From an uncultured Candidatus Saccharibacteria bacterium (GTDB lineage Bacteria > Patescibacteriota > Saccharimonadia > Saccharimonadales > JALRHH01), in the NCBI GenBank assembly GCA_964590315.1, contig CAZPVS010000001.1, forward strand, positions 42,926 to 106,925: 64,000 nt of DNA, given 5' to 3'. Shown here one piece after another: positions 1 through 64,000 of the stretch (its first letter is position 1; the number at the start of each line of letters is the position of its first letter). The translations under genes were made by a program, and so were the position numbers. The notes under the pieces are model-generated. The model did no database searches and was not told where the DNA came from. It worked only from the letters and a program-made list of their open reading frames with translations.

Positions 1-56
1 AGGTATCAGGGAGTCGGTCACCCCGTTTAGATTTCACGGCTGATAGAGCAGCTGCA

Positions 57-470
57 GTGCGCGGGGGTATGAAGGCAGTCGAACGCGAGAAGAACACTCT
101 TGAGACGTATCGCGATAAAACACTTTCCTCGCAGCATGCCACCGTCAAATGGCTTGCGCATGCGGCCAATAGTCCTGGGTACGCCTGGAAACAGGGTATT
201 GATCTTCGGCTGACTATGACTACTGTCAGGAGTTTTGTGTTTGCTGACATGCTCACGGCTATGAGCGAATCGCAGGGCTGGAGCCCTGAGAAGACGCAGG
301 GCGTTCAGCGTGTGATAGATTATCGCCTGTTTTTCGACAGGCAGCGGAATCGACATATCGGTAACTGGAAACAGATGCTCGGATTGGCAGATGAATATCT
401 CGCTTATAAAACCGCGCTCTACAATGAGAAAATTTGGAAAGCAGGAAAATTTTTAAGTTCTCATGAGTAA
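57..470 (+). CDS. hypothetical protein; the frame stays open back to the window start, so the gene may begin upstream
   Basis: ORF ends 7 nt into the dus start and is co-oriented with it. I recognise no domain. The antisense ORF 27-356 is discounted. Confidence 0.3.
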   Translation: MRGGMKAVEREKNTLETYRDKTLSSQHATVKWLAHAANSPGYAWKQGIDLRLTMTTVRSFVFADMLTAMSESQGWSPEKTQGVQRVIDYRLFFDRQRNRHIGNWKQMLGLADEYLAYKTALYNEKIWKAGKFLSSHE

Positions 471-1449
471 TAGCGAGCGTACTATGCCGAAGCCTTTTTT
501 TGTATTGGCACCAATGGATGATGTCACTGACACGGTGTTTCGTCAGATGGTGCAATCAACCGCCGCTCCGGATATGTTCTTCACTGAGTTTGTGAATGTG
601 GATGGGCTGCAAAGCCCGGGACGGAGCAAGCTCCTCAAGAAAGTGCGTTTTGTTGCCGCGGAGCAATCACTTGTTATTCAGCTGTGGGGCAAGGATCCAG
701 AGAATTTCCGTAAGACCGCGTCGCAAATCGCGGACGGCACATTGGCGCGGGAAGTGGGGCTGCCGGAAGGCATCAACTTTATTGGGATTGACCTTAATAT
801 GGGGTGTCCTGCCAAATCAGAAGTCAAGAATGGAACCTGCAGCGCCCTTATACTCAATAGGCCGCTCGCACATGACATTATTACGGCAACACAAGCCGGA
901 GCCGGTGATATACCGGTGAGCGTCAAAACACGTTTGGGCTGGAGTGAAATTGATCATAGCTGGCTCGAGTTTCTGCTTGGCCATAAACTTAACATGTTAA
1001 CTATTCATGGGCGTACTAAAAAGGAAATGAGTAAAGTGCCGGCGCACTGGGACGAGATTGGCATTGTCCGAGCAGCCCGTGATCGGATTGCACCAGATAC
1101 CCTTTTGGTTGGGAACGGTGACGTTGCATCTCGCGAACAGGGAGTGCAGCTTGCCATGCACTATGGGCTGGACGGCATTATGATTGGGCGCGGAGTATTC
1201 CATGATCCATATGTGTTTGCTGAGAAATCCCCGTGGCACGAGGTTTCTCGAGAAGATAAAATTGCATTATATCGTCGTCATGTGGAGCTTTTTGCCCAGT
1301 CATGGCAACCAGGCGATCGCCCTATCCATACCCTGAATAAGTTCTGCAAGATCTACGTCAACGGATTTGATGGTGCCAAGGAGCTACGAGAGCACCTGAT
1401 GGCCGCAGATTCTACCGATCGGTTGCTCGCCATACTCGCTGAAGCCTAA
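463..1449 (+). CDS. dus: tRNA-dihydrouridine synthase (Dus family)
   Basis: N-terminal LAPMDDVTD and the LNMGCPAKSEVKNGTCSALI block are the FMN/TIM-barrel Dus signatures. Confidence 0.85.
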   Translation: MSNSERTMPKPFFVLAPMDDVTDTVFRQMVQSTAAPDMFFTEFVNVDGLQSPGRSKLLKKVRFVAAEQSLVIQLWGKDPENFRKTASQIADGTLAREVGLPEGINFIGIDLNMGCPAKSEVKNGTCSALILNRPLAHDIITATQAGAGDIPVSVKTRLGWSEIDHSWLEFLLGHKLNMLTIHGRTKKEMSKVPAHWDEIGIVRAARDRIAPDTLLVGNGDVASREQGVQLAMHYGLDGIMIGRGVFHDPYVFAEKSPWHEVSREDKIALYRRHVELFAQSWQPGDRPIHTLNKFCKIYVNGFDGAKELREHLMAADSTDRLLAILAEA

Positions 1450-1534
1450 AACCGGTGTTTTGTATAGTGAAATTATTTACTGAGCTTTTTGTGCTGCCTC
1501 GATATAGTGTGTCCAGTAACTAGAGGAGGAAATC

Positions 1535-1906
1535 ATGGCACGAGCACATCACGTACAACCAGTGCAAACCGCATATGTCGAACGAGAAGAAGTGACGCCT
1601 GCTGACCGCGGCATGAGTGTCGCAGAGCGTATTGTTAACCTTATCGGTGGTATTATTGTCGGCTTGCTGGCACTGCGATTCTTACTATCGCTCTTTGGGG
1701 CGAACAGGGAAAATGTCATTGCAGACTTTATCTATACCACGAGTCAGCCGTTCGCCGCACCATTCTTTGGCCTGTTTAACTACACGCCACAGTTTGGGGT
1801 CGTGCGATTTGAGTTTGAAACTTTGATTGCGATATTGTTCTACGCACTTGCGACAGCAATTATCGCCCGATTAGTGACTCTTGGTCGCCGTACCGATTCG
1901 TACTAG
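1535..1906 (+). CDS. hypothetical small membrane protein
   Basis: ATG preceded by an aggagga RBS. Two predicted TM helices. No recognisable domain. Confidence 0.45.
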   Translation: MARAHHVQPVQTAYVEREEVTPADRGMSVAERIVNLIGGIIVGLLALRFLLSLFGANRENVIADFIYTTSQPFAAPFFGLFNYTPQFGVVRFEFETLIAILFYALATAIIARLVTLGRRTDSY

Positions 1907-1930
1907 TCCAGATACAGCATGTATGCGTTA

Positions 1931-1963
1931 AAACGCCGGTTCTTTATGAGCCGGCGTTTCATT
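1931..1963. terminator. hairpin terminator between convergent genes
   Basis: aaacgccgg-N11-ccggcgttt stem. On the minus strand it is followed by a TTTT run directly after the gltS stop. Confidence 0.4.
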
Positions 1964-3335
1964 AACCTAGATTAGAGGACTTAGATAGGGTAGAAGATCG
2001 TTTTTTGCCAAGCCGTAGGCCAACAATAACCCAGAATATCGTTACGATAGTTGCACTGATAAGTGCTGGCACCGACCCGAATTCGACAATGACGATTGCC
2101 GCGGTGGCAGTGACCAGGCCGCCACCCATGAACGGCTCAAAGGCCAGTTGCTTATAGGCAAAACTTTCCTTGATTTTTAAGGAATTGCTGGGGTCAGCTA
2201 GGCGGTTCATGAGCATGCCCGTAGCGGTCATTCCCATTGCCTGTCCATAGTCGGTGATACCGCGTTCGAACCAGTGGTCTTTGAAATATCGTGGCGCCAG
2301 CAACAGGAAGCAGCCGATAATCCAGAGTATGCCGGCAAATCCCAGGGTGATGAATATCGCCAAATTATGACTGATGGCATGCAGTGAAACCGTCGCGATG
2401 GCACTTGCTATCAACAGGTCAAGCGCAATGGTACTAAATACCTGAGCCGTATGTCGCTGTATGAGATGCTGGTGGTGGAATTTCCTGAGCGTCAGTTGCA
2501 GGATCAAGCCGCCGATCATGGCGAGTGGGAACAAGGGAACGAAAGCAAAGAAGCGCACATCGGTCATCCCTTGCAGGAGTACATCTTCAATCACAATCAG
2601 ACCCTTCAACAGTATCCAGCCAATTCCGATGGCAAAGGCAAAGGCCAACGCGTTGATTAGGACGGCTTTCGGATTGGTGTTGAGCCGTTGGGTGAAAGTC
2701 AGGAGATTATAGCCACTGCGCGCAAGATGACGTTGTTGTTCCTTGATGTGTTTCTGATCAGCCCTACTTGAGCGTCGGCTATGGATGTTGATCATGATGA
2801 TGCCAGTGAGTACCGCGGTGATGATGCTGAGTGTCGCCAGGCCGAGAGCGATATCCGTGCCGTCCTCCCAGCCGAGTTTTTCGAAGGTTGGCGCCAGACC
2901 TGCAGCGGTACCGTGACCCCCAGCAAAGCTAATCTCAATCAGTGATCCTGCCAACGCCGGAGCACCGAAATACGGTCCTAGGAACAGAATTGTTAACAGA
3001 ATACCAATGACGTATTGTCCCCACGCCATTGTATTGCCGAACGCGATCATGGGACCGGCAAGCCGCCACATATCTTTCCTGTTCGGGATGACACGCCCCA
3101 GAAAGAGGCCCGCAAATACGATGCTTATCAGATACTGGGGCAACTGTGCCCATATATCGGTCACTTCTGCCGAGATAGTTCCCAGTACCTGAGGCCCAAG
3201 CAAGAGGCCACCAATACCTGCGATTAAGGAACTGGGAATGAAAAATCGCTGGAGAAGACCCGAACCTCGTTTAATATAACGAGCGATTATAAGAACTACG
3301 GCAAGAACGATGAGACTGTCAACGAATGCTGGCAT
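1962..3335 (-). CDS. gltS: sodium/glutamate symporter, GltS family
   Basis: Multi-TM protein. The SFAGGHGTAAGLAP and GQAMGMTATGM blocks align with E. coli GltS motifs (SGGHGTGAAW / GFGLGATPTA). Confidence 0.75.
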   Translation of the reverse strand: MPAFVDSLIVLAVVLIIARYIKRGSGLLQRFFIPSSLIAGIGGLLLGPQVLGTISAEVTDIWAQLPQYLISIVFAGLFLGRVIPNRKDMWRLAGPMIAFGNTMAWGQYVIGILLTILFLGPYFGAPALAGSLIEISFAGGHGTAAGLAPTFEKLGWEDGTDIALGLATLSIITAVLTGIIMINIHSRRSSRADQKHIKEQQRHLARSGYNLLTFTQRLNTNPKAVLINALAFAFAIGIGWILLKGLIVIEDVLLQGMTDVRFFAFVPLFPLAMIGGLILQLTLRKFHHQHLIQRHTAQVFSTIALDLLIASAIATVSLHAISHNLAIFITLGFAGILWIIGCFLLLAPRYFKDHWFERGITDYGQAMGMTATGMLMNRLADPSNSLKIKESFAYKQLAFEPFMGGGLVTATAAIVIVEFGSVPALISATIVTIFWVIVGLRLGKKRSSTLSKSSNLG

Positions 3336-3555
3336 ATAGACTCATCATAAAGCACCTGAGACCGATGGTGCAAATACTCGCCGCTGCAGGGATAGAGATA
3401 CTTATGGTGGGGGTGGTAGGAAAGTTCACGACTGCACCCAGGCTCGGAGTAAACTCCTGCGCTTGGGTTTGTCGACCGAACCTCGGCTACGCCGTCCGGT
3501 TTGACTCCTGCCCACCTCATAGAAAAAGCCCCAGCCAAGGCTGAGACTTATTCTA

Positions 3556-3775
3556 TGGTGGCTTTGTATTCCAAAGCTCGAACCTATTTTAACACAAGAA
3601 ACTGATGTGAGCCGCGCCGCCTGCGCGGGCAAGCCCGCGCTCGCCCCACCAGAAAACACCCTTTACAACTAAAAAGAAATCTAGGCGGGGAAATCAAAAA
3701 AATAGGCAAAGGGTTTTTCTGGTGGTGGCGTGTCGCTGCAATCAGTGGGAGTAAGGAGTTTTTAGGGTTGGGAGG
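3556..3775. repeat. R1a: 220-bp copy of a perfect inverted repeat (partner at 7361-7580)
   Basis: Reverse-complementing 7361-7580 by hand gives an identical string. It starts with tggtgg plus a tRNA 3'-end-like stretch (..cgaacc) and contains the GC hairpin gcgcgggc-aa-gcccgcgc. Confidence 0.85.
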
Positions 3776-3777
3776 TC

Positions 3778-4323
3778 TTACGGCTCATTAAAACTAGAAA
3801 CGTCTACTGGTTCGTAGCCATATTTATCACGTAATATAGCGAATAGCTCTTCATGTTTCAGACCCGAAAGAATACCACCAGCGATTGCATCTTCCAGCGT
3901 GACGTCAGCCGAACAGAAGCTGGGCTGACCAAATTTTTCTTGGTCGTCTGTATTTGCAAACTCAAAGTCCACTAGTACAAGACCGGCGTGCTCCCCGCCG
4001 AATACGTCCAGCTCACCTTCGAAGCCCTCGTACGTCAATGGCACGCGCAATTTTTCAATCCTACGCGTAGAAGCACCCAAGAGTGCATCGAATTCTTCTT
4101 TTGTCAGCCCGATAGTTTCCTCTAGCTGTTGAGACGGATCGTTATCAACAGGTGTTTTTTTGGTGATCTCATACGTATTGCCTTTTTGACGCAGACGCAG
4201 CTTTGGGTGGTCTGATACCTCTGGTATATAAGCATCAATCATACGTGTCGGTTCACCAGATATATACTGCGTGGGTATCTCTGGGCACAAATACGTTTTT
4301 TCAAATTCCATAGAACTAGCCAT
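3778..4323 (-). CDS. CYTH-domain protein (triphosphate tunnel metalloenzyme family)
   Basis: The N-terminal MEFEKTYL start and the overall ~180-aa acidic pattern are typical of the CYTH/CyaB-like fold. The stop lies 2 bp from R1a. Confidence 0.55.
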   Translation of the reverse strand: MASSMEFEKTYLCPEIPTQYISGEPTRMIDAYIPEVSDHPKLRLRQKGNTYEITKKTPVDNDPSQQLEETIGLTKEEFDALLGASTRRIEKLRVPLTYEGFEGELDVFGGEHAGLVLVDFEFANTDDQEKFGQPSFCSADVTLEDAIAGGILSGLKHEELFAILRDKYGYEPVDVSSFNEP

Positions 4324-4425
4324 GATTATAAAAAATCTCCTTTGTTATATTACTTCTTTCATACGGATTTATAATCTATATTGTATCATATTTACCCCTG
4401 TAATGAGATGAGGTATAGTGAATCC

Positions 4426-5484
4426 ATGAAGAATCTTAAAGTTATTGTGGTTGGCATTGGCAAACAGGCCTCAGAAGATCATATCCCTGCATTACTGGCG
4501 TCTGCTAGCTATGAGCTAGTAGGTCTCATCGAAAAAGATACCAACAAACATCACGAGATAAAGAGACAATATGGCGTTGCTGTGCATGCATCAATCGAGG
4601 AAGCTATCGCCACAGATACGCCCGATATTGCTGTCCTGACTCTGCCGCACAGTGAATACCGACATGCGATAGAGCTACTCGCCGCAAAAGGCGTTCACAT
4701 CATCAAAGAAAAGCCATTTGCTGTCAGCCTCGACGAAGCGATACTATATCAACGCTTGATGGAGAAGTATGGCGTCAGTATTCATGTCACGTTGCAACGA
4801 CGCTTCAACCCAATATTCACCAGCGTGCCTCAGCTGATACGTTCGATAGGCAAAGTCTTTGCTATTGAGGGTAAATATACGTTCAATATCGGCCATTTGG
4901 ATGAAGGGTGGCGCGCAAACTCTTACCAGTCAGGTGGCGGTGCACTCATTGACATGGGATACCACATCGTGGATCTACTAGTCTGGTATTTTGATTTGCC
5001 GAGTTATATCACAGCATCGACTGCTGATGGTAATCGAGAAGGTCAAAAATATGATGTCGAAGACACTGTATATCTTAATTTTCGATATGGAGAAGATGAT
5101 GGAGATTCGATGCTAGGCAATGTCATAGTGAGTCGAGTATTTCCCGAGAAGCAAGAATATTTGCATATGTATGGCACGCGAGGTAGTGTGCGCGTAGAAC
5201 GTGGACGAGTTGAACGTTTTGATATCAATGGTGAACCAGTCGAATCACTTGTACGAGATGGGCAGTGGCCATCCGCACTAGTTGAGCAATACGAAGTCTT
5301 CGCGTATGAGATTACCCACGACAAGGATAGTCGTGCAAACGGGAGAGTGGTGACGTTACACGACCACCTAAAGCATATGGCAATCGTAGAAGCCAGCTAT
5401 CAATCTGCCAGAAGTAAATCAACCACCAACGTGCAAAGCATCTACAATGAACTAGTACGGCAACTACAGGAAAGGAATGAATAA
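4426..5484 (+). CDS. Gfo/Idh/MocA family NAD(P)-dependent oxidoreductase
   Basis: N-terminal Rossmann motif VIVVGIGKQASEDHIPAL. The track start at 4381 is TTG; the ATG at 4426 has a gagg RBS. Confidence 0.7.
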   Translation: MKNLKVIVVGIGKQASEDHIPALLASASYELVGLIEKDTNKHHEIKRQYGVAVHASIEEAIATDTPDIAVLTLPHSEYRHAIELLAAKGVHIIKEKPFAVSLDEAILYQRLMEKYGVSIHVTLQRRFNPIFTSVPQLIRSIGKVFAIEGKYTFNIGHLDEGWRANSYQSGGGALIDMGYHIVDLLVWYFDLPSYITASTADGNREGQKYDVEDTVYLNFRYGEDDGDSMLGNVIVSRVFPEKQEYLHMYGTRGSVRVERGRVERFDINGEPVESLVRDGQWPSALVEQYEVFAYEITHDKDSRANGRVVTLHDHLKHMAIVEASYQSARSKSTTNVQSIYNELVRQLQERNE

Positions 5485-5486
5485 GC

Positions 5487-6719
5487 ATGAACTTAGCGAT
5501 TAATGGAGGTGTCCCTGTGTCTGCTGCTCCCCTGTACTTTGACTGGCCGATTATCAACGAGTCTGTTGGACAAGCAATCATCACGCAGCTCCACGAGAGT
5601 ATATCGATTTACGATGACTCAGGCATCTTTCAACAATTTGAGACTGAATTTGCAGAATATCATCATATGCCACATGCACTGCTTGTTAACTCTGGAACAT
5701 CGGGTCTACAAAGTGCGTACTACAGTATGATGTTGCAGCCAGGCGATGAAGTAATATGTCCAGTATACACATTCCACGCTACAGTCAGTCCGATGATGCA
5801 TTTTGGTCTCGTACCTACCATGGTTGACTGCGATATGTATGGACAAATTGATCCTGCGCTTATAGAAAAAGCCATCACTGATAAAACCAAGGCGGTTATT
5901 ATCACGCACATGTGGGGCTATGCCGTCGATATCGAGAGAGTTCGTGAAATTTGCGACAGACACAGCCTGCTCCTTATCGAAGATTGCTCTCATGCGCATG
6001 GTGCAACATTCGGTGGCCAGCCTCTTGGTTCGTTTGGTGATATATCCGTCTGGAGCTTACAGGGTCAGAAAATCATCACTGGCGGCGAAGGTGGTATGAT
6101 GCTATTTAAAAACAAGCAGCACTTCGAACGTGCTGTGCTGTACGGACACTACAATAAGCGCTGCAAACAGCAAGTTGAAGATGATTCGTTGAAAGCGTAT
6201 GCGCTGACAGGTGCTGGCCTAAAGCTGCGAGCAAGTACATTAAATGTCGCGATGGCACGGCATTATTTCAATCAAATTACTACAATCAACACCGAAAAAT
6301 CCCAAAATGCGGAGTGTTTTAGTCGTGGCATTCAATTGATTGACGGCATTCAAGTTCTTGGGCCACGACCTCATTCAACCAATAGCTGGTACGCACAAAA
6401 TATTATGTACGATGAGGCGGTCGTTGGTGTACCGCGCGAGCGGTTCGTCGCCGCACTCCATGCTGAGGGTCTTGTGGAAGCCGATATTCCTGACTCAACT
6501 GGACCAATTCACCGCGAGCCTTTGTTCAATGAGCCGCACGTTGTTTTCCCATACTTATATAATTCGTCACTTCACAACAAGGATCGTACATTTGAACGTG
6601 CGGAATCTTTTTATAGTCGGATCATCAAACTACCCGTCTGGACAGCGACTGACAATGCCACTGATCGATATATAGAGGGATTCAACAAGGTTATCGCCAA
6701 TATTCATGAGTTACAATAA
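5487..6719 (+). CDS. DegT/DnrJ/EryC1/StrS family sugar aminotransferase (PLP-dependent)
   Basis: Fold-type I aminotransferase blocks (IITHMWGY, DCSHAHGAT, LQGQKIITGGEGGM) match the DegT family. Translationally coupled to the neighbouring genes. Confidence 0.8.
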   Translation: MNLAINGGVPVSAAPLYFDWPIINESVGQAIITQLHESISIYDDSGIFQQFETEFAEYHHMPHALLVNSGTSGLQSAYYSMMLQPGDEVICPVYTFHATVSPMMHFGLVPTMVDCDMYGQIDPALIEKAITDKTKAVIITHMWGYAVDIERVREICDRHSLLLIEDCSHAHGATFGGQPLGSFGDISVWSLQGQKIITGGEGGMMLFKNKQHFERAVLYGHYNKRCKQQVEDDSLKAYALTGAGLKLRASTLNVAMARHYFNQITTINTEKSQNAECFSRGIQLIDGIQVLGPRPHSTNSWYAQNIMYDEAVVGVPRERFVAALHAEGLVEADIPDSTGPIHREPLFNEPHVVFPYLYNSSLHNKDRTFERAESFYSRIIKLPVWTATDNATDRYIEGFNKVIANIHELQ

Positions 6720-7374
6720 AGAGGGTTTACTAGTATCATTTGAAGGTCAAGACGGATCCGGTAAATCAACCTTACTTGAGCTGGTCGGTGCCGCACTAGA
6801 AGAGAATGGGTACGCGGTAGAGATTGTGCCTGAGTTTTCAGAGCGAGTAATTGGCTCCTACCTCGTCAATCAACTCACTGAAAACAAGTTCTTGCGCATG
6901 AATCGTGATGGTACGAGCGCCTTGACAGAGACATTGTATATCGTTGCTGACCTTTACTCGCAAGATGAGTTTGATATCAAGCCAGCGCTTGCTCAAGGAA
7001 AAATCGTCTTAAAGGAGAGGCACCTTGATTCGATATTCGCCTGCCAAATTCCAAAAATACTTGCAGACTATCCTGATAGAAGAGAGGGTGAACTAACAGG
7101 GTGGCTTGACAGTCTTTGTAGTAGTCTAAAAGAGCCTGACTTGACAGTATTTCTTGATGTTCCCGAAATTGAGTTACGCAATCGAATAGTCGGTAGAGGT
7201 GAAGCTATCAGCGAGAGCGATGTCACCGTATTCAAGTCAAGACAGGCTATATATGACCGAATTGCAGCCACTGGAATTAAACGATGGATGAGAGCAGATA
7301 ATCGGCATAGCCCCGACCGAACAGCAGAAGTCATTATTAGAAAAGTAGAAGAAATCCTTTCCTCCCAACCCTAA
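6706..7374 (+). CDS. thymidylate-kinase-like P-loop nucleotide kinase
   Basis: VSFEGQDGSGKST matches the Tmk P-loop IxxEGxDGxGKsT. The last four codons and stop (SSQP*) lie inside repeat R1b. Confidence 0.6.
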   Translation: MSYNKEGLLVSFEGQDGSGKSTLLELVGAALEENGYAVEIVPEFSERVIGSYLVNQLTENKFLRMNRDGTSALTETLYIVADLYSQDEFDIKPALAQGKIVLKERHLDSIFACQIPKILADYPDRREGELTGWLDSLCSSLKEPDLTVFLDVPEIELRNRIVGRGEAISESDVTVFKSRQAIYDRIAATGIKRWMRADNRHSPDRTAEVIIRKVEEILSSQP

Positions 7375-7580
7375 AAACTCCTTACTCCCACTGATTGCAG
7401 CGACACGCCACCACCAGAAAAACCCTTTGCCTATTTTTTTGATTTCCCCGCCTAGATTTCTTTTTAGTTGTAAAGGGTGTTTTCTGGTGGGGCGAGCGCG
7501 GGCTTGCCCGCGCAGGCGGCGCGGCTCACATCAGTTTCTTGTGTTAAAATAGGTTCGAGCTTTGGAATACAAAGCCACCA
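7361..7580. repeat. R1b: inverted copy of R1a
   Basis: Exact reverse complement of 3556-3775. It ends with ccacca, which is shared with the start of R2b. Confidence 0.85.
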
Positions 7581-7680
7581 AAATGGAACTTTCTGAGATT
7601 TGGTCGCCCGAATGGGCGGCTTTTTCTCTGGCCGCGCGCAGCGCGAGCCAGCTGTTTGCTTGGGGGGAATTGGGAAATTG
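7575..7680. repeat. R2b: 106-bp inverted copy of the tRNA 3' flank (partner at 9363-9468)
   Basis: Exact reverse complement of 9363-9468 by hand comparison. Confidence 0.8.
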
Positions 7681-7712
7681 ACGCGCCACAGGTGGCGCGT
7701 ATTTTTGTTTTG
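7681..7712 (+). terminator. rho-independent terminator after the cassette operon
   Basis: Palindrome acgcgccac-ag-gtggcgcgt followed by atttttgttttg. Confidence 0.5.
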
Positions 7713-7751
7713 TAAGTCGGCATAGCCGACACGCTCCGCGTCTTCGCTTCG

Positions 7752-7760
7752 TGATATAAT
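7752..7760 (+). promoter_or_regulatory. extended -10 promoter (TGaTATAAT) upstream of the recombinase gene
   Basis: tgatataat sequence. It lies ~135 nt upstream of the ATG at 7896. Confidence 0.4.
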
Positions 7761-7768
7761 GATAAGTG

Positions 7769-7854
7769 CAATACAAATCAATCGGCAAAACTTTTCTATT
7801 TGAGAACTCAAATAGCCGTTTCGCACAAGTTAGGTTTTGCCTGATTTGTATTGC
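7769..7854 (+). promoter_or_regulatory. nested inverted repeats in the recombinase leader; candidate operator, att-like site or structured 5' UTR
   Basis: gcaatacaaatca..gcaaaac pairs with gttttgc..tgatttgtattgc. An inner palindrome ctatttgag-aa-ctcaaatag is enclosed. Confidence 0.4.
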
Positions 7855-7895
7855 AGCGAAGCGGCTTTTTGAGTGCAAGTGGAAAGGTGGCGTAT

Positions 7896-9506
7896 ATGTT
7901 CCCAAAACTCATATATTTCTTGTATGTCCGTAAGAGTACCGATGTAGAGGACAAACAAGTGTTATCTATTGCGGCGCAAATTGCCGAACTCAAAGAGTTC
8001 GCCGCTCGCATGGGCATATACATCGTCGAGGCCATCATAGAAAAGCAGACAGCCAAAAAGCCAGGACGAAAAAAGTTTAACAAAATGCTGGAGCGCATAG
8101 AAAACGGCGAAGCTAACGGGATTTTAGCGTGGATGCCTGATCGACTGTCGCGCAATTCGATAGATAGCGGCAAGATTATTTATATGCTCGACGAGCATGT
8201 TTTACTCGACTTAAAGTTTCCGCATTTCTGGTTTGAGAATACGCCACAAGGAAAATACATGCTGGCTAATGAGTTCAATTCGTCCAAGCAATACGTGGAC
8301 AATTTGTCGGTAAACACCAAGCGAGGGCTACGCCAAAAGGTGCGCGAGGGCTATTACCCAAGTCGTGCGCCGATTGGCTATTATAACGACATCAAGACCA
8401 AGACGGCAAAAGTGGACAAACGGCATGCGCCGATTGTCCGTCAAGCGTTCGAATTGTACGCTGGCGGCGATAAACGATTAGACGAAATCGCGGACTTTCT
8501 GTATGCCAATGGCATACAGACACGCAGCGGTAAAGTGCGCGGCAAGAAAACGACAGGCAAAAAGCCGTATCATAAAAATCGTATCAAGCGTATGCTGACA
8601 AATCCGTTTTATTATGGACATTTTTGCTATCTCGGCGAAATCCATGAGGGCAACCATAAAGCTATTGTCTCGAAACGGCTTTTTGACCAAGTGCAAACGG
8701 TGCTAGAGCGTCGCGGCAAGCCGCGCCACAAGGCGAAGAATGAGCCAAAACCGCTCTGCGGTTTGGTATATTGCTCGTGCGGCATGATGTTCACCTCAGA
8801 ACGTCAGACAAAACGACAGAAAAATGGCAATGTGCATATCTATGATTATTATCGTTGCACGCGCAAGAGCAAGACAGTTGTTTGTCGTGAGCCACATATT
8901 CGCGCCGAAGAGCTGGACAAACAACTGTCTGCGTTACTGGCTGGCTTTTCTTTACCCATTGCGTGGGCGGACAAACTGCGCGAGCTAATGCGCAAGGACG
9001 AGATGAGTGAAAAGGTGGACTATGAACGTATTATCGGGAATGATAAAGACAAAATCGCGCAGTTGTCTGAGAAAATGCAGCGATTGCTTGATGGCTACCT
9101 AGACGGCGACATTGAGCGCGAATTATACCAAGACAAACGCGCGGAATTACTTGGACAGAAGAAACGGCTGGAAGAAAAAATTGAGCAAGCGACGGTGGGC
9201 GTTTTGACGTGGGTCGAACCGATGAATACATGGCTTGAGCGAGCCGTTTCTATCTGTAAAATCGCAAAGAGTGATGACTTACTCGCCAAAAAGTCGCTTT
9301 GCCTCGAAATCTTCGGGTCGAACCTAAAAATGCAAAACAAAAATGTCGTCGCACGCGACGACCAATTTCCCAATTCCCCCCAAGCAAACAGCTGGCTCGC
9401 GCTGCGCGCGGCCAGAGAAAAAGCCGCCCATTCGGGCGACCAAATCTCAGAAAGTTCCATTTTGGTGGGGGTGGTAGGAATCGAACCTACTACCAAGTGG
9501 TTATGA
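7896..9506 (+). CDS. large serine recombinase (resolvase catalytic domain + recombinase domain + zinc ribbon + coiled coil)
   Basis: YVRKSTDVED (Ser nucleophile) and LAWMPDRLSRN resolvase motifs. Zinc ribbon CGLVYCSCG..YYRCTRK..C. Long coiled coil. RBS ggaaaggtgg before the ATG at 7896; the track start 7851 is TTG. The last ~48 codons run through repeat R2a and antisense into the tRNA. Confidence 0.85.
   Translation: MFPKLIYFLYVRKSTDVEDKQVLSIAAQIAELKEFAARMGIYIVEAIIEKQTAKKPGRKKFNKMLERIENGEANGILAWMPDRLSRNSIDSGKIIYMLDEHVLLDLKFPHFWFENTPQGKYMLANEFNSSKQYVDNLSVNTKRGLRQKVREGYYPSRAPIGYYNDIKTKTAKVDKRHAPIVRQAFELYAGGDKRLDEIADFLYANGIQTRSGKVRGKKTTGKKPYHKNRIKRMLTNPFYYGHFCYLGEIHEGNHKAIVSKRLFDQVQTVLERRGKPRHKAKNEPKPLCGLVYCSCGMMFTSERQTKRQKNGNVHIYDYYRCTRKSKTVVCREPHIRAEELDKQLSALLAGFSLPIAWADKLRELMRKDEMSEKVDYERIIGNDKDKIAQLSEKMQRLLDGYLDGDIERELYQDKRAELLGQKKRLEEKIEQATVGVLTWVEPMNTWLERAVSICKIAKSDDLLAKKSLCLEIFGSNLKMQNKNVVARDDQFPNSPQANSWLALRAAREKAAHSGDQISESSILVGVVGIEPTTKWL
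9363..9468. repeat. R2a: native 3' flank of tRNA(CAU), including its CCA end
   Basis: Inverted partner of 7575-7680. Ends at tggtgg, which is the reverse complement of the tRNA ACCACCA terminus. Confidence 0.8.
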
Positions 9507-9538
9507 GCCGCCTGCTCTAACCGATGAGCTACACCCCC
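9463..9538 (-). tRNA. tRNA with CAU anticodon (elongator Met or lysidine-modified Ile2)
   Basis: Reverse complement GGGGGTGTAGCTCATCGGTTAGAGCAGGCGGCTCATAACCACTTGGTAGTAGGTTCGATTCCTACCACCCCCACCA. Cloverleaf has a 7-bp acceptor stem and a GTAGG/CCTAC T-stem, with one mismatch in the anticodon stem. It is close to E. coli tRNA-Ile2. Confidence 0.8.
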
Positions 9539-9613
9539 TCGATTAGAAACTTAATCGTTTCTGATAGTATTGTAACAGAGGAGAGTATAGCATTTAATGT
9601 ATAATTAACTCCA

Positions 9614-10066
9614 GTGATGATAGAAAAAATCAAAAAATATCAGCATTCAACGCTCGTACAGCAATTTCGAGACATTCGGTTTGTCGGCTTCGTGGTCTTT
9701 GGCATCCTTGTTTTGTTGGTGAGCTGGAGCGGTGTTTCGGTAATTGAGACGAATTATGAGCTCCAGAAGCAAGTTTCACAGCTTGAGCAAGAGATTGATG
9801 TTGCAGAACTTGAGAACAACAACCTTCGTTTGCAAAACGAATACTACAACAGCACACAATACCTGGAGTTGACCGCGCGGCGGCAATTTGGGAAAGGCCT
9901 ACCAGGAGAAACATTACTGTTGGTGCCCGATACGGTCGCGCTTAAATACACCAAGGACATATCCAAAGCAGTTGAAGAAAGCACACGTGAGCCACTACTC
10001 ACCAAGCCGCGATATCAGCAGAATCTTGAGGCTTGGATAGACTTCTTTACGCACCGTGATAGCTAA
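9614..10066 (+). CDS. septum formation initiator family protein (FtsB/DivIC-like)
   Basis: Single N-terminal TM helix followed by a coiled coil (ELQKQVSQLEQEIDVAELENNNLRLQNEY). Confidence 0.55.
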   Translation: MMIEKIKKYQHSTLVQQFRDIRFVGFVVFGILVLLVSWSGVSVIETNYELQKQVSQLEQEIDVAELENNNLRLQNEYYNSTQYLELTARRQFGKGLPGETLLLVPDTVALKYTKDISKAVEESTREPLLTKPRYQQNLEAWIDFFTHRDS

Positions 10067-10148
10067 GATTGACATAAGTACCTCTGTTTGATACTATATG
10101 TCAGCTAAACAGCGGCAGGAACGGGCGAATGTCCGTTCCTGCAACTAC

Positions 10149-10223
10149 CGCGGGGTAGAGCAGTGGCAGCTCGTGTGGCTCATAACCACAAGGTCGCAGG
10201 TTCGAGTCCTGCCCCCGCTACCA
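10149..10223 (+). tRNA. tRNA-Met (CAU), initiator-like
   Basis: CGCGGGGTAGAGCAGTGGCAGCTCGTGTGGCTCATAACCACAAGGTCGCAGGTTCGAGTCCTGCCCCCGCTACCA. Near-identical in layout to E. coli tRNA-fMet, including the unpaired 1:72 position (C:U). Confidence 0.85.
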
Positions 10224-10226
10224 TTT

Positions 10227-11069
10227 CTATGTAACATAGAAATTACTAGAACCGTTACGCGGTTCTTTTAATTTCAGAGATTCTAGCAATTTAGATTTAA
10301 CAACTTTGTTACTAAAAATAACTAGGTCATCTTCTAACTTAATGTCATGACCGTCTAGGTTATACGCGACACCACCAGCTTCTTGAATTATTAGTAAGCC
10401 TGCGGCTATGTCGTATTTTTGAGCAATACCACTAATCAAAAACTCAACTGCACCTTCTGCTACTGCCGGCAAGTCAAATACTGCAACACCAAAAACACGA
10501 ATCATATTTATTTGGTCTGCCAGTTTGAGCATAAGCTCTGTGCTTTTATTTGTTGATTTACCAACTTTGGCATCAAAGATTCCAATTGCGTCATTGAGGT
10601 CTCGCTCAGATACATTCAAATTACTTTTCTCGCCTGTTAAATTATTTCTATACTGGGCACCTTCACCTTTTGTGGCAGTATAAATCTCTTGGTTAAGGGG
10701 GCGATGGATTAATCCATAGATTGGAATGCCGTCCTTAACGATTGCTAGCTGAAAGCCGCATAGTGGAAGCCCTCTGATATAATTATTGGTACCATCAATA
10801 GGATCTACTACCCATTCAAAACCATTTTTTGATTCGACCCCTACATTTTCTTCTCCATAGAAACCATCGTCTGTAAACTGTTGAAGAACAGTTTTGACCG
10901 CCATGGATTCTATGTTTTTATCAAGTTCCGTAGCATAATCATGTGCTTGCTTTTCTTCGAAACGCATTTTTTTGTGGAATAAATCAGAAATCAGTGAGCC
11001 AGCGTTGCTGGCAATATATTCAGCTACAGGAATACGTTTATTTAATTCTTGTTTTATGTCATCAGTCAT
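10227..11069 (-). CDS. inositol monophosphatase family protein (SuhB/CysQ-like)
   Basis: WVVDPIDGTNNYIRG metal-binding motif. AT-rich gene inside the island. Confidence 0.75.
   Translation of the reverse strand: MTDDIKQELNKRIPVAEYIASNAGSLISDLFHKKMRFEEKQAHDYATELDKNIESMAVKTVLQQFTDDGFYGEENVGVESKNGFEWVVDPIDGTNNYIRGLPLCGFQLAIVKDGIPIYGLIHRPLNQEIYTATKGEGAQYRNNLTGEKSNLNVSERDLNDAIGIFDAKVGKSTNKSTELMLKLADQINMIRVFGVAVFDLPAVAEGAVEFLISGIAQKYDIAAGLLIIQEAGGVAYNLDGHDIKLEDDLVIFSNKVVKSKLLESLKLKEPRNGSSNFYVT
10248..10270. terminator. hairpin terminator after tRNA-fMet
   Basis: agaaccg-ttac-gcggttct followed by tttt. Confidence 0.5.
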
Positions 11070-11177
11070 TCAATATATTTTACTCTATAATAGATGGTTC
11101 GAGTATTAACTGTTGGACCAAACTATACTGTTTTTAGTCATATCGTTATTCCAACGAAGTAATTCTAAAGAAATTGG

Positions 11178-11247
11178 GTTCCAATTCGAATGGACATACT
11201 CTACCAAGCATAAGCATTATGACCTCAGAGGAATCTGGGGTCTTTTA
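11178..11247 (+). promoter_or_regulatory. copy 1 of a conserved ~65-nt motif (guuccaauucg..cuaccaag..) ending in a terminator hairpin + U-run
   Basis: Aligns with the copies at 12236-12301 and 13765-13832. Hairpin is gaccucag/cuggggUc. A partial extra copy sits at 11141-11161. Confidence 0.5.
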
Positions 11248-11282
11248 CTTGATTAAACAATTTTTGGCTTATACTACTCTTC

Positions 11283-12152
11283 ATGTGGTTTATTTACGCC
11301 CTACTTGGAGCAATCGGTAAGTCTTACTCGGGATTTTTTAGGAAGAAAATCGCCAAAAGTGTCAGTGGCTCAATGTACATCTGGATTGGGTATACGTTAA
11401 TACTTGTTGTTATGACGCCCTTCATGGTTCCACAAGCTTCAGCTGTTATCGATTCGTTGGTGAAATACCCGCTTGTTGTATTTGGAGCTGCCTTCTCTTA
11501 CATGGTGGCTACTCAATTAAACCTTGAGGCTTTAAAGCGTGAGGACTTATCCTATACAGCACCTTTAAATGCTTTTGTACCTGTCTTCACACTCGCAATA
11601 GCCGTTCCTATTCTTGGTGAAACACCGCCCAGGTTTGGCTTACTTGGCATAGCAATCGTTGTAGCAGGCGCCTACATTGTTAGTATTAAGCCTGAACGAA
11701 TACATTGGTATGACCCCCTTAAGCGATTGGCTACCAGTACTGGGGCGCAGCTAACACTGGGTGTAGCACTTTGCTATGCAATCAACACAATTCTTATGAA
11801 GGTTCTAACAAATAACGACTTTAACGCTTTTGTAGTTTTATACGTAACCACGCTCGTTGGGTGGCTACTACTTATTAACGTACCTATATCTCGTAGAAAT
11901 GAGTTTAAGGAGATTAAAAGTTCTGACAGGTTCTCAGTCCTAGGTGGTAGTTTAGGCTCATTTGCTGGTAGCTTTTTCCATATTCTTGCGCTATCAAACA
12001 CATACACCAGTTATGCAACTGCAGTACGCCGTCTTGATTCTGTAATATCAGTTCTACTGGGCTGGCGCTTCTTAAAAGAGAAAAGTATTCGTGTTAAGTT
12101 AGTGGGCAGCATTGTTATGACCATCGGTGCTGCTGTAATGCTAGTTGCCTAG
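11283..12152 (+). CDS. EamA/DMT-superfamily transporter
   Basis: Ten TM helices with a duplicated EamA-domain pattern (GETPPRFGLLGIAIVVAGAYIV). Confidence 0.7.
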   Translation: MWFIYALLGAIGKSYSGFFRKKIAKSVSGSMYIWIGYTLILVVMTPFMVPQASAVIDSLVKYPLVVFGAAFSYMVATQLNLEALKREDLSYTAPLNAFVPVFTLAIAVPILGETPPRFGLLGIAIVVAGAYIVSIKPERIHWYDPLKRLATSTGAQLTLGVALCYAINTILMKVLTNNDFNAFVVLYVTTLVGWLLLINVPISRRNEFKEIKSSDRFSVLGGSLGSFAGSFFHILALSNTYTSYATAVRRLDSVISVLLGWRFLKEKSIRVKLVGSIVMTIGAAVMLVA

Positions 12153-12235
12153 TTGTTCTAGTCTGCTGCGGTAGAGTAACTTAGCCCTGTTCTCTCTAGA
12201 GAGTTGTATCCATCTACTTAGTTCCGTAAGGATAT

Positions 12236-12301
12236 CGTTCCAATTCGATTGTACTTGGGCTACCATAAGCACTTTGACCTCTATTAATCAGAGGTCTTTT
12301 A
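12236..12301 (+). promoter_or_regulatory. copy 2 of the conserved motif + terminator hairpin
   Basis: cguuccaauucgauuguacuugggcuaccauaagcac followed by the hairpin gaccucu-auuaauc-agagguc and UUUU. Confidence 0.5.
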
Positions 12302-12303
12302 TA

Positions 12304-12332
12304 TTGACAATTCGTATATTTTGTGCTAATAT
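12304..12332 (+). promoter_or_regulatory. sigma70-like promoter (TTGACA-17-TAATAT) for the 12339 gene
   Basis: Consensus -35 box, 17-nt spacer and -10 box immediately after copy 2. Confidence 0.45.
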
Positions 12333-12338
12333 ATAATT

Positions 12339-13664
12339 ATGGACCAAATACCTGATTCGGAATTAGTTTCATCCGCTCGTAGGCATGATGTCGAATCTAA
12401 AATATTTGATGGTAGCGCGAGTAAGGCTGAAGTCCGCGATTGGTATTTCTCTTTAGACCCCCTGAGGGACGACTACTATGCATCCCTTACAGAATCTTCT
12501 TTAGGTACAACTGAATCGGACCTAGTTCTTCATAACGTTGAGTATTCGCTCAGCCAGGTAGCATTGTATGGCACAGCTGCACAAATACTTTCGGATGATA
12601 AAATCGAACATACTAAGCTTAGTGTTCCAATTAATACCTCTCCTTTTGGTCGGCAAAAATCTGAAGACACTAAGCCTCAGTTCAAGCATGTAGAATACAG
12701 CCAATTCAGTATTACCAAGCTCAAAGATATTGAATCTATAAATGAGCTGAACATTGCTCAGGACTGTTTTTCTCGAGCAAGTCGATATTGTTTAGATGTA
12801 CTACGCGTACTAGAGAATAACGAATCCGAGAAGAAATTCGTAGACTCTTTATTCGAGCTACAACGTTACTATGATCGACAGTCTGTTTATGCAAATAAAA
12901 CCGTAACCAGCCTAGCAGCAGGGTGGTTATTAACTGGATCAGAAGAGCTCAGGCCTGAGCCTCATGTACTCGACTCGATTATAGATGCTCAAATGCAGTG
13001 GCTTGGAAGCCAATTTTATAACCTGGGCATCAATAAAGATTATTCATCCCTTAAACCGGCTTTCTCAAACACAATTGAGACGATTGAAGAGTTTATAATT
13101 AATCCGACGAAAAATGCGGGTCGTAAAACTGTAAAAGATCCAGCTATGAAGGGTTATTTGCATGAATTGCTTTGGATGCTCGACGCAAACTTCGTCTTAA
13201 GTAATAAATATGAAAATCTGGGACCATGTGTGGTCCCGGCTCCATTAGGTTTTGACCGTCCCGAAATCAATCATCCAGAGTTGAAACGAGGCTACGACAT
13301 GGTATTGGTAGGTCACCACGCAAGAATGCCGATACAGCTAAAATCTGGTGCATTTAGTGCAAGCCGACATAAGTATGATGAACGGATATATCTAGCACAG
13401 GAAACCAACTTCAAAGATGTGGATTTAAGAAGACTGTCATCGAGAATTAATGATTACAGAAAATGGATAGAGAGTGATTTCAATGATAGCTCTATGGCTG
13501 ATAAGATTTCATCCAGAATTTTAGCAACAGTACCTGAAGCCATTGTCGCCCTCGAAGAGTATGATGCTATTGGTCGGGTTGATGAGGCGGTAGTTAAACA
13601 ATTAGGGAAGCAAGGCGTTCAGTTCCTGTCTAACACTTACCCGATTTATAAGCCTAAGAAGTGA
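12339..13664 (+). CDS. hypothetical protein, 441 aa, no recognisable domain
   Basis: Long AT-rich ORF with its own promoter. Island cargo. Confidence 0.5.
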   Translation: MDQIPDSELVSSARRHDVESKIFDGSASKAEVRDWYFSLDPLRDDYYASLTESSLGTTESDLVLHNVEYSLSQVALYGTAAQILSDDKIEHTKLSVPINTSPFGRQKSEDTKPQFKHVEYSQFSITKLKDIESINELNIAQDCFSRASRYCLDVLRVLENNESEKKFVDSLFELQRYYDRQSVYANKTVTSLAAGWLLTGSEELRPEPHVLDSIIDAQMQWLGSQFYNLGINKDYSSLKPAFSNTIETIEEFIINPTKNAGRKTVKDPAMKGYLHELLWMLDANFVLSNKYENLGPCVVPAPLGFDRPEINHPELKRGYDMVLVGHHARMPIQLKSGAFSASRHKYDERIYLAQETNFKDVDLRRLSSRINDYRKWIESDFNDSSMADKISSRILATVPEAIVALEEYDAIGRVDEAVVKQLGKQGVQFLSNTYPIYKPKK

Positions 13665-13764
13665 GAATTAGTAACATTTTCATTCCTCTATCTCTCGGGT
13701 AGAGCAGCCCTCAGACCGTCTGCTTCAGAAAATTGTATCCACCTTACTATTTCTTTGCATATTT

Positions 13765-13832
13765 CGTTCCAATTCGGGCGTACCTGGGCTACCAAGAGAA
13801 ATTTGAAACCGTCCCATCTGGGGCGGTTTTTA
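13765..13832 (+). promoter_or_regulatory. copy 3 of the conserved motif + terminator hairpin
   Basis: cguuccaauucgggcguaccugggcuaccaagag followed by the hairpin ccguccc-aucu-ggggcgg and UUUUU. Confidence 0.5.
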
Positions 13833-13966
13833 ATTTCTCCTTGTATCGGCGCAAGCCCCTAACCTGCGTCCTGCCAGCTTCAGATGGCGAGGTCGCACGG
13901 TTCGTTCGTAACGAGCACGCGCAGGTGCTTGCACCGAGCATGCTCGGCAACGTGCCGCAGGCAGCC

Positions 13967-13982
13967 CCTGCCCCCGCTACCA
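13967..13982. repeat. 16-nt direct repeat of the tRNA-fMet 3' end (attR-like island boundary)
   Basis: cctgcccccgctacca is identical to the tRNA T-stem 3' half + acceptor + ACCA. A chance 16-mer match is very unlikely in 64 kb. Confidence 0.55.
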
Positions 13983-14124
13983 AGCAAAAAGAATAACCGG
14001 AAGTAGTCTTTCTTCGTGGTAGGGAACTGGTCGGTGAAGTAAGCCCCCACCCCCTAAACCCTGTACATCTACGACTACTTGTGTTTATTATTGAGCTATT
14101 ACATAAAAACGGGATTACCCTTAA

Positions 14125-14760
14125 ATGGCCAGTGCTGCAAAACTACATACCAGGATTAAGCGCTATTTCATATTTTTTTCTATCGTAGGACTGCTACTGT
14201 TGTCGCTCATAGTTCTGCTAACGGTGAATCTGGTGCGGCAACACGAGCTGGTGAGCAAATATGAGCTTCTAGAGAAGATTGATAATCAAGCGTGCCGCTA
14301 TCTTGACAGACAAGCAGGGGTGAACGGAGGATTCGATCTTGAAGCTGACTCGCCGCAGGATAAGCCTCGTCTGACATACTGGTGTCTGACCGGCGAGCGA
14401 GTGTTTGCCAGACAAGTGCAGGATAAGTTTGTGGATGAGTATGATTTTGGCGCCCGCGTGCTGTACTTTAGTTCCCGAGAGGAAGCAGAGAAACATGCGC
14501 AGCAGAGCCTGAGTCCTCTCCGAAACTGGGGAGTTGATGAAGAAGGCCAACGCAACGGTATGCCACAAACATCTCGGTTTACGTTCATTGTCAGCGATGT
14601 TGAGCATCCGTATTTTGACGCGTATACCGTCAAAGCAAACGCTGTATTACGGGTTAGCCTCCCGTGCGGCACCCCTGAAGAGCGGTATGATCTTGTGGCC
14701 TGTCAGGCCCAGGCTGACGCACTATTAAATAGGGAACTCAAGGGAATAAACGTCCTGTAG
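14125..14760 (+). CDS. hypothetical membrane-anchored protein
   Basis: N-terminal TM helix (FIFFSIVGLLLLSLIVLLTV), then a soluble domain with conserved Cys residues. No recognisable family. Confidence 0.45.
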   Translation: MASAAKLHTRIKRYFIFFSIVGLLLLSLIVLLTVNLVRQHELVSKYELLEKIDNQACRYLDRQAGVNGGFDLEADSPQDKPRLTYWCLTGERVFARQVQDKFVDEYDFGARVLYFSSREEAEKHAQQSLSPLRNWGVDEEGQRNGMPQTSRFTFIVSDVEHPYFDAYTVKANAVLRVSLPCGTPEERYDLVACQAQADALLNRELKGINVL

Positions 14761-14847
14761 AACAGAGGTGAATACAGGACAGTACTACTAATAGCATATG
14801 CTTAGTGGTATTGTAGATTTACTACTATTTAGTAAGAAGGAGTCGAA

Positions 14848-15417
14848 ATGTTAGCACGAATCATTGAAGAAGCAACGGATGCGGTAGCAGCAGCGGTGCG
14901 TGGTGTGGACAATATTCTCGATGCAGTGACAAATAGTGTTAAAGATCAGGTTATTAACGTCTTACAGGGTACCGGAGAGGTTGCAGGGGCTGGCGTAGAG
15001 GCAGTTGCTTCGGTGGCTAGTGGTGCTATCCGCGGCGCAGGCCAGGTCGGAACATCATTAACCGAGACAGTAGCTGGTACGATGAGTGGAATCGTGAAGG
15101 GTGTCAGCCAGTTGGGTGGTGATGTCATCGGTGCTATCCATGAAGGCGCAAAAGGCGTTGTAAGCGCCACGGCAGAAACAGGTGGCGACATTGGAACGGC
15201 TGCAGTATCTGCGGTGAGCGGAGCCATCAAAGCAGCAGGCGACGTAGGGGCAGACACTGCGGCGGCTGCGAAATCTGCGGTCGGTGGCGTGCTTGATGCG
15301 GCGACCAGTGTAGGTGGCAGCGCTGTAGACACAGTTCGCAAGGCGCTTCTCGGTGCAGCCGCACTCCCTCGGGATGTGATTGAATCCGCACTGAAGGGTA
15401 GCGACAAAGAACGCTAA
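14848..15417 (+). CDS. Gly/Ala/Val-rich protein built of ~11-residue periodic repeats
   Basis: At least 11 tandem 11-mers (e.g. SGAIRGAGQVG / SGAIKAAGDVG) with a charged N-terminus and C-terminus. Resembles amphipathic 11-mer-repeat proteins. Confidence 0.5.
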   Translation: MLARIIEEATDAVAAAVRGVDNILDAVTNSVKDQVINVLQGTGEVAGAGVEAVASVASGAIRGAGQVGTSLTETVAGTMSGIVKGVSQLGGDVIGAIHEGAKGVVSATAETGGDIGTAAVSAVSGAIKAAGDVGADTAAAAKSAVGGVLDAATSVGGSAVDTVRKALLGAAALPRDVIESALKGSDKER

Positions 15418-15614
15418 CAAAATTCGTAGATTTTTGGTACTTAGCCCCGTCGTAGTACGGGGCTTTGTAGTGTTGCGGCCAACAGGGCAATTAGGTATTC
15501 CGCCTCCGTAAGCGTACAATAAGAGGTAACAAAGCTGCTGCAACCGTACGTTTTAGGTGGAGTACAGAAATGATTGTCGTTGGATTGTAGCAATAACTAT
15601 CTGAAAGGGTACAT

Positions 15615-15863
15615 ATGGCAGTTCAAAAAAGAAAACAGGATTTCTTCACTACAACTGAAGGTATGGAGTTGAAGGAAAAGCTTGAAGCCATGGAAATAAG
15701 CGAGCGATACAGCACCGAACCAAGCTATAGCCCTGTGACGGAAGTATACGGTGACAACCTCATTCCATTTGCTGAAAAGCACATGAAATATCTGTTGTCT
15801 CACCCCAGTCTTGACCCACTACACTACATATCCAATCTTGAACTTATGACGCGCGTGCGCTAA
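15615..15863 (+). CDS. hypothetical small protein
   Basis: ORF only. Acidic. Confidence 0.25.
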   Translation: MAVQKRKQDFFTTTEGMELKEKLEAMEISERYSTEPSYSPVTEVYGDNLIPFAEKHMKYLLSHPSLDPLHYISNLELMTRVR

Positions 15864-15917
15864 GCACAGAGCGGTCATTGCGTATGCACGAGAAGTGCTT
15901 ACAACAGGACGTATTAC

Positions 15918-16130
15918 TTATAGAAACTTGAGAAGATCGTAGACCAGAAAAGCTGGCCAGACGAATGCTTTTAATATTGCTACGATGACCGCCCAGAATC
16001 CATCAGCCTGCTGAATGTAGTACACCAGTGCCCCGATGAGACCCAATCCGTACACGGCACCGTTGCCGGGAGTACCATAGTTAGAATTTGACTTACCCAT
16101 ATATATCCTCCATTTGTCTGTGCTCATCAT
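15918..16130 (-). CDS. hypothetical small membrane protein
   Basis: 70-aa ORF with two hydrophobic helices. Confidence 0.35.
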   Translation of the reverse strand: MMSTDKWRIYMGKSNSNYGTPGNGAVYGLGLIGALVYYIQQADGFWAVIVAILKAFVWPAFLVYDLLKFL

Positions 16131-16254
16131 GACCCATATGAGACAAACTGTAAATGATATATGTCACGAGAAAGCTGGACTGTAAAATAGCTTATAAAAG
16201 TATGTGGTGAAGTGCGCTAGGCTATATAACAGGAATTAACAAAGGATTGTAGGT

Positions 16255-16503
16255 ATGACCGGACTAGAACAGACATTTTATATTATGGGCATCGTCTTTA
16301 TGAGCGTCATGTTCATCCTCATGATAGCGATGGTAGCGGCGGTGTTTGTGATTCGCGCCAAGATCAATAAGATTCACGATGCGATTGAGGATAAACTGGA
16401 TATTGCGATGACGCTGGCCGAAAAAGGTGGTGAGCTGGCGGCTGTCGCGAGTACGAAAGTGTTTGATACGGCAAAACGAGCCTTTAAATCTTCTAAAAAA
16501 TAA
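16255..16503 (+). CDS. hypothetical membrane-anchored small protein
   Basis: N-terminal TM helix, then an amphipathic helix. Abuts the YihY gene. Confidence 0.35.
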   Translation: MTGLEQTFYIMGIVFMSVMFILMIAMVAAVFVIRAKINKIHDAIEDKLDIAMTLAEKGGELAAVASTKVFDTAKRAFKSSKK

Positions 16504-17453
16504 TGCCACTCATCCTATTTTTGCGACAGGTTATACAACAGGCTGGGCAACACAAGATTGGCCAAATGAGTGCAGCGTTTGCGTACGGTGCGGTCTTTTC
16601 CTTGGGGCCACTGCTCCTGATATTTATAAGCCTCCTGGGGATAGTCTATGGGCAAGCAGCCACTGAGGGGCGCTTGTACGGACAGCTGGCGGGTACTTTT
16701 GGTTCTGAGATGGCGCTCAGCTTACAAGATATGGTAGCCAGACTAAGCGAAACAGGAAACGGTGTGATAGCCGTTGTCGCGGGCACGATTGGTGTGCTGC
16801 TCGGTGCAGCGGGCATGAGCAGTCAGCTGCAAGACTCATTTAATACAATTTTTGGGGCAGTGCGTGATCCGAGGGGCGGAATTAAACGGACGGTCCTGGT
16901 CAAGGTGAAGAATATACTGATCATTTTATTATTTGGTCTATTCATTATTGTGTCTGTTGCGGTGACTGCCTTCACAAATGCTATCGGTTCTACAGTCCAA
17001 GAATCACTTGGACTGCCAACTGTTATCCTGGAGATCCTGAATACTCTCGTATCGCTTGGCATACTCACCGGTCTATTATTTGGCGTGTACAGGGTACTCC
17101 CCGATGTTCTCATCCCCAGACGCATAGCGCTTGTCGGTTCCCTGATAGTTGCATGCCTGTTTGCTGTTGGCAAAATCATACTGGCACTTATTATTGCCAA
17201 TAACGCGACGGCGAGTGCATATGGTGCAGCCGCAGTGCTCATATCGTTGCTTCTATGGACCTATTACCTCGGTCAGATACTGCTCACGGGCGCGCTAGGT
17301 ATGCAGGTGTATGGCCATAATCGTCTACTGGTGTATAAACCGAAGAAACACGCGCTGCAAAGAACGACCGTCCATGTGGACGGCTCCCAGCACCGGAGTC
17401 GCATAATCACCGCGTGGCTACGGGGATACCGTAGACGTAAAAATGCGAAGTAA
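16503..17453 (+). CDS. YihY/BrkB (virulence factor BrkB / former RNase BN) family membrane protein
   Basis: MSAAFAYGAVFSLGPLLLIFISLLG start and a 6-TM layout typical of the YihY family. Confidence 0.7.
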   Translation: MPLILFLRQVIQQAGQHKIGQMSAAFAYGAVFSLGPLLLIFISLLGIVYGQAATEGRLYGQLAGTFGSEMALSLQDMVARLSETGNGVIAVVAGTIGVLLGAAGMSSQLQDSFNTIFGAVRDPRGGIKRTVLVKVKNILIILLFGLFIIVSVAVTAFTNAIGSTVQESLGLPTVILEILNTLVSLGILTGLLFGVYRVLPDVLIPRRIALVGSLIVACLFAVGKIILALIIANNATASAYGAAAVLISLLLWTYYLGQILLTGALGMQVYGHNRLLVYKPKKHALQRTTVHVDGSQHRSRIITAWLRGYRRRKNAK

Positions 17454-17535
17454 TGATCAAAATCACACGGTATACATAGGAAAGGTCACAGCAATACTTC
17501 CCAGACATCACTACACTGGATAGAAGAGGGAGGAT

Positions 17536-18048
17536 ATGGTCATGTATGCAATTAACCACGTGCCACTTATTAGCCTCGCAGATTCCACAACAGGATGCTG
17601 CACGCTTATCAATCCAAAAGAATGGGATGAACAGACGTTTATCTTCAAAAACAAACTGTTTGCCAAGGCTCAGACTCGGAGCTTCATGCATATACCGCTC
17701 AATATGTCTTCTGTCATGGCTAAGGCGCAAGCGCTCATTGACGCAGCCGGTGCACGGAGTGACGAATGGATGATTCTCAGTTACGAGAAGTCTCCGTGGA
17801 AGGCCGAGCATTTTTTTGCCGTAACGAAAGAAGTACCTGGTCTTGAAACAGAGGAGCTTTCAGGAACATATATGACCAAAGTGTTCGAAGGCCCCTACAA
17901 GGATGCCGGGCGGTGGTATAAACAGTTGCAGTCATACGTTCAGGAACGAGGCCAAAAACCCCTGAAGACCTACTTCTTCTATACCGTATGCCCCGGCTGC
18001 GCACAGAAGTATGGCAAGAACTATGTTATCGGGTTTGAGCAGATCTAG
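17536..18048 (+). CDS. hypothetical protein (weak GyrI-like effector-binding resemblance)
   Basis: The FEGPYKDAGRWYKQLQSYVQERG segment resembles the GyrI-like pattern. Low certainty. Confidence 0.4.
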   Translation: MVMYAINHVPLISLADSTTGCCTLINPKEWDEQTFIFKNKLFAKAQTRSFMHIPLNMSSVMAKAQALIDAAGARSDEWMILSYEKSPWKAEHFFAVTKEVPGLETEELSGTYMTKVFEGPYKDAGRWYKQLQSYVQERGQKPLKTYFFYTVCPGCAQKYGKNYVIGFEQI

Positions 18049-18102
18049 TACATACTTTTCCGTTCGCTCATACCCCTATATCTGTTATGCTATACGTACG
18101 GT

Positions 18103-18531
18103 ATGGCAATGCGCGATAAGGTAAAACTTGGACTGACATTTGTAGCACTGAGTGTGGCGTTATCTCTATTTGCCTGGAGTAGCTTAGTTAACTATATACG
18201 CCATACAGGCAAGCAACCGCTCCCAGTGGTAGCGACACTAGATACACCCCGGTCAGCTGAAGCCGTACTCCTATCTCAAGAACCGGTAGCGCCTGCGCCA
18301 GTAACACCACAAGCTGCCAACACAGCCCCGTACGCAGCAGCTCAACAGGACTGTGCTTCTCTGCAAAACACTGACCGCTCAGATGCTCGTGCGGCACAAT
18401 CACCATCCGTTCATTGCATGAGCGAGCAACGGACAACAAAAGGTACCACGCATGACACAGAGCAGGACAGCCAAGAACACGTCTATTCCGAAGTAAAGCA
18501 GATGGTGTCTCGTATCATATTTTCACTCTAA
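18103..18531 (+). CDS. hypothetical Pro/Ala-rich membrane-anchored protein
   Basis: N-terminal TM helix, then a low-complexity P/A-rich region. Confidence 0.35.
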   Translation: MAMRDKVKLGLTFVALSVALSLFAWSSLVNYIRHTGKQPLPVVATLDTPRSAEAVLLSQEPVAPAPVTPQAANTAPYAAAQQDCASLQNTDRSDARAAQSPSVHCMSEQRTTKGTTHDTEQDSQEHVYSEVKQMVSRIIFSL

Positions 18532-18684
18532 ATCGGCTCGGGCAATGCTCATATTGATTCCTGTGGCGCAGGTAACTATGTGACCGGTATCAAGTGCGTA
18601 TGGTGACGGTGGTCATGGCAGCATACAGAGGTGAGCGCATAATAGGAGATGACACGGCGTACCGTGTAGAGAGAGGAGTCCGTT

Positions 18685-19170
18685 ATGAGCAGTATTGTAC
18701 ACAGCAGTGAGAAGCACGAGCGTATTTACGAGTTCTTGCAAGAAAACCCTGTGGCAGTGCTTGCCACGGTTGATAACGCGAAGCAGCCGCACGGCTCCGT
18801 CATTTATTTTCATGTCGACGACAACTTCACCGTGACGTTTACAACAAAGCACGATACAAAAAAACACGAGAACCTGAAGCACTCGCCCAAAGTAATGCTG
18901 GTGGTTTTTGAAGCAGCCTCACAGACGGTTGTGCAGATATCTGGTGAAGCAGAGGCCCTGACTGACAAGGCAGACATCAATGATGTCTTCACCCATGCCC
19001 TTGCTGCATCAATGCGCACGAGCATGGCAGGATTACCGCCTATTTCTAAACTGCAGGCAGGAAATTATTCGGCGTATCGTGTTTCTCCGACTGAAATACG
19101 TATGGCGGTGTTTGCTCGGCCAGACTCAGGTGGGTACGAGTTATTCGAGACGGTTGACCTGGCCCGCTAG
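18685..19170 (+). CDS. pyridoxamine 5'-phosphate oxidase-like FMN-binding protein
   Basis: PVAVLATVDNAKQPHGSVIYF matches the split-barrel PNPOx family N-terminus. Confidence 0.65.
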   Translation: MSSIVHSSEKHERIYEFLQENPVAVLATVDNAKQPHGSVIYFHVDDNFTVTFTTKHDTKKHENLKHSPKVMLVVFEAASQTVVQISGEAEALTDKADINDVFTHALAASMRTSMAGLPPISKLQAGNYSAYRVSPTEIRMAVFARPDSGGYELFETVDLAR

Positions 19171-19850
19171 ACAGTAGCGCCGAGTTTTGATTCAAATTCA
19201 TCCAGATTATGGACGGTGATTTTTCCCCGACTGACTGCAAGCAGTGAATCGTTGATAAGTTTGCGCATCTCACGACTGACGGTTTCTCGTGATAGCCCGG
19301 CTCGGGAAGCAAGCTCGTTTTCGGATATGACGACCACGCAACTGGCGTCAGGCTTAATGTCACCAAATCGACGACATTGCACAAGTATTTCATACATCAG
19401 CCTGCCCTTTGCACTTCCTCCCATCAAATGCACCATGCGTCGCAAGATGCCGTCTGTCCCGGCATAGACTCGGCTCAATAAATCAAACAATATGTCAGGG
19501 TTTTCCTTAACGAAGGAAATAACTTCTTCAGGGCGGGCAATGGACACTTCGCAATCTTCAGATGCCTGGTAGAAATATTCATTCGGTGTATTATTGACTG
19601 CCCACGACATAGGAAAGAACGTGCCTGGCTTAAAAACATTTATAACAATCTCGTCACCGCGATACGACAAATCGTACTGTCTGATCAGTCCTTTTTTTAA
19701 ATAGAAGATGTATTGCGGGTCATCATTTGCAAACACGATTATTTGCCCCTTGTCATACTGGCGAACAGGGTATTTTGCAAAAAATTCGCTGAGTTGTGCG
19801 CTAATCGTGGTTTCCATTGCAGTCTCTTTACCTATTAGTGTGCGGCACAA
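19167..19850 (-). CDS. Crp/Fnr family transcriptional regulator
   Basis: cNMP-binding beta-roll plus a C-terminal HTH (ELASRAGLSRETVSREMRKL). Confidence 0.8.
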   Translation of the reverse strand: MCRTLIGKETAMETTISAQLSEFFAKYPVRQYDKGQIIVFANDDPQYIFYLKKGLIRQYDLSYRGDEIVINVFKPGTFFPMSWAVNNTPNEYFYQASEDCEVSIARPEEVISFVKENPDILFDLLSRVYAGTDGILRRMVHLMGGSAKGRLMYEILVQCRRFGDIKPDASCVVVISENELASRAGLSRETVSREMRKLINDSLLAVSRGKITVHNLDEFESKLGATV

Positions 19851-20176
19851 TCAATAGGGATGCAACCCCGAGTTGTAATGTGACCAGGATCATGGCGCAT
19901 GCATGACACAGGTCAAGGTGTTGATACAGTCCAGCTGTCATAGTAGAAGCTAGACAAGGAGGAGGGGACATGTTTCATGCTAAGCAACATAGCAAAACAA
20001 ACATATCACTAGAACTCGAGCTGGCGTTCACGAATCGGCGGCTCCTCAAGCACCATGTATGGGAAGAGGCACGTCGACACGGCTTACTATAATTGTCGAT
20101 GTAATATTTCCCGCTGCACCGTACAGGTACACATCCTAAACTAATAGATACCAGGTAGTGGTGAAAAGGAGGGTGT

Positions 20177-20446
20177 ATGAAGCATGTGCATCGATTGCCA
20201 AGCAGCAAGGATATTATTTGGCTGAGTAAACTCGCGACGTCGTACCCAGTCACACGTCGGCAGATTGTCCGGGTTGCACGCATGTGGAATTTCAAGAATG
20301 ATCTTATCGCGTTCCTTCGTTTATTTCCCCCCGACGAGATGTTTGAGTCACGTGCAGATTTTGTAACGCGCTGTGAGGACCTGACGATATTGATCAGGCA
20401 AGAGTGGGAATCACCCAAGGAAGTACTCCGTAGCCAACAAGACTAA
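20177..20446 (+). CDS. hypothetical protein
   Basis: ORF only. Confidence 0.3.
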   Translation: MKHVHRLPSSKDIIWLSKLATSYPVTRRQIVRVARMWNFKNDLIAFLRLFPPDEMFESRADFVTRCEDLTILIRQEWESPKEVLRSQQD

Positions 20447-20457
20447 ACATAATTATA

Positions 20458-20485
20458 TTGACAAATACACAAATATGTGTATAAT
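20458..20485 (+). promoter_or_regulatory. strong sigma70-like promoter (TTGACA-16-TATAAT)
   Basis: Consensus -35 and -10 boxes. Confidence 0.45.
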
Positions 20486-20547
20486 AGTAATTGTTATATC
20501 GCGGTAAAACAAACACCCTAAAACCAAAAAACAAGAAAGGATAAAAC

Positions 20548-20652
20548 GTGAGCGTATTTGCGCTTTCGCATCAGCTGGCATATGAATTATTGCCAGCCAC
20601 CAGTGAAGAAATTGTAAACCTCGATAGAGATTTCAATGACATTTACTGCTAA
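20548..20652 (+). CDS. candidate 34-aa peptide (GTG start, RBS aggataaaac), ending in Cys
   Basis: Sits downstream of the strong promoter and upstream of a bidirectional terminator. Below the ORF-track size cutoff. Confidence 0.25.
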   Translation: MSVFALSHQLAYELLPATSEEIVNLDRDFNDIYC

Positions 20653-20749
20653 GTTATGTTGATACAAGACATCAGACCCGCCAAAAGGCTTGGTCAAAAG
20701 AAATTACGGCGTACCAGCCGCACGAGGCACTACATTGTAGTCGCCGCAT

Positions 20750-20780
20750 AAAAAAGAAGCCCCGTTATGGGGCTTCTTTT
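20750..20780. terminator. bidirectional rho-independent terminator
   Basis: aaaaaagaagcccc-gtta-tggggcttctttt. Confidence 0.55.
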
Positions 20781-21213
20781 AGTGTCTAAACCCTAATAAA
20801 TCACCCAACCCTTGTACGACACGATTTGTGTCAGTCGTCACCCCGTGAAATTCGTCAAATTCCTGCAATGGCACCCATTCAGCTTCGTCGTGTTCGTGAC
20901 TCAGCTCGATAACATCGCTCGTGGCTAGTGCGGCGAGCCCATAGACAACAATCATTCTACCGGCGTGTTTGCCTGTAAGGATTTCGCGAGGCTTTAGTAT
21001 CATGGGCCACATGGTTAACATATCAACATCCTGCCCCGCTTCTTCCTGCACTTCGCGGTGGCCAGCTATGACAGCCGGTTCGCCTGGTTGTATGCCGCCA
21101 CCCGGAAACTCCCAGCACCCAACCTGTTGTCCTTCAGCACGCCGCAGTAATAATACGCGGTCTTCATACTGGACAGCAACGCGAGCCGAATGTATTGTTT
21201 CGTATGATGCCAT
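20779..21213 (-). CDS. NUDIX hydrolase
   Basis: Nudix box GGGIQPGEPAVIAGHREVQEEAG. Confidence 0.8.
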   Translation of the reverse strand: MASYETIHSARVAVQYEDRVLLLRRAEGQQVGCWEFPGGGIQPGEPAVIAGHREVQEEAGQDVDMLTMWPMILKPREILTGKHAGRMIVVYGLAALATSDVIELSHEHDEAEWVPLQEFDEFHGVTTDTNRVVQGLGDLLGFRH

Positions 21214-21244
21214 GATTAATTACCCGTTTTCTCTATTAAAACAC

Positions 21245-22189
21245 TTAGTATACTCCAGCTTTCCCAAACTGTTGAGCGGAAGGCGGTCGACGATCTGTTG
21301 CAATGCCCATGGCATCGAGTACGAACCGAGCGGAACGACGATCTGTAGGCATGTGGGCGATGCGGTCACTGCGCTCGTCAATATGAATCTCTGGGGCTTT
21401 CCCCGTGGCCGCGGTGAGCGCTCGGATTGATACATCTTCGTAAATTATCGGATCGGGGTGTCTGCCTCTTATCCAGAGGAGGCGTTCCGGTGTGGTGTTG
21501 AGCGGCTCCATATGGGCTCTTGATAAGTATTTGCACTCCGGTACGACCCGACTTGCCGGCGCTGAAGCAACAGAAGCAAAGTTGCGCCTTTGGAGAAACG
21601 CCCTCCCGTGGTGATCAAGCATGTAACTATAGCCAAGAATACCGACAGAAGTCAGTAGTGCACGTGGCCCGGGCCGTATGGCGCGTTTCCCAATTGGTGT
21701 GGCCCGAAACGCCATCGTAGAGACACGCGCCACCATATCATCCTTGCCATGTTCGAGACCGTAGCGAAGGAAATCCCACCCAAGTAATCCACCCATAGAT
21801 AATCCAAGAAGGAGTACTTCATCCGGGTTGCCGTCTTCTAGTTTTTGATAGGTCTTTTCAAATAAGCGGTGCGGATTAAAACCCGATTGTGGGGCAATCG
21901 GAGCGATAAGATCAACATGTTCATCCAGTTGGGAATAAAACCTGCCGGCAACATCTTGCGTACCCATGCAGAGGCCTCCCATAAGAACGAGTGTCTTGTG
22001 GACGGTTTCTCGCGTGTGCGTAATGACTTCAGGCTCGTCGGTCTCCGATAGGGATATACCGCGTTTGCCCATATAGTGGTCAAGGCTCAAGCCAGCCACC
22101 GTCATGCCAAGGGCCCCAACAGCAGAGGTCAGACCAACTGTAAGGAGTTGCTGTCTTCCGAATTCTGCATGTTTATTTGGGGTATCCAT
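21245..22189 (-). CDS. alpha/beta hydrolase fold protein
   Basis: GLSMGG nucleophile elbow (GxSxG). Confidence 0.7.
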   Translation of the reverse strand: MDTPNKHAEFGRQQLLTVGLTSAVGALGMTVAGLSLDHYMGKRGISLSETDEPEVITHTRETVHKTLVLMGGLCMGTQDVAGRFYSQLDEHVDLIAPIAPQSGFNPHRLFEKTYQKLEDGNPDEVLLLGLSMGGLLGWDFLRYGLEHGKDDMVARVSTMAFRATPIGKRAIRPGPRALLTSVGILGYSYMLDHHGRAFLQRRNFASVASAPASRVVPECKYLSRAHMEPLNTTPERLLWIRGRHPDPIIYEDVSIRALTAATGKAPEIHIDERSDRIAHMPTDRRSARFVLDAMGIATDRRPPSAQQFGKAGVY

Positions 22190-22253
22190 GGTGACATTTA
22201 CCCTTGTGCCTTGTTATACGCCACAAAATGCTTTTGTCAATAATATTCATGCA

Positions 22254-22303
22254 CTAAAAAGACGGACCGATGTCCGTCTTGCTGTTTCCATATGGTAGCG
22301 GCG
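22254..22303. repeat. 50-bp direct repeat (partner at 23524-23573) containing a terminator hairpin and a tRNA 3'-end-like tail
   Basis: ctaaaaagacggacCgatgtccgtcttgctgtttCcatatggtagcggcg versus the partner, with 2 mismatches. The gacggac/gtccgtc hairpin is followed by TTTT on the minus strand. Confidence 0.6.
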
Positions 22304-22375
22304 CTATTAACCACTTGAAACCTGATAAAGCGTGAACTGATTCTAGAGATTCTGGTTATTAGGCGAAAAATACTA

Positions 22376-23299
22376 TCATCGACTGATGCGCACTAAGCGC
22401 GTCTCGCCATTATAAATGACCTTCAAATCAATAATCTTTTCGTTGTTTCTAACGTCTGCTTTAATCTCACCTTGTCTTGTTATGCCTTTGTTTATATCAC
22501 CACCTAGGTCAGATTGCTTATACGGATAGTAGGCATAGTTGAAGGGTGGAACGTAACGAGTACTCAACAACGAATCATAATCAAAATGTGTTTGATCTGT
22601 CTTTAGCTCTCGTCCAGTGTCAGGTAATAATGAAATAGTAATCTTCGAGCTATCGATATTATTGCTGGCGGTCAGTTCATAATTAAGGCTTAGAGTTTGG
22701 TTGTCTGCGATATATTTATTAATCGAGTTACGTGAATCATTTCTCCACTCACAATATCGTCTAGTTGGGTTGTCTTTTTCCCACTGTTCTTCGTCGTGGA
22801 ATACCCATTTGCCCGTCGCCTCATTAAAGTAATCTTGTGGTTGATTATTATCTTCTGGATATTTTGAGCAATCCTCTCTTGCGGTCAAATCTCCATACCT
22901 GCTGATTTTTTCTTGCGGGACGTTAATCTCTACCGCCTTAAAAGATGGTTCTTTTACGGTTAGTACAAAATCTGAAAAATTAATTGCATCGCTAGTGGTA
23001 TAAATCTTATCGTTTAGGTGTTGCTGATACTTGTTGTAGGCAAAGAATCCGCCACATACTAGTAGGAGCAGTAGTATTGGTAATACAAGCCACTTAACGG
23101 ACTTCTTGCCCTTAGACCTCACGACATTTACTGCAAAAAACGCGTACGCAGATAGAAGGATTATTGAGCCCATAATCAGAGACATTCCGATAGTGCTAGA
23201 GGGGTCAATGAAAAAAGATGGTATTAGAATACCCAATATGAGTACAGTCAATCCGATAGCTACTAGATGTACGGGTTTTATATTCAGTCTTTTGCTCAT
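22376..23299 (-). CDS. hypothetical membrane protein (N-terminal TM helices + extracytoplasmic domain)
   Basis: The only gene lying between the two 50-bp direct repeats. Confidence 0.45.
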   Translation of the reverse strand: MSKRLNIKPVHLVAIGLTVLILGILIPSFFIDPSSTIGMSLIMGSIILLSAYAFFAVNVVRSKGKKSVKWLVLPILLLLLVCGGFFAYNKYQQHLNDKIYTTSDAINFSDFVLTVKEPSFKAVEINVPQEKISRYGDLTAREDCSKYPEDNNQPQDYFNEATGKWVFHDEEQWEKDNPTRRYCEWRNDSRNSINKYIADNQTLSLNYELTASNNIDSSKITISLLPDTGRELKTDQTHFDYDSLLSTRYVPPFNYAYYPYKQSDLGGDINKGITRQGEIKADVRNNEKIIDLKVIYNGETRLVRISR

Positions 23300-23523
23300 T
23301 GACTCATAGTATACAAGACTAATAAAAACCCTCTAGTGTGATTTTTGTGTCTCCGCATCAAGCTAAATAAACGTACCCTGTTCATTTAAATCGTGCTAAT
23401 TCGCACTGATATGTCAATGGAATCCACCAAGCCTTAGATAGTAGCTACGATTGCTGATTCCTTATAACTCTGTGGCGGTGTCTCATGCTACTTGCCCCGA
23501 GCAGGTATTGACTTGTCAGTTAA

Positions 23524-23573
23524 CTAAAAAGACGGACTGATGTCCGTCTTGCTGTTTTCATATGGTAGCGGCG
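23524..23573. repeat. 50-bp direct repeat, second copy
   Basis: See 22254-22303. Confidence 0.6.
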
Positions 23574-23604
23574 ACTAGGCTTGAACCACTGACCTCAGGC
23601 TTAT
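23563..23604 (-). pseudogene. degenerate 3' half of the tRNA-Met gene
   Basis: tggtagcggcgactaggcttgaaccactgacctcaggcttat resembles tRNA 23686-23762, but the T-stem no longer pairs. Confidence 0.4.
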
Positions 23605-23668
23605 ATTGCATATAAACTGCAGCCATGCTCGAAGCGAGCTTCTGCGCGTAGCTTTGTTTATGAGTCCT

Positions 23669-23782
23669 ACAATTCAGAACATTTTTGGTAGCGGCGACTA
23701 GGCTTGAACTAGTGACCTCAGGCTTATGAGTCCTGCGCTCTAACCAGCTGAGCTACGCCGCCCCAAAAATGTTCTGAATTGT
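23669..23782. repeat. 18-bp inverted repeats immediately flanking the tRNA-Met gene
   Basis: acaattcagaacattttt on one side and aaaaatgttctgaattgt on the other. Confidence 0.5.
23686..23762 (-). tRNA. tRNA-Met (CAU), elongator-like
   Basis: Reverse complement GGCGGCGTAGCTCAGCTGGTTAGAGCGCAGGACTCATAAGCCTGAGGTCACTAGTTCAAGCCTAGTCGCCGCTACCA. Closely resembles E. coli elongator tRNA-Met. Confidence 0.8.
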
Positions 23783-23786
23783 TAAT

Positions 23787-23812
23787 GCTCTAACCAGCTG
23801 AGCTACGCCGCC
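23787..23812 (-). pseudogene. partial duplicate of the tRNA-Met 5' end (acceptor + D-arm)
   Basis: gctctaaccagctgagctacgccgcc is identical to the 5' portion of the tRNA. Confidence 0.4.
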
Positions 23813-23860
23813 ATGAATAACAGGGGTTAATATAACAGATTTACGAGCGGTTGCATAGTG

Positions 23861-24373
23861 TTATAGAAACCGGACGATTTCGGCGTTGGCAAAGTGACCG
23901 GCACCACGGAAGGGAATTTCTGGGTTAACGACATGACGGAGGGCTCGGCCAGTTGAGCCGTGGCCGATAACGAGAATGGTATCGCCCGGGAGAGTCTGCA
24001 GCCACTCGTATGCTTGTTGGGCTCGGGCAAATAAATCCTGGCTTTTTTCCGCACCTTCAATGGTGTCCATGTCTATATCAGGGTAATACGGCTGCGCTTC
24101 CAGCACGCCGAATGTGCGCTCAATCAAGAGGTCGCTGGTGTAAATCTTTTCGGGTGGGTACCCGATACTTTCTGCAACAATCTCTGCTGTTTCAATAGCC
24201 CGGCTCATCGACGAAGCAGCAATACAGTCAATACCAAGTGATTGTGCTGCTTCACCAGCAAGTCGTGCTTGGTGACGGCCTTGTTCCGTTAAAGGTGTTT
24301 CGGTGCGTCCGGCGAATAGTCCTGCGATATTCAGCTCGGTTAAACCATGCCGCATAAAATAAAGTCTTCTCAT
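23861..24373 (-). CDS. histidine phosphatase family protein (phosphoglycerate-mutase-like)
   Basis: N-terminal RHG motif (MRHGLTELN). Confidence 0.7.
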   Translation of the reverse strand: MRRLYFMRHGLTELNIAGLFAGRTETPLTEQGRHQARLAGEAAQSLGIDCIAASSMSRAIETAEIVAESIGYPPEKIYTSDLLIERTFGVLEAQPYYPDIDMDTIEGAEKSQDLFARAQQAYEWLQTLPGDTILVIGHGSTGRALRHVVNPEIPFRGAGHFANAEIVRFL

Positions 24374-24391
24374 CCTGTAGAATTATAGAGT

Positions 24392-25267
24392 ATGAATATC
24401 AACATTGCACCGGGAACGTATGTGGTGGCCGTGTCCGGCGGGGTGGACAGCATGGTTTTGCTTGATGTGCTTCGGCAACAGCCAGGGGTAAAGCTCATTG
24501 TGGCGCATTTTGATCATGGCATCAGGCATGATTCTCGAAGCGATCGAGAACTGGTGCAGCAGACAGCAAAAAGCCATAGTTTGCCATTCGTGTATCACGA
24601 AGGCAAGCTTGGTCCGGCGGCGAGCGAAGATGAAGCACGCATCGCTCGATACGCGTTTTTGCATGCGGTGAAAGATGCCGCCCGCGCCCGAGCTATTGTA
24701 ACCGCCCATCATCACAATGACGCGCTCGAAACGGCTATCATTAATATGATGCGCGGGACGGGGAGAAAGGGTTTGAGCGCACTTAGTTCAACGGAAGCAC
24801 TCCACCGACCATTATTGCATCTGACCAAAGAGCACATCCATGCCTATGCCCGTGATCAGGGATTGGTTTGGCGAGAGGATAGCACGAATCAAGATACCCG
24901 CTACCTCCGGAACTACGTCCGGCATAAACTACTCGCTCAATTTACCGAAGCGGATAGGCATAAGCTGCGGGATATTATTGCGCACATAGAACAGACTAAT
25001 AGGGAGCTGGATACGGAACTAGTGCATTACCTGCATGTCCAGCCGGCACTCGATAGATTAAGCCGGCATGAGTTTGTGCGCTTGCCACACGCAGTGGCAA
25101 AAGAAGTGATGGCAACATGGTTGCGCCGACATGGGATACGCGATTTTGATCAAAAGATGCTCGAGCGACTGGTCGTCGGTGCCAAGACGTATCAGCATGG
25201 CAAGAAAATAGACGTGGTTAAAGGCAGGCACATTCATGTCAGCCGACACCATTTGGCACTCAGGTAA
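24392..25267 (+). CDS. tilS: tRNA(Ile)-lysidine synthetase
   Basis: PP-loop SGGVDSMVLL. N-type ATP-pyrophosphatase layout. Confidence 0.85.
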   Translation: MNINIAPGTYVVAVSGGVDSMVLLDVLRQQPGVKLIVAHFDHGIRHDSRSDRELVQQTAKSHSLPFVYHEGKLGPAASEDEARIARYAFLHAVKDAARARAIVTAHHHNDALETAIINMMRGTGRKGLSALSSTEALHRPLLHLTKEHIHAYARDQGLVWREDSTNQDTRYLRNYVRHKLLAQFTEADRHKLRDIIAHIEQTNRELDTELVHYLHVQPALDRLSRHEFVRLPHAVAKEVMATWLRRHGIRDFDQKMLERLVVGAKTYQHGKKIDVVKGRHIHVSRHHLALR

Positions 25268-25307
25268 CATGGGCGCTAGCATACGCCCTTAATACTCTGT
25301 ATAATAA

Positions 25308-27182
25308 ATGTCTATGGATAAAAAACCGTTTCGTATACAGAAGAGTGGTGGGGACCCCAAGCGCCGGGGTATGAAAAATGCAGGTTTCATTGCACTATTA
25401 GTGCTGTTTGGTCTGATTATTTTTGCGTCCTACGGCAATCAACAGAAACTTGAGGAAATTGCGCTGAGCCAAGTTGTCCAGCAGGCAAATGATGGCAAGT
25501 TCGAGAAGATTACCGTCAAGGGAAGTACACTTGAGATTACCAAGAAGGGCGAGCAAGATGCCACCCTCAAATCGTATAAGGACCCGCAGGCGAGCTTACG
25601 GGAAGAGGGTGTCAATTATGACAAGGTAACTGTTGATACCAAACCGGAATCTAATTCGGGTGATGTCTGGACAAGTCTTGGGCTAACCTTACTGCCAGTT
25701 ATCATCATTGTTGCCGTACTGGTGTTTATGATGCGAAGTGCCCAGGGTCAAGGCAATCAAGCACTCAGCTTTGGTAAGAGTCGCGCACGACTTTATGGCA
25801 ACGAAAAAGACAAAGTTACTTTCAAGGATATCGCAGGCTATGATGAGTCAAAGCAAGACTTACAGGAAGTCGTTGAATTCCTTAAATTCCCCAAAAAGTT
25901 TGAGGCAGTTGGCGCCAAGATCCCGAAAGGTGTGCTGCTGATTGGTCCTCCTGGTACTGGTAAGACGATGATTGCGCGAGCAGTAGCGGGCGAGGCTGAT
26001 GTACCGTTCTTTAGTATCTCCGGTTCAGAGTTTGTGGAAATGTTTGTTGGTGTTGGGGCATCTCGTGTTCGTGACTTGTTTGCCAAGGCCAAGAAGAATT
26101 CACCATGTATTATCTTCATTGATGAAATTGATGCGGTCGGCCGACGCCGTGGCTCCGGTATGGGTGGTGGTCATGATGAACGAGAGCAGACGCTGAACCA
26201 GATCTTGGTTGAGATGGATGGCTTTGAGCAGGGAACAAATGTCATCGTATTGGCCGCAACGAACCGCATGGACGTATTGGATCCTGCACTGCTTCGTCCC
26301 GGTCGTTTTGACCGTCGCGTGACTGTTGGACTACCGGATCGTCGGGAGCGAGAAGCAATTCTGAAAACGCATTTTTCCAAAAAGCCAGTCGCTAAATCTG
26401 TTGACCTTGACGCTTTGGCAGCGAAGACCGCTGGCTCTTCGGGTGCTGACTTGGCCAATATTGCCAACGAAGCGGCAATTCTTGCGGCACGCCATAACCG
26501 TAAAGAGATTACGCAAGCCGATGTGACCGGTGCCTTTGAAAAAGTTGCCATAGGTCCAGAACGCAAGGGCAAGATAATGAGCGAAAACGAGAAAGAGCTG
26601 ACCGCATATCACGAGGCAGGGCATGCCATTGTCGGACATGTTTTACCTGATAGTGACATGGTCCACAAAGTCACGATCATCCCCCGTGGTGGCACCGGTG
26701 GAGTCACCTGGTTTATTCCACCAGAAGACAAGAGCTACCATAGTATTATCGAGTACAAGGATGTGTTGGCGCGTATGTTGGGTGGCCGAGTTGCCGAAGA
26801 GGTTGTCTACGGCAAAGACCGCGTCACGACAGGTGCCGGTTCGGATCTGCAGAAAGCAGCAGAGCTTGCTCGTGAGATGGTCGTCAATCAGGGCATGGGT
26901 AAAAAGCTCCGTGACCAGGTATTCCACGTAGAAGAAGGTATGATGATTGAACGGATGGTGCACGAGAAACAGTATTCGGATGAAACTGCCAAAGTTATTG
27001 ATGACGAAGTAGAAGAGTTGATTACTGAGGCAGCCACTCGTGCTCGTGAGGTTATTAAGGCGAACAAGCCGAAACTTGAAGAGCTCATGAAAGTACTTCT
27101 TGAAAAAGAAACGGTTGAAGCTGAAGAGGTGATTGAGATCCTAAACGGTTCTATTCTTCCGAAAGCTGCTGCGCTCTACTAG
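25308..27182 (+). CDS. ftsH: ATP-dependent zinc metalloprotease FtsH
   Basis: Walker A GPPGTGKT, second region of homology, HEAGHA zinc motif and two N-terminal TM helices. Confidence 0.95.
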
Positions 27183-27361
27183 CAAGTTACTTGGCCCGTA
27201 CATTACGGAAAGAAGCAGTAGATTTCCGTGTACACTTCCTAAAACTACAAAATATTTGTACGTCTTAGGAAGTGCCGGGAAGGAAGAGAAATATAACGTG
27301 GTTGAGTAGTGCGCGAGGCACCTCGGTTCGTTATATTTTCTCCCCTCCCGGAAACTCCCTG

Positions 27362-27595
27362 TCAGCTGGTGACGCGCTTCCTACGCCTCTTCTGCTTCTT
27401 GTACTCCTTTGACCTGTACCACTTGATGTAGTCTTCGGCTTGGTCCTTGACGTCACAAGGTGCAGAGCAGTCTTCGTCGTGACTCTTGACGAGCCTATTG
27501 GCCAAGTTGAGCGATTGCTGCTTCAAGCCGACGTAGTACATCACTTTCATGGCGACTATATTGCTTTTACCATCGCTTTTGTTCATGAACACCAC
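27362..27595 (-). CDS. hypothetical small basic protein
   Basis: ORF only. A possible 43-aa membrane ORF follows it on the same strand (~27659-27790). Confidence 0.25.
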   Translation of the reverse strand: MVFMNKSDGKSNIVAMKVMYYVGLKQQSLNLANRLVKSHDEDCSAPCDVKDQAEDYIKWYRSKEYKKQKRRRKRVTS

Positions 27596-27996
27596 CTTCT
27601 AGTATGGATCATCATTGCATGAGGAATGGCACCAGGAAGAGGCTGCCAGAACACCAGAGCAGGCCTAGAACGGCTTGCCCGTACGCCAGTAGTGAATACC
27701 GACGAGCAAGAGTACAGCAATAACCATACCGAGCACCACATCTGCAACAAAGTACAGATCTGGCATCGACGGCATGGTCGGTGGTTTTGTTGTCATCACA
27801 CGCCCCCCTTATTGTGACTACAAATATACAAATTGGTGCGTAAAACTAATTTGCATATCTGTAATCACAACCAGGCACAGCGAAACAGGGAATTTATAAA
27901 GTACGCTGGAGTGTTTACTCGACAGCATCAATTATTGTGTAATATTAAACATAAAAAGTCAATATATGGTGGGCATTAGTAACACCTTATAATGAA

Positions 27997-29631
27997 GTGT
28001 TGATGATGAAGCCCCATGCCAAGCTCCTCAAGCGAGCCAATAAGCGTATATCACTAGGCGGCGCTGCCGTCCTCTTGATTGCGGCTGCGCTTTTTGGGCA
28101 GATGTTGGGGTTCTTGCGCTTGAAGCTGATCAATGCAAACTTTGATGAGCTTGGTCCACAGAGTACCGATGCGTTTTTTGCCGCATTTAAGATACCTGAC
28201 TTCTTCTTCTATACCATTACTGCGGGAGCCCTTGGTGTCGCGTTTATACCTGTTTTGTCGGATTTGTTAGAGAAACACAACCGTAAGGGTGCGTGGGAAC
28301 TTGCGGTAAGCCTTTTGAACCTTCTTGCGGTACTTATGGCTGCAGTCGGAGTAATTATATTTGTGTTTGCCGAAAGTTTACTGCAACTTGTTGCGCCAGG
28401 GCTGACGAATGAGCAGGCGCATACAGCGGCAATCATTATGCGGCTGATCGCGTTTAACCCGTTTTTGTTTACGCTCTCCGGCATCATTACCGCAATGCAG
28501 CAGACTATCGGGAGATTCTTCTTCTTTGCAATCGCTCCCTTCTTCTATAACGGTGCGATTATCGTCAGTGCAATCGTATTCAGTTCCGTCGAACCGACCA
28601 ATGGCGGGCCGGGTGGACTTGGCCTGGTAGGGCTTGGTATTGGCGCACTCGTGGGCGCAATATTGCAGCTGGTCATCGTGAGTATAGGTATGCAGGGTAC
28701 CGGGTTCAAGTGGCGACCGAAAATAATGAAGACGTCCGAACTAAAAGGTGTCTTACAACGTCTGCCGGCCCGTTCGATTGACCAGGGTCTCGATTCTATT
28801 AACAGTATTGTTGAGACACGGTTCGCGAGTAAGCTCGGTACCGGAAACATTTCATACTATGAGAACGCATATACACTTCATACGGTGCCAATTCAACTGG
28901 TTGGAACGACGGTCGCGACAGCGGCCTTCCCGCGTTTGACCGAGCGGTTATCTCAGGGGAGGAAGGATCTCTTCCGCAAGGATTTCCTAATGGTGCTTCG
29001 GGCAATGATATGGGTGATGATGCCGATTGTCGTTATCAGTTACTTCGCCAGAGGCTACCTCTCTCGTTTGATTTTTGCAGAGGGTGTTTCTCAGATCACC
29101 CTGATTTTTGGGTATTTGGCGGGGGCAATCTTCTTCCGGACTATTTATGCCATTATATCGCGGTGGTTCTACGCGCAAAAGGACACCAAAACACCACTTT
29201 TCGTATCACTTTTTACCATTGGGCTTAATATTTATCTGGCATACACCTTATCACAACCGGATGCGTATGGGGTGGCAGGGCTTGCGATGGCGCAATCTAT
29301 TGTGGCGGCGGTTGAAGTACTTATCCTCACGATTATTATGCTCATCCGAGACCATAAATTGTTTGATAGTGAGTTCTGGCACGGAGTACTCCGCATCATG
29401 TCAGTAACTGGGTTTAGTGTACTGGCAGCGTTTATTATGCTCTCACTCTTGCCACTCCAAGCCGATGACGTCGGATTTATCACCTTTGCATCTAAGCTGG
29501 GCGCGATTACGCTCGTAACATTTGGCGTTCACGTTGGTGTGTCACTACTCTTCGGCCTAAGTGAAGCACGACCGATAGTACATAGAGCTAAAGCCATCAT
29601 CCTGAAACCAATCAAACCGATTCGTTTCTAG
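27997..29631 (+). CDS. murJ: lipid II flippase MurJ (MviN)
   Basis: 14-TM layout with the characteristic FFAAFKIPDFFFYTITAGALGVAFIPVLS N-terminal block. Confidence 0.85.
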   Translation: MLMMKPHAKLLKRANKRISLGGAAVLLIAAALFGQMLGFLRLKLINANFDELGPQSTDAFFAAFKIPDFFFYTITAGALGVAFIPVLSDLLEKHNRKGAWELAVSLLNLLAVLMAAVGVIIFVFAESLLQLVAPGLTNEQAHTAAIIMRLIAFNPFLFTLSGIITAMQQTIGRFFFFAIAPFFYNGAIIVSAIVFSSVEPTNGGPGGLGLVGLGIGALVGAILQLVIVSIGMQGTGFKWRPKIMKTSELKGVLQRLPARSIDQGLDSINSIVETRFASKLGTGNISYYENAYTLHTVPIQLVGTTVATAAFPRLTERLSQGRKDLFRKDFLMVLRAMIWVMMPIVVISYFARGYLSRLIFAEGVSQITLIFGYLAGAIFFRTIYAIISRWFYAQKDTKTPLFVSLFTIGLNIYLAYTLSQPDAYGVAGLAMAQSIVAAVEVLILTIIMLIRDHKLFDSEFWHGVLRIMSVTGFSVLAAFIMLSLLPLQADDVGFITFASKLGAITLVTFGVHVGVSLLFGLSEARPIVHRAKAIILKPIKPIRF

Positions 29632-29726
29632 GACACACAACCCATTATTAATCACAGAATAAAATAAGTCGCTGTCAATATATTACTGATTGTATAACAG
29701 GGGTAGATGCGGTATACTCGCATGAG

Positions 29727-31508
29727 ATGAATCAACAAAATATCCGAAACTTTTGCATTATTGCGCACATTGACCATGGCAAGTCGACACTGGCCGACCG
29801 TTTGTTAGAAATGACGGGTACGGTGGAGATGCGTGATATGAAGGCGCAACTACTCGACAGGATGGATTTGGAGCGGGAAAAAGGTATCACGATTAAACTC
29901 GCCCCTGTCAGGATGAGTTATAAAGAATTCGAACTGAACCTGATTGATACGCCAGGCCATGTAGATTTTAGCTACGAGGTATCACGAAGTTTAGAGGCAT
30001 GCGAAGGTGCGCTGCTTGTTGTAGATGCCAGCCAAGGGATTCAGGCCCAGACACTCGCTAACGTATACCTCGCTATGGACGCAGATCTGACGATCATCCC
30101 CGTGCTGAACAAAATAGACTTGCCGGCTGCCGATGTTGATCGGGTGAGCGAAGAAATCATCAGTCTCCTTGGCTGTAAAAAAGAGGATATTCTCCAGATA
30201 TCAGCCAAGACCGGTAAGGGCGTCGATGCAGTGTTGGAGCGAATTGTACACAATGTGCCACCACCCAAGGGCGACACCGCGCTTCCGACGCGGGCACTGA
30301 TATTTGATAGTTATTATGATGATTACCGCGGCGTTATACTCTATGTGCGAACTGTTGACGGTACGATTTCCAAAGGTGAACAGATTCAGATGATGGCCAC
30401 CGGCAGTCAGGGCATTGCACTGGAAGTCGGCGCGCTGAAACCACATATGTCACCACTACCTGCGTTGAATGCGGGTGAAATTGGCTATATCGTCACAAAC
30501 TTGCGGAGCACTCGGGAAGCAAAAGTTGGTGATACCGTGACGGTGGTAAAACACCCGGCCACACAGGTGCTTCCGGGATATAAAGATGTCCAGCCATTTG
30601 TGTATGCTGGATTTTTCCCAGAGAGCAATGAGCAATATAACGAGCTGAAGGAAGCAATTGAGAAATTATCGCTCAGTGATTCGGCATTGGTATGGGAGCC
30701 AGAAAATTCACCGGTGCTTGGTTTTGGTGTTCGGATTGGCTTCCTCGGGTTACTACACATGGATATTGTCCGAGAACGGTTGGAACGCGAATATAACCTC
30801 GACCTTATCGTGACGAATCCTAGTACGGATTATCAGGTAGATCTGACCTCTGGTGAGACACTAGATATTCGTAGTGCTGCTGACCTACCTGAAGTAGCGA
30901 AGATTGCAGAAATTCGTGAACCTTGGATTAAAGGTGAAGTGGTGGTACCGAAGGATTATGTCGGTCCCGTCATACAACTGATCATTAGTAAGCGGGGTAT
31001 TCAGAAGAACTTATCATTTGTTGATGCGCAGTTGGCTGTGGTGGCGTTTGATGCACCACTCGCCAATCTTCTGACAGACTTTTATGACCAGCTCAAAAGC
31101 GTCACGAGTGGCTACGGATCATTCAATTACGAACTCGATACCTATCGCCCTGAAGATTTAGTACGCGTTGATTTTTATATCGCGGGTGACATGGTGGCTG
31201 CCCTGAGTGTCATGGCGCATAAGACTGAGGCGCAGCCACTCGGACGTGACACGGTCAAGAAACTAAAGGAAGTCATTCCCCGTCAGAATTTCCAGGTTGC
31301 ATTACAAGCAGCGGTTGGTGGTCGGTTCATCGCCCGTGAAGATCTCAGCGGATACCGCAAGGATGTCACTGCCAAACTATATGGTGGTGACGTGACGCGG
31401 CGTAAAAAGTTGCTCGAGAAACAGAAAAAAGGCAAGGCACGCATGAAGCGCTTCGGCAAAGTCGATATTCCTGCCGAGGCCTTCACGGTCATGCTCAAAC
31501 GCGATTAA
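29727..31508 (+). CDS. lepA: elongation factor 4 (LepA)
   Basis: NFCIIAHIDHGKSTLADRLLE G1 motif and the LepA-specific C-terminal domain. Confidence 0.95.
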   Translation: MNQQNIRNFCIIAHIDHGKSTLADRLLEMTGTVEMRDMKAQLLDRMDLEREKGITIKLAPVRMSYKEFELNLIDTPGHVDFSYEVSRSLEACEGALLVVDASQGIQAQTLANVYLAMDADLTIIPVLNKIDLPAADVDRVSEEIISLLGCKKEDILQISAKTGKGVDAVLERIVHNVPPPKGDTALPTRALIFDSYYDDYRGVILYVRTVDGTISKGEQIQMMATGSQGIALEVGALKPHMSPLPALNAGEIGYIVTNLRSTREAKVGDTVTVVKHPATQVLPGYKDVQPFVYAGFFPESNEQYNELKEAIEKLSLSDSALVWEPENSPVLGFGVRIGFLGLLHMDIVRERLEREYNLDLIVTNPSTDYQVDLTSGETLDIRSAADLPEVAKIAEIREPWIKGEVVVPKDYVGPVIQLIISKRGIQKNLSFVDAQLAVVAFDAPLANLLTDFYDQLKSVTSGYGSFNYELDTYRPEDLVRVDFYIAGDMVAALSVMAHKTEAQPLGRDTVKKLKEVIPRQNFQVALQAAVGGRFIAREDLSGYRKDVTAKLYGGDVTRRKKLLEKQKKGKARMKRFGKVDIPAEAFTVMLKRD

Positions 31509-31611
31509 AAAAGTACAGAAAACTGGTGATTTACACCTTGTCTGGAGCTGTTAATTCCGGCATAATGTAAAGCACTAATGCTTACAAAAAATAAGGGAAA
31601 ATCGGCACTTA

Positions 31612-32850
31612 ATGGCGAGATTACCAGTACCTGGCAGTGATGATGGCACCTGGGGCGGGGTGCTGAATGATTTCCTGGCCCAGGAGCATAATGCTGATGG
31701 CACCCTCAAGATAAAGACTGACGGTACCCTTGCCGCCAAGGCTAATGATAGTACGGTTGTTCACGTTTCTGGGAACGAATCAATCGGTGGAACGAAAACG
31801 TTCGTGTTGTCGCCGGTAGTTCCCGCTCCCACTCTCGGATCGCAGGTAGCTAATAAAACCTATGTAGATACACAAGTTGCTTCGGGAATACCTGATGGGT
31901 CAGTCACTGCTGCAAAGATTGCAAGCGATGCTGTAGATGATTCTAAGGTTGCCCCGAGTGCGGCTATTGCCCAGAGCAAGGTTGCTAACCTTACGACAGA
32001 CTTAAGTAACAAGGCCGATAGTTCTGCAGTTATCATGCGTTCTATTGCAGATGCCAAAGGCGACCTAATCGTGGCGACCGCGAATGATACGGTAACACGA
32101 CAGGCTGTGGGAGGTGACGGTCAGATTTTGTTTGCAGATTCAGCGGAGCCAACAGGTATACGCTGGGCAAATGCGCCTGCTAGTGGAGAGACAAATACCG
32201 CAAGCAATGTTGGTGCTACTGGTGTCGGTGTGTTCAAGCAAAAAAACGGTGTAAACTTTGAATTTAAGAATATCGCAGCGGCATCTAGCAAAGTCACTGT
32301 CACAGATGATGGCGCAAACGATGAGATTGATGTAGATGTGAATGAAGCTAACTTCAGCGGCATTCCTCAATCGGCTGTGACCGATCTAACCACCGACTTA
32401 GCTGCTAAAGTTGATGATACTGAGAAAGGTGTGGCTAATGGTATAGCAACACTCGATGCGGGCACTAAAATTCCTGTCGGCCAATTACCTACAGCAGCTA
32501 CTGCGAGGGTCCTACCATATTCATATTACGGTAGTTTGATGGTAAGCACGGGCACCTTCCGGCTCTATAATGATAGTGGAACAGATTGGACAGTTACGGG
32601 TGTTCGCGCTTCACTCGGCACGGCGCCAACAGGAACAAGTGTCATTATTGATATCAACAAAAACGGAACAACGTTGTTTACCAACCAAGCCAACAGGCCA
32701 ACTATTGCGATTAGTTCTAATACGTCAGGAAATGTTACAAATATGGATGTCACTACTATTGCAGACGGTGAATACTTAACGGTTGATATCGATCAAGTGG
32801 GCTCCGGAACTAAAGGTGCAGATCTAACAGTACAGGTAGGAGTAGCGTAA
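31612..32850 (+). CDS. phage-tail-fibre-like secreted protein
   Basis: N-terminal [19 protein letters not shown] and an internal [17 protein letters not shown] motif of the kind seen in tail-fibre/receptor-binding proteins. T/S/A/V-rich beta repeats. Confidence 0.45.
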
Positions 32851-33866
32851 TGGCATTATTGTTTATGGATGGATTTGGTGGCGGCACCGACGCCACTCAG
32901 AAATGGGATATAACGAGTACTGCATACAGTACGCAGACAGCAACGCCCAGAACGCCCGGTTGTTACTATGGGAGGCTAACATCTGTCCGTAACATGTACA
33001 AATCGTTTACCCCTTCTTCGAAAATTGTTATCGGGATAGGCATATTCTCGCCAGATCGAGCGTGGAATTTTAGTTTTAGCGGGGACGGAGGTGTCACAAC
33101 ACACATCACCATCGTATGGAACATGGGAACGGGCATGCTCGAGCTCAGAAGGGGCACCTCGAGCGGGACTCTTCTTGTCACCGGTACGCAACCGTTATAT
33201 CAAAACCAATGGAACTATATTGAAGCATCCGTGACTATATCAGATACCGTAGGTGAGGTGCATGTTCGTCTAAACGGCTCACCCACTGATGAAATATCTT
33301 TTGTAGGAGATACCAAAAACGGAGGTACGAATACGACAGTTGATAAGTTCACTATATACTCTGGAAACGGTGCAGCGTCATATATTAATATCTCAGACTG
33401 TTACATATTGAATGATACCGGAAGCTCTAATAATGATTTCTTAGGTGACGTCGTTGTCCGTACATTAAGCCCGTCTAGTAACGGGACCTACACGCAGCTA
33501 ACTGGCTCTGACGGGAACCAAATCGACAACTATTTGCTTGTTGATGAGCATCCGTATAGCTCAACTGACTATGTGGGTAGCGCGACCCCCGGAGATAAAG
33601 ATACGTACGTATTTGAAGATTTACCGGGTGGTGTAGCTACTGTTCATGCAGTACAGGTAAACGGTATGATGTCGAAAAACGACGGAGGGGTTGCCTCTGC
33701 ACGGTACGTAATACGATCTGCTGGGAGCGATTATCCAGGCACCACACGTGCTTTGACGACCTCATATACGGCATATCAGGAACTGCACGAGACCGATCCT
33801 GCAACAGGAATATCGTGGACACCAGCAGCTGTCAACGACCTTGAGTCGGGCATGGAAGTCATTTAG
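32850..33866 (+). CDS. hypothetical beta-rich (jelly-roll-like) protein
   Basis: Start codon overlaps the upstream stop (translational coupling). S/T/G/N-rich composition. Confidence 0.4.
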   Translation: MALLFMDGFGGGTDATQKWDITSTAYSTQTATPRTPGCYYGRLTSVRNMYKSFTPSSKIVIGIGIFSPDRAWNFSFSGDGGVTTHITIVWNMGTGMLELRRGTSSGTLLVTGTQPLYQNQWNYIEASVTISDTVGEVHVRLNGSPTDEISFVGDTKNGGTNTTVDKFTIYSGNGAASYINISDCYILNDTGSSNNDFLGDVVVRTLSPSSNGTYTQLTGSDGNQIDNYLLVDEHPYSSTDYVGSATPGDKDTYVFEDLPGGVATVHAVQVNGMMSKNDGGVASARYVIRSAGSDYPGTTRALTTSYTAYQELHETDPATGISWTPAAVNDLESGMEVI

Positions 33867-33892
33867 CTAATCGCATACGGTGAGGGATACCC

Positions 33893-35164
33893 ATGAGCTA
33901 TATTACTGAGCAGGACGCAGATACACCTCTTTCTCGCTGGCAATTTGAGGAAGTTGCTGGCAGTACCATTGATGATGATATTACCGCTACCCGTGATGGC
34001 ACCATTAATGGCGGCGTGACACTAAACCAGAGCGGTGCTTTTAATAATAAAGCAGGTGTAGGCGCGGATTTTGACGGTACATCGGGGTATGTGAACTTTG
34101 GGGACGCTGCTGGCTTGCTCGGTATTGGTACTATCGAAGCCGTTGTACAATTCGATACCATTCCAGGTTCTGCTGCCAATCCTATCTTTACACATGCCTG
34201 GTCTGGTGGACAGATTATTCCACTTGCAATTGGCTTCAATATTGATTCTGCCAACGCAGGCAAACTACAGGTAGGTTATTTTACCGGAGCTGTCTGGGTT
34301 ACTGCTACATGGTCAACCGCCCCAACGGCAGGTGTCGCGTATCACATCGTTGGTACGTATGATGGCACTACACTGAAGCTACGCGTTAATGGCAGTGAGG
34401 TCGCCGTGACAACAGTAGGAACGGTTCGTCCAGGCGCAGGTGTCGTTAATGCTTCAGCATACATTGGCCGGAGGTGGGATACGGCACAATATCATGATGG
34501 CCGTATATTCGATGTTGCAATATATGCTGCAGCGCTTAGTGATGTTAGAGCGAATGCTCACTATGCCGCGCTTGCAAATGAGTTTGCGGATAATTTTGCT
34601 GATGCAGGTATTCTATCCGACGGCTATCAGATTTCGGGAATCGATACAACTACGTGGACAACTGAAACAGGAGAGCCGGGGACGATAGATAAAACAGGAT
34701 GGACAACCCTTACTCCAACTGTGTCTGGTCCGCACACTCTTTCTACGGTTGGCTCGGACCATGACACCATTCTCAATGTGTACACCGGAACAATAATTGA
34801 TAGTCTGGTGCTGGTTGCCTCCGATGATGATTCAGGGGGTTCCGGAACATCTTATCTTACGACGCAGCTCACAAGTGGAACGACATATTACGTGCAGGTT
34901 GGATCACCACTTGCTGGGAGTGGAGGTATCCTTTCGTTCAGTGTTTCTCATAATGCGAATGCACAGCTGTCGGCTATTAGCACTGAGGCGCTCGTTCTCG
35001 CATCTGGCGCAGAGCGAACCATGACTGCCATGGCCGTGGAGGCCTTGATAGACACGGGAATTGCCGAGCGGATGATGAGTAGCATATCTGTCGAGGTATT
35101 AGTACCTGCTCGCCTTACTCATGCTGGCTGGGGCGTGCCAGTGCGTCCTCAGGATTGGACATAG
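33893..35164 (+). CDS. LamG-like (Laminin_G_3 / concanavalin-A-like lectin) domain protein
   Basis: FDGTSGYV...VGTYDGTTLKLRVNG matches the Laminin_G_3 signature. C-terminal 3 x 18-aa repeats (ISTEALVLASGAERTMTAM...). Confidence 0.55.
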   Translation: MSYITEQDADTPLSRWQFEEVAGSTIDDDITATRDGTINGGVTLNQSGAFNNKAGVGADFDGTSGYVNFGDAAGLLGIGTIEAVVQFDTIPGSAANPIFTHAWSGGQIIPLAIGFNIDSANAGKLQVGYFTGAVWVTATWSTAPTAGVAYHIVGTYDGTTLKLRVNGSEVAVTTVGTVRPGAGVVNASAYIGRRWDTAQYHDGRIFDVAIYAAALSDVRANAHYAALANEFADNFADAGILSDGYQISGIDTTTWTTETGEPGTIDKTGWTTLTPTVSGPHTLSTVGSDHDTILNVYTGTIIDSLVLVASDDDSGGSGTSYLTTQLTSGTTYYVQVGSPLAGSGGILSFSVSHNANAQLSAISTEALVLASGAERTMTAMAVEALIDTGIAERMMSSISVEVLVPARLTHAGWGVPVRPQDWT

Positions 35165-35168
35165 CCTC

Positions 35169-35630
35169 CTATGGAGTTTGTAAAAGCCGCAGTTCTTTTA
35201 TTATCTCCGCCGCATGGGTTTGCACGTTAACCCTCGGGTATTCTTTGACTATATAACCTTCAGGATTGATAATATATGTCGATCTTGTTATACCAAAAAT
35301 TTCACGGCCGAATAACTTCTTGGGTTTCCATGCACCGTATGCCGAAATCACGATATGGTCGGGGTCGCTTAGTAACGGAAAGTTGAGCCGGTGCTTTGTG
35401 GCGAAACGTTTATGGTCTGCCACACTGTCCATACTGATACCAATTACCTCCGCGTTGCCAAGCTGACGAATCGCTTCGCGGCCATCCCGAAAGTTGCATG
35501 CTTCAGCAGTACACCCCGGTGTATCATCTTTCGGATAAAAATAGAGGACGAGCCATTTCCCCGTGTAGTCTGAAAGACGGTGACGAATACCATTTTGATC
35601 GAGGAGAGAGAAATCCGGTGCTTGTCTCAT
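35169..35630 (-). CDS. bcp: peroxiredoxin (Bcp / PrxQ family thiol peroxidase)
   Basis: APDFSLLDQNG...YFYPKDDTPGCT active-site motif. The internal ATG (MRQAP..) is the likely start rather than the track start at 35708. Confidence 0.8.
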   Translation of the reverse strand: MRQAPDFSLLDQNGIRHRLSDYTGKWLVLYFYPKDDTPGCTAEACNFRDGREAIRQLGNAEVIGISMDSVADHKRFATKHRLNFPLLSDPDHIVISAYGAWKPKKLFGREIFGITRSTYIINPEGYIVKEYPRVNVQTHAAEIIKELRLLQTP

Positions 35631-35685
35631 GTAGATAATATTGTAACACTCTGAATGCACGCAAACTGGTACAATACCTCTTATC

Positions 35686-36420
35686 ATGCACGTAGAACTC
35701 GCCAACAAACAAGCATTCCAGGAAATCCTTGCCCACTATCAGCCTGCACCCGAATCAATCGGTATACTGAGTCGCATCCCCCTGGTTATTTTATTGGGTG
35801 TTTCAGGGAGTGGGCGAAATACCATTATTAATCATCTCGCTAAGACTGGAAAGTATCGGTACATCATTTCCGACACGACTCGTCCTCCCAAGGTACGAGA
35901 CGGCAAAATAGAACAACACGGTGTCAATTATTACTTCCGGAGTGAAGAAGATGTTCTGCAAGATTTACGTGAGGGGAGATTTCTTGAAGCCGAGCTGATA
36001 CATAACCAACAGGTATCCGGCATGAGTATACGTGCTCTGACGGAGGTTGCCGAAAGCGGCAAAATTCCTATTAATGAAGTCGATATTGGTGGTACCGATA
36101 ATATACTGAATGCCAAGCCGGACACACATTTTTTCTTTATTATCCCCCCTAGCTATGAGGAATGGATTCGTCGACTTAATGCGCGTGAAGTTATGACCGA
36201 GAAAGAGCGCAATAACAGAGTCAGTACCGCAATACGTGTCATCGAGAAGGGACTGAAGGAGGACCATTTTACGTTTGTTATCAATGATTCATCGGAAGCA
36301 TCTGCCCACAAAATCGACGAGCAAATACGCGGGGTTCGGGATACCGGTCATCACGATGAAGCCCGCGAGGTGGCTCGACGAATACTTGAGGATATCAAGC
36401 ACCACTACATACTCAGCTAG
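35686..36420 (+). CDS. guanylate-kinase-like family protein
   Basis: P-loop GVSGSGRNT and the DTTRPPKVRDGKIEQHGVNYYF guanylate-kinase signature region. Confidence 0.55.
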   Translation: MHVELANKQAFQEILAHYQPAPESIGILSRIPLVILLGVSGSGRNTIINHLAKTGKYRYIISDTTRPPKVRDGKIEQHGVNYYFRSEEDVLQDLREGRFLEAELIHNQQVSGMSIRALTEVAESGKIPINEVDIGGTDNILNAKPDTHFFFIIPPSYEEWIRRLNAREVMTEKERNNRVSTAIRVIEKGLKEDHFTFVINDSSEASAHKIDEQIRGVRDTGHHDEAREVARRILEDIKHHYILS

Positions 36421-36500
36421 TACATCGTGGCAAATCTTTGACACAATAAAACACTTGCTTTATTGGCATACCTGGAATACCTTAAGTATAAGCAATATAT

Positions 36501-37991
36501 GTGTTGGAAATTATGAAAAAATTACATTTAGTAGTATCAGGTGCCATATTGGCAGTCTTGGGGTTAGCCATAGGTTTCAGCGGTGTTTTTGCTGCAACAG
36601 GAAGTATTTATCTTGCCCCTGCAACAGTTAGTGTGCAAAAAGACAGTAATGTCACAGTCGCTGTTCGTATTAACCCTGGAACAAATGTCGATGGTGTAGA
36701 GGCCAACCTAACGTTTGATACGACCCAACTGAAATTCATCGGATTTAACTCGGCGGGGACTCAGTTCGATGCCAAGTTAATGGAAAAAGTCACTGGTGGG
36801 ACAGTGAATATCGCTCGAGGGAACCTCAGCGGGGGAGTGAGCTCTGATGCCCTGGTCACACAAGTGATATTTCAGGCTGTTGGGAGCGCAGGTAGCATAA
36901 ATGTAAACCTCACGGGCAATGCCACAAGCAGTGGATCATATACATCACCCAATACAAGTGGTGCAACTATAAAGATTACCGTGCCGACTACTCCGCCACC
37001 AACCACTACGCCGACAACCCCACCACCAACACAGGATCCAGCTCCGTCAGCTCCAACTAGTCCTGCGCCTAGTGCTGACCCAGGCACCACTAATACGCCC
37101 CCGACAAACACGAATGGTTCTGATGGATCATCCTCCCCAGGGCAGGCTGCCTCAAGTGGCTCGGCCGTTAATGTAAGTAGTAGTGACATTCAATTCACGA
37201 AAGCTGGCATTGAACTCAAGAGCGAGAAACCTTTTAAAGCTTATATAGTCTATGGCACCAATGGCCAACTAAACTTACAAACTGCGCCAACAGAATTGGG
37301 AACAAAGCATACGGTTGTGCTGGACGAGTCTAAATTACAACCAGGCACCTCGTATCAGTTTAAGATCATCAGTGAAGATGCAAATGGGGTCCGTTCTGAG
37401 TCAACGGCCCAGACATTTAAGACAAAAGGCTACACACTTCGGATAACCATTCTTGGGAAGAGCAATAAACCACTCAAGAAACAGCAGATTACACTCTATT
37501 CTGACCCGCAAAAGGCAAGGACTGACAATAGTGGCGTGGCACTCTTTGACAACGTTAGCCCAGGTACACATACCGTTGAATATGAACAGGATGGTAAGAA
37601 GTACTCCCAAAAAGTATTGGTAGATAACACCGTAGTAACCGGAGGCGACGGGAAACAAACCGCTGAGCCACAGAATATTGCGGTACTGTATGATGATCTC
37701 GAGGTACCAGCTACACAAAATATACTTATACTGAGTAGTATATTTGCAGGGCTGCTCCTGATCGGTGCTCTATTTATCCTAAAGAAATCAGGCTTCGTGG
37801 CACAGAAGAAGTTTGCTTCAGCTCACAGTGTGATAACTACTACGACAGTCTCGCCGCCATCAAGCGCACCAGCAAACGTTACGGAAAAACCTGAAGACAC
37901 TGCTCCTATATTCCAACAACAATACCAGAGCCTCCCACAGCCAGGCTCGACAGTTAACCCCGTTCGAAACGATAATAACGAGGATAAGTGA
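36501..37991 (+). CDS. membrane-anchored surface protein with an N-terminal cohesin-like domain, P/T linker and a carboxypeptidase-regulatory-like beta domain
   Basis: Signal peptide. The cohesin-type block ATVSVQKDSNVTVAVRINPGTNVDGVEANLTFDTTQLKF. A PTTPPPTTTPTTPPPT linker. C-terminal TM helix ILILSSIFAGLLLIGALFIL. Confidence 0.55.
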   Translation: MLEIMKKLHLVVSGAILAVLGLAIGFSGVFAATGSIYLAPATVSVQKDSNVTVAVRINPGTNVDGVEANLTFDTTQLKFIGFNSAGTQFDAKLMEKVTGGTVNIARGNLSGGVSSDALVTQVIFQAVGSAGSINVNLTGNATSSGSYTSPNTSGATIKITVPTTPPPTTTPTTPPPTQDPAPSAPTSPAPSADPGTTNTPPTNTNGSDGSSSPGQAASSGSAVNVSSSDIQFTKAGIELKSEKPFKAYIVYGTNGQLNLQTAPTELGTKHTVVLDESKLQPGTSYQFKIISEDANGVRSESTAQTFKTKGYTLRITILGKSNKPLKKQQITLYSDPQKARTDNSGVALFDNVSPGTHTVEYEQDGKKYSQKVLVDNTVVTGGDGKQTAEPQNIAVLYDDLEVPATQNILILSSIFAGLLLIGALFILKKSGFVAQKKFASAHSVITTTTVSPPSSAPANVTEKPEDTAPIFQQQYQSLPQPGSTVNPVRNDNNEDK

Positions 37992-39499
37992 TCATGGCGG
38001 TCCTAGGTTTATTCTCACGAAAGACAATCCTCGTCTTATTGGGATCGGTCCTATTACTCATTGCTGTGCAGACAAATTCTGCGCAGGCTGCATGTTCCGC
38101 GCAACCTACGACCTACGGAAGCTCCACAATGACGGTGAACGTACCAAATGCCGGAACGTACCGCGTCTGGAGCCGAATTATGGCACCAAACACAACTGCC
38201 AATTCTTATATTCTTGAGGTAGACGATACAACTTGTAATATTGTCGTGGGTGACAGTGCTATTGCGGCAAATACGTGGACATGGGTTGATTACAAGAGTG
38301 CAACCACAACAAATAAAGTGTCATTAACCCTGACTGCAGGTCAGCATACATTTAAGATGATTGGGCGCGAAGCCAATGTTAAGTTAGATCGTATTATTTT
38401 AACTGCTGACACGACTTGTGTTCCGACAGGAACGGGAGAAAACTGCGCCAATCCACCTGACACAACCCCACCCGTAGTGGCTCTATCTTCACCGGCCGCT
38501 GGTGCAACGGTATCGGGCCCCACTGCAATTCGAGCCACGGCGAGTGATGACGTGGCTGTAAGCAAGGTAGAATTTTATGTTAACAGCACCCTCAGGGGTG
38601 CCGATACCTCTGCAGCAACCGGTGGCGTTTATGAAGTCACCTTTGATATGTCATCATTAGCTCCTGGCCAGCACACTATATATGCCCGGGCTTATGACAC
38701 ATCTTCATCGGGTAATCCCGTCAGCAGCAGCATCCGATCAGTTACTGTCGCAGACAAAACTCCTCCAACGGTCACCCTAACGACACCTACGGCTGGTGCA
38801 ACCGTGTCAGGAACAAGTACGTTCTCAGCAAACGCCACTGATAATGTAGGGGTGACCAAAGTTGAATTCCTCGTTGATGGTGCTGTTGTCGCCACTGATA
38901 CAGCTTCTCCGTATACCGTTTCTGTCGATACAAAACTATTCACTAACGGAGCGCATACCGTTATAGCTCGAGCTTCCGACGCTGGTGGCAATACGACCCC
39001 AACTGCAGGGGTGAATATAACTGTCAGCAACATCACGGTGCCCGTTGACACCACTCCCCCAACGGTATCCATAACGAACCCCGCGTCCAGTGCGACTATT
39101 TCAGGGACAGCAGCATTCTCTGCAAACGCCACTGATAATGTAGGGGTGACCAAAGTTGAATTCCTCGTTGATGGTGCTCTGAAAAGTACTGACACAACCG
39201 CTCCTTATGACTACAGCCTTAATACCTCTACGCTTACTAACGCTGCACATAATCTGACTGTAAAAGCTTACGATGCAGCTGGTAATATGCAGACAAACTC
39301 AGTGAGTGTAACGGTTTCAAACGTGACGTACCTCAGGGAGGACATCAATAGCGACGGTACAGTCAACATCCAAGACTTCAGCCTTCTTGCAGCCAAGTTC
39401 GGGCAAACAGGTTCAAACCTAGGGCGTGAGGACATCAATAGCGACGGTACAGTCAACATCCAAGACTTCAGCCTTCTTGCAGCCAAGTTCGGGGCTTAA
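37988..39499 (+). CDS. secreted protein with three Ig-like (Big) repeats and two C-terminal dockerin-type repeats
   Basis: Signal peptide. Three repeats of TPPTV..P..GATVSG....A.A.DNVGVTKVEF.VDG. Two copies of REDINSDGTVNIQDFSLLAAKFG, which is a dockerin Ca-binding repeat pattern (D.N.DG.VN..D). Confidence 0.6.
   Translation: MIMAVLGLFSRKTILVLLGSVLLLIAVQTNSAQAACSAQPTTYGSSTMTVNVPNAGTYRVWSRIMAPNTTANSYILEVDDTTCNIVVGDSAIAANTWTWVDYKSATTTNKVSLTLTAGQHTFKMIGREANVKLDRIILTADTTCVPTGTGENCANPPDTTPPVVALSSPAAGATVSGPTAIRATASDDVAVSKVEFYVNSTLRGADTSAATGGVYEVTFDMSSLAPGQHTIYARAYDTSSSGNPVSSSIRSVTVADKTPPTVTLTTPTAGATVSGTSTFSANATDNVGVTKVEFLVDGAVVATDTASPYTVSVDTKLFTNGAHTVIARASDAGGNTTPTAGVNITVSNITVPVDTTPPTVSITNPASSATISGTAAFSANATDNVGVTKVEFLVDGALKSTDTTAPYDYSLNTSTLTNAAHNLTVKAYDAAGNMQTNSVSVTVSNVTYLREDINSDGTVNIQDFSLLAAKFGQTGSNLGREDINSDGTVNIQDFSLLAAKFGA
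39338..39493. repeat. tandem 66-bp perfect direct repeat (period 90 bp) encoding the two dockerin repeats
   Basis: gaggacatcaatagcgacggtacagtcaacatccaagacttcagccttcttgcagccaagttcggg occurs twice. A ~64-bp near-identical repeat also sits at ~38822 and ~39116 (the Ig-like repeats). Confidence 0.8.
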
Positions 39500-39510
39500 T
39501 ACAAGCTATC

Positions 39511-39536
39511 TGGCACTCTGGACTTTTGAGTGCTAG
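39511..39536. promoter_or_regulatory. CIRCE operator (HrcA binding site) upstream of hrcA
   Basis: TGGCACTC-N9-GAGTGCTAg versus the consensus TTAGCACTC-N9-GAGTGCTAA. A tacaat -10 box follows. Confidence 0.75.
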
Positions 39537-39556
39537 GAAGCTACAATAGGGTCATT

Positions 39557-40261
39557 ATGACGGAGCGTCAAAATCACATTTTACGCGCTATTGTTGAGCA
39601 GTATGCAGAAGTCGCCAGTCCCGTGGGCTCAAGTTTGCTCGCAAAAGTATTCGGCGTGTCTTCTGCTACCATACGGTCAGAGATGGCTGAGCTTGAGCGC
39701 GCGGGATTCATTATGCAGCCTCATACGAGTGCGGGCCGCATACCAACCGACAAAGGCTATCGACTGTATGTCAATAGTCTTACGGAGCATCATGAGTCTG
39801 CCTCGGAACACCGTGCCCAGCGTGCTTTGGCTGCTCGGGTTGAAGGCGGGGGGTTGCCAGAGCGGACTATTCGAAACGCGGTAGATACACTGGTTGAGCT
39901 GACGCATAACCTTGGTATCGCAACTATTGGGAACCAGTTGTATATGAGCGGATTATCCAACTTATTTGGCCAGCCAGAGTTTGCGAGTGGCAACCAGGTA
40001 CAACAAGTTGCCCGTTTGCTCGATAATCTTGAGCCGTGGTTACGAGAAGCAGCTCCAAATGAGCCGTTGAGTGTTTATATTGGGGCGGAAAACCCGATTG
40101 GCCGGAGTGCTGGCGCCAGTCTCATAATTTGTCGCTTCCGAAGTCCATACAGCGATCATAGCTACATAGGTGTGCTTGGCCCGACACGCCAGCAATATCG
40201 TAATGTTATGAATCTCGTGGAACACGCAGGACGATCACTGGAGGAAGTTCTGTATGCTTAG
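39557..40261 (+). CDS. hrcA: heat-inducible transcription repressor HrcA (compact form)
   Basis: N-terminal winged HTH (RQNHILRAIVEQYAEVASPVGSSLLA) and the C-terminal IGVLGPTRQQYRNVMNLV motif. The track start at 39530 is GTG; the ATG at 39557 is preferred. Confidence 0.85.
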   Translation: MTERQNHILRAIVEQYAEVASPVGSSLLAKVFGVSSATIRSEMAELERAGFIMQPHTSAGRIPTDKGYRLYVNSLTEHHESASEHRAQRALAARVEGGGLPERTIRNAVDTLVELTHNLGIATIGNQLYMSGLSNLFGQPEFASGNQVQQVARLLDNLEPWLREAAPNEPLSVYIGAENPIGRSAGASLIICRFRSPYSDHSYIGVLGPTRQQYRNVMNLVEHAGRSLEEVLYA

Positions 40262-40475
40262 TGATAGCGTGCGTGCAGAGCTTGTTTCGGTACACCTGGA
40301 AGCAGCAAAAGATAGAGATGAGGGGCTACTATTTTGTGCAAATGCACGAATAGAAGCGGCGCGACTCACTATTTTTTTGAGTGGGTTGAGCTGGGAGGAC
40401 ACAGATGTTGCTGACCGGGAAGCTACAGAAATCGTGAATGATTTCAATGAAGAAATGAGGAGGCTGAATGTCTAA
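40254..40475 (+). CDS. hypothetical 73-aa protein overlapping the hrcA end and the grpE start by 8 nt each
   Basis: ORF in a third frame. Acidic. Possibly translationally coupled. Confidence 0.3.
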   Translation: MLSDSVRAELVSVHLEAAKDRDEGLLFCANARIEAARLTIFLSGLSWEDTDVADREATEIVNDFNEEMRRLNV

Positions 40476-40926
40476 GAAACCATCAGTAAAGGAACTAGAG
40501 GAAAAAGTTGCCGAACTCACTGAAGCTTTGCAGCGGGAGCGGGCAGATATTATAAACGTCCGCCGCCGACACGACGAACAGATTACGAGCCTTAAGAGCA
40601 TCGTGAAGGCCGGTATTATCCGTGACCTCCTCCCAATTATTGATAACTTTGAGCGTGCGCTAAAACACGTGCCGGATGATCTGAAGAACAACGACTATAT
40701 TCAAGGGGTGCAGGGTATTGTTAAACAGTTCGAAAAAACATTGGAGGAAATTGGGGTGACACGTATTGCTACCGTAGGCACACTATTTAATCCCGTTGTT
40801 CATGAAGCCGTGAGTATGGAAGACGGCGATGGCACTACGGAAATGGTGAGTGAGGAATTACAATCAGGCTATCAGCTTGGCGATGAAGTGATCCGCCATG
40901 CTATGGTACGTGTACGGATGCAGTAA
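40468..40926 (+). CDS. grpE: nucleotide exchange factor GrpE
   Basis: Coiled-coil N-terminus and the GrpE block IRDLLPIIDNFERAL. Confidence 0.9.
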   Translation: MSKKPSVKELEEKVAELTEALQRERADIINVRRRHDEQITSLKSIVKAGIIRDLLPIIDNFERALKHVPDDLKNNDYIQGVQGIVKQFEKTLEEIGVTRIATVGTLFNPVVHEAVSMEDGDGTTEMVSEELQSGYQLGDEVIRHAMVRVRMQ

Positions 40927-40992
40927 CACTTCTCAAATCTTGTTCATTGGCCAACAGGATGCTATAGTAGCCACTAGCAAGCATAAGCAAAA

Positions 40993-41334
40993 TTGGGGAG
41001 CAGGGACATGTCATTTAGTCCGAGTGGCGGAAATATTTCAGGAGCTGACGATGTTGCACTGAGCAATCCTCAGGACGAACATGTGCTTACGTATGATAGT
41101 GGAACAGCGAAGTGGACCAACCAAGCACTCTCTGCTTCGTCACCAACTTACGAGAATCTCCCTGCCGGCACCACCGTTACGGTGACAAAAACGGCCGGTA
41201 CATGGCCGGCACGCCCCACAGCCCGCACCGATATTGTCGTGATTTGGAAAGGTGCAGACCCCTCGCCAGCAATTGTCTCGTCAGGTACAGGCGGTATGCT
41301 CGATGGCGTTGATATGAGGTTTGTAACTGCATAA
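40993..41334 (+). CDS. hypothetical small secreted or tail-fibre-tip-like protein
   Basis: DDVALSNPQDEHVLTYDSGTAKWTNQ motif. Preceded by its own promoter-like ttgttc-17-tatagt. Confidence 0.35.
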   Translation: MGSRDMSFSPSGGNISGADDVALSNPQDEHVLTYDSGTAKWTNQALSASSPTYENLPAGTTVTVTKTAGTWPARPTARTDIVVIWKGADPSPAIVSSGTGGMLDGVDMRFVTA

Positions 41335-42197
41335 TGGCAAACTTACTCTGGAATGTATCCCAATCGCAATTGCAACGGCGGGGTGTTGCCCAGGACGCCG
41401 TCATAAATATACTCAACACTGATTTTGACGCTTTTCCAGTGTCTGATCCCATAACCATAGAAAATTATCGGACTGCAATGGGCATGACAAGCGGTGGCGG
41501 ATCATCTACAGTCGCTCGGACTGCTATCGTCTCAGAAGCTGGCCGAGGCAATGTTATACGACAGCACTTCCATGCTGGACAGTACGGTACTGCTGACGGT
41601 ATCTCTGTAAACGCGCCGCTAACAATGACTGTCGATGAGGCCACTATCACTTTTGATGTTCGTTTCACTGGTGCCAGTTTTGACTGGGGATGGGGCGGTA
41701 AATTACCGGGGCTCGCGGGTGTACGACCTGGGTACGGGAGTCCACCTTCAGGTGGCGTTCCATCTTCGTACGGATGGTCTTGTCGTGGTATGTGGATTAC
41801 CCCTGGGTCATATCCGGGCTCTTCAAGTGTACCAAATGAATTGGTTGGATATATGTATGACCCTACGCAGCTACCTGGTAATTATGGCCAAAACCGCCAA
41901 ACCAATGTTTCTTTTGTGGCCGACCAGTGGCATACCGTCAGACAGTACTACAAGATGAATACGGTCAATGTAGAGGGGGTATCCGGAAACGCTGATGGGA
42001 TTCATCTTATGTGGCTGGACGACGTTCTTGTCTATTCAAATTATACCCAAGTCTATCGTATCTACGAGGAAGCGCGTATCACACATCTTATGTGGAGTAT
42101 GTTTTACGGCGGTAATACGGTTGACTGGGCGCCAGCCATAGATACCGATATTGATATCGATAATCTACTCATTACCACACCTGTCTGGAGCAATTAG
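41334..42197 (+). CDS. possible polysaccharide-lyase-like jelly-roll protein
   Basis: DWGWGGKLPGLAG...SCRGMW...YMY resembles the conserved core of Polysacc_lyase/PL-like families as I remember it. Not verified. Confidence 0.4.
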   Translation: MANLLWNVSQSQLQRRGVAQDAVINILNTDFDAFPVSDPITIENYRTAMGMTSGGGSSTVARTAIVSEAGRGNVIRQHFHAGQYGTADGISVNAPLTMTVDEATITFDVRFTGASFDWGWGGKLPGLAGVRPGYGSPPSGGVPSSYGWSCRGMWITPGSYPGSSSVPNELVGYMYDPTQLPGNYGQNRQTNVSFVADQWHTVRQYYKMNTVNVEGVSGNADGIHLMWLDDVLVYSNYTQVYRIYEEARITHLMWSMFYGGNTVDWAPAIDTDIDIDNLLITTPVWSN

Positions 42198-42199
42198 AT

Positions 42200-43213
42200 A
42201 TGGCAGTATTACAAAACAATGCTGAAGGAGGAACAGTCGGGGTTACCGTTACAACTGGTAACTCAGGGGGGGCATCAGGTGATGCATTTAATCAGGTCAC
42301 GATAACCGGTGCATCGTCATGCGTGTTCGCCAACAACGTGAGTGCACACGGCACACAGTCCTATCGTATTACAGGCATAGCGGGCGATACGGCTAAGTTT
42401 TATTTAGGTGCTTCAGATACTGCAGAAGGTTCGCTGAGAGTTTATTTTTACCTGAACAATCTACCAAGTACTGCCCAGAGCGTCTTCCAGATGCAGAATT
42501 CTTCGTTTAGTAGCATGGCAAGCATTAATCTGACTGCGTCTAACCAACTGCGAGTGACCGATACAACAGGTGCAACCTTATTCACCGCCGCGGCTTCTTT
42601 GAGTGGATCTACCTGGTACCGTATTGAAATGCAAGTTATCGCCGGAGTAGATGCAAGCAGCGGTACGATACATTTCCAATATTATCAGGGTGATTCAACA
42701 ACCGCTGAAGAAACGTATAGTAGTACTACAGTTAACACGGGCACCATTACCGCTCGCCGACTGCATGTGGGCAAAATCAATTCCAGTCCGGCTCTTGATG
42801 CTAATTTTGATGACATTGCTTATGACTCTACCGCTACGGCAATCGGGCCATATGGGGCGAATGTGCCACCTGTTGCGATCGCTGGCCTGGATAAGAGTTA
42901 TGTTGAGCCTTATGCGACTGTTACGCTCCAGGGGGGTGGATCATCTGATAGTGACGGAAGCATCACAAGTTATACCTGGGTGCAGACGGCAGGTACTCCA
43001 GCTGTGACCTTGAATGGTAGTGGTGCATCACGAACTTTTACTGCGCCGGCTACTATCGCAGGCACGACACTGACCTTCGGGCTTACGGTGACAGATAATG
43101 ATGGCGCCTCGTCCACACAAGATACAGTGTCTATCACGATTCTTCCTGTGACGGAAAGAGCAGTGATTGGCGGTGTGGAAGTACCCGCACAACTCTACGC
43201 AGCACAATCATAG
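42200..43213 (+). CDS. secreted protein with a LamG-like N-terminal domain and a C-terminal PKD/Ig-like domain
   Basis: The C-terminal AIAGLDKSYVEPYATVTLQGGGSSDSDGSITSYTWVQTAGTPAVTLNGSGASRTFTAP...LTFGLTVTDNDGASSTQDTVSITI segment is a classic PKD domain pattern. Confidence 0.5.
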   Translation: MAVLQNNAEGGTVGVTVTTGNSGGASGDAFNQVTITGASSCVFANNVSAHGTQSYRITGIAGDTAKFYLGASDTAEGSLRVYFYLNNLPSTAQSVFQMQNSSFSSMASINLTASNQLRVTDTTGATLFTAAASLSGSTWYRIEMQVIAGVDASSGTIHFQYYQGDSTTAEETYSSTTVNTGTITARRLHVGKINSSPALDANFDDIAYDSTATAIGPYGANVPPVAIAGLDKSYVEPYATVTLQGGGSSDSDGSITSYTWVQTAGTPAVTLNGSGASRTFTAPATIAGTTLTFGLTVTDNDGASSTQDTVSITILPVTERAVIGGVEVPAQLYAAQS

Positions 43214-43223
43214 TCCTGATATA

Positions 43224-43250
43224 TTGGCACTCTTGACACATGAGTGCTAA
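43224..43250. promoter_or_regulatory. CIRCE operator upstream of dnaK
   Basis: TTgGCACTC-TTGACACAT-GAGTGCTAA. A -10 tacaat follows, and a degenerate second half-site TTAGCACTC sits at ~43271. Confidence 0.8.
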
Positions 43251-43316
43251 TTTTTTATGCTACAATAGTATTAGCACTCATACATAGTTATTGCTAACGG
43301 AAAGGGCAAAACCACA

Positions 43317-45215
43317 ATGGGAAAAATTATCGGAATTGACTTAGGAACCACCAACTCTGCTATGGCAGTCATGCAGGCTGGCAAGGCTGAAATCATTGCA
43401 AACTCGGAGGGCAATCGCACAACACCATCCGTCGTTGCTATTAATAAGAATGATGAACGACTCGTAGGCCAAGTTGCGCGCCGACAACAGGTCACCAATC
43501 CTAAAAACACTATTTATGAAGTTAAACGTTTGATTGGCCGTAACTTCAGCGACAAGGAAGTACAGCGCGACCTCAAACTGATGGGCTACGAAATCGTTAA
43601 GGGCAAGACCGGTGTCAAGGTTAAGATGGGCGATAAAGAATATAGCCCCGAAGAGATTAGTGCCATGGTGCTGGCTAAGCTGAAGACAGACGCAGAGAGC
43701 TTTCTCGGTGAGCCAGTAACAGAAGCTGTTATCACTGTACCAGCGTACTTCGATGATTCCCAGCGCCATGCTACAAAAGATGCTGGCAAGATTGCTGGTC
43801 TAGAAGTAAAACGCATTATTAATGAGCCAACTGCTGCTGCATTGGCTTACGGCCTCGATAAGCAGTCCGGTAAAGATGAGAAAATTGCAGTATATGACTT
43901 GGGTGGCGGTACATTTGATGTATCTATCCTGGAGCTTGGCGACGGCGTATTTGAGGTCAAGTCAACGAATGGCGATACCCATCTTGGTGGTGCTGATTTT
44001 GATCGCGCAATCGTCAACTACTTTGTTGCTGAGTTCAAGAAGGAGCATGGCATTGACCTGACTGAGGACAACGCTGCCATGCAACGGCTCCGTGATGAAG
44101 CGGAAAAGGCGAAGATTGAGCTTTCGACGACAAATGAAGTCACGATTAACCTGCCGTTTTTGACTGCTGACGCTGATGGACCAAAGCACTTCGAGCACAA
44201 GCTGACTCGTGCCAAACTGGAGAACCTAGTCGGTGACTTGGTAGATAAAACGGCCGTTCCATGTGAGAAAGCCCTGAAGGATGCCGGCTTGAAAGCAAGC
44301 GATATTGACGCCGTGGTATTGGTCGGTGGTATGACTCGTATGCCAGCCGTACAAGAGAAGGTGAAGCAGATCTTCGGCAAAGACCCAATGAAGGGTGTCA
44401 ATCCCGATGAAGTTGTTGCTATCGGTGCGGCTATCCAGGGCGGTGTTTTGCAGGGTGATGTGAAGGACGTACTCCTTTTGGATGTAACTCCGCTTTCACT
44501 CGGGATTGAAACACTTGGCGGTGTTGCTACTAAGCTGATTGAACGAAACACAACCATCCCGACAAGCAAATCAGAGACGTTTAGTACTGCGGCTGATAAC
44601 CAGCCACAAGTAGAGATCCATGTTGTACAAGGTGAGCGAGAAATGGTAGCTGACAACAAATCTCTTGGCCGCTTTGTACTTGATGGCATTCCTCCTGCCC
44701 CACGTGGCATTCCGCAGATCGAAGTAACATTTAATATTGATGCCAACGGAATATTGAATGTGACCGCAAAGGACAAGGGTTCCGGTAAAGAGCAAAGTAT
44801 CACCATTCAGAACAGCGGTAATCTGGATAAAAATGAAGTAGAGAAGATGGCGAAAGAGGCCGAAGCTCACGCCGAAGAAGATAAGCAGAAGCGCGAAGCT
44901 ATCGATGCTCGCAACCAGCTTGACAGTGTCACATACCAGGCAGAGAAAATGAAGATCGATTACAAGGACAAGCTCTCAGAAGAAGATGTCAAAACACTTG
45001 ATGAAGCAGTCGCAGCCGCCAAGAAAGTCGTGGCAGATGAAAAAGCCAGCAAGGACGATCTAGAGAAGGCAGCCAAAGAGTTGCAGGACAAGATCATGCC
45101 TATTGGTGCCAAAATGTATGAGCAGGCTCAAGCAGCAGAAACACCAGCTGATACTGATGCTAAAAAGTCTGACAAGGACGAGCCGGTAGAAGGCGAAGTC
45201 GTCGACGAGAAATAA
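43317..45215 (+). CDS. dnaK: molecular chaperone DnaK (Hsp70)
   Basis: [14 protein letters not shown] and [10 protein letters not shown] motifs. Full-length Hsp70. Confidence 0.97.
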
Positions 45216-45298
45216 CACACAACTGGACTGTATAATAGTTCACTTACTTCAGCATCGCGGTATCGTACGATAGATCCATAACGTAAAGGAGTTATAGT

Positions 45299-45550
45299 AT
45301 GAATATACTGGCATGGATCGTTCTCGGAGGTGTAGCTGGCTGGATCGCATCAATGTTTGCCAAAACAAACGAGAGTATGGGCATCTTTGCAAATATTATC
45401 GTTGGTATAGTCGGTGCCTTTTTAGGCGGTTGGCTGTTTGAGACATTTGGTAGCACTGGAGTGACAGGATTTAATTTCTGGAGCCTCTTCGTAGCAGTTG
45501 TCGGCGCATTTGTACTGCTGATGGTTGTGCGGGCTTTCCGCCGCGCGTAA
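45299..45550 (+). CDS. GlsB/YeaQ/YmgE family transglycosylase-associated membrane protein
   Basis: MNILAWIVLGGVAGWIASMF with repeated GxxxG helices. Confidence 0.7.
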   Translation: MNILAWIVLGGVAGWIASMFAKTNESMGIFANIIVGIVGAFLGGWLFETFGSTGVTGFNFWSLFVAVVGAFVLLMVVRAFRRA

Positions 45551-45570
45551 CCCGTTACGGCAACTTTATA

Positions 45571-45596
45571 AAAACACCGGTACATCCGGTGTTTTT
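45571..45596 (+). terminator. rho-independent terminator
   Basis: aaaacaccgg-tacat-ccggtgttttt. Confidence 0.6.
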
Positions 45597-45659
45597 ATAG
45601 TGCAGCTAAACTATATAAATTCCTGCACTTTGGCGTATTGATATATAATAATACTGAAG

Positions 45660-46319
45660 ATGAGTAAGACAAAAATTCCTAACCCCATGCATGGCCGCCG
45701 CCGCGTATTCATGGGTGTTACCATTCAGCAGGCATTTCCCTATATTCTTATCATAACGGCAATTATTGGATTCGTTGCGTCCTTTGTTCTGACACTTGAG
45801 CATATGGAATTACTGAAAGATCCAAATTATGACCCGACATGCAGTATTAACCCTATTTTAAGCTGTGGACCCGTTATGGGAAGTCCAACAGCCACGCAGT
45901 TTGGCTTTCCGAATCCTCTGATGGGGCTGGCCAGTTTTGCCGCTCAGGCCGTTATAGGACTTGCCCTCCTAGCAGGAGCTCGTATCAAAACATGGTTTTG
46001 GCGGTTATGGGGTATGCAGGTGGCAGGTAGTGTGGCGTTTACGTTGTTCCTGATGCAGCAGAGTATTTTTGTTATCAAGGCGCTCTGTATCTACTGCATG
46101 GCGGTGTGGATAATCATGAGCATTAGTGCATGGTACACCGTACAGTACCTCCTTGCAGAGGGGCATATCGGGAAGCAACAGAGTAAGACTACCCAACTGG
46201 TTCGTAAATACCACGCCGATATCCTTCTTGTATGGTTCTTGTTGGTCATTTGTTTGATTTTGTGGGAATTCTGGTACTTTTTTGGGCCGAAGTTAGGGCT
46301 TGCATCACTGGCACTCTAG
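45660..46319 (+). CDS. vitamin K epoxide reductase (VKOR) family protein
   Basis: Loop cysteine pair CSINPILSC and the active-site CIYC in a TM helix. Confidence 0.7.
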   Translation: MSKTKIPNPMHGRRRVFMGVTIQQAFPYILIITAIIGFVASFVLTLEHMELLKDPNYDPTCSINPILSCGPVMGSPTATQFGFPNPLMGLASFAAQAVIGLALLAGARIKTWFWRLWGMQVAGSVAFTLFLMQQSIFVIKALCIYCMAVWIIMSISAWYTVQYLLAEGHIGKQQSKTTQLVRKYHADILLVWFLLVICLILWEFWYFFGPKLGLASLAL

Positions 46320-46334
46320 ACTTTTGAGTGCTAA
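46309..46334. promoter_or_regulatory. CIRCE operator upstream of dnaJ
   Basis: TGGCACTC-TAGACTTTT-GAGTGCTAA. Confidence 0.8.
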
Positions 46335-46354
46335 TTTATTATCATTGATACCAG

Positions 46355-47455
46355 ATGAGTAAACGAGATTATTATGAAGTTCTTGGCGTCGATAAGGGCG
46401 CATCAGCCGACGAAATAAAAAAAGCATTTCGTCGTCTTGCCGTGCAGTATCACCCTGATAAAGAGGGTGGGGATGAAGCCAAGTTCAAGGAAGTCAACGA
46501 GGCATATGAAGTCTTAAAAGACGATAAAAAGCGTCAGCGCTATGATCAGTTTGGACATGCCGGTGTCGGGGGCGCGAGCGGCGGCGGTAACCCCTTCGAA
46601 GGCTTTAGTGGTTTTGGTGGCCAGGGACAAAACGTTAATTTCGATTTTGGAGATCTCGGCCTTGGCGATATTTTTGGCAGTTTCTTTGGCGGAGGGCATC
46701 AACGCAAACAACAGCATCGCGGGAATGACATCGAAACATTGGTGGAGGTGGAATTTGAGCAAGCGGTGTTCGGCACAGAAGTTGATCTTAACCTCAATCT
46801 TGAAGATAACTGTGAACACTGCAAAGGTACGACCGTTGAGCCTGGCCACGAGCTGAAGACGTGTGATGAATGTCACGGCTCCGGGCAAACCGTGCGTGTC
46901 ATGCGCACGATGTTCGGTAATATCCAGCAAGCAACAGTTTGCCCGACGTGTAAGGGGAACGGCAAGGTCCCAGAGAAAGTATGTTCCGTTTGTCGCGGTA
47001 GCGGCACACAGCGTACTAAGCAAACAGTTGCCCTCAAAATTCCTGCGGGCGTGGACGATGGGGCGGTTATTAGATTACGTGAACACGGTGAAGCCATTGC
47101 CAACGGGCCAAAGGGCGATCTGTATGTCAATATTCGCGTCAAACCGCACAAGAAATTCACCCGTGAAGGCGACTTAATTCTTTCTGAAGAAGCAATAGAT
47201 ATGGTTGACGCAGCACTTGGTATCGAAATAAAGGTAGATACTGTCGATGGCCCAATCACCATGAAAGTTCCTGCCGGTACCCAGAGTGGTACGGACTTTA
47301 AATTATCCAACCACGGCGTACCTCATTTACGTAAAGAAACTCGAGGTGCCCACATTGTGACGGTCGTCGTTCAGACCCCGACCAAGCTCAATAAGAAACA
47401 ACAGCAACTACTCGAAGAATTCAAAAATTCCAAAAAAACCGGCCTCTTCAACTAA
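46355..47455 (+). CDS. dnaJ: molecular chaperone DnaJ
   Basis: J domain with HPD (YYEVLGV...YHPDK), a G/F-rich region and 4 x CxxCxGxG. Confidence 0.95.
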
Positions 47456-47504
47456 CAAGCGTACTGAGCTAGACAAAAGTACAAAAAGTAGTATAATATC
47501 GTGT

Positions 47505-49331
47505 ATGATTGAGCAAAGCTCAGAAGCCCTTTGGCCATTCTCTGAACGCAATGGTGTCAATGTTGCCGCGGATATTGAAGTTTTGCTAGCAGAGCCTGAA
47601 ATACAATTGAGCTCAGAAGATCGCTTTGCTGCCCAAACCTTCGCCCGTGAAATATTCGAGGGTAACATTGAAGGCGGCCCACACTGTAAGGCAGAAAGAA
47701 GCCTAGAAGAGGTTAATAAACTATCTGTTCTGGCGAGTGAGCAGACATTCTACACCGGCTATTTCAATACTGAAGCAGGAAAAAGTGACCTAGCAGGTAT
47801 GAGAATTGACCCTGCCACTAACAATATCGATAAGTACTTACTGGATGTGATCACGGTTAGCGACACTGTTGACGAAAAAGTACGTAAACAAGTTGCCATC
47901 AACAGCTTGAACTGGTATAAGGAGCAGGTTGCCGAACACCTGAAGGGCGACGGAACGAAAGACGCGCTGTACGAAGATGCAGAATCGATTACAGTCAATT
48001 ATGAACCAGATAAGCTCCTCGACAAGCTTGAATACCTCCAAAACTATCGTCGTTTTTACCGACATGTGCGCGCAGGGCTAGGACAAGAAGAGCCGTCAGA
48101 CCTTCTGACAGCAAAACAGACAGTGCTTGATGTCCATATTGCTCGGGTAAATAACTTGATGGCCGGTTTGTACACAAGTGCAGCAAATCTGGCACGACAG
48201 CTTGATGCGTGCGAACCCGGCGTTGATAATGAGCGCTGGACTGAGCGTCTTGTAGCCATCGCTCCAGTTATTAGCAACGCATGTAAAGCTGCGAACAGAG
48301 AACACTTTGAGCAATTTGCCGATACATTTGCGCGTCGCCTTGATTTGGTTCGTAACGGGGCGGCACTTGACGAAAACGAACAGCCCGTACCGATAAGCAA
48401 AGAACTGAAGATACTCGCAGAACAACTCACGGGCGCACCGGAAGGTACGGTAACTGCTGAGGCAAGAGTGACGCCTGAGCAACTCAAGATTATGGACACC
48501 ACTTTCTGGACAGGCGAACAGCTTAAAGAATTTAACGAAACAATTTTAGCAAAATGGGGCTTACTTAGTGAGCATCAAACTGACTGGGTAGAGGCTGGCA
48601 AACGAAGTGGCACCGCCCTTGATGGAAAATGGCAGTATGTCGTAGATCCAAAACGGAAATCTCTAGCCGTTGATGGTACGAAGAAGATTGTATTTGGACC
48701 GGAAGTGTTCGGGCGTAATCTTACGGATGAGAGTCCAGCCGGTGGGCTGCCAGTGTCCGCGCATGAGCTGACGCATGTTTTGCAGAATGAGTATGACGAA
48801 GAACTTGCCAAGCAAATTCCACTGGCTAAGACTAAGGGAGCACGATACGTTGCGGTTCGGGAGATGGCCGGAATTATGCAAGAGAATGTAGTTCAGGGAT
48901 ATTTTGGTCGCTCACGTGGTACGAATCTGCATTACCTTCGCGCACTTCAAACAAAACTAGACGGCGGTAACTTAGTGCAAACTGCGAGAGCATTCTATGA
49001 ATCTCAGCGCGAAGGCAAGCAACTTAGTGAGGCAACTGACAAAAAACTCAGAGATATGGCGGTAGACAGATCGCTCCGTCTGTACCGAAACGACGGTCAC
49101 GAATCGCAACCACTTGATTATGCTGAACAAGACCTTATTGCCCGCGGCTTCAAGAATGTTTTGCCAACTGAACGTTCGGCAATTGCAATTGCTGGTGGCA
49201 GCTTCTCGCTCCGACACAGTGCAGCCCTGCATAGAGTCGGCTTACTTGAAGTGCCTAAGGAAGTCGCCGACAATCCTGCTGAAGATGTCTGGAGCCTATT
49301 TGTTGAGGAGTACTTACCTGAACTTAAGTAA
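47505..49331 (+). CDS. hypothetical 608-aa protein with an HExxH motif (candidate zinc metallopeptidase)
   Basis: SAHELTHVLQNEYDEE. Sits immediately upstream of the retropepsin-like/RimK/DUF192 cluster. Otherwise unrecognisable. Confidence 0.5.
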   Translation: MIEQSSEALWPFSERNGVNVAADIEVLLAEPEIQLSSEDRFAAQTFAREIFEGNIEGGPHCKAERSLEEVNKLSVLASEQTFYTGYFNTEAGKSDLAGMRIDPATNNIDKYLLDVITVSDTVDEKVRKQVAINSLNWYKEQVAEHLKGDGTKDALYEDAESITVNYEPDKLLDKLEYLQNYRRFYRHVRAGLGQEEPSDLLTAKQTVLDVHIARVNNLMAGLYTSAANLARQLDACEPGVDNERWTERLVAIAPVISNACKAANREHFEQFADTFARRLDLVRNGAALDENEQPVPISKELKILAEQLTGAPEGTVTAEARVTPEQLKIMDTTFWTGEQLKEFNETILAKWGLLSEHQTDWVEAGKRSGTALDGKWQYVVDPKRKSLAVDGTKKIVFGPEVFGRNLTDESPAGGLPVSAHELTHVLQNEYDEELAKQIPLAKTKGARYVAVREMAGIMQENVVQGYFGRSRGTNLHYLRALQTKLDGGNLVQTARAFYESQREGKQLSEATDKKLRDMAVDRSLRLYRNDGHESQPLDYAEQDLIARGFKNVLPTERSAIAIAGGSFSLRHSAALHRVGLLEVPKEVADNPAEDVWSLFVEEYLPELK

Positions 49332-49600
49332 GCAGCAGTGTTGAATATTTGTCGCTTATGGTAAATAATAAGAGGTAATGAAGAAGCTTATTCCCGCACA
49401 AGCTGGTTTTATTCCTATGATTATCATGTTGCTCTTGATGATTGTTGGCGCAATTGCCTTGGCTTATTGGCGTGTTTCCAACGCAGGCAGCTAAGCATAA
49501 CAGTATTGCAAAAAGAATCAATACATGTTATAATGATAAATATTGTGCTATTGCTTTTGCGGCCAATATGCTTACAATGCGTTCATAGACAAGGAAAACC

Positions 49601-50086
49601 ATGGCAAAATACCAGATTATTATCGGGCGCGCAGAGAATATTGACTTTGTCGGTACTTCTTTAGGAGTGCCCGCTAAAATTGATACCGGAGCCTTTCGAT
49701 CCTCTGTACATGCTACCAATATACGGGAGAAGACGGATTCAAATGGCGAAAAGATCCTTACGTTTAATTTGTTTGGACATAAGTGCGCACCCGTCAAGCG
49801 GTCGCTTCAGGCTGAGAGGTATGATCTGATTCCGGTTAAAAGTTCTAATGGCGAAGTAGAAACTCGTTATGAAGTAACACTCAAGATTAAAATCGGACCA
49901 AAAATATTCAATACTAGCTTTACGCTTGCCGATCGCACAAATAATGTCTACCCCGTGCTAATTGGTAGGAAAGCATTAAAAAACCGCTTTATGATAGATC
50001 CAGCACGAGCGTCTGTTAATCGTATGGAGCTACGTAAGAACTTTGGCCTATCGGGTGCATATTCAGAGGAAGACTTCGAGGATTAA
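49601..50086 (+). CDS. RimK-associated retropepsin-like putative ATP-dependent zinc protease (DUF785-like)
   Basis: GRAENIDFVGTSLGVPAKIDTGAFRSSVHA...VYPVLIGRKAL pattern. It directly precedes rimK, as in many genomes. Confidence 0.55.
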   Translation: MAKYQIIIGRAENIDFVGTSLGVPAKIDTGAFRSSVHATNIREKTDSNGEKILTFNLFGHKCAPVKRSLQAERYDLIPVKSSNGEVETRYEVTLKIKIGPKIFNTSFTLADRTNNVYPVLIGRKALKNRFMIDPARASVNRMELRKNFGLSGAYSEEDFED

Positions 50087-50088
50087 GC

Positions 50089-51000
50089 ATGAGAATAGCA
50101 ATTTTATCTAACGGTCCCGGTAACTACTCTACAAAGCGCCTTAAGGAAGAGGCGAAATTACGTGGACATGAGGTACAGGTCATTAAGTACAAAAATTGTT
50201 ATGCGGCCATGGAGCAGAGTAATCCCGTGGTGCGCTATGACGGCGAAATTCTTACTGATTTTGACGTGGTGATACCCCGCATTGCGAGTTACATGACACG
50301 ATATGGTTCTGCAATAGTTCGCCAGTTTGAGATGCAAGGCGTGTACACCCCGACCAGTTCTATTGCGATAGTGCGATCCCGAGATAAATTGCGCAGCCTG
50401 CAGTTATTGGCCCGTGCCGGCGTGGGTATTCCTAAGACTGTTTTTGCACGTTCGGCCGCTGACGTAAATGACCTTATTGATGAATTGGGTGGAACGCCAG
50501 TGATTATTAAGTTGGCTCGTGGCACGCACGGAAACGGTGTGGTCTTGGCAGAGACGAAGAAAGCTGCCAAGTCAGTATTACAGGCGTTTTATGTGATGGA
50601 CGAAGATGGTACCAACATATTGCTGCAGGAATTTGTAAAAGAATCTGCTGGTACTGACATTCGTGCATTTGTGGTGGGTGGCAAAGTGGTTGCAAGTATG
50701 CAGCGCCAGAGCCTCGATGACGATTTCCGTTCAAATTTGCACCAAGGAGGCGAGGGTCGTGCTATTAAATTAACTGATCAGGAACGCCGCACAGCAATTA
50801 AGGCTGCGAAGGCAATGGGTTTGGCTATCTGTGGTGTTGATATGATGCGTAGTGCACGTGGTCCACTGGTTCTTGAAGTGAATGCCAGTCCTGGCTTCGG
50901 TATAGAAAAAGTGACTAATCGCGATATAGCTGGGCAGATTCTTGACTACATTGAGTTAAATGCTCGAGGCAAGCGTCGTCGTGATCGCGTCGGTGCCTAG
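50089..51000 (+). CDS. rimK: RimK-family alpha-L-glutamate ligase (ATP-grasp)
   Basis: MRIAILS start, ATP-grasp motifs and RimK length and layout. Confidence 0.85.
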   Translation: MRIAILSNGPGNYSTKRLKEEAKLRGHEVQVIKYKNCYAAMEQSNPVVRYDGEILTDFDVVIPRIASYMTRYGSAIVRQFEMQGVYTPTSSIAIVRSRDKLRSLQLLARAGVGIPKTVFARSAADVNDLIDELGGTPVIIKLARGTHGNGVVLAETKKAAKSVLQAFYVMDEDGTNILLQEFVKESAGTDIRAFVVGGKVVASMQRQSLDDDFRSNLHQGGEGRAIKLTDQERRTAIKAAKAMGLAICGVDMMRSARGPLVLEVNASPGFGIEKVTNRDIAGQILDYIELNARGKRRRDRVGA

Positions 51001-51442
51001 AAAATATCGCCTAGTACTACTAGCTATTGCTGTGATCTTGCTGGTAATGGGATACGGTATTGCCAGTAGAGCTGGACACACGAGACGGCCCGCAGCTCCC
51101 CCTGTGCAGGATATTACGGCCAGCTTTTCTCTTGAGACGGTAACGACGTATGAACAGCGTCAGAAAGGTCTTTCTGGTCGCATGAGTCTTGCCCAGGATC
51201 GGGCAATGCTTTTTGTGTTTGATGGCGAAAGTAGACGATGTATTTGGATGAAAGATATGCAATTCCCGATAGATATTGTGTGGCTAAGTGGCAGCAAACA
51301 AATTGTCGCCATTGAACGTAATGTCAGCCCCTCGACATATCCGTCTTCGTTTTGTCATGATGACTCACACTATGTGCTAGAGTTTGCAGCCGGAGCCGTA
51401 GACGCAGCTGACTTACGTATCGGCGAGCACGTACGTCTCTAG
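50960..51442 (+). CDS. DUF192 family protein
   Basis: DMQFPIDIVWLSGSKQIVAIERNVSPST...HYVLEFAAG matches the DUF192 (COG1430) pattern. N-terminal TM helix. The 41-nt overlap with rimK suggests the real start is later. Confidence 0.55.
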   Translation: MLEASVVVIASVPRKYRLVLLAIAVILLVMGYGIASRAGHTRRPAAPPVQDITASFSLETVTTYEQRQKGLSGRMSLAQDRAMLFVFDGESRRCIWMKDMQFPIDIVWLSGSKQIVAIERNVSPSTYPSSFCHDDSHYVLEFAAGAVDAADLRIGEHVRL

Positions 51443-51460
51443 TCATGCTATCATGAGCGT

Positions 51461-51940
51461 ATGATACCGCTTATTGTAATCGGCGCACTTGCTGTCTTGC
51501 CTGTGTTTCTTGCGCTTATATTGCGGGTGAATGCCGTATTTGTCTTCCTGAGCATTGCGGCCGGTTACTTTCTACAGTACGCACTGAGTGATGACGTAGA
51601 CCTGGTAATTGCCACAGTTGTCCAAGGAAGCAATGCGATGGTTGCAGCACAGTTCATACTGCTGTGTGCCCCAGTACTCGTGACAATGCTATTATTGCGT
51701 CGCACACGGGGCAAGGGTCTTTTGTTCCAGCTGGTACCACTAGTATTTTCTGGCATGTTGCTTGCAACGCTTGCGCTGCCCCTACTGCCGCCAGATATGG
51801 CGCAGCAAGTGTACGATACGGCATATGGTAGTGGCATCAAGCAGTCACAAGATTTGGTGATTGCCGCTGCCGCAATATCAAATCTGAGTCTCTCATATGT
51901 CCTATTCAAGCATAAGGATAGACACGGCAAACATCGGTAA
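51461..51940 (+). CDS. hypothetical membrane protein (4 TM helices)
   Basis: Hydrophobic ORF upstream of the histidine kinase. Confidence 0.4.
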   Translation: MIPLIVIGALAVLPVFLALILRVNAVFVFLSIAAGYFLQYALSDDVDLVIATVVQGSNAMVAAQFILLCAPVLVTMLLLRRTRGKGLLFQLVPLVFSGMLLATLALPLLPPDMAQQVYDTAYGSGIKQSQDLVIAAAAISNLSLSYVLFKHKDRHGKHR

Positions 51941-51964
51941 TCACAGGAAGCACTCTTTCTCTAT

Positions 51965-54457
51965 GTGAAAAGCGGGTATAATAGAGTTATCAGCAAGGAG
52001 AACGCTGTGCCAAGGCGTCAGCAGCCGAGGAAAGAACTCGCCCGCAATGAACATTATCAGGCTTTCATACAGGCCAGTAGTGATGGTATATGGCGTTTCG
52101 AATTGCAGCAATCGGTATCGATCCAGCTACCCCCACATGACCAGATAAAGCACTATTATAAATATGCATTCTTGGCTGAAGCCAACCGTGCGATGGCGCG
52201 TATATGTGGCTTTCGGTCGATTTCGCCAATGATTGGGCTATCGTTTGGTGATGTTTTACCTGCAAAGGACGCCCAGAATAATGCACTACTACGGGCATTT
52301 ATTGCTGCGAAATATCGTCTTAGTGACTACACGACTCGACAGGTATATGGAAAGGGCAAGGAACGGTATTATCGAAATAGCATGACTGCTATTGTTGAGG
52401 AGGGTTCTGTCGTACAGATATGGGGAACGTGCCAAGACATAACTGATCAACAGCAGACAGCCGAGGCATTGCTGTATAACAAGGAGCGGCTTGATCTGGC
52501 TCTCAGGGGTTCGCACATGGGTTTGTGGGAATGGAACGTGCTGACAAATCAGCTGTTCTGGTCACCCCAACTCAAAAAAATGTACGGGCTAAAGCAAAAC
52601 AAACGAGTAACGTATGAAGATTATTTGGCGATGTTGCCCGCGGATGATCGTGCACGTACGCAGAAGCTTATTGCAAAAAGTCTAAAAACAGGGCAACCGT
52701 ATACAATGGAGCATCGTGTTATATGGCCGGACGGTACGGAGCATTGGATATTGGGTCAGGGGAAGGCGTATAAAGAGTCAGGGCAAATCGTGCGTATGGT
52801 TGGTACTGCTTTGTCGATTGATCGACAAAAGAATATTGAGACAACCCTGCAGCGACAAAACGCATATCTTGAAACACTGCACATCACTGCACTGGACGTC
52901 AGTCTTGGTCTCAAAAAACATACGCACGTGCTGAAGACTATTTTAGAACGGGCAGGGAAAATTAACGGCACGCATGATGGCTATATATACTTGAAAGATC
53001 CGCAAACCCAGAAGCTTGTCGTACGAGTGGGAACAGGGTTGTTTAAGGAATATGTCGGCCATACAATTAATTTTGGCGAAGGACTTGCCGGGAGGGTATG
53101 GGAGACAGGTCAACCGCTCACCGTTCCAGATTACGAGACATGGGATAAGCGCCAGAGTAGTTTCCCAAAGGGGCTAGTGCGTACGGTTATTGGCATGCCG
53201 CTACGGACAGACGAGGGGGTGATCGGTGTAATGACACTAGCACATCGGTATGTGAATAACGATTTTGATAGTGAGCAAATGGCAGCATTATCGCGACTAG
53301 CGGACCTTGCGAGTGTGAGTCTTCGCAATGCCCGTGTTTTGGAGGACGTAAAAGAAAGTGAACAGCGTTTCAGAACGATGGCTGATACGGCACCCGTAAT
53401 GATCTGGCTGTCTGGCGCCGATAGACAGGTAACATATTGCAATAAGTCATGGCTTGAATTTACGGGGCAGGCTGCGGCAGGGAAATGCAGTGCGGAGTGG
53501 ACAGGTAATGTGCATCCTGACGATGTAGCAAAATACCAGAAAACGTATGAAACTGCTTTTGATTCTCAGCAGTCGTTTAGTGTGGAATATCGCCTACGTC
53601 GGCATGATGGTGAGTACCGGTGGATATTGGATGTTGGTCGACCACGCTTTTCTCCAGAGGGAAAATTCGTTGGATATATTGGATCAGGCACTGATATACA
53701 TGATTTGAAGCGAGCAAGTGAGTTGATACTTGCTAATTCGCAGCTGAAGAACCAGCGTCGACAACTTATTGCGCTGAACAAAGCTAAAGATGACTTTGTT
53801 GCGCTTGCCTCACATCAACTGCGTACTCCTGCAACCGCCGTAAAGCAGTATATAAGTTTGCTGATAAATGATTATGCCGGGCCAGTTACCCCTGATCAAC
53901 TGCAGTATTTGCAAATTGCCTATAATAGCAATGAGAGGCAATTAAAGATTATTAATGATTTGCTGAAGACTGCGCAACTAGATTCGAGTCGGTTCGCGCT
54001 CGATATGGAACCACACGATATCGCGCGCATAATCACCGCAGCTGTTGACGAGCTTGAAATAACCGTTGAGCTGAAAAACCAACGGATAGTATTACGAGAT
54101 ATCTCTTCTGAAACCATAGAAATTGATGAGACAGAGATGAAGCTTGTCCTCGTGAACTTACTCGAAAATGCCAGCAAGTATAGCTATCCTCACTCAGAGA
54201 TTGTGGTAACTATGCAAAAGCAGGACGGCTTTCTAGAGATTGCAATTAGGGATAAGGGGGTTGGCATCAGCCGTGAAAACAAGCAACGTATATTTGATAA
54301 GTTTACCCGAATTGATAACGATTTGTCAGATACGGTGAGTGGCTCTGGGCTGGGGCTGTATTGGGTGAAGCGAATCGTGGCAATGCACGGGGGGAATATT
54401 AAAGTGAACTCTGCATTGAGTAAAGGCTCGACGTTTACAATAAGGTTGCCGCTATGA
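51965..54457 (+). CDS. multi-sensor histidine kinase (PAS/PAS/GAF/PAS + HisKA + HATPase_c)
   Basis: H-box ASHQLRTPATAV. N, G1 and G2 boxes (NLLENASKYS, DKGVGIS, GSGLGLYWVKRIV). Confidence 0.85.
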   Translation: MKSGYNRVISKENAVPRRQQPRKELARNEHYQAFIQASSDGIWRFELQQSVSIQLPPHDQIKHYYKYAFLAEANRAMARICGFRSISPMIGLSFGDVLPAKDAQNNALLRAFIAAKYRLSDYTTRQVYGKGKERYYRNSMTAIVEEGSVVQIWGTCQDITDQQQTAEALLYNKERLDLALRGSHMGLWEWNVLTNQLFWSPQLKKMYGLKQNKRVTYEDYLAMLPADDRARTQKLIAKSLKTGQPYTMEHRVIWPDGTEHWILGQGKAYKESGQIVRMVGTALSIDRQKNIETTLQRQNAYLETLHITALDVSLGLKKHTHVLKTILERAGKINGTHDGYIYLKDPQTQKLVVRVGTGLFKEYVGHTINFGEGLAGRVWETGQPLTVPDYETWDKRQSSFPKGLVRTVIGMPLRTDEGVIGVMTLAHRYVNNDFDSEQMAALSRLADLASVSLRNARVLEDVKESEQRFRTMADTAPVMIWLSGADRQVTYCNKSWLEFTGQAAAGKCSAEWTGNVHPDDVAKYQKTYETAFDSQQSFSVEYRLRRHDGEYRWILDVGRPRFSPEGKFVGYIGSGTDIHDLKRASELILANSQLKNQRRQLIALNKAKDDFVALASHQLRTPATAVKQYISLLINDYAGPVTPDQLQYLQIAYNSNERQLKIINDLLKTAQLDSSRFALDMEPHDIARIITAAVDELEITVELKNQRIVLRDISSETIEIDETEMKLVLVNLLENASKYSYPHSEIVVTMQKQDGFLEIAIRDKGVGISRENKQRIFDKFTRIDNDLSDTVSGSGLGLYWVKRIVAMHGGNIKVNSALSKGSTFTIRLPL

Positions 54458-54837
54458 GTAAGCAAAAGACCATACTGATTGTTGAAGATGAGCTGATACT
54501 GCAGGATGTGTACCGACTAGTGCTCTCAAAAAGCGGCTATGTTATTTATACTGCCGAAAATGGTGTGGATGGCCTGCACAAAATGAAGAAGATTAAGCCC
54601 GATCTTGTGCTGCTCGATATATTTATGCCGCTCATGGATGGGAGGGAATTTTTACGCAATATTGATATGGCGGAGTACCCACATACAAAAATAATCGTGT
54701 ATACGAATATGTACGATAAGGCAACCGAGAACGAGATGGCATCGCTGGGGGCTGATGCTTTTGTGTTGAAGTCGAGCATGACCCCTAACGATCTCGTCAC
54801 TATTGTTGAGCAATATCTCGGACCGGTATCGCAGTAG
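54454..54837 (+). CDS. response regulator receiver (CheY-like, single domain)
   Basis: ILIVEDE...DLVLLDIFMP with conserved Asp and Lys positions. Start overlaps the kinase stop. Confidence 0.85.
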   Translation: MSKQKTILIVEDELILQDVYRLVLSKSGYVIYTAENGVDGLHKMKKIKPDLVLLDIFMPLMDGREFLRNIDMAEYPHTKIIVYTNMYDKATENEMASLGADAFVLKSSMTPNDLVTIVEQYLGPVSQ

Positions 54838-54855
54838 GCACTCTCTGGCGTAGTA

Positions 54856-56193
54856 TCAGTTTGCTGGTAGCGTCAATATGATCGTTGTTCCGACGTTTTC
54901 TTCTGAGGTAAAGCTCACATTGCCGCCATGCTGTTCCATGACGGTTTTAACGAGATAGAGGCCCAGGCCGGTCCCGGGAATGTTACTTGCGACAGCATTA
55001 CTGGCCCGGTAAAAGCCTTTGTATACCTTGCTGTGTTCTTCTTTCGGTATGCCGATACCCTGATCGCTGATATGGATTGATTGCATGAGGCCGGTTTTGT
55101 TCCAGGAGAAGGTGACAGCAGTATTAGGCTTGGTGTATTTGATACCATTGGACACGACATTGTAGAGCACGCGTTTCATCATCGTCACGTCGCAGTTAAT
55201 GATAAGCTCCCGCGGCCATGATGGATCAAGCACAAATGAGACGTTCTTCTGCTGCGCGGTGAGCATTTGCACATCAGTGATTTCAGCGAGTAAGGCGTTT
55301 ATATCAGTCGGCTCACGATTTAGCTTTCGGCGATTCATGGCATGAGAAAGCTCAAGTATGTCGTCGGTACTTGCTTGTAAACGTTCTGCACTTGCGACGA
55401 TAGAATGTGCCAATTTTTTAGCTGTTTCTTCCTGTGCGTATGGTTCAAGACTGGTTGCTGCCCAGCGGATACCTGTCAGTGGATTTCGGATCTCATGTGA
55501 AGCAACCGACACGAGCTCTGATCGCAGTGCCATCAGCTGCGCATTGCGTCGTCGTATCCACTCAAAGAACAATAGAATGATAATCAGCGTTAGCCCGGTG
55601 CTGAGCGGGATGATCGCAGCCACTAAAATATCGCGCCAATAGGTCGATGATGCCACATCAATACCCAACACTGCTACTACGTCACCCGTAGATGGGTCGT
55701 ACATGGGCGCCAGGCCGGAAATAAATGTACCAAAATCATCAGTCACGGGGCCTTCGACCACCGTGCCTTTTGTCTGGAATATACCCTTAAATTCTTCAGT
55801 TGCATCATCGTAGGGTTCACCTGCTGGTGAGTAATCTTGGCTTTCGGGGTCCTCTGAATCAACATAGAAAAATAGCTGACCATCGCCGCGGTCGCCCGCG
55901 ATATACACGCTGCGGATTTTAGCATCGGATGCGGCAACATTATGTAAGTGTCGCTTGAGCTCACGGTAGGAAGAAGTGTTCTCGTCGGACGTATCGCCCG
56001 CCAGACTCATGATCTTTTGCGCATCAAGCGCCGCAGCGGCAATCTCACTGTTTTTCTTGAGGTCGGTGCGTATACGCTGGGCAGCCTGCTGGCCAGAATA
56101 TACTGCTGAAAGCACACTGATGAGTACGACTACACCAATACACGCCATGACGAAGGTGTGAATTTTGTCGCTAATCTGAGGAGTTAATCGCAT
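54856..56193 (-). CDS. membrane sensor histidine kinase
   Basis: N-terminal TM helix, periplasmic domain and second TM helix. ASHEIRNPLTGI H-box and GTGLGLYLVKTV G2 box. Confidence 0.8.
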   Translation of the reverse strand: MRLTPQISDKIHTFVMACIGVVVLISVLSAVYSGQQAAQRIRTDLKKNSEIAAAALDAQKIMSLAGDTSDENTSSYRELKRHLHNVAASDAKIRSVYIAGDRGDGQLFFYVDSEDPESQDYSPAGEPYDDATEEFKGIFQTKGTVVEGPVTDDFGTFISGLAPMYDPSTGDVVAVLGIDVASSTYWRDILVAAIIPLSTGLTLIIILLFFEWIRRRNAQLMALRSELVSVASHEIRNPLTGIRWAATSLEPYAQEETAKKLAHSIVASAERLQASTDDILELSHAMNRRKLNREPTDINALLAEITDVQMLTAQQKNVSFVLDPSWPRELIINCDVTMMKRVLYNVVSNGIKYTKPNTAVTFSWNKTGLMQSIHISDQGIGIPKEEHSKVYKGFYRASNAVASNIPGTGLGLYLVKTVMEQHGGNVSFTSEENVGTTIILTLPAN

Positions 56194-56570
56194 GTTTTGC
56201 TTTTTTACTGGTTATGCTTATAGTACGTCTTTCCTGCAGATTGGTCTAGTATTAGAGTTCTATGTAAATCAATGTTCAGGAATATCTACAATAAAATCAT
56301 TCAAAAATAATCTCAGTACTCATGTTCAATCCCCAAGACAGCTTCCGTTAAATGAAAAAGTCCTACGTTTTCAGGCAGAAATTATTTCAATGGAGGGATA
56401 GGAGGACTCTCTCACATTCCGCGGGACTAGAACTTCTGCCACGGCAGCATAGTTGCCAGGTGAAAATTCTCTTGCAAAATGCCACTGGCAATCCCGTTCA
56501 AGTCCTCACTGAATACTGGGCCAAATAAAATACCCACTTTTTAGGGGGGCACTTTATTTGGAGGGTCCAG

Positions 56571-56596
56571 TGGGACTCGGTCACTTCCAGCGACCC
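56571..56596 (-). pseudogene. duplicated 3'-end fragment of tRNA-Lys
   Basis: tatttggagggtccagtgggactcg is identical to the tRNA 3' end plus 8 nt of flank. Confidence 0.4.
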
Positions 56597-56752
56597 CGTA
56601 GCAACATCTTTGCAAACTAGTTTGCAAGAGTTGACTCCCTTGCAAAATGCCACTGGCATTTTTCACCCCCAACACCATTCTGGCGCGTCGTGGGTTAAAG
56701 CTCAATAGAACTGCCAAATAGAAAACCCCACCTTTCGGCGAGGTTCTCTATT

Positions 56753-56829
56753 TGGAGGGTCCAGTGGGACTCGAACCCACGACACCCTGCTTAAAAGGCA
56801 GGTGCTCTAACCGGCTGAGCTATGGACCC
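56753..56829 (-). tRNA. tRNA-Lys (UUU)
   Basis: Reverse complement GGGTCCATAGCTCAGCCGGTTAGAGCACCTGCCTTTTAAGCAGGGTGTCGTGGGTTCGAGTCCCACTGGACCCTCCA. Perfect anticodon stem CCTGC/GCAGG. Confidence 0.85.
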
Positions 56830-57015
56830 TTATTGTGGGTAAAATCCGGTTACATTGTTAATGTATTACGCATAATTCTACCGGCTAGAGCACGTGTGCA
56901 GTTTTTTGATTTCTGCAGCAAGCTGCGCCGACTGAGTTATGGACCCGTAGTAATCTATGGGTTCCGTGTGAGGAATTAACCCCTTACATTATCCTGATTT
57001 ACAGGGAAAAGTCAA

Positions 57016-57711
57016 TCACTCGACTCGAGCAGAGGACTTGTTGACTGGGCGGGTTGGTTTTGGGCGGCGTTGCAACGGCTCGATATTATAAATACGGACG
57101 TGCCGGAATAAAGCATAGGATAGCCAGCCAATAGCAATACCGCCAAGCAAATCAAGGGGCACATGTACGCCAAGATACATCCTCGACAGCGCAACTCCAG
57201 TAATCCATATGATAGGTACCCAATAATATGTACGTGGGAGATAGTACGCAACGGTGAGGGCAAGTGCTACCGCCAATGCGACGTGACCCGACGGAAAGCC
57301 GGGGCCTTGTATGAAGTCGAGTGTCGTGACACCTTCTAGTAATTCGTGCGGGCGGGCACGACCCCATAAATTTTTAGCAAATCCTGCGAGCAGATACGCC
57401 ATCGTTCCGACCATTAGTAAACGAATAACGATATGGTAGCGTTGCCTGAATAGATAAAACACGAGTAGCCCCCCGAGCACATATATGCTGCCAAGTTGTG
57501 TCACTGCGTAGAAGAACGGATAGAGAAATTCTGGTAGTCGATATATTGCCCAAAATATATCTGCTTCCCATGTTGATAATTGCGGGCCCCGTGAGGCGAG
57601 GAGTGCAATACCGAATAGACCGAGCGCTAAGATCACCTGGAGCGTAGAGGGGATCTTGTAGGGGAATGAGTGTTTTCGCCGCGTTGGTTTTTGTTTTACT
57701 ACTGGTTTCAT
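57016..57711 (-). CDS. PAP2 family phosphatase
   Basis: PSGH motif (GFPSGHVALAVALA) and an SR..H-type third motif in a multi-TM protein. Confidence 0.75.
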   Translation of the reverse strand: MKPVVKQKPTRRKHSFPYKIPSTLQVILALGLFGIALLASRGPQLSTWEADIFWAIYRLPEFLYPFFYAVTQLGSIYVLGGLLVFYLFRQRYHIVIRLLMVGTMAYLLAGFAKNLWGRARPHELLEGVTTLDFIQGPGFPSGHVALAVALALTVAYYLPRTYYWVPIIWITGVALSRMYLGVHVPLDLLGGIAIGWLSYALFRHVRIYNIEPLQRRPKPTRPVNKSSARVE

Positions 57712-57715
57712 ATAA

Positions 57716-58468
57716 TTACTCTGTTTGATGCGCTTTCAGCTGCGCAATGGCCTTTCTAACGGGTGCAACACGGTATCGTTCGAGGTAGTCGACCACCGCA
57801 TAGAACATAGTTATGGTGCCTAATAATTCAAGCGATTCCTCAATAGCTACAAGTACGCCTTGGCTCCAGAAGGTATGCTTCATTTCAGTACTCGTCAGGA
57901 TATCTATACCAACCGCGCCAATCAAAAAGATGGTGGCACTAAAGACAAACAGCATGACGGTGCGCCGAGGGAATATTAGATACATTTTGTATGCCAACCA
58001 GAGTCCAAAGAATAGGACGAATGGAATGATGAGCACCCAGGCGTTGTTAAGGAAAGTGGGTATGGCCTCTTGGTAGAACAAAAGATGTACAAACTGCAGG
58101 ATAAATTCATGAATGGCTGCCACTTCGTCTACCCAGAATATCAGCGCAACACAGGCAATAATGTTCCATAAGCGGCGCGACATCGCGTCCTTTTGTAGAA
58201 AACCAGCCAAAAGAGCAGCGACGCCAATGCCAAGAAATTGCGCTTGTGCAAACCATGTCGGTAGGCTCGACTCATCATCAAAATCTAACCGATTTGATAA
58301 CTCAAATATCTGCCCGTGCAGCTCTTTGTATACTTCAAGATTCAGATATTGGAACAGAAGATGTAAAGCCACCAACACCATCCAAAACAAGAGGAGGCCT
58401 ACTAGTAAGCGAGGGGCAAAACGTCGATGCGTCGAATTATCAGGGGAGTGGCTGTTATTATGAGACAT
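57716..58468 (-). CDS. hypothetical membrane protein
   Basis: Seven hydrophobic helices. An internal Met start is chosen to avoid overlap with the divergent nuclease gene. Confidence 0.4.
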   Translation of the reverse strand: MSHNNSHSPDNSTHRRFAPRLLVGLLLFWMVLVALHLLFQYLNLEVYKELHGQIFELSNRLDFDDESSLPTWFAQAQFLGIGVAALLAGFLQKDAMSRRLWNIIACVALIFWVDEVAAIHEFILQFVHLLFYQEAIPTFLNNAWVLIIPFVLFFGLWLAYKMYLIFPRRTVMLFVFSATIFLIGAVGIDILTSTEMKHTFWSQGVLVAIEESLELLGTITMFYAVVDYLERYRVAPVRKAIAQLKAHQTE

Positions 58469-58541
58469 AATATCCTCTATATCATACCAAAAAGCACCAT
58501 GTATTGCGCAGCAAGATGGTGTAGGGCTATGGTGGGGTATA

Positions 58542-59270
58542 ATGCGAGCCATGCATAGGCGACGGAGGGTAACAACACTAGTATTGGCGTTGCTGATATT
58601 TTTGGCCGGTTTTATATCCGACGCACTAACGAACTGGCAGCAAGCTGATACTCCTGCAGCATCTGATACTTCGCAAACAGCGCTCTCTGCAGATACGCGT
58701 TTGGCGCGGGATGCACTTTTGGACCTGGAAGTAAAAGGTCGCGCCCCAAAGACTGGCTATGACCGTGCACTATTTAGCACTGACTGGGGAGAGATAAACG
58801 ATTGCAGTATCCGTGAACTGATTCTACAACGTGATTTAGAAGCAGCCGTGCTCCATGAAGATGGGTGTCGTGTCATGAGCGGATTACTAAGGGTTGATCC
58901 CTATACGGGCACAGAAATTGCTTTCCTTCGCGGGCCTACCACAAGCGACGATATTCAGATTGATCACGTGGTAGCGGTATCGGATGCGTGGCAAAAAGGC
59001 GCACAGGCATTATCGTCAGAGCAGCGCTATCGATTCTATAACGACCCACTTAACTTGTTAGCAGTGGATGGCCCGACAAATAATAAAAAAGGCGATGCTG
59101 ATGCTGCAACCTGGTTGCCGCCGAACAAGGCTTATCGGTGCCGCTATGTCGCCCGCCAGATTGCCGTCAAGCTAAAGTACCATCTCTGGATGACAGAAGC
59201 TGAGCGATCCGCGTCAGAACGCGTGCTCGATACCTGCCCGACGCAATTATTGCCCGTGACCGAAGGATAA
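58542..59270 (+). CDS. secreted HNH/His-Me-finger nuclease (DUF1524-like)
   Basis: Signal/TM N-terminus. DIQIDHVVAVSDAW...NLLAVDGPTNNKKGDADAATWLP matches the DUF1524 GmrSD-C-type nuclease motif. Confidence 0.55.
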   Translation: MRAMHRRRRVTTLVLALLIFLAGFISDALTNWQQADTPAASDTSQTALSADTRLARDALLDLEVKGRAPKTGYDRALFSTDWGEINDCSIRELILQRDLEAAVLHEDGCRVMSGLLRVDPYTGTEIAFLRGPTTSDDIQIDHVVAVSDAWQKGAQALSSEQRYRFYNDPLNLLAVDGPTNNKKGDADAATWLPPNKAYRCRYVARQIAVKLKYHLWMTEAERSASERVLDTCPTQLLPVTEG

Positions 59271-59271
59271 T

Positions 59272-60744
59272 ATGAAACAGCCGCTCCTTCCACATACTTC
59301 ATACGTTATGAGACGAGTACATGCCTCCTGGCATATTGCTGCGCTGTCACTCGGTATCTTGATAGGGATTGCTCTATCGCAGCGGGCACATGGTGCATTT
59401 GGAACACCTGAATGGGTAGTGCTCGCTGTTGCTTTATTCAGCATAGCCTTAATAAAGCGCACCGTAGCGGTAATTATATTTGCCGTAATCGCCGGCTGTT
59501 TGCTGGGTATGTGGCGGGGTAGTGTGGAGTATCAAGCATTGAACAATTACCAGGAGTGGTATGGCAAACATGTAGTAGTGCATGGTGCCGTGAGTGAGGA
59601 TACATCGATTGGCAAGAATGGTGATCAGCGGATGCGGCTCAGTAACGTATCGATTGGAGAAGAGATGCTTCCGGGATCTGTGTGGGTATCTACACCCGTA
59701 CATCGTGATATTAAGCGCGGTGACACGGTTCATGCAGAAGGATTACTGACAGAAGGATTTGGAACGATGCCAGCCAGCATGTACCGTGCCAAGCTGTCTC
59801 ATGTCGAGCGGCCCCAGCCAGGTGACGTTGGTCGGCAGGTTCGCGATTGGTTTAGTGGCGGGGTGTATCGAGCTTTACCGCCGGAACATGCCGGTCTTGG
59901 CCTCGCATATTTAGTGGGACAAAAGCAAACCGTATCGGAAGAATTGAGTGAACAGTTCCGTACGATTGGCCTTATTCATGCGGTCGTAGCGAGTGGGTTT
60001 CACCTTACGGTACTTGTATTAGTCGTGCGACGACTATTTGGCGGAATCTCAAAATATCTCACTGCTTTGAGCGCCGCTCTGATGATAATTGGTTTCATCG
60101 CAATCACCGGACTCAGCCCTTCAATGTCACGAGCAGGTCTCATAACGGGGCTTTCACTCCTGGCATGGTACTATGGACGCGCCATACACCCCTTTGTTCT
60201 TTTACCTTTTGCCGCTGCTGTGACGGCGCTGTTTCGTCCTGCTTATGTATGGGGTGATATTGGGTGGTATCTCTCATTCGCAGCATTCGCAGGAGTCATT
60301 ATCATAGCGCCACTTGTCCATGACTATTTTTGGGGTACCGCGCGTCCAGGAATTATACGTACTGTCGTTATCACGACCATTGCAGCGCAGTTAGCCACGC
60401 TGCCACTCACTATTTTGGTGTTTGAATACTACTCCGTATGGGCATTGCTGGCTAACTTGCTGGTTGTTCCGTTGGTACCACTCGTAATGTTGTTAGTATT
60501 TTTAGCAGGGATGGGCGGACTGCTTCTCCCATCCATAGCGCCCCTTATCGGCTGGCCCGCGCGGGCGATGCTGGAATACATGATTCGCGTCGTTGAGTGG
60601 GTGTCAGCACTTCCTTATGCCAAGACAGAAGTTACCATTACAATGCCAGCACTGATAGCCGCCTATGTAATTATAGGGAGTGTAATGGTGGTTGTATGGC
60701 GCATAACTCACCATAATTTTAGAAAAGATTCTGATGTAGTTTGA
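59272..60744 (+). CDS. comEC: ComEC/Rec2 family DNA internalisation channel protein (no recognisable C-terminal hydrolase domain)
   Basis: DUF4131-like N-terminal region plus the competence domain with the GLIHAVVASGFHLTVLV motif (compare GxxHLLAISGLHV). Multi-TM. Confidence 0.7.
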   Translation: MKQPLLPHTSYVMRRVHASWHIAALSLGILIGIALSQRAHGAFGTPEWVVLAVALFSIALIKRTVAVIIFAVIAGCLLGMWRGSVEYQALNNYQEWYGKHVVVHGAVSEDTSIGKNGDQRMRLSNVSIGEEMLPGSVWVSTPVHRDIKRGDTVHAEGLLTEGFGTMPASMYRAKLSHVERPQPGDVGRQVRDWFSGGVYRALPPEHAGLGLAYLVGQKQTVSEELSEQFRTIGLIHAVVASGFHLTVLVLVVRRLFGGISKYLTALSAALMIIGFIAITGLSPSMSRAGLITGLSLLAWYYGRAIHPFVLLPFAAAVTALFRPAYVWGDIGWYLSFAAFAGVIIIAPLVHDYFWGTARPGIIRTVVITTIAAQLATLPLTILVFEYYSVWALLANLLVVPLVPLVMLLVFLAGMGGLLLPSIAPLIGWPARAMLEYMIRVVEWVSALPYAKTEVTITMPALIAAYVIIGSVMVVVWRITHHNFRKDSDVV

Positions 60745-60794
60745 GCTTTACATGGTCACCGGAGCATAGTACGATTCTGCTAATGCTTCGTATA

Positions 60795-62375
60795 ATGAAT
60801 AGTTTAGTGGGTGTTATTGTAGTAGTGAGCTTTGTACTCGTGCCACTACAGGCTGTGGCCGATACGGAGGTACTGCCAGCCACCCCCAGTGTGATACATC
60901 CACTCATCACTGAGCTGAAGGTCCGGAATGATAGTACGGGATATGATGAATTCATTGAACTGTATAACCCGTCAGATACTTCTATAGATTTGAGCCTGTA
61001 CGCATTACATTATTACAATGTTCTCAATCCGGGCCCAGCAGTCGTACCATCCAAGAAGACATTCGGGACATCTGAAATAGAACTGGCTCCCTATACGCAT
61101 ACATTGTTTATGAAGAAGCCAACAGTGCTTGGCGCTTTTACCCTATCCTCAAGCTGGCTTGATGCAAACGGCATAGTGCAGCTTGTCTATGGCGCGGATG
61201 AGCATGTTGTTGACCAAATCGGATGGACAAACAATATTGAAGCAGCAACAGTACAAAACGTCTTCCCGCCGGTACTGCTTCATTGCACTGAGGGCAGTAG
61301 CTGCACTGCTTCTACACAAAGCTTTACTCGCTTTCAGAATGAGGCAGGCGTTTATAGTATGGAACATCCACAGTGGGCGCTACATGAACCATCTCCCGGA
61401 CTTGGTGAACAGTTTGAGTTACCTGATAACAACGAGGAAGTCCTTCTCCCCGATGATACCTCTGTGCCCCCGGACTCCCTCCCGGTTGTGCTTCCCCTGG
61501 CATCTTGTGAGGGTGTGGTTATAACTGAGCTACTACCAAATCCAGACGGAGCTGATACTGGTCGTGAATTTATTGAGCTATTGAATACTTCGACGGACTT
61601 TATTCCGCTCGAAGGCTGTGCGCTACAGACCTCTGCAAATAGCAGAACATATGTCTTTGGAGATGTAACACTATCTCCTGGCGAATATCTGGCATTGAAA
61701 GATTCATTAACGGGTCTGACCCTGCCGAATGTGGCAGGAGGTACAGTATGGCTCATCGACGTCGACGAATCTGAGATACAGAACGTGGTCTATGCTCCTG
61801 GTCTAGATGAAGATGTGGCGTGGGCAGTGTTTGCGGGCCAGTGGAGACAGACCTATGCTCCCTCACCAGGCGTTGAAAATATTAATATGTCACAGCCGCT
61901 CTGTCCAGAAGGTCAAACTCGTGATTCGCTCACAGGTAAGTGTCAGGTCATAGTCAGTGCTGCGAGCATGTCGTTGGTGTCGTGTAAGCCTGGGCAGGAA
62001 CGTAATCCTCTGACTAATCGATGTCGAACAATTGCCCGTCCTGTCACAGCCGGAACCGGTCTCGTGCCATGTAAGCCTGGACAAGAGCGGAATCCGGAGA
62101 CTAACAGATGCCGTATGATCAGTATTAGCGATCTTGCACCTTGTCCAGAGGGCCAGGAACGTAACTCGGAAACGAATCGCTGCCGCAAAATAGCCGCTGC
62201 AGGGAATACCCTCGCGGCCGTGACTGACGTACCTAGTGTATCTACACCACCCAGTCCCAAGTGGTGGATTGCGTTTGTAGCAATTGCGGTCGCGCTAGGC
62301 TACGCAGCGTATGAGTGGCGGCAGGATGTGCGCCAGGCCATCGTACATCTCACCGAAAGGTTGATTCGCAGATAA
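60795..62375 (+). CDS. surface protein with two lamin-tail (LTD) domains, four Cys-rich CxxGQERNxxTNRCR repeats and a C-terminal TM anchor
   Basis: ITELKVRNDSTGYDEFIELYNPS and VITELLPNPDGADTGREFIELLNTS are LTD signatures. Four repeats of C[KP][PE]GQERN.[LE]TNRCR. C-terminal helix WWIAFVAIAVALGYAAY. Confidence 0.55.
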   Translation: MNSLVGVIVVVSFVLVPLQAVADTEVLPATPSVIHPLITELKVRNDSTGYDEFIELYNPSDTSIDLSLYALHYYNVLNPGPAVVPSKKTFGTSEIELAPYTHTLFMKKPTVLGAFTLSSSWLDANGIVQLVYGADEHVVDQIGWTNNIEAATVQNVFPPVLLHCTEGSSCTASTQSFTRFQNEAGVYSMEHPQWALHEPSPGLGEQFELPDNNEEVLLPDDTSVPPDSLPVVLPLASCEGVVITELLPNPDGADTGREFIELLNTSTDFIPLEGCALQTSANSRTYVFGDVTLSPGEYLALKDSLTGLTLPNVAGGTVWLIDVDESEIQNVVYAPGLDEDVAWAVFAGQWRQTYAPSPGVENINMSQPLCPEGQTRDSLTGKCQVIVSAASMSLVSCKPGQERNPLTNRCRTIARPVTAGTGLVPCKPGQERNPETNRCRMISISDLAPCPEGQERNSETNRCRKIAAAGNTLAAVTDVPSVSTPPSPKWWIAFVAIAVALGYAAYEWRQDVRQAIVHLTERLIRR

Positions 62376-62431
62376 CACACAACGTGCTACAATAACAGAT
62401 AAGAAAAGTTATAATTAGTGGAGTTTTGCCC

Positions 62432-63160
62432 ATGTCTGGACATTCAAAGTGGGAGACAATCAAGCGTCAAAAAGGCGCAAATGATGCCAAGCGCGGTATT
62501 TTGTTTACAAAGTTAGGCAATGCAATTGCACTCGCAGCTCGTGGCGGTACGGATCCTGATACTAACTTTGCTCTGCGCCTAGCCATTGATAAAGCCAAGG
62601 CTGCAAATATGCCGAGCAGCAACATTGACCGCGCTATTCAGCGTGTAGCCGACAAAAGCGCTGCACAACTACAGGAGCTACTGTACGAGGGCTATGGTCC
62701 TGGGGGTGTAGCGGTGTTGGTTGAAGCCGCAACGGACAACACAAATCGAACTTTCCCGGAGGTCCGCCTGGCATTTACAAAACACGGTGGTAGCATTGCC
62801 GAGAAAGGTGCAGTGGCGTTTCAGTTTACCCGAAAGGGCGTTATCCGTGTAAAGGGCAATGGCGACGATCTTATGTTGCAAGTTCTAGACGCGGGTGCCG
62901 AAGACATGCAGGAAGAGGGAGAGGAATCGATTGTATACACCGATCCAAAGGAACTCGCGAAAGTCCGTGATACGTTGAAGGAAGCTGGTGTCGAGATTTT
63001 GGAGGCACAGCTAACATATGTGCCAAATAACACGGTGGTAGTAGAGGACGCAGCTACGGCAGGGAAAATCATGCGCATGATGGATGCGTTGGATGATGTT
63101 GATGATGTAACTGCCACGCACGTCAATTTTGATATCCCGGAGGAGTTACTTGGCGCCTAA
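62432..63160 (+). CDS. yebC: YebC/PmpR family DNA-binding transcriptional regulator
   Basis: MSGHSKWETIKRQKGANDAKRG start. The track start at 62426 is TTG. Confidence 0.9.
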   Translation: MSGHSKWETIKRQKGANDAKRGILFTKLGNAIALAARGGTDPDTNFALRLAIDKAKAANMPSSNIDRAIQRVADKSAAQLQELLYEGYGPGGVAVLVEAATDNTNRTFPEVRLAFTKHGGSIAEKGAVAFQFTRKGVIRVKGNGDDLMLQVLDAGAEDMQEEGEESIVYTDPKELAKVRDTLKEAGVEILEAQLTYVPNNTVVVEDAATAGKIMRMMDALDDVDDVTATHVNFDIPEELLGA

Positions 63161-63632
63161 GCGCATACTGGGTATTGATCCGGGCACCGGTATCCTGGGC
63201 TTTGGTGTTATTGATATAGATGGCCGTGGGAAGGCTGCGCTGATTGACGGAGGAGTTATTAGAACACCGGTCAATCAACCCGATAGCGAGCGTCTCAGTA
63301 CGATATATGATGAGCTGCACGAAATCATTACCGAGTTGAAGCCACAGATTATGTCAGTTGAGAAGCTGTTCTTTGCACAAAATGTCACTACCGCTATGAG
63401 CGTAAGTCAGGCTCGTGGGGTAGTGCTGCTGTGCGGCAAGCAGCACAGCATGGAGTTGTATGAATACACGCCGCTACAAATAAAAATGGCGATAACAGGG
63501 TATGGGAAAGCCGACAAGAAACAAGTACAGGAGATGGTGCGAATTATTCTTGATCTAGACGAAGTGCCCAAGCCGGATGATTGTGCAGATGCTATTGCGG
63601 CAGCCCTGACCTGTGCGCAGAGTATGCGATAA
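63150..63632 (+). CDS. ruvC: crossover junction endodeoxyribonuclease RuvC
   Basis: RILGIDPGTGILGFGVID catalytic N-terminus. TTG start at 63150 after a ggagg RBS is preferred to the track start at 63129. Confidence 0.85.
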   Translation: MAPKRILGIDPGTGILGFGVIDIDGRGKAALIDGGVIRTPVNQPDSERLSTIYDELHEIITELKPQIMSVEKLFFAQNVTTAMSVSQARGVVLLCGKQHSMELYEYTPLQIKMAITGYGKADKKQVQEMVRIILDLDEVPKPDDCADAIAAALTCAQSMR

Positions 63633-63639
63633 TGCCACT

Positions 63640-64000
63640 ATGAAAATCGTGGCCGTTCGACACGGGGAAACGAATGAGAATGTTGCGGGCATTGTGCAAG
63701 GACAAGCGTTTGGTACGCTGTCTCCTCAGGGCGAATTGCAAATTCTCGCGCTCGCCAAGAAACTACAGAATAGACAGTTCGATATCATTTATTCCTCGGA
63801 CTTGCCCCGCTGCGTTAAGACTGCAGATGCAATTATGCGTTTTCAGGCACGTACAGAGATGCAGTATGACGAGCGTTTACGGGAGCGGAAGCTGGTGCCC
63901 TATGAGGGTATGCCATTCCGAGAGCTTGGATGGGGCCATGATGAGGTGCACGACCTTGATTTGAGACCACCAGGTGGTGAGTCGTGGCGTGATGTACACG
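63640..64000 (+). CDS. histidine phosphatase family protein (5' portion; continues past the window end)
   Basis: My manual translation starts MKIVAVRHGETNEN (RHG motif) and has no stop before position 64000. Not in the ORF track because no stop is reached. Confidence 0.5.
   Translation, partial: MKIVAVRHGETNENVAGIVQGQAFGTLSPQGELQILALAKKLQNRQFDIIYSSDLPRCVKTADAIMRFQARTEMQYDERLRERKLVPYEGMPFRELGWGHDEVHDLDLRPPGGESWRDVH

Follow-up and report, generated by a model that had tools for sequence, protein, structure and literature searches.

The large serine integrases of phages and ICEs (A118/LI Int, SPbeta SprA, phiC31, Bxb1) have resolvase, recombinase and zinc-ribbon/coiled-coil domains, and they insert conservatively at a short common core, with a distal half-site motif that attB places 4-5 bp nearer to the centre than attP does. 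The element that we describe here has the same protein architecture and the same displaced motif, and its conservative insertion is seen at a sister locus. It differs from these integrases in that it targets tRNA CCA ends, one enzyme serving many tRNAs; in that its integrase ORF spans attP, only one attB half-site is conserved and no RDF gene is evident; and in that it always carries a second, inverted copy of attP.

Other small elements that carry cargo and a large serine recombinase (LSR) alone are Tn4451/Tn4453 (TnpX) and Tn5397 (TndX). They pass through a circular intermediate and use several target sites that resemble the circle joint. These sites are not tRNA ends but short sequences centred on GA/TG. 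We know of no long internal inverted repeat in these elements, nor of a recombinase gene that spans the joint in the same way.

In the yeast 2-micron plasmid, the tyrosine recombinase Flp acts at FRT sites within 599-bp inverted repeats; the plasmid replicates autonomously, has an origin and partition genes, and is amplified in copy number through inversion. The circle predicted for our element would likewise consist of two identical inverted repeats, each with a recombination site, and of two unique segments, one encoding the recombinase, and both relative orientations are found. In contrast with the plasmid, the element uses a serine recombinase, has no replication or partition genes in the cargo examined, and is not represented by any circular contig found.

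Among the serine invertases (Hin, Gin, and Cin with the 0.6-kb repeats of the P1 C-segment), crossover at the repeat ends inverts a segment beside the serine recombinase gene and changes the part of a gene that encodes the C-terminus, as it does here. But these enzymes are small (~190 aa), have a C-terminal HTH, require Fis and an enhancer, and switch host-range or antigen genes by frequent inversion, whereas our LSR has 536 aa, inversion is rare, and the altered tail is the recombinase's own. In the R64 shufflon, the tyrosine recombinase Rci acts on multiple short sfx repeats and shuffles C-terminal gene segments. The locus examined here has a serine enzyme and two repeat families only, and it lacks alternative C-terminal cassettes for any host gene.

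Mycobacteriophage integration-dependent immunity, said to go back to work of Broussard and colleagues in 2013, reportedly places attP inside the repressor gene. There too the crossover falls in an ORF and integration alters its C-terminus, as here. That system has a tyrosine integrase, the altered gene is the repressor, and no inverted spare copy is known from it. The Prochlorococcus tycheposons are also small carriers of cargo and defence genes that sit beside tRNA genes in streamlined genomes, sometimes in tandem, and build islands. Tyrosine recombinases are present in 910 of 937 tycheposons, each integrase being specific for one tRNA; replication genes are found in many, and an inverted attP duplication is not described (bioRxiv 10.1101/2020.12.28.424599).

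Layout of the locus and its attachment sites

The window is a stretch of 64,000 nucleotides from an uncultured Candidatus Saccharibacteria bacterium. We think it highly probable that positions 3556-9468 are a single integrated element of 5.9 kb that carries cargo, is non-replicative, is moved by its LSR and inserts at tRNA CCA ends. An inverted-repeat search of the window gives two pairs of arms, R1 (R1a, 3556-3775, plus strand; R1b, 7361-7580, minus strand; 220 nt) and R2 (R2b, 7575-7680, minus strand; R2a, 9363-9468, plus strand; 106 nt). Both pairs are 100% complementary, and the two families overlap in the CCACCA at 7575-7580, exactly as an earlier note on this sequence had read them. Perfect inverted repeats of 220 and 106 nt do not arise by chance.

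The two pairs are one inverted repeat of ~320 bp, R2-core-R1, which is the attP region, and integration has split one of its copies into attL and attR. The left junction, attL, reads native tRNA trailer, core, R1; the right junction, attR, reads R2, core, tRNA; and an intact inverted R2-core-R1 lies between cargo and recombinase (core 7575-7580, with 7531..7680 on the minus strand plus flanks).

A tRNA-Met(CAT) gene is found at 9463-9538 on the minus strand (ARAGORN and Rfam). The gene is intact, and the B′ half-site of attR consists of its T-loop and CCA end. R2a is the P arm of attR and contains the core TGGTGG at 9463-9468. Its end lies 6 nt inside the tRNA CCA end. The earlier note let R2a end exactly at that CCA end and took R2 for the tRNA's native 3′ flank, and the latter reading fails. 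R2 is owned by the element: it holds the attP P arm, 35 LSR codons and a terminator (9441-9422, minus strand, by terminator scan) that now serves the tRNA. The real trailer, with a terminator of its own (3526..3549, minus strand), occupies 3526-3555, to the left of R1a; the insertion moved it away from the tRNA, and it makes the unspecific B side of attL. A flank alignment shows a hairpin and T-run outside R1a in 18 elements, and the empty site of a sister species identifies the flank outside R1a as the original tRNA trailer. The insertion is conservative and falls within the tRNA-Met CCA end; the tRNA remains intact and obtains a new terminator from the element.

R1a starts with the core TGGTGG (3556-3561). 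It also contains a P′-type half-site, whose CGAAC occupies 3579-3583, a GC hairpin and, distally, a long palindrome (3648-3666/3711-3729). Read directly from the sequence, the start of R1 is TGGTGG...CGAACC, and with both CCA and CGAAC present it does mimic a tRNA 3′ end, as had been noticed before. The CGAAC motif of R1 is 4 bp farther from the core than its tRNA counterpart, and over the family 57 of 61 internal sites have the start of (C/T)GAAC at +24, versus +20 in tRNAs. Since the DBD2 motif of published large serine integrases is shifted by 4-5 bp between attB and attP half-sites (PMC11722253), this spacing matches known LSR attP/attB geometry, for the P′/B′ pair only. Junction alignments of 18 elements resolve three site types with a common core, TGG(T/A)(G/C). 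On the tRNA-trailer side the half-site is not conserved. The P and B arms have no common motif, and the P arm (R2) is not clearly symmetrical to the P′ arm. The zinc-ribbon domain of the LSR may read the universal T-loop, in which case any tRNA gene with an encoded CCA would be a target.

The R1 pair brackets a cargo cassette, as was stated earlier. It comprises a 181-aa ORF whose CYTH-like match is weak (3778..4323, minus strand), a GFO/IDH/MocA-type oxidoreductase (4381..5484, plus), a DegT/DnrJ/EryC1-type sugar aminotransferase (5487..6719, plus) and a thymidylate-kinase-family protein (6706..7374, plus) whose ORF ends 14 nt inside R1b. A plus-strand terminator within R2b (7602-7621) faces the cargo, and the terminator scan places a second one after R2b (7681-7700). 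The cargo of the family differs from element to element and consists mostly of restriction-modification and defence genes; replication and partition genes are absent from every cargo examined.

The family, its empty sites and its mobility

A related LSR is present at 125 non-redundant loci, almost all in Saccharibacteria. The R2 pair surrounds the LSR gene at 92 of the 125, and in 72 loci the outer end of R2 is a tRNA CCA end (12 isotypes, 22 anticodons). Full R1 pairs, visible only where contigs reach far enough, were seen at 27 of the 125 loci (51-414 nt, mostly 99-100% identical). The order R1, cargo, R1′/R2′, LSR, R2, tRNA holds at ~25 of the first 42 genome loci, and the P′ motif adjoins R2b even when R1a falls off the contig. 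The inverted attP copy is constant throughout the family, down to ~50% LSR identity, and is not the product of a local inverted duplication after integration, as the earlier note had suggested. The family is large and apparently undescribed; no prior description was found in the literature searched.

The element is polymorphic for presence and absence in nature. At a sister element, L043, empty and occupied alleles occur in one species with a 5-bp CACCA in common. Ten conspecific contigs read GTGCACCA followed directly by AATATACATC, and the occupied contigs read GTGCACCA, then r2′...r1′...CCACCA, then AATATACATC. From these conspecific empty sites it follows that the whole block went in as a single precise insertion with a 5-bp flanking core; this conservative attP × attB insertion is observed at the sister element, not at the window's own locus. 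Of the first of two alternatives in the earlier note, one part is supported, an integrative element at a tRNA 3′ end with a large serine recombinase.

LSR bodies that are 100% identical are found beside several different tRNAs, with at least 5 different C-terminal tails on identical bodies, which indicates recent mobility. Excision by attL × attR recombination would produce a circle with two inverted attP copies that set the cargo segment apart from the recombinase segment. A circular form did not turn up: in no contig is the recombinase segment flanked by identical R1 at either side, and a viral sequence collection gave no match.

The recombinase gene and its 3′ ends

The LSR ORF (7896..9506, plus strand) encodes 536 aa with Resolvase, Recombinase and Zn_ribbon_recom domains: PF00239 at residues 23-168 (E = 9e-16) with the Ser motif, PF07508 (Recombinase domain, DBD1) and PF13408 (zinc ribbon, DBD2). 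The YxRxS nucleophile motif (FLYVRKSTD) is invariant in the LSR alignments A1 and A3, the C-terminal domain of the A118 serine integrase (PDB 4KIS/6DNW) is matched with E = 3e-11, and the AlphaFold model has long helices at 350-453. By this size and these C-terminal domains, the protein falls outside the Hin/Gin/Cin group.

Upstream lies an extended -10 box, TGATATAAT (7752..7760, plus strand), whose TAnnnT is invariant at 41 loci (alignment A2), and then a conserved pseudoknotted 5′ leader RNA (7767..7873, plus strand). We observe compensatory changes in 27 of the 40 pairs of the leader, a covariation of 0.385 versus at most 0.155 in slid controls, and a z of -6.8; it has no matching Rfam family. 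The R2 pair surrounds recombinase, promoter and leader, as the earlier note had it, but the ORF does not end before R2a. After a body that extends to 9362, it runs through 35 codons in R2a and through the core, and finishes with 12 codons that read the tRNA in antisense. Passage of the ORF across the core is common to all elements.

A silent copy of the LSR 3′ end, made of R2, core and the start of R1, is found inverted at 7531..7680 (minus strand) and contains the last 49 codons and a stop; it translates as QFPNSPQ...ILVALYSKARTYFNTRN followed by the stop. The equivalent part of R1a, 15 codons and a stop at 3558-3605, would end the LSR ORF once R2 is joined to R1. The silent end is open in 19 of 19 elements, and no conserved ORF leading into it was found.

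An extension of the mobile-element explanation, in our view less probable than not, is that the LSR disarms itself. The true 3′ end of the gene would lie across attP in R1. Integration via this gene-end attP, or an LSR-driven flip of the recombinase segment between internal attP and attR, would swap the last 14 codons for antisense tRNA and turn the enzyme off; the silent inverted copy would be a spare 3′ end with which a rare back-inversion re-arms the LSR, and directionality would be set by gene rearrangement instead of an RDF. The unfailing passage of the ORF across the core agrees with this proposal, as does the open silent copy, which is open also where the R2 copies have diverged. The in-frame stop stays at a constant R1 position with TGA, TAA and TAG interchanging, and a conserved peptide, x[FLI]Y[AS]x[AIV]RTxF, is encoded. 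An AlphaFold-predicted helix at residues 516-531 (pLDDT 65-84) spans the crossover point. No RDF candidate is evident, the recombinase segment holding the LSR only and the variable cargo having no conserved gene, although RDFs are diverse in sequence. In the tandem arrays found in L159 and L160, a junction with a single tRNA-type half-site is still targetable. The LSR points toward the tRNA at 72 loci versus one flipped lineage, and a native tail is found in 13 of 120 protein clusters.

However, R2 has no codon-position signature (differences 1391/1365/1181), the signature of the tail is mild (382/275/431), and the remaining two frames are often open across the region too. Moreover, the conserved stretch doubles as the P′ DNA site, where protein and DNA constraint are inseparable. 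In one abundant oral species, the flipped state with the native tail is stably fixed across many samples, and canonical LSRs are not known to synapse attP with attR.

Inversion of the two segments

Inversion of the recombinase segment is a difference between relatives: L016 and L043 (90% identical) have it in opposite orientations, with the orientation of R1, R2 and 2.1 kb of cargo unchanged. Relatives probably differ by inversion of the cargo as well, as between L153 and L154, two contigs with identical LSR protein in which R1 (173 bp) exceeds the assembler k-mer size. Such flipping, probably of low frequency, might be due to RecA at the repeats, or the LSR might act at the internal attP together with its own attR. 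A 45-nt sub-inversion within R1 is found in both copies, so that the repeat copies evolve in concert, in line with the recent or continuous homogenisation supposed before; gene conversion may be what holds them identical.

The earlier note's second alternative was a dedicated multiple-inversion locus, shufflon-like or phase-variable, in which the LSR flips the segments for expression and the link to the tRNA is incidental. Inverted repeats do surround both segments beside a serine recombinase, and its claim that both segments flip stands for the recombinase and, with the assembly caveat above, for the cargo, but the role assigned to the flipping does not, and we consider such a locus quite improbable. 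The precise presence/absence polymorphism with its 5-bp core is that of an insertion element, identical LSRs sit at different tRNAs, and the enzyme is an LSR unlike a Hin/Gin-type invertase. The cargo operons are entirely within the R1 repeats, so that a flip leaves promoters and coding sequence unchanged. The orientation is strongly biased, and k=141 contigs run through R2 without a branch in five samples; R2 (105 bp) being shorter than k, these contigs cross it unambiguously. At the contig level, the bias, the unbranched contigs and the enclosed cargo also separate the element from the frequent switching of Hin, Gin and Cin.

That the locus is an assembly chimera, or an inverted duplication private to one genome, is hardly credible: fold-back misassembly or a very recent duplication is expected to leave long perfect inverted repeats, but the same ordered architecture recurs, with other sequences, cargo and tRNAs, in ~90 independent contigs (NCBI, ENA, JGI, Logan; MEGAHIT and SPAdes), which rejects the chimera for the family.

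The circle predicted for the mobile element raises a separate matter. Random integration of a circle with two equivalent attP copies predicts that both orientations of the recombinase segment are common; the observed bias is ~9:1 or more, and the circle model needs an added assumption.

Finally, the tRNA-Met 3′ end is repeated exactly over 18 nt (TGGTGGGGGTGGTAGGAA) at 3405..3422, 150 bp left of R1a, a copy that the earlier note does not mention. This 18-mer has 2 exact matches in the window versus 0 expected by chance. Because the copy lies outside the LSR element, it is not the far-end direct repeat of a tyrosine-integrase tRNA island or tycheposon; the far end of the element, moved by an LSR, is a 5-6 bp core plus the mimic, with no tRNA fragment. 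No homologue of 3423-3555 was found among the other elements. The copy at 3405-3422 is the scar of an older, unrelated insertion.

A large serine recombinase element inserted at tRNA CCA ends

The two pairs of perfect inverted repeats beside tRNA-Met(CAT) (9463-9538, minus strand) belong to a new form of the integrative elements that carry a large serine recombinase (LSR), one with several unusual, testable properties. The repeats themselves are real, with exactly the coordinates, lengths and identity that the earlier note described. The copies of R1 (3556-3775 and 7361-7580, inverted, 220 nt) and those of R2 (7575-7680 and 9363-9468, inverted, 106 nt) are each 100% complementary, and the two pairs overlap in the CCACCA at 7575-7580. 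Both pairs are in fact a single repeat of about 320 bp, consisting of R2, core and R1 (the attP region), one copy of which was split by integration. By analogy with the comparison of empty and occupied alleles at L043, a locus with a related LSR, the element as a whole extends over 3556-9468, with the left junction (attL) at 3556, the right junction (attR) at 9463-9468, and the intact inverted attP copy at 7575-7580.

We aligned the junctions of 18 elements, three sites in each. Site 1 reads native flank, core, R1; site 2, which is internal and inverted, reads R2, core, R1; and site 3 reads R2, core, tRNA. All that the three sites of an element have in common is TGG(T/A)(G/C), which corresponds to the tRNA CCA end in reverse complement plus one to three more bases, and therefore the crossover lies within or immediately beside CCA. 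For L043, we have the empty site from conspecific contigs without the element, in which the flanking SBP protein is 99-100% identical. This empty site reads ...TTCAGTGCACCA|AATATACATCATG. The occupied allele has a left junction ...TTCAGTGCACCA|TTTCGGAAC, where TTTCGGAAC is R2 in reverse sense, and a right junction ...TTGCCACCA|AATATACATCATG, where R1 in reverse sense is followed by the trailer. Thus, the whole 6.35-kb block, both repeat pairs included, is a single precise insertion, and it is flanked by the 5-bp CACCA. These junctions show conservative insertion at the CCA end, with three types of site, and they bear out the proposal of an integrative element at a tRNA 3′ end. For the locus in the window itself, a search via the neighbouring glutamate symporter gave no empty allele because synteny around the symporter is not kept in the nearest relatives (its closest homologues have 71-75% identity and are non-syntenic).

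R2 had been read as the native 3′ flank of the tRNA, which is wrong: R2 is part of the inserted block. Outside R1a there is usually a hairpin with a T-run, the original tRNA terminator, found in the window at 3549-3526 on the minus strand. R2 brings its own terminator, and the copy at 9441-9422 (minus strand) now serves the tRNA while the other, at 7602-7621 (plus strand), points at the cargo. Additional terminators lie just inside both R2 copies.

Both repeats also contain GC-rich hairpins (3610-3645, 9385-9441 and their inverted copies), whose stems show compensatory substitutions between elements (GCGCGGGCAAGCCCGCGC vs. GTCCGCCGAAAAGGCGGAC, as an example), and which look like structural elements beside the att core. 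A long imperfect palindrome (CCACCAGAAAACACCCTTT ... AAAGGGTTTTTCTGGTGG) makes up the distal half of R1 (3648-3729, repeated in inverted form within R1b). The palindrome's 45-nt loop (3667-3711) is inverted relative to 12 other elements, in both R1 copies, which amounts to a nested mini-inversion homogenised across the two.

Recurrence, rearrangement and cargo in Saccharibacteria

A scan of one genome per species identified 42 loci with LSR relatives, nearly all in Saccharibacteria MAGs. About 25 of the 42 have the order R1, cargo, R1′/R2′, LSR, R2, opposite-strand tRNA, where R1′ and R2′ (the repeats in reverse sense) overlap by 5-11 nt. A metagenome scan reported at least 564 LSR relatives, 80 of which were kept, and dropping redundant contigs left a non-redundant set of 125 loci. 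In this set, the R2 pair surrounds the LSR in 92 loci, with contig ends truncating most of the rest; the outer end of R2 is a tRNA CCA end in 72, representing 12 amino-acid isotypes and 22 anticodons; and a complete R1 pair (51-414 nt, mostly 99-100% identical) is present in 27. The P′ motif adjoins R2b even when R1a falls beyond the contig. Many contigs are about 2 kb long and contain the LSR alone, as would be expected from repeats flanking the gene on both sides, which accounts for Saccharibacteria assemblies breaking at recombinase contigs of this size.

Such recurrence of the architecture across the family rules out an assembly chimera, the inverted-repeat misassembly that the earlier note had allowed for, and it is incompatible with a private, one-off inverted duplication. 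An exact-protein look-up of the window's LSR returned no record, a scan of viral contigs with the LSR returned no relatives, and we found no account of these elements in the literature searched.

The suggestion that both segments flip holds for rare events, and not for a shufflon locus. The LSR reads toward the tRNA in 72 loci, and away from it only in the L043 lineage, an abundant human oral TM7. In L016 and L043 the recombinase segments are 90% identical and in opposite orientation, with R1 (92%), R2 (96%) and 2.1 kb of cargo (94%) co-oriented; therefore, the recombinase segment alone has inverted. In two further loci, L153 and L154, the encoded LSR proteins are identical and the cargo that follows is shared but oppositely oriented, a comparison to be read knowing that their R1 (173 bp) exceeds the assembler k-mer size.

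Two loci, L159 (6675-6943) and L160 (2130-2354), are tandem arrays. Downstream of the LSR, one element's R2 and core are followed by the different R1 of a second element, unlike the locus's own R1. An occupied tRNA therefore stays targetable, and islands can grow by accretion. Decayed copies of the element are found at L004, L030 and L033. Between elements, R1 and R2 differ by 4-25%, and the copies within an element evolve in concert.

The window's cargo consists of a weak CYTH-like protein, a GFO/IDH/MocA oxidoreductase, a DegT aminotransferase and a thymidylate-kinase-family protein. The oxidoreductase and the aminotransferase would form a sugar-nucleotide amination pair, as used in surface-glycan synthesis. 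Elsewhere we observe type I, II and III restriction-modification systems, AAA_13/AAA_15 ATPases, a DUF4411 and M78 peptidase pair, an ABC-F protein and membrane proteins, in either orientation and with almost nothing common between elements. In genomes as reduced and ultra-small as these, we regard the element as a main vehicle of cassettes for restriction-modification and defence. The same cargo (N6_N4 methylase, HinfI-type endonuclease, DUF4411, M78 peptidase) is present in L043, L153 and L154 beside LSRs of plainly distinct lineages (clusters P0102 and P0043), which suggests that cargo and recombinase modules are swapped between elements.

Target recognition, the recombinase reading frame and its control

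R1 starts with TGGTG, a short hairpin, CGAACC and TATTT. In 57 of 61 internal sites, the motif (C/T)GAAC starts 24 nt away from the first base of TGG, and the T-loop CGAA(C) of any tRNA starts at position 20. In the LI and SPbeta integrases, the motif of DBD2 (the zinc-ribbon) is 4-5 bp further inward in attB than in attP half-sites (PMC11722253). The shift matches, so the start of R1 would be a P′-type half-site and the tRNA 3′ end a B′-type half-site. The opposite B half-site is the tRNA trailer, which is not conserved, and a search of the P arm for a symmetric half-site motif gave none that was convincing. Judging from these sequences, the zinc-ribbon domain probably recognises the T-loop, and what the family appears to recognise in a tRNA is the universal T-loop together with the CCA end.

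Among LSRs with 100% identical bodies there are at least five distinct C-terminal tails, encoded either by R1 or by one of three or four different tRNAs; therefore, one enzyme serves many tRNAs, and movement has been recent. Serine integrases are valued as simple, directional genome-engineering tools, and to our knowledge tRNA genes have not been described as their targets. The use of at least 22 different tRNAs with one enzyme offers a multi-site landing-pad system found in nature. It is also a candidate tool for the genetics of Saccharibacteria and other CPR bacteria, whose manipulation is difficult. A non-tRNA target, TGGTGCGGA(A/G)(T/C)TACAGAA..., is common to two genomes, next to an element in one (L016:11545-11580) and downstream of an LSR remnant in the other (L004). 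It matches no RNA family in Rfam, and it seems to be either a pseudo-attB or a tRNA-like end that has gone unrecognised.

The LSR ORF (7896-9506) encodes Resolvase, Recombinase and Zn_ribbon_recom domains, and among solved structures the A118 integrase is its closest relative. No stop codon precedes R2a, and the ORF continues through all of R2a, the core and 12 antisense-tRNA codons, a read-through that the first reading of the window had missed. Wherever the gene is intact, the ORF keeps its frame along the 35 codons of R2 and across the core. Where R1 adjoins R2, as it does in the internal copy, the frame goes on for 14-15 codons to a stop (TGA, TAA or TAG) at a constant alignment position, and R1 encodes a tail peptide x[FLI]Y[AS]x[AIV]RTxF. 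In the usual integrated state the tail is antisense tRNA, with G[IL]EP frequent because it reads the T-loop. The native-tailed LSR ends in ...ILVALYSKARTYFNTRN and the tRNA-tailed LSR in ...ILVGVVGIEPTTKWL. An AlphaFold model has C-terminal helices at 494-507 and 516-531 (pLDDT 65-84), the second of which spans the crossover.

The coding reading of these bases carries caveats. No clean coding signature was found in R2, which has no third-position excess (1391/1365/1181 differences by codon position), the tail has only a mild one (382/275/431), and the other two frames are often open across the region. The same bases also make up the P′ site and hairpins in which compensatory changes are seen. 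The constraint on R2 is mainly one on DNA, namely on the P arm and two hairpins with compensatory changes, which sit within the LSR reading frame. No ORF that runs into the silent inverted copy is conserved. Production of a small protein with the LSR C-terminus from that copy was considered and rejected, the upstream open stretch being 0-76 codons with no conserved start.

Upstream of the ORF, the LSR gene has a conserved, pseudoknotted 5′ leader RNA (7767-7873, plus strand; -10 box at 7752-7760). The loop of a long P1/P2 hairpin base-pairs, as P3, with a 3′ segment that ends in a U-run. Pairing in P3 reaches 94.7%, 10 of its 16 pairs have compensatory changes, and 27 of the 40 pairs in the leader covary in an alignment of 41 loci. 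The leader is missing from one distant subclade. An Rfam search of 3300-9700 matched the tRNA only, with the leader, R1 and R2 in no family, and we propose the leader as a new candidate regulatory RNA.

The constant inverted attP and the ORF over the crossover pose a testable question: how is an LSR element lacking an evident recombination directionality factor (RDF) controlled? Excision would produce a circle with two inverted attP copies; no such circle was observed in the viral contig scan or the collected LSR loci. An R1-encoded tail is found in 13 of the 120 closest protein clusters, and both of the resolvable native-tailed clusters, considered as evidence of circles, turned out to be tandem arrays with a different R1. 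Gene conversion would maintain the identity of the copies. Inversion may occur via RecA, or via LSR action on its own attR together with the internal attP; that attR would still present the only specific half-site of attB.

One speculative reading that fits the data, though we consider it rather unlikely, is that the inverted attP copy is a built-in switch, and that the recombinase is controlled by rearranging its own gene. To be complete, the LSR gene would need R2 and R1 to be joined, as in the circle or the flipped state. Integration, or an LSR-catalysed inversion between internal attP and attR, would replace the last 14 codons by antisense tRNA and disarm the enzyme, and the enzyme would be re-armed when, rarely, the segment inverts back onto the silent, spare 3′ end. 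If true, this switch would give a serine integrase directionality free of an RDF, and it would accompany recognition of the T-loop and CCA, with every tRNA gene a landing pad. Single-strand fold-back after DNA uptake, rebuilding a duplex attP, was discarded, as recombination would leave hairpin-capped chromosome ends.

Other tRNA-end repeats in the window

Directly outside attL, 18 nt of the tRNA-Met 3′ end recur exactly at 3405-3422, a repeat absent from the earlier note, and they are followed by 133 bp that have no homologue in other elements. The stretch 3405-3555 resembles a scar left by an earlier insertion, of another type and carrying a tRNA fragment; the idea that 3423-3555 is a decayed R1 or R2 was rejected, homology being absent. 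To the right of the target tRNA (9614-10223) there is a gene for a DivIC-like septum protein and then a second, divergent tRNA-Met(CAT) at 10149-10223, and the two tRNA-Met genes near the element constitute the inverted repeat I3 (47 nt, 81%).

The remaining minus-strand tRNAs of the window are tRNA-Met at 23686-23762 and tRNA-Lys at 56753-56829. Parts of their 3′ ends, with nearby terminator-like sequence, are directly repeated 120-1270 bp away (22253-22303 and 23523-23573; 23563-23604 and 23686-23727; 56528-56579 and 56722-56773). These direct repeats at 22-24 kb and 56 kb are more tRNA-end integration scars, without an LSR.

Follow-up and report, generated by a model that had tools for sequence, protein, structure and literature searches.

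A probable serine-recombinase element of two modules, each between inverted attachment-site arms, at a tRNA-Met gene

Genes and repeats at the locus

The window, i.e., the whole 64-kb stretch of DNA that was analysed, carries four enzyme genes and, after them, a large serine recombinase (LSR) gene that runs into the 3' end of an oppositely oriented tRNA-Met gene (Table 1). A repeat search across the window showed that the enzyme genes lie between the copies of its longest repeat, a perfect inverted repeat of 220 nt (A/A'; 100% complementary, spacer 3585 nt) of a length far above chance. A second perfect inverted repeat of 106 nt (B/B') surrounds the LSR gene and runs at its outer end into the tRNA-Met gene; A' and B abut with an overlap of 6 nt, CCACCA, and this junction common to both repeats equals the 3' end of the tRNA. 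An earlier sequence-only reading had described four genes between 220-bp inverted repeats, with edge genes reaching into the repeats, and the gene set, the repeats and their edges are indeed as it claimed, although it had overlooked B/B', the LSR gene and the tRNA-Met gene: the CYTH gene stops 2 nt from A, and the final four codons plus stop of the kinase gene (7361-7374, 14 nt) lie inside A'. Within the cassette, a gap of 2 nt separates the oxidoreductase stop from the aminotransferase ATG, and the aminotransferase and kinase genes overlap by 14 nt. The oxidoreductase likely starts at the ATG at 4426, in agreement with a 352-aa gene call in a related locus (L001).

Table 1. Features of the locus, with positions in the window
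Feature	Position	Strand	Basis or remark
18-nt direct copy of tRNA-Met 3' end, TGGTGGGGGTGGTAGGAA	3405..3422	.	exact matches
Terminator-like hairpin and T-tract	3526..3549	-	terminator scan; 6 nt left of core at 3556
Repeat A, putative outer P' arm	3556..3775	.	begins with core TGGTGG (3556-3561); read as attL
CYTH / triphosphate-tunnel-metalloenzyme-like, 181 aa (cargo)	3778..4323	-	Pfam and PDB matches
AT-rich divergent intergenic region	4324..4425	.	promoter-like site 4391-4419 (+)
Gfo/Idh/MocA NAD-dependent oxidoreductase (cargo)	4426..5484	+	ORF open from 4381
DegT/DnrJ/EryC1 PLP-dependent aminotransferase (cargo)	5487..6719	+	domain search
Thymidylate-kinase-like (Tmk-like) P-loop kinase (cargo)	6706..7374	+	domain search
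Repeat A', putative inner P' arm	7361..7580	.	ends with core CCACCA (7575-7580)
Repeat B, putative inner P arm	7575..7680	.	with A' read as intact inverted attP, 7361-7680
Terminator-like hairpin in repeat B	7602-7621	+	terminator scan
Second terminator-like hairpin	7681..7700	+	terminator scan; would shield the recombinase gene from upstream transcription
LSR, 536 aa	7896..9506	+	domain search; 100% identical to P0121 (536 aa)
Repeat B', putative outer P arm	9363..9468	.	ends with core TGGTGG (9463-9468); read as attR
tRNA-Met (CAT), proposed integration target	9463..9538	-	encoded 3' CCACCA is the core common to three junctions

The LSR combines Resolvase, Recombinase and Zn-ribbon domains with the catalytic motif YVRKS, and its top PHROG match is an integrase (E 7.5e-76). 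Its last ~48 codons cross B', which codes for the conserved LSR C-terminus, and enter the tRNA gene antisense; among LSR proteins of a single 90% cluster, some tails continue into a tRNA, others into the P' arm or unrelated stretches, in line with a variable orientation of the LSR segment.

Repeat A contains a GC hairpin (gcgcgggc-aa-gcccgcgc, 3623-3640, with a mirror copy at 7496-7513) and a long hairpin of ~20 bp (3646-3725); its last 39 nt (3737-3775) are associated with the cassette. Compensatory changes in both hairpins suggest that single-strand folding of this arm may matter. The GC hairpin had been proposed to terminate both edge genes, but it has no U-tract, is not canonical and did not score as terminator-like in our terminator scan, which placed such sites within the second repeat and directly beside it. 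On the minus strand, 9345-9362 mirrors the second terminator-like hairpin of Table 1 with a different stem and an identical T-tract.

Attachment-site junctions and the proposed element

We read the three core-containing junctions, from left to right, as attL, an attP that is complete but inverted, and attR, with the island spanning 3556-9468. The left end would comprise chromosomal flank, core and P' arm (A), the middle P' arm, core and P arm in reverse (A' then B), and the right end P arm, core and tRNA (B'). Because of this layout, the 220-nt repeats are best understood as two copies of the P' arm, i.e., duplicated attachment-site arms. They are not specific to this cassette: in dozens of related elements, such arms enclose cargo of unrelated kinds.

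It is thus with good confidence that we interpret 3556-9468 as a 5.9-kb integrative element that its LSR would have inserted at the encoded 3' end (CCACCA) of the tRNA-Met gene, and that consists of a cargo module (the four enzyme genes) and a recombinase module (the LSR gene), each bracketed by inverted copies of one attachment-site arm. The earlier suggestions of a self-contained module and a mobile locus hold in this form, as an LSR island in a tRNA gene. The anatomy of repeats and junctions, its recurrence at other loci, the concerted arm evolution and the two orientations among close relatives are shown by the sequences, whereas a circularised form is inferred, as is any view on which enzyme does the flipping and on what the cassette makes; the circle would carry two 320-nt inverted repeats between the two modules. 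Recombination between copies would flip either module, swap cargo between elements and keep the copies identical, be it by homologous recombination across the perfect arms, by the LSR at the shared cores or by both. Flipping by the LSR is conjecture because recombination of attP with attL or attR is not known from LSR integrases.

The hairpin just left of the core would have terminated tRNA-Met before the insertion displaced it, and would represent the outer half of attB; in the related locus L084, a comparable hairpin with a T-run was seen by eye (rather than by scan) outside A'. The terminator scan detected a minus-strand terminator in B' (9441-9422) that now lies behind tRNA-Met, the P arm providing the tRNA's replacement terminator. 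Farther left, the 18-nt copy of the tRNA-Met 3' end is probably a leftover of an older insertion; this region has no similarity to any fetched locus, and the element model does not account for the fragment or the 103 nt after it (3423-3525).

Related loci and known systems

Among 42 loci with an LSR at least 53% identical, 31 have the repeat around the LSR gene, and in seven of the other 11 the contig is too short to contain both arms. About 40 independent metagenome and genome loci follow the double-repeat layout, at nine tRNA targets (Met, Glu, Gly, Leu, Thr, Val, Arg, Lys and Gln) and with a cargo size of 0.8-6.3 kb; the two inverted repeats were both present in more than 20 loci. Of the 19 tabulated loci, 18 (all but L024) have an A'/B junction whose reverse complement is the same as the right-end P arm joined to the left-end P' arm, and the core common to the junctions is the reverse complement of N-CCA. 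With the exception of L016, the right end runs into the tRNA body wherever the contig extends that far. Arms are 0.91-1.00 identical within one element and on average 0.70 (A) or 0.68 (B) identical between elements; judged by these values, they undergo concerted evolution. Neither an excised circle nor an empty tRNA site was observed, and we found no description of this double-repeat architecture in the searchable literature.

With LSR integrative elements and prophages (phiC31/Bxb1-type integrases, SCCmec Ccr recombinases and tRNA-linked cargo islands such as tycheposons), the element shares the Resolvase, Recombinase and Zn-ribbon composition of its recombinase, hybrid attL and attR junctions with a short common core, a position at a tRNA 3' end, its small size and its accessory cargo. 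Unlike them, it keeps an intact inverted attP internally after integration, so that each module lies between long (100-245 nt), near-perfect inverted repeats. It further differs in its core, which is the universal CCA end, in the use of nine tRNA types across the family, in having no conserved directionality-factor gene and in the LSR reading frame that crosses the attachment site. As a circle, it would resemble the yeast 2-micron plasmid and plastid genomes in having two unique segments and two identical inverted repeats, the repeats with the recombinase target and one segment with the recombinase gene; both relative orientations are found. However, Flp of 2-micron is a tyrosine recombinase and its circle replicates as a plasmid, whereas the element is seen only integrated and its circle is inferred. 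The Hin/Gin/Cin/Pin systems, which use small serine invertases, likewise have a serine recombinase gene beside or inside their segments and flanking sites with a common inner half and core but different outer halves. These sites measure ~26 bp, depend on Fis and an enhancer, and control a switch in flagellin or tail-fibre expression, while the element has arms of 100-245 nt, a large serine recombinase and no apparent expression switch.

That the retained inverted attP is itself functional appears unlikely to us. In one version, a single strand of the element (e.g., DNA acquired by competence) would fold by pairing of A with A' and of B with B', which would restore attP in duplex form, similar to phage CTX, whose attP is formed by folded single-stranded DNA; in another, the LSR would invert its own gene as a switch, using the three cores. 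The double-repeat layout is indeed conserved among LSR lineages merely 49-59% identical, with perfectly matched and sharply bounded arms (~105 nt and 170-240 nt) and inner copies that always abut, so that stacking of the two stems would give a single uninterrupted attP. The compensatory hairpin changes also fit such a function, and terminators on either side make an RNA-level role of repeat B unlikely. However, no direct evidence supports a functional attP, and gene conversion of inverted repeats likewise yields perfect arms. Serine recombinases moreover require duplex DNA on both partners, the folded form would have flaps at the crossover point, and an incoming single strand could not support LSR expression. 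A purely passive model, in turn, fails to explain why elements with LSRs only ~50% identical still retain an intact inverted attP.

We regard it as very unlikely that two adjacent transposons met at this locus, a cassette with 220-nt ends and a serine recombinase acting as transposase with 106-nt ends. Each module does look like genes enclosed by long terminal inverted repeats, and TnpX and TndX are large serine recombinases that work as transposases. Yet there are no target-site duplications, the modules are always adjacent in the same order with one common core, and the outer ends always join the 3' end of a tRNA and its former downstream flank. Aside from contigs broken at the repeats, the cargo module was never seen apart from the LSR module.

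Cargo enzymes, inversion and the surface-glycan proposal

The CYTH-like protein scores below the Pfam threshold (19.9 versus a cut-off of 23.2 bits) and matches the triphosphate-tunnel enzymes 2fbl and 3typ in the PDB with E ~1e-9. Its homologues adjoin the oxidoreductase-aminotransferase pair in L001-L004, L080 and L083, and a weak CYTH-like neighbour (Pfam E 0.007) does so in L081 and L082. A putative CYTH triphosphatase, the dehydrogenase and the aminotransferase form the conserved core of the cassette.

In several pathways, a dehydrogenase and a DegT aminotransferase work in tandem by oxidising a secondary alcohol and transaminating the resulting ketone. WbpB/WbpE (on a UDP-sugar), NtdC/NtdA (kanosamine), inositol dehydrogenase with scyllo-inosose aminotransferase, and Pur10/Pur4/Pur7 and AdgB-E all follow this logic; the cassette has no equivalog-level match to any of them and no sugar-activating or glycosyl-transfer genes. 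Pur10/Pur4/Pur7 and AdgB-E make 3'-amino-3'-deoxynucleotides from an NTP substrate with an NTP hydrolase in the set (PMC9239236, PMC11641026). The cassette offers a parallel in its conserved partner, the putative CYTH triphosphatase, and in its gene resembling nucleotide kinases, though the cassette hydrolase is CYTH and not Nudix.

The sequence-only reading had seen in the cassette a possible route to surface-glycan variation, with repeats that serve to invert or lose amino-sugar genes. We found no evidence for such a role and give it even less credit than the transposons. The flanking inverted repeats, the two orientations among relatives, the shared logic with several nucleotide-sugar amination pathways and matches of the oxidoreductase to the WlbA structures 3q2i and 3q2k (E ~1e-13) would fit, but the same type of repeat brackets unrelated cargo elsewhere, and no glycosyltransferase, flippase or sugar-1-phosphate nucleotidyltransferase is present in the cassette or in six further contexts where this enzyme pair occurs. 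All NCBIfam matches score far under their respective equivalog cut-offs, and WbpE is among the weakest PDB matches of the aminotransferase (E 1e-18 versus 1e-38 for 2-deoxy-scyllo-inosose aminotransferase).

Variable orientation, also suggested earlier, is found among close relatives. Cargo orientation relative to the LSR is opposite in the window and L004, where the cassettes are 91% identical in nucleotides and the LSR modules only 74%, a difference that also speaks for cargo exchange between elements, and again in L066/L069/L072 versus L068/L071/L073 (98-99.6% identity). In L084-L091, it is the LSR segment that is inverted with respect to the tRNA, and k=141 contigs cross the entire 105-nt repeat but enter the 193-nt repeat for exactly k-1 nt. 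When repeats longer than k surround a segment, its orientation in a short-read assembly may be the assembler's choice, which applies to the group with 243-nt arms and possibly to the window. These comparisons support that near-identical elements hold the cargo or LSR segment in either orientation, as "mobile or invertible" had implied.

Least plausible is an assembly artefact from chimeric joins or collapsed strain variants, since although both repeats are exactly 100% identical and abutting, the contig is of an uncultured lineage and assemblers do break or mis-route contigs at repeats of this sort (seen in the cassette-only contigs L001 and L002 and in many LSR-only contigs of 1.7-2.1 kb), the architecture recurs in independent assemblies from different assemblers (contig names NODE_, k127_, k141_ and Ga00), some arms are slightly diverged (90-99%) as not expected from collapse, and the repeat boundaries match the tRNA CCA end, a meaningful core, in every locus.

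Under the integrative-element interpretation, we propose that cassette inversion is a by-product of the architecture rather than an expression switch; a flip need not alter expression because the cassette's own divergent intergenic region lies inside the inverting segment. The cargos of other loci are unrelated and accessory (aminoacyl-tRNA synthetase copies, transporters, restriction-modification genes and a reverse transcriptase), and the enzyme cassette would be one among many interchangeable accessory cargos of this family.

Probable attachment-site arms and the tRNA-Met island

The cassette, with genes for a CYTH-like protein, a Gfo/Idh/MocA oxidoreductase, a DegT aminotransferase and a Tmk-like kinase, is enclosed by inverted arms (A and A') that are 100% complementary, lie 3585 nt apart and constitute the longest repeat that our repeat search found in the 64-kb window. 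The sequence-only reading had described this 220-bp repeat and the four genes just as we find them, down to the CYTH stop codon 2 nt off the left arm and the final four codons and stop of the kinase gene sitting in the right arm; the plus-strand genes follow each other with a 2-nt gap (oxidoreductase/aminotransferase) and then a 14-nt overlap (aminotransferase/kinase). It missed a second perfect inverted repeat (B and B'; 106 nt) which shares six bases, CCACCA, with the first and encloses a gene whose product shows the resolvase catalytic domain, recombinase domain and zinc ribbon, in this order, of a large serine recombinase (LSR; PF00239, E 9e-16; PF07508, E 1.5e-16; PF13408, E 5e-8). The YVRKS catalytic motif occupies LSR residues 10-14, and the top PHROG match is an integrase (E 7.5e-76).

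Features of the element and its surroundings in the window
Feature	Coordinates	Strand	Remarks
Terminator-like hairpin	3549-3526	tRNA strand	directly left of left core
A	3556-3775		220 nt
GC hairpin in A	3623-3640
CYTH-like gene	3778-4323	-
Gfo/Idh/MocA oxidoreductase	4381-5484	+	ORF; probable ATG 4426
DegT aminotransferase	5487-6719	+
Tmk-like kinase	6706-7374	+
A'	7361-7580		220 nt
GC hairpin in A'	7496-7513
B	7575-7680		106 nt
Mirror of P-arm hairpin	7602-7621
Hairpin beside LSR gene	7681-7700	+
LSR	7896-9506	+	536 aa; Resolvase + Recombinase + Zn-ribbon domains; enclosed by B/B'
Hairpin beside LSR gene	9362-9345	-
B'	9363-9468		106 nt; ends in tRNA-Met
P-arm terminator-like hairpin	9441-9422		now behind tRNA-Met
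tRNA-Met (CAT)	9463-9538	-	encoded 3' end CCACCA
Left junction			flank / TGGTGG / A (attL form)
A'/B junction, reverse complement			B' / TGGTGG / A (attP form)
Right junction			B' / TGGTGG / tRNA body (attR form)

The LSR reading frame crosses B' and ends in antisense inside the tRNA-Met gene, whose 3' CCACCA is found at 3556, 7575 (as reverse complement) and 9463. With a recombinase gene beside a tRNA gene and repeats of the tRNA 3' end at its bounds, the locus qualifies as a tRNA-inserted island. Its three junctions match the forms expected for the attL, attP and attR sites of an integrase element, with B' as the predicted P arm and A as the predicted P' arm, and reading them as attL, inverted attP and attR sets the island at 3556-9468. 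We conclude that the repeats are the attachment-site arms of an LSR element and that the cassette is the cargo of this element. Its unusual feature is the intact attP kept in inverted orientation within the integrated element, and in the literature that we searched no integrated serine-recombinase element of this kind is described. The hairpin directly left of the left core fits the original tRNA-Met terminator, displaced by the insertion, and the left flank (reverse complement of 3526-3555) begins tagaataagtctcagcc, the predicted continuation of CCACCA in the uninterrupted tRNA-Met site. If the island were circularised, its B'-A join would be the exact reverse complement of the A'-B join, and the circle would hold two 320-nt inverted repeats between an LSR segment of 1682 nt and a cargo segment of 3585 nt.

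An insertion sequence or transposon does not account for the island, as there is no duplication beyond the core and the flanks are the tRNA body and its former downstream sequence. A role of repeat B at the RNA level, by pairing around the LSR mRNA, was rejected because terminator-like sites separate B from the LSR gene on both sides. The suggestion that the GC hairpin in the 220-nt arms acts as a terminator found no support. An Rfam scan returned the four tRNAs alone, with no credible match in 3300-3800, and a 46-nt piece of repeat A was absent from the genome collection searched. GC and GC3 differ only mildly between cassette and flanks, which is uninformative in a window this heterogeneous.

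The innermost 39 nt of the 220-nt arms (3737-3775 / 7361-7399), which cover the last kinase codons, go with the cassette and not with the recombinase module and also form an inverted repeat in the related loci L001 (1-39 / 3608-3646) and L004, suggesting that the repeat extended its boundary into the cargo. At 3405-3422, 134 nt left of the island's left core, stands a direct 18-nt copy of the tRNA-Met 3' end, which may be left over from an earlier insertion at this tRNA; by BLAST, 3336-3560, including the sequence between this copy and the island, matched none of the fetched loci. The targeted gene is one of a divergent tRNA-Met (CAT) pair (9463-9538, minus strand; 10149-10223, plus strand) with a DivIC/FtsB-like gene in between, and the element is found only at the first.

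The window holds further repeats. Pieces of another tRNA-Met gene (23686-23762, minus strand) are repeated on both sides of it: at 23563-23604 a 42-nt stretch from its 3' half, and at 23787-23812 a 26-nt stretch from its 5' part. In the same region (22253-23812), a 51-nt direct repeat (22253-22303 / 23523-23573) encloses a 307-aa ORF without Pfam match. The arrangement resembles a further insertion at a tRNA gene, or what remains of one, and includes no LSR. Similarly, part of a tRNA-Lys gene (56753-56829, minus strand), its 3' end included, is duplicated upstream (56528-56579 vs 56722-56773, 81%), and a further pair of repeats lies nearby (56450-56490 / 56618-56658); 56450-56829 may be another tRNA-linked insertion scar. 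Repeats within the coding region 38753-39493 comprise 132 nt at 82% (38753 / 39047) and a perfect 66-nt pair (39338-39403 / 39428-39493). A 34-nt motif, TGGCACTCT...GAGTGCTAATTT, occurs in three copies (39511, 43225, 46309); it contains a palindrome and, after it, T-rich sequence, and may be a common terminator or operator.

Relatives, cargo and orientation of the element

The cassette recurs in four places at 83-97% protein identity. Two Logan contigs, L001 and L002, carry the cassette only, with inverted repeats at their ends (39 nt at 95% and 30 nt, respectively). Both copies are terminal in L002; in L001, one is terminal and the second stops 18 nt short of the contig end. The Saccharimonadales genome L004 has the same double repeat at a tRNA-Glu gene. 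At L005, where the LSR is found at tRNA-Arg, only the CYTH-like gene remains and an IS30 transposase gene takes the place of the other cassette genes; the L005 genome also carries many copies, in both orientations, of a repeat of ~60-90 nt (TTGTCATCCTCCGAA...ACGGGGGATCCAGTAT; 2519-2761, 6057-6469, 14450-14964) that resembles miniature repeat elements.

Scanning metagenome contigs with the LSR gave 74 loci. The LSR-enclosing repeat is present at 31 of the 42 loci with an LSR at least 53% identical, seven of the others being contigs too short for both arms, and both repeats occur at more than 20 loci, including lineages with an LSR only 49-59% identical. At every locus checked, A' adjoins B and a tRNA gene reaches into B' with its 3' end, with Met, Glu, Gly, Leu, Thr, Val, Arg, Lys and Gln types targeted. 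Of 19 tabulated loci, 18 have a core that reads N-CCA in reverse complement, and in 18 (L024 being the misfit) the internal site joins the right-end P arm and the left-end P' arm around a core of 5-7 nt, the pattern predicted if attP x attB recombination yields hybrid attL and attR sites with a short common core. Arms within one element are 0.91-1.00 identical, mostly 1.00, while between elements the mean is 0.70 for A and 0.68 for B, indicating that the copies evolve in concert. The perfect identity of the B arms ends abruptly ~105 nt from the core, and past this end the hairpins on the two sides differ in stem and agree in T-tract, the B'-side one encoding conserved LSR residues. The P' arms of 14 elements share a common GC hairpin and a ~20-bp hairpin, both with compensatory changes. 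Apart from the LSR, the elements have no gene in common, a directionality factor included, and their cargos are unrelated; such a factor could be encoded elsewhere.

The loop of the long P'-arm hairpin in the window (3646-3725, 7411-7490) and in L068 (6378-6620) is oriented opposite to that of 12 other elements, and the stem ends hold extra copies of a core-like motif (CCACCAG ... CTGGTGG); this small hairpin-loop segment may itself be inverted. At L009, inverted repeats resembling A and B occur once more (11556-13942), just past the tRNA-Leu and tRNA-Cys genes beside the first element, so that two elements of the double-repeat family may sit at neighbouring tRNA genes.

Other elements carry aminoacyl-tRNA synthetases (PheRS-like, Trp/TyrRS-like and class II), an APH-family kinase with a 2'-5' RNA ligase, TetR with an ABC-2 exporter, an MFS transporter, a two-domain ABC ATPase, DNA methyltransferases with RAMA or HinfI, an M78 peptidase with DUF4411, UDG, a reverse transcriptase or an Rce1-like protease, i.e., accessory genes of the resistance and defence kind. 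Cargo moves between elements, as the cassettes of the window and L004 are 91% identical and the LSR modules only 74%; the conserved arms would supply the homology for such exchange in either orientation. That the CYTH-like gene stays with the arm in L005 suggested that it might serve the element, e.g., as directionality factor. We rejected this because the gene accompanies the oxidoreductase-aminotransferase pair in unrelated contexts and because the IS30 transposase gene of L005 fills the position of the other cassette genes.

Both modules of the element are found in either orientation. At 91% nucleotide identity, the L004 cassette is inverted relative to the LSR when compared with the window, and six elements with 98-99.6% identical cargo split 3 vs 3, though a short-read assembler may itself have chosen the orientation where repeats exceed k in length. 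In L084-L091, the LSR segment is flipped relative to the tRNA (order: tRNA-Leu / B / LSR facing away from the tRNA / B'A / cargo / A' / terminator flank), an orientation that is resolved because the k = 141 contigs span the 105-nt repeat; the same contigs end exactly 140 nt into the 193-nt repeat. Within one 90% cluster, LSR protein tails read into the tRNA, the P' arm or other DNA. Inverted-repeat flanks and both orientations, as in an inverton, are thus seen between assemblies and not within one population, and we infer that the modules flip within populations. An expression switch does not fit, as the segment itself contains the divergent intergenic region, with its promoter-like site, and both outward gene ends meet identical sequence. 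The earlier proposal of a mobile or invertible cassette was therefore right in substance, with the arms being those of LSR-element attachment sites and both orientations occurring among assemblies, but its suggested purpose of surface-glycan variation is unsupported given the absence of equivalog-level matches and linked glycan genes and the promoter-like site inside the segment.

Possible substrates of the cassette enzymes

As far as sequence comparison goes, the product of the cassette cannot be read from homology. All NCBIfam matches of its enzymes are far under the cut-off, and equivalog-level similarity to WbpB/WbpE-type enzymes, whose pathway logic the sequence-only reading had invoked, is not seen. 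The oxidoreductase matches many Gfo/Idh/MocA enzymes about equally (best NCBIfam match iolG, 61 bits vs a cut-off of 355; UDP-GlcNAc 3-dehydrogenase, 51 vs 450). For the aminotransferase, the best NCBIfam match is PseC (164 vs 423), and among solved structures it comes closest to generic DegT enzymes and to 2-deoxy-scyllo-inosose aminotransferases, WbpE being a weak match (E 1e-18 vs 1e-38 for the top PDB matches). The kinase passes the Pfam threshold for Thymidylate_kin (65.7 vs 27) and falls below that for dTMP kinase (TIGR00041, 65.9 bits vs 83.25), making it a Tmk-like candidate nucleotide kinase. The CYTH-like protein scores 19.9 bits against the Pfam CYTH cut-off of 23.2 and matches PDB 2fbl and 3typ (E 8e-10) over residues 5-144; its N-terminus reads EFEKTY, a shifted version of the ExExK-type acidic motif.

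The CYTH-like gene stands alongside the oxidoreductase-aminotransferase pair in every context examined (L001-L004, L080-L083), with the kinase gene or, once, a CTP_transf_like gene as third partner. Genes for glycosyltransferases, flippases, acetyltransferases or sugar nucleotidyltransferases are found neither in the cassette nor in these loci, and the neighbours are restriction-modification, UDG, metal-resistance and other unrelated genes. The pairing of a putative triphosphatase and an enzyme like the nucleotide kinases speaks for substrates that are nucleotides or phosphorylated small molecules. Pur10/Pur4/Pur7 and AdgB-E are routes to 3'-amino-3'-deoxynucleotides (PMC9239236, PMC11641026) and follow the same logic as the cassette set, a likeness by analogy only. 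By this Pur10/Pur4/Pur7 logic, the CYTH triphosphatase, dehydrogenase, aminotransferase and nucleotide-kinase-like enzyme might make a chain terminator rather than an amino sugar. Many aminotransferase homologues in Patescibacteria (e.g., P0016, P0032 and P0039; 44-49% identical) are proteins of ~716 aa fused to a radical-SAM domain, a hint that this amination chemistry has another dehydrogenase partner available.

PADLOC detected no known defence system in the cassette, and PHROGs matched generic aminotransferase and kinase families only. An origin in phage DNA modification is without support, since a search of viral contigs revealed no relatives of the CYTH-like or kinase genes.

Possible roles of the inverted attP and the spread of the family

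What the inverted attP might do can be pictured in different ways. Folding of any single strand of the element might rebuild a duplex attP, which would suit naturally competent hosts; or the LSR might invert its own gene and the cargo via the three co-oriented CCA cores. It seems to us improbable that the inverted attP works in an undescribed transfer or switching mechanism of Patescibacteria or, as a separate proposal, that the cassette makes a chain terminator of the 3'-amino-3'-deoxynucleotide type.

Saccharibacteria and other Patescibacteria have tiny genomes, and their routes of gene gain are little known. The island in the window is one member of a widespread family whose elements measure 4-9 kb, use the universal tRNA CCA end as target and carry cargo of the resistance and defence type, from spare aminoacyl-tRNA synthetases over ABC-F and efflux proteins to restriction-modification and reverse transcriptase. 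The intact inverted attP creates two flippable modules and may explain frequent assembly breaks in Patescibacteria genomes. The family offers compact recombinases with predicted att sites and prompts one to ask by what means a serine integrase element can move in the absence of a known directionality factor. As to the cassette itself, surface glycans give way to another question, that of an amination pathway directed at nucleotides or phosphometabolites and borne as accessory cargo.

Follow-up and report, generated by a model that had tools for sequence, protein, structure and literature searches.

We analysed a stretch of 64,000 nucleotides from an uncultured Candidatus Saccharibacteria bacterium (contig CAZPVS010000001.1), referred to here as the window. 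An initiator-type tRNA-Met gene (tRNA-fMet) lies downstream of a DivIC/FtsB-like gene; its initiator features, C1 opposite U72 and A11:U24, were read from the sequence (Table 1). Within the 64 kb there are two exact copies of the last 16 nt of this tRNA, CCTGCCCCCGCTACCA (10208-10223 and 13967-13982), and no third copy was found even when 2 mismatches were allowed (chance expectation 0.03). Between the two copies lie an IMPase-family gene, an EamA transporter gene and a 441-aa orphan gene, for which Pfam gave no match. No recombinase ORF, and specifically no tyrosine integrase, was present within 10224-13982, and tblastn with XerD and IntI1 queries found no match in the window and 134 loci at E<=0.1.

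These results agree with the original prediction, which had described an AT-rich, integrase-free segment with these three genes, bounded by the tRNA and an exact copy of its 3' end. The further claim that foreign DNA was put in at the tRNA 3' end by site-specific recombination, with that 3' end as the core, is probably also correct, judging from the sequences compared below. The DNA between the 16-mers has 40% GC compared to 47.5% for the whole window, and 10200-13800 (GC 0.35-0.42) is the lowest stretch of the window (0.475). However, the AT-rich DNA does not extend to the repeat as had been proposed: it stops at ~13795-13830, the ~150 nt before the distal 16-mer (13833-13966, 60% GC) form a separate conserved element, and past 13982 the composition is ordinary (GC 0.47-0.51) rather than GC-rich.

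Table 1. Features of the tRNA-fMet locus and the neighbouring island (positions in the window).
Feature	Position	Strand	Remarks
Mirror-image island	3405-9462	-	target tRNA-Met(76 nt) at 9463-9538
Exact copy of tRNA-Met(76 nt) own 16-mer	3405-3420
R'-type arm, mirror-image island	3556-3775
Large serine recombinase	7851-9506 (likely start 7896)	+	Resolvase, Recombinase, Zn-ribbon domains
DivIC/FtsB-like gene	9614-10066	+	conserved chromosomal neighbour upstream of tRNA-fMet; comparison anchor
tRNA-fMet (initiator-type tRNA-Met, CAT)	10149-10223	+	ARAGORN, Rfam
Putative chromosomal attachment core	last 7-9 nt of tRNA-fMet, within 10149-10223	+	..CCGCTACCA
Proximal 16-mer	10208-10223	+	3' strands of T-stem and acceptor, plus ACCA
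Cassette 1	10224-11206	+	trailer, IMPase-family gene, degenerate repeat R-A
IMPase-family gene, cassette 1	10227-11069	-	Pfam Inositol_P
Two-way terminator hairpin, cassette 1 trailer	10248-10266
R-A, degenerate cassette-end repeat	11096-11206	+	terminus ..ACTCTACCA; nhmmer E 3.4e-10
Cassette 2	11207-12265	+	trailer, EamA gene, R-B
Terminator, cassette 2 trailer	11221-11242
EamA transporter gene, cassette 2	11283-12152	+	Pfam EamA
R-B, full-length repeat	12155-12265	+	terminus ..TTGGGCTACCA; nhmmer E 2.4e-28
Cassette 3	12266-13794	+	trailer, 441-aa gene, R-C
Terminator, cassette 3 trailer	12276-12296
Consensus promoter, cassette 3	12304-12332		TTGACA-17-TAATAT
441-aa orphan gene, cassette 3	12339-13664	+
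R-C, repeat	13695-13794	+	terminus ..CTGGGCTACCA; nhmmer E 1.8e-14
E unit	13795-13982	+	trailer, E body, distal 16-mer; nhmmer E-profile E 1.3e-16
Terminator, E unit trailer	13805-13830
GC-rich E body	13833-13966
Distal 16-mer, end of E	13967-13982		exact copy of tRNA-fMet last 16 nt

The segment had been read as a single decayed island. Its internal organization suggests that it is probably a row of three separately acquired cassettes instead. All three units have the same layout: a terminator-bearing trailer, one gene, and a repeat of ~110 nt (R) that ends in GCTACCA, with terminator hairpins 10-25 nt past each ACCA. In cassette 1 the last ~15 codons of the IMPase gene run across the trailer, and trailers of this type (TTTCTATGTAAC..) also occur 3' of R copies in loci L246, L248, and L184. 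In cassette 2, R-B starts 3 nt past the EamA stop codon and shares 75-94% identity with copies from over 100 other loci; an EamA homologue in L171 (61% identical at the amino acid level) likewise lies downstream of tRNA-fMet. The only two close homologues found for the 441-aa gene both sit downstream of tRNA-fMet, and homology between cassette 3 and the L260 copy of the gene starts directly after ACCA. The homologue distributions differ among the three cassette genes. Beyond the three island copies, no R was found in the 64 kb.

The conserved GC-rich element, E, follows the third cassette and carries the distal 16-mer; the E unit of the window is homologous to those of L010, L223, and L234. 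In ~15 other Saccharibacteria loci E lies 123-295 nt after tRNA-fMet across a geneless gap, and its 16-mer co-varies with the tRNA copy. The empty site would therefore be tRNA-trailer-E-16mer, and not the tRNA joined directly to the sequence from 13983 onwards as first proposed. The 16-mer pair, which had been taken for the attL and attR of this insertion, would thus predate it. Among the nearest relatives by DivIC (70% identity), no tRNA-fMet was found within 10 kb downstream of DivIC.

To describe the distribution of R we used nhmmer, which identified 231 copies in 126 Saccharibacteria loci, a sample biased by the use of a pattern drawn from R to gather the R-bearing loci. With the 28-nt R pattern, matches were obtained in at least 120 stretches of metagenomes and in none of the viral contigs. 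None of the 126 loci had R on both strands, and in all 37 loci holding both features the R copies lay downstream of tRNA-fMet on the same strand. The intervals between R copies had a median of 950 bp (n = 105); the longest ORF filled 85% of the gap and pointed the same way as R in 87 of 102 cases. The R arrays, present in at least 126 loci, are co-oriented single-ORF cassette arrays of the kind seen in integrons. Cargo at the tRNA-fMet 3' end included surface proteins, transporters, kinases, restriction systems, and orphan genes. Accretion distal to the seed tRNA, as in tycheposons, was visible as GCTACCA-ended repeats, 16-mer copies, and a remnant of a large serine recombinase (LSR) in L010.

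An LSR family with at least 349 homologues is found at tRNA-fMet. In ~105 of the top 120 homologues the C-terminus (..LVAGAGLEPATSWL) is encoded by antisense tRNA-fMet, and these are integrated at tRNA-fMet, while in ~10 of the top 120 the C-terminus (..LVAQVHSNWN) corresponds to antisense R. The two types of C-terminus part exactly at GCTACCA. LSRs with Resolvase, Recombinase, and Zn-ribbon domains are encoded by circular elements (L264-L269) and by integrated loci (L138, L175, and L255-L259); the last five of these read tRNA-fMet, trailer, LSR, cargo, R. The circular elements are 4.5-9.8 kb long, encode an LSR and contain an R|T junction, where R is joined to a trailer (T). Terminal overlaps were present in 4 of 4 independent contigs with an R|T-LSR junction, and the assemblies of one circle from three runs were exact circular permutations of one another (0 mismatches in 8432 nt). 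The circles have 36% GC, resembling the island, and carry FtsK/DUF87-like, DUF3761, restriction-modification, and HTH genes.

As R|T occurs in circles and LSR loci are found integrated, each of the four sites in a single integration reaction can be recognised: attP as R|T_LSR (four circular contigs), attB as tRNA|T_x-E (L223 and L010), attL as tRNA|T_LSR and attR as R|T_x-E (L175, L138, and L255). All four switch at GCTACCA, that is, at one short core. Consistent with this, the boundaries of cassettes shared between genomes fall within or at GGGCTACCA: cassettes that are 99% identical start and stop there in differing contexts (L142/L249, L205/L230, and L189/L230), and one cassette lies behind R in L151 and behind a tRNA-type 16-mer in L205. 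In 45 of the 47 de-duplicated copies, nucleotide 72 is identical between the tRNA and R (T-T 23, A-A 22, mismatched 2), a match that is partly phylogenetic because many of the loci come from related organisms; the recombinase-anchored loci added 4 more matches, one of them for the rare G allele. These data suggest that the working crossover is the last 7-9 nt (GCTACCA), and not the full 16-mer. There is little dyad symmetry around the presumed crossover (11 of 26 positions).

The most likely explanation, to which we assign a probability of about three in four, is that the segment is an array of three independently acquired cassettes, and that in a system widespread in Saccharibacteria small circular LSR elements add genes at the tRNA-fMet 3' end. 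No cassette system at tRNA-fMet was found in the annotated libraries and literature searched. The LSR would catalyse exchange at a short core in GCTACCA, including or adjoining nucleotide 72, and the 3' ends of both the tRNA and E would serve as landing sites. The array would in this way come to lie between tRNA-fMet and E, which normally follows the tRNA directly. An LSR was found beside the array in just 2 of 46 tRNA-fMet loci examined, and a search for single-gene circles found none; the mobility of the small cassettes is therefore deduced from the shared boundaries only. The recombinase-less single-gene cassettes could have been mobilised in trans or could be trimmed remnants of bigger elements, and the array in the window, with no cognate recombinase nearby, may be static.

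It could be speculated that the system is a functional analogue of the integron, in which an LSR from small circles captures, excises, and reshuffles cassettes with R as the recombination site, E is a dedicated decoy attB that co-evolves with the tRNA and allows arrays to grow while sparing the sole initiator tRNA, and a second system, with a recombinase subfamily of its own, operates in parallel on the neighbouring elongator tRNA-Met. We regard this fuller scheme as tentative and somewhat doubtful. Classical LSRs recombine attP and attB a single time and are not known to use attL again, and an array-building LSR would for this reason be mechanistically unusual.

Another possibility is that one island was integrated once at the tRNA 3' end, with the 16-mers as attL and attR, and later lost its integrase. 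The exact 16-nt direct repeat at its bounds, the atypical composition, and the lack of an internal integrase would fit; a nested variant, in which an outer E-type unit brought the 16-mer and R cassettes were added inside later, is conceivable. A single integration is unlikely, however, given that tRNA, E, and a co-varying 16-mer occur in ~15 loci with no genes and only 120-300 nt between, that the segment contains three internal R repeats with a terminator each and three genes of differing distribution, and that shared cassettes are bounded by the GCTACCA of R ends and not by the 16-mer alone.

R and E might also be RNA elements (for example tRNA-like 3'-UTRs, modules for processing or stability, or small RNAs), in which case the arrays would have arisen by local gene duplication or by selection for 3' ends of this kind. 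R lies a few nt past stop codons, has the same orientation as 85% of genes and, as in a mature tRNA, ends in ACCA, with a terminator after it. It also contains a small CUCC-GNRA-GGAG hairpin that shows some compensatory change, while E is placed between two terminators and contains a covarying CGAACC..GGTTCG hairpin. On the other hand, no consensus fold emerged for R with RNAalifold (-0.85 kcal/mol, 3 pairs) and R had no Rfam match. R is conserved as sequence blocks and, within the window, limited to a single locus; R|T forms the junction of circular recombinase elements, and breakpoints fall at the end of R. That R and E are RNA elements instead of recombination sites is thus improbable, but an RNA role could exist alongside the DNA role, notably for E. 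Least credible of all is the shuffling of arrays by homologous recombination between the 110-nt repeats, with recombinase elements merely sharing the hotspot: R copies at 75-94% identity are long enough for RecA and the breakpoints of at least two hybrids (L151/L205 and L223 offset 2020) lie within R or between it and E, but most mapped boundaries fall in 7-9 nt at the extreme end of R beside non-homologous trailers, the C-termini of 120 recombinase genes split into tRNA-type and R-type at this same point, and R could not be joined in this way to the tRNA, with which it shares 7 nt only.

By analogy, loading by LSR circles would give the array SCC-like, integron-like, and tycheposon-like features. 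SCC elements of staphylococci use Ccr large serine recombinases with attB at the 3' end of rlmH/orfX; they accrete in tandem with short direct repeats between units, have circular excised forms, and include recombinase-less units presumed to move in trans. The Resolvase/Recombinase/Zn-ribbon LSR (in the circles and integrated loci, but not inside the array of the window), the conserved-gene 3' end as target, the tandem units with short direct repeats, the recombinase-less units, and the circular forms are shared. In contrast to SCC, the target is the initiator tRNA and not a protein gene, the units end in the conserved ~110-nt arm and are mostly ~1-kb single-gene units with their own terminator and, in at least one case, their own promoter, the host, a CPR bacterium, has a reduced genome, and the additional conserved E duplicates an attB half-site. 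Like integrons, the arrays are long, one-directional series of ~1-kb single-ORF units with a family-specific repeat and one fixed anchor, and many have no recombinase nearby, as in CALINs. They differ in that tblastn and ORF clusters revealed no IntI-type tyrosine recombinase next to an attI, R is conserved in sequence with no attC-like folded palindrome, the cassettes of the window all open with a terminator (at least one also has its own promoter), and the anchor is a tRNA gene instead of attI plus Pc.

Prophages and islands integrated in tRNA genes, including their sublocation at the 3' end, were reportedly treated by Williams in 2002. The array resembles such islands in its tRNA 3'-end insertion, with foreign DNA from 10224, the first base 3' of the tRNA, in its direct repeat of the 3' segment, and in its atypical composition; unlike them it has no tyrosine integrase, it consists of several nested units, and its repeat probably pre-exists without cargo. 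Tycheposons of Prochlorococcus carry tyrosine recombinases (474 of 501) and ~40-nt partial-tRNA att sites, and their targets include one tRNA-Met (bioRxiv 10.1101/2020.12.28.424599). Common to both are a seed tRNA, transient integrative vectors, the displacement of older material distally by new integrations, and the accumulation of partial tRNA repeats and degenerated elements by the tRNA. The Saccharibacteria arrays differ in the LSR enzyme, the 7-nt tRNA identity of R units, and the regular cassette array, and no tRNA-specific tyrosine recombinase with a replication module was found.

Saccharibacteria, like other CPR bacteria, rely on host bacteria and have very small genomes, and to our knowledge their gain of accessory genes has been little described. 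Here a single fixed locus, the initiator tRNA 3' end, gathers ~1-kb accessory units, each with a 110-nt tag, so that the accessory pool of R-bearing lineages can be searched in metagenomes with one sequence profile. The system would add a natural LSR whose attP is defined, whose core is very short and whose target is a tRNA, which is of practical interest because LSRs serve as genome-engineering tools. For annotation, islands of the "tRNA plus direct repeat" type in these genomes need to be split into cassettes, and the repeat alone is no marker of insertion limits.

The serine recombinase gene upstream of tRNA-fMet had been suggested as a source of mobilisation in trans. The enzyme class is indeed the one linked to the site, but this gene (7851-9506) is the integrase of a neighbouring island on tRNA-Met(76 nt) and lies outside the tRNA-fMet array; action on that array is possible. 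Its product is 26-34% identical to the tRNA-fMet LSR family, and the best models, XisF and CcrB/A/C, scored below their cut-offs. The ORF reaches 44 nt antisense into tRNA-Met(76 nt), and in the sense of that tRNA the island reads trailer, LSR, sugar-modification genes, R'-type arm, trailer, E'-like body, and 16-mer.

The original prediction described a single AT-rich, integrase-less island bounded by two 16-nt copies of a tRNA-fMet 3' end. The tRNA looks like an initiator, with C1 opposite U72 and A11:U24, and the 16 nt at its end (CCTGCCCCCGCTACCA) cover the 3' strands of the T-stem and of the acceptor plus ACCA. This 16-mer occurs in two exact copies in the 64 kb (10208-10223 and 13967-13982; 0.03 expected by chance), so the distal repeat was confirmed and there is no third copy. 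The gene content was also borne out: Pfam supports an IMPase-family and an EamA gene, a 441-aa ORF is without a match, and 10224-13982 contains no recombinase. The AT-rich description held over 10200-13800 (GC 0.35-0.42 versus 0.475 for the window), but low GC ends at approximately 13795-13830 and not at the repeat, since the last ~150 nt before the distal 16-mer are 60% GC. Exact-sequence look-ups of the flanking DivIC and 211-aa proteins returned no record.

To obtain comparison loci (L-numbers, from other Saccharibacteria and metagenomes), we used the DivIC-like gene upstream of tRNA-fMet to fetch 14 Saccharibacteria loci. In L006, L010, L012, L013, and L014 the tRNA-fMet 16-mer repeats 153-196 nt downstream with no intervening gene, and the second 16-mer shares the lineage-specific substitutions of the tRNA (CCTGT.., CCTGG.., CCTAG..). 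The spacer between the two is homologous to window 13833-13966. We call this conserved, GC-rich element E; it closes with the 16-mer of the accompanying tRNA and includes a hairpin (CGAACC..GGTTCG) whose arms covary. An exact second 16-mer was present in 21 of 46 loci with tRNA-fMet; it was proximal in 15 (offset 123-295) and distal, just past the last copy of the repeat R described below, in five loci and in the window. Because the co-varying pair occurs without cargo in other loci, it is probably not the footprint of the window's insertion, contrary to the proposed reading as attL/attR. The observation stands, and its interpretation is supported in part. The window cassettes sit between tRNA-fMet and E.

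A repeat search of the window revealed a three-copy direct repeat, R, inside the island, and an R profile found no copy elsewhere in the window. All three copies end in ..CTACCA, as does tRNA-fMet, and each is followed within 10-25 nt by a terminator-like hairpin. The segment thus resolves into three units, each consisting of a trailer with its terminator, a gene, and R. The IMPase gene is inverted relative to R, as in 15% of cassettes. An EamA homologue with 61% identity lies downstream of tRNA-fMet in L171. Rfam, searched at E<=1 over 7000-15000, gave two tRNAs and sub-threshold noise only, and R and E were unmatched.

Features of the two islands and flanking tRNAs in the window
Feature	Position	Strand	Details
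Second island	3405-9538	- (sense)	anchored on the 76-nt tRNA-Met
Large serine recombinase (LSR)	7851-9506		reads antisense into tRNA-Met (76 nt)
tRNA-Met (CAT), 76 nt	9463-9538	-	
tRNA-Met (CAT), 75 nt (tRNA-fMet)	10149-10223	+	ARAGORN and Rfam; ends ..CCGCTACCA
Cassette 1	10224-11206		IMPase-family gene 10227-11069 (-), Pfam
Hairpin after tRNA-fMet	10248-10266		
R-A	11096-11206	+	R profile; degenerate copy
Cassette 2	11207-12265		EamA transporter gene 11283-12152, Pfam
Hairpin after R-A	11221-11242		
R-B	12155-12265	+	R profile
Cassette 3	12266-13794		441-aa ORF 12339-13664, no Pfam match
Hairpin after R-B	12276-12296		
Consensus promoter	12304-12332		TTGACA-17-TAATAT; precedes 441-aa gene
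R-C	13695-13794	+	R profile
E unit	13795-13982		closes array; trailer starts AGAGAAATTTGAAACC..
Hairpin after R-C	13805-13830		
Third CAT tRNA, 77 nt	23686-23762	-	

Many loci share a layout of tRNA-Met (76 nt, minus), DivIC, tRNA-fMet (plus), a variable region, and a third CAT tRNA (77 nt, minus), with the variable array between the second and third CAT tRNAs. The third is probably tRNA-Ile2, as judged from the TilS-like gene (PF01171) that it adjoins in related loci. In the window, the IMPase ORF stays open to within 3 nt of the tRNA (region 10227-10270); the final ~15 codons are antisense to the trailer and terminator hairpin and lie past the end of the Pfam match (residue 265). LSR ORFs likewise run through trailers into tRNAs.

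R copies were found downstream of tRNA-fMet in L007 and L010, and a 28-nt R pattern matched at least 120 metagenome stretches, many with several co-oriented copies. Eight occur in L180, whose cassettes code for an SDR, a kinase-like protein, and proteins of the surface and membrane. The R profile detected 231 copies in 126 loci, none of which had R on both strands, and in all 37 loci holding both tRNA-fMet and R, every copy was downstream on the same strand. R-to-R intervals had a median of 950 bp (n = 105; interquartile range 750-1317), of which the longest ORF covered a median 85%, and in 87 of 102 gaps this ORF ran in the same direction as R. The 28-nt pattern had no match in viral contigs; a loose 14-base pattern had 120 there, all due to chance and none reaching ..GC.ACCA plus a terminator. 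R was also unmatched in PLSDB plasmids and GenBank phages. Conservation of R takes the form of sequence blocks. A folded RNA or single-stranded DNA site was considered and rejected, as neither RNAalifold nor mutual information yielded consistent helices (the consensus fold was a 3-bp hairpin of -0.85 kcal/mol); a tRNA-like closing stem seen with RNAfold in single copies was without covariation support.

Where does exchange occur? Cassettes that are 99% identical in different contexts (L142/L249, 1040 nt; L205/L230, 1071 nt; L189/L230) have ends within GGGCTACCA or right after ACCA. One cassette comes after R in L151 but after a 16-mer of tRNA type in L205. The trailer of the window tRNA (TTTCTATGTAAC..) also stands behind R copies, in L246, L248, and L184. 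Of 47 de-duplicated R copies, 45 share the base of the tRNA at nucleotide 72 (GC[T/A]ACCA), and recombinase-anchored loci added four more matches, one of them, in L257, for the rare G allele. A crossover within the near-palindrome TTCCAATTCGAA was weighed because some pairs that are identical on the left show single-base differences right behind it; it was rejected in favor of GCTACCA, as identity regularly runs on to ACCA and the boundaries of the large shared cassettes fall there. A few hybrids break inside R or between R and E, which suggests that homologous recombination contributes, although it would not be the main pattern.

The only recurrent recombinases in the loci were LSRs; neither the window nor any of 134 loci gave a tyrosine recombinase by tblastn with XerD and IntI1 queries. 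L138 and L175 carry the LSR gene immediately past tRNA-fMet and its trailer (the terminator-bearing segment), in antisense, with an ORF that overlaps the tRNA by 44 nt. Arrays in L217 and L253 are headed by an LSR in the same orientation. The L175 LSR had at least 349 homologues. Among the top 120 (55-86% identical to the L175 protein), about 105 end in ..LVAGAGLEPATSWL, which is the tRNA-fMet 3' end translated in antisense, and about 10 carry the ending ..LVAQVHSNWN predicted for an R-trailer junction. The two types of ending part exactly at GCTACCA. In all five loci reached via the protein (L255-L259), tRNA-fMet is followed by a trailer, the LSR, cargo and then R.

The four independent contigs whose LSR has the R-type ending are all circular by assembly signature. 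These are L264 (9.8 kb, 30-nt terminal overlap), an 8.4 kb circle recovered from three runs as exact circular permutations (L265-L267; 0 mismatches over 8432 nt), and L268 and L269 (127-nt terminal overlap each). The circles are without tRNA and E, and each contains a full R ending in G(G/T)CTACCA followed directly by an LSR-type trailer. At 36% GC they resemble the AT-rich island of the window. No single-gene circular cassette was present among the fetched contigs. With T_LSR and T_x denoting trailer types, the candidate sites are attP = R|T_LSR, attB = tRNA|T_x-E, attL = tRNA|T_LSR, and attR = R|T_x-E. The circles, the integrated loci and the E loci together thus represent what appear to be all four sites of one integration reaction. 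Dyad symmetry of attP about the junction (11/26) was not convincing. Recombination of attP with attL is not known from classical LSRs, which bears on how insertion at one tRNA could be repeated. L264 carries genes for an NgoPII-type restriction enzyme, a DNA methylase, and an HTH_17/MerR (excisionase-like) protein, and L265 those for an FtsK/DUF87-like protein and DUF3761, plus two extra partial R-left copies.

A second island is anchored on the neighboring tRNA-Met. The 16-mer of this tRNA (CCTACCACCCCCACCA) recurs once, at 3405-3420, 6058 bp downstream in the tRNA sense, and ahead of the distal copy come an E-like body (3415-3486), a trailer with a terminator, and an arm of R' type (R' denoting the counterpart of R) that ends in ..CAAAGCCACCA. 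With its matching 16-mer, E-like body and R' arm, this second tRNA-Met shows that two islands of one design stand back to back in the window, of which the left has its own LSR. Its cargo is a sugar-modification set (thymidylate-kinase-like, DegT aminotransferase, GFO/IDH/MocA oxidoreductase, and CYTH-like). The window LSR is 26-34% identical to the fMet-type family, and trans mobilization of the tRNA-fMet array by this enzyme, as suggested in the original prediction, is possible. As no fMet-type LSR is present in the window, the array may be static or depend on a recombinase encoded elsewhere.

Two perfect inverted repeats (100% complementary) occur in this island. One of 220 nt (3556-3775/7361-7580) consists of two outward-facing R' arms around cargo genes, and one of 106 nt (7575-7680/9363-9468), comprising CCACCA and a trailer that includes the last 34 LSR codons, flanks the LSR gene on both sides. 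Both could stem from recombinase-driven inversions or from misassembly at repeats.

The role of E admits several explanations. It could be a second landing site, as LSR elements are inserted at E in L010, where a C-terminal LSR remnant lies immediately past the E 16-mer, and arrays follow E in about 15 loci. An RNA gene, or the arm of a different class of element, would be equally possible. The E bodies at 13833-13966 and 3415-3486 are homologous, yet each closes with the 16-mer of its own tRNA. Some arrays contain multiple copies of E (three each in L205, L189, and L230).

The tRNA-fMet system resembles tycheposon-seeded tRNA islands, and it is like SCC composite islands in its LSR, tandem units, and recombinase-less units. 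The R-cassette product looks like an integron array, but the system fails the defining tests of integrons, as it does those of classical tyrosine-integrase islands. Literature searches on integron-like or serine-recombinase systems in Saccharibacteria gave nothing relevant and no description of the tRNA-fMet cassette system.

The 441-aa protein of cassette 3 had no match in Pfam or NCBIfam. Of 5.8 billion proteins, just two are close homologues, both encoded downstream of tRNA-fMet. In L260 the similarity to cassette 3 starts at the first base past ACCA. The family has about 120 remote representatives at 50% clustering, and none of ten tested had a Pfam match. The AF2 model is confident (pLDDT 83.6) and had no significant structural neighbor in PDB or BFVD. 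The conserved residues are E276, D282, D306, D320, and Q333-x-K335, and the protein may combine a PD-(D/E)xK-like C-terminal domain with a new helical N-terminal domain above it.
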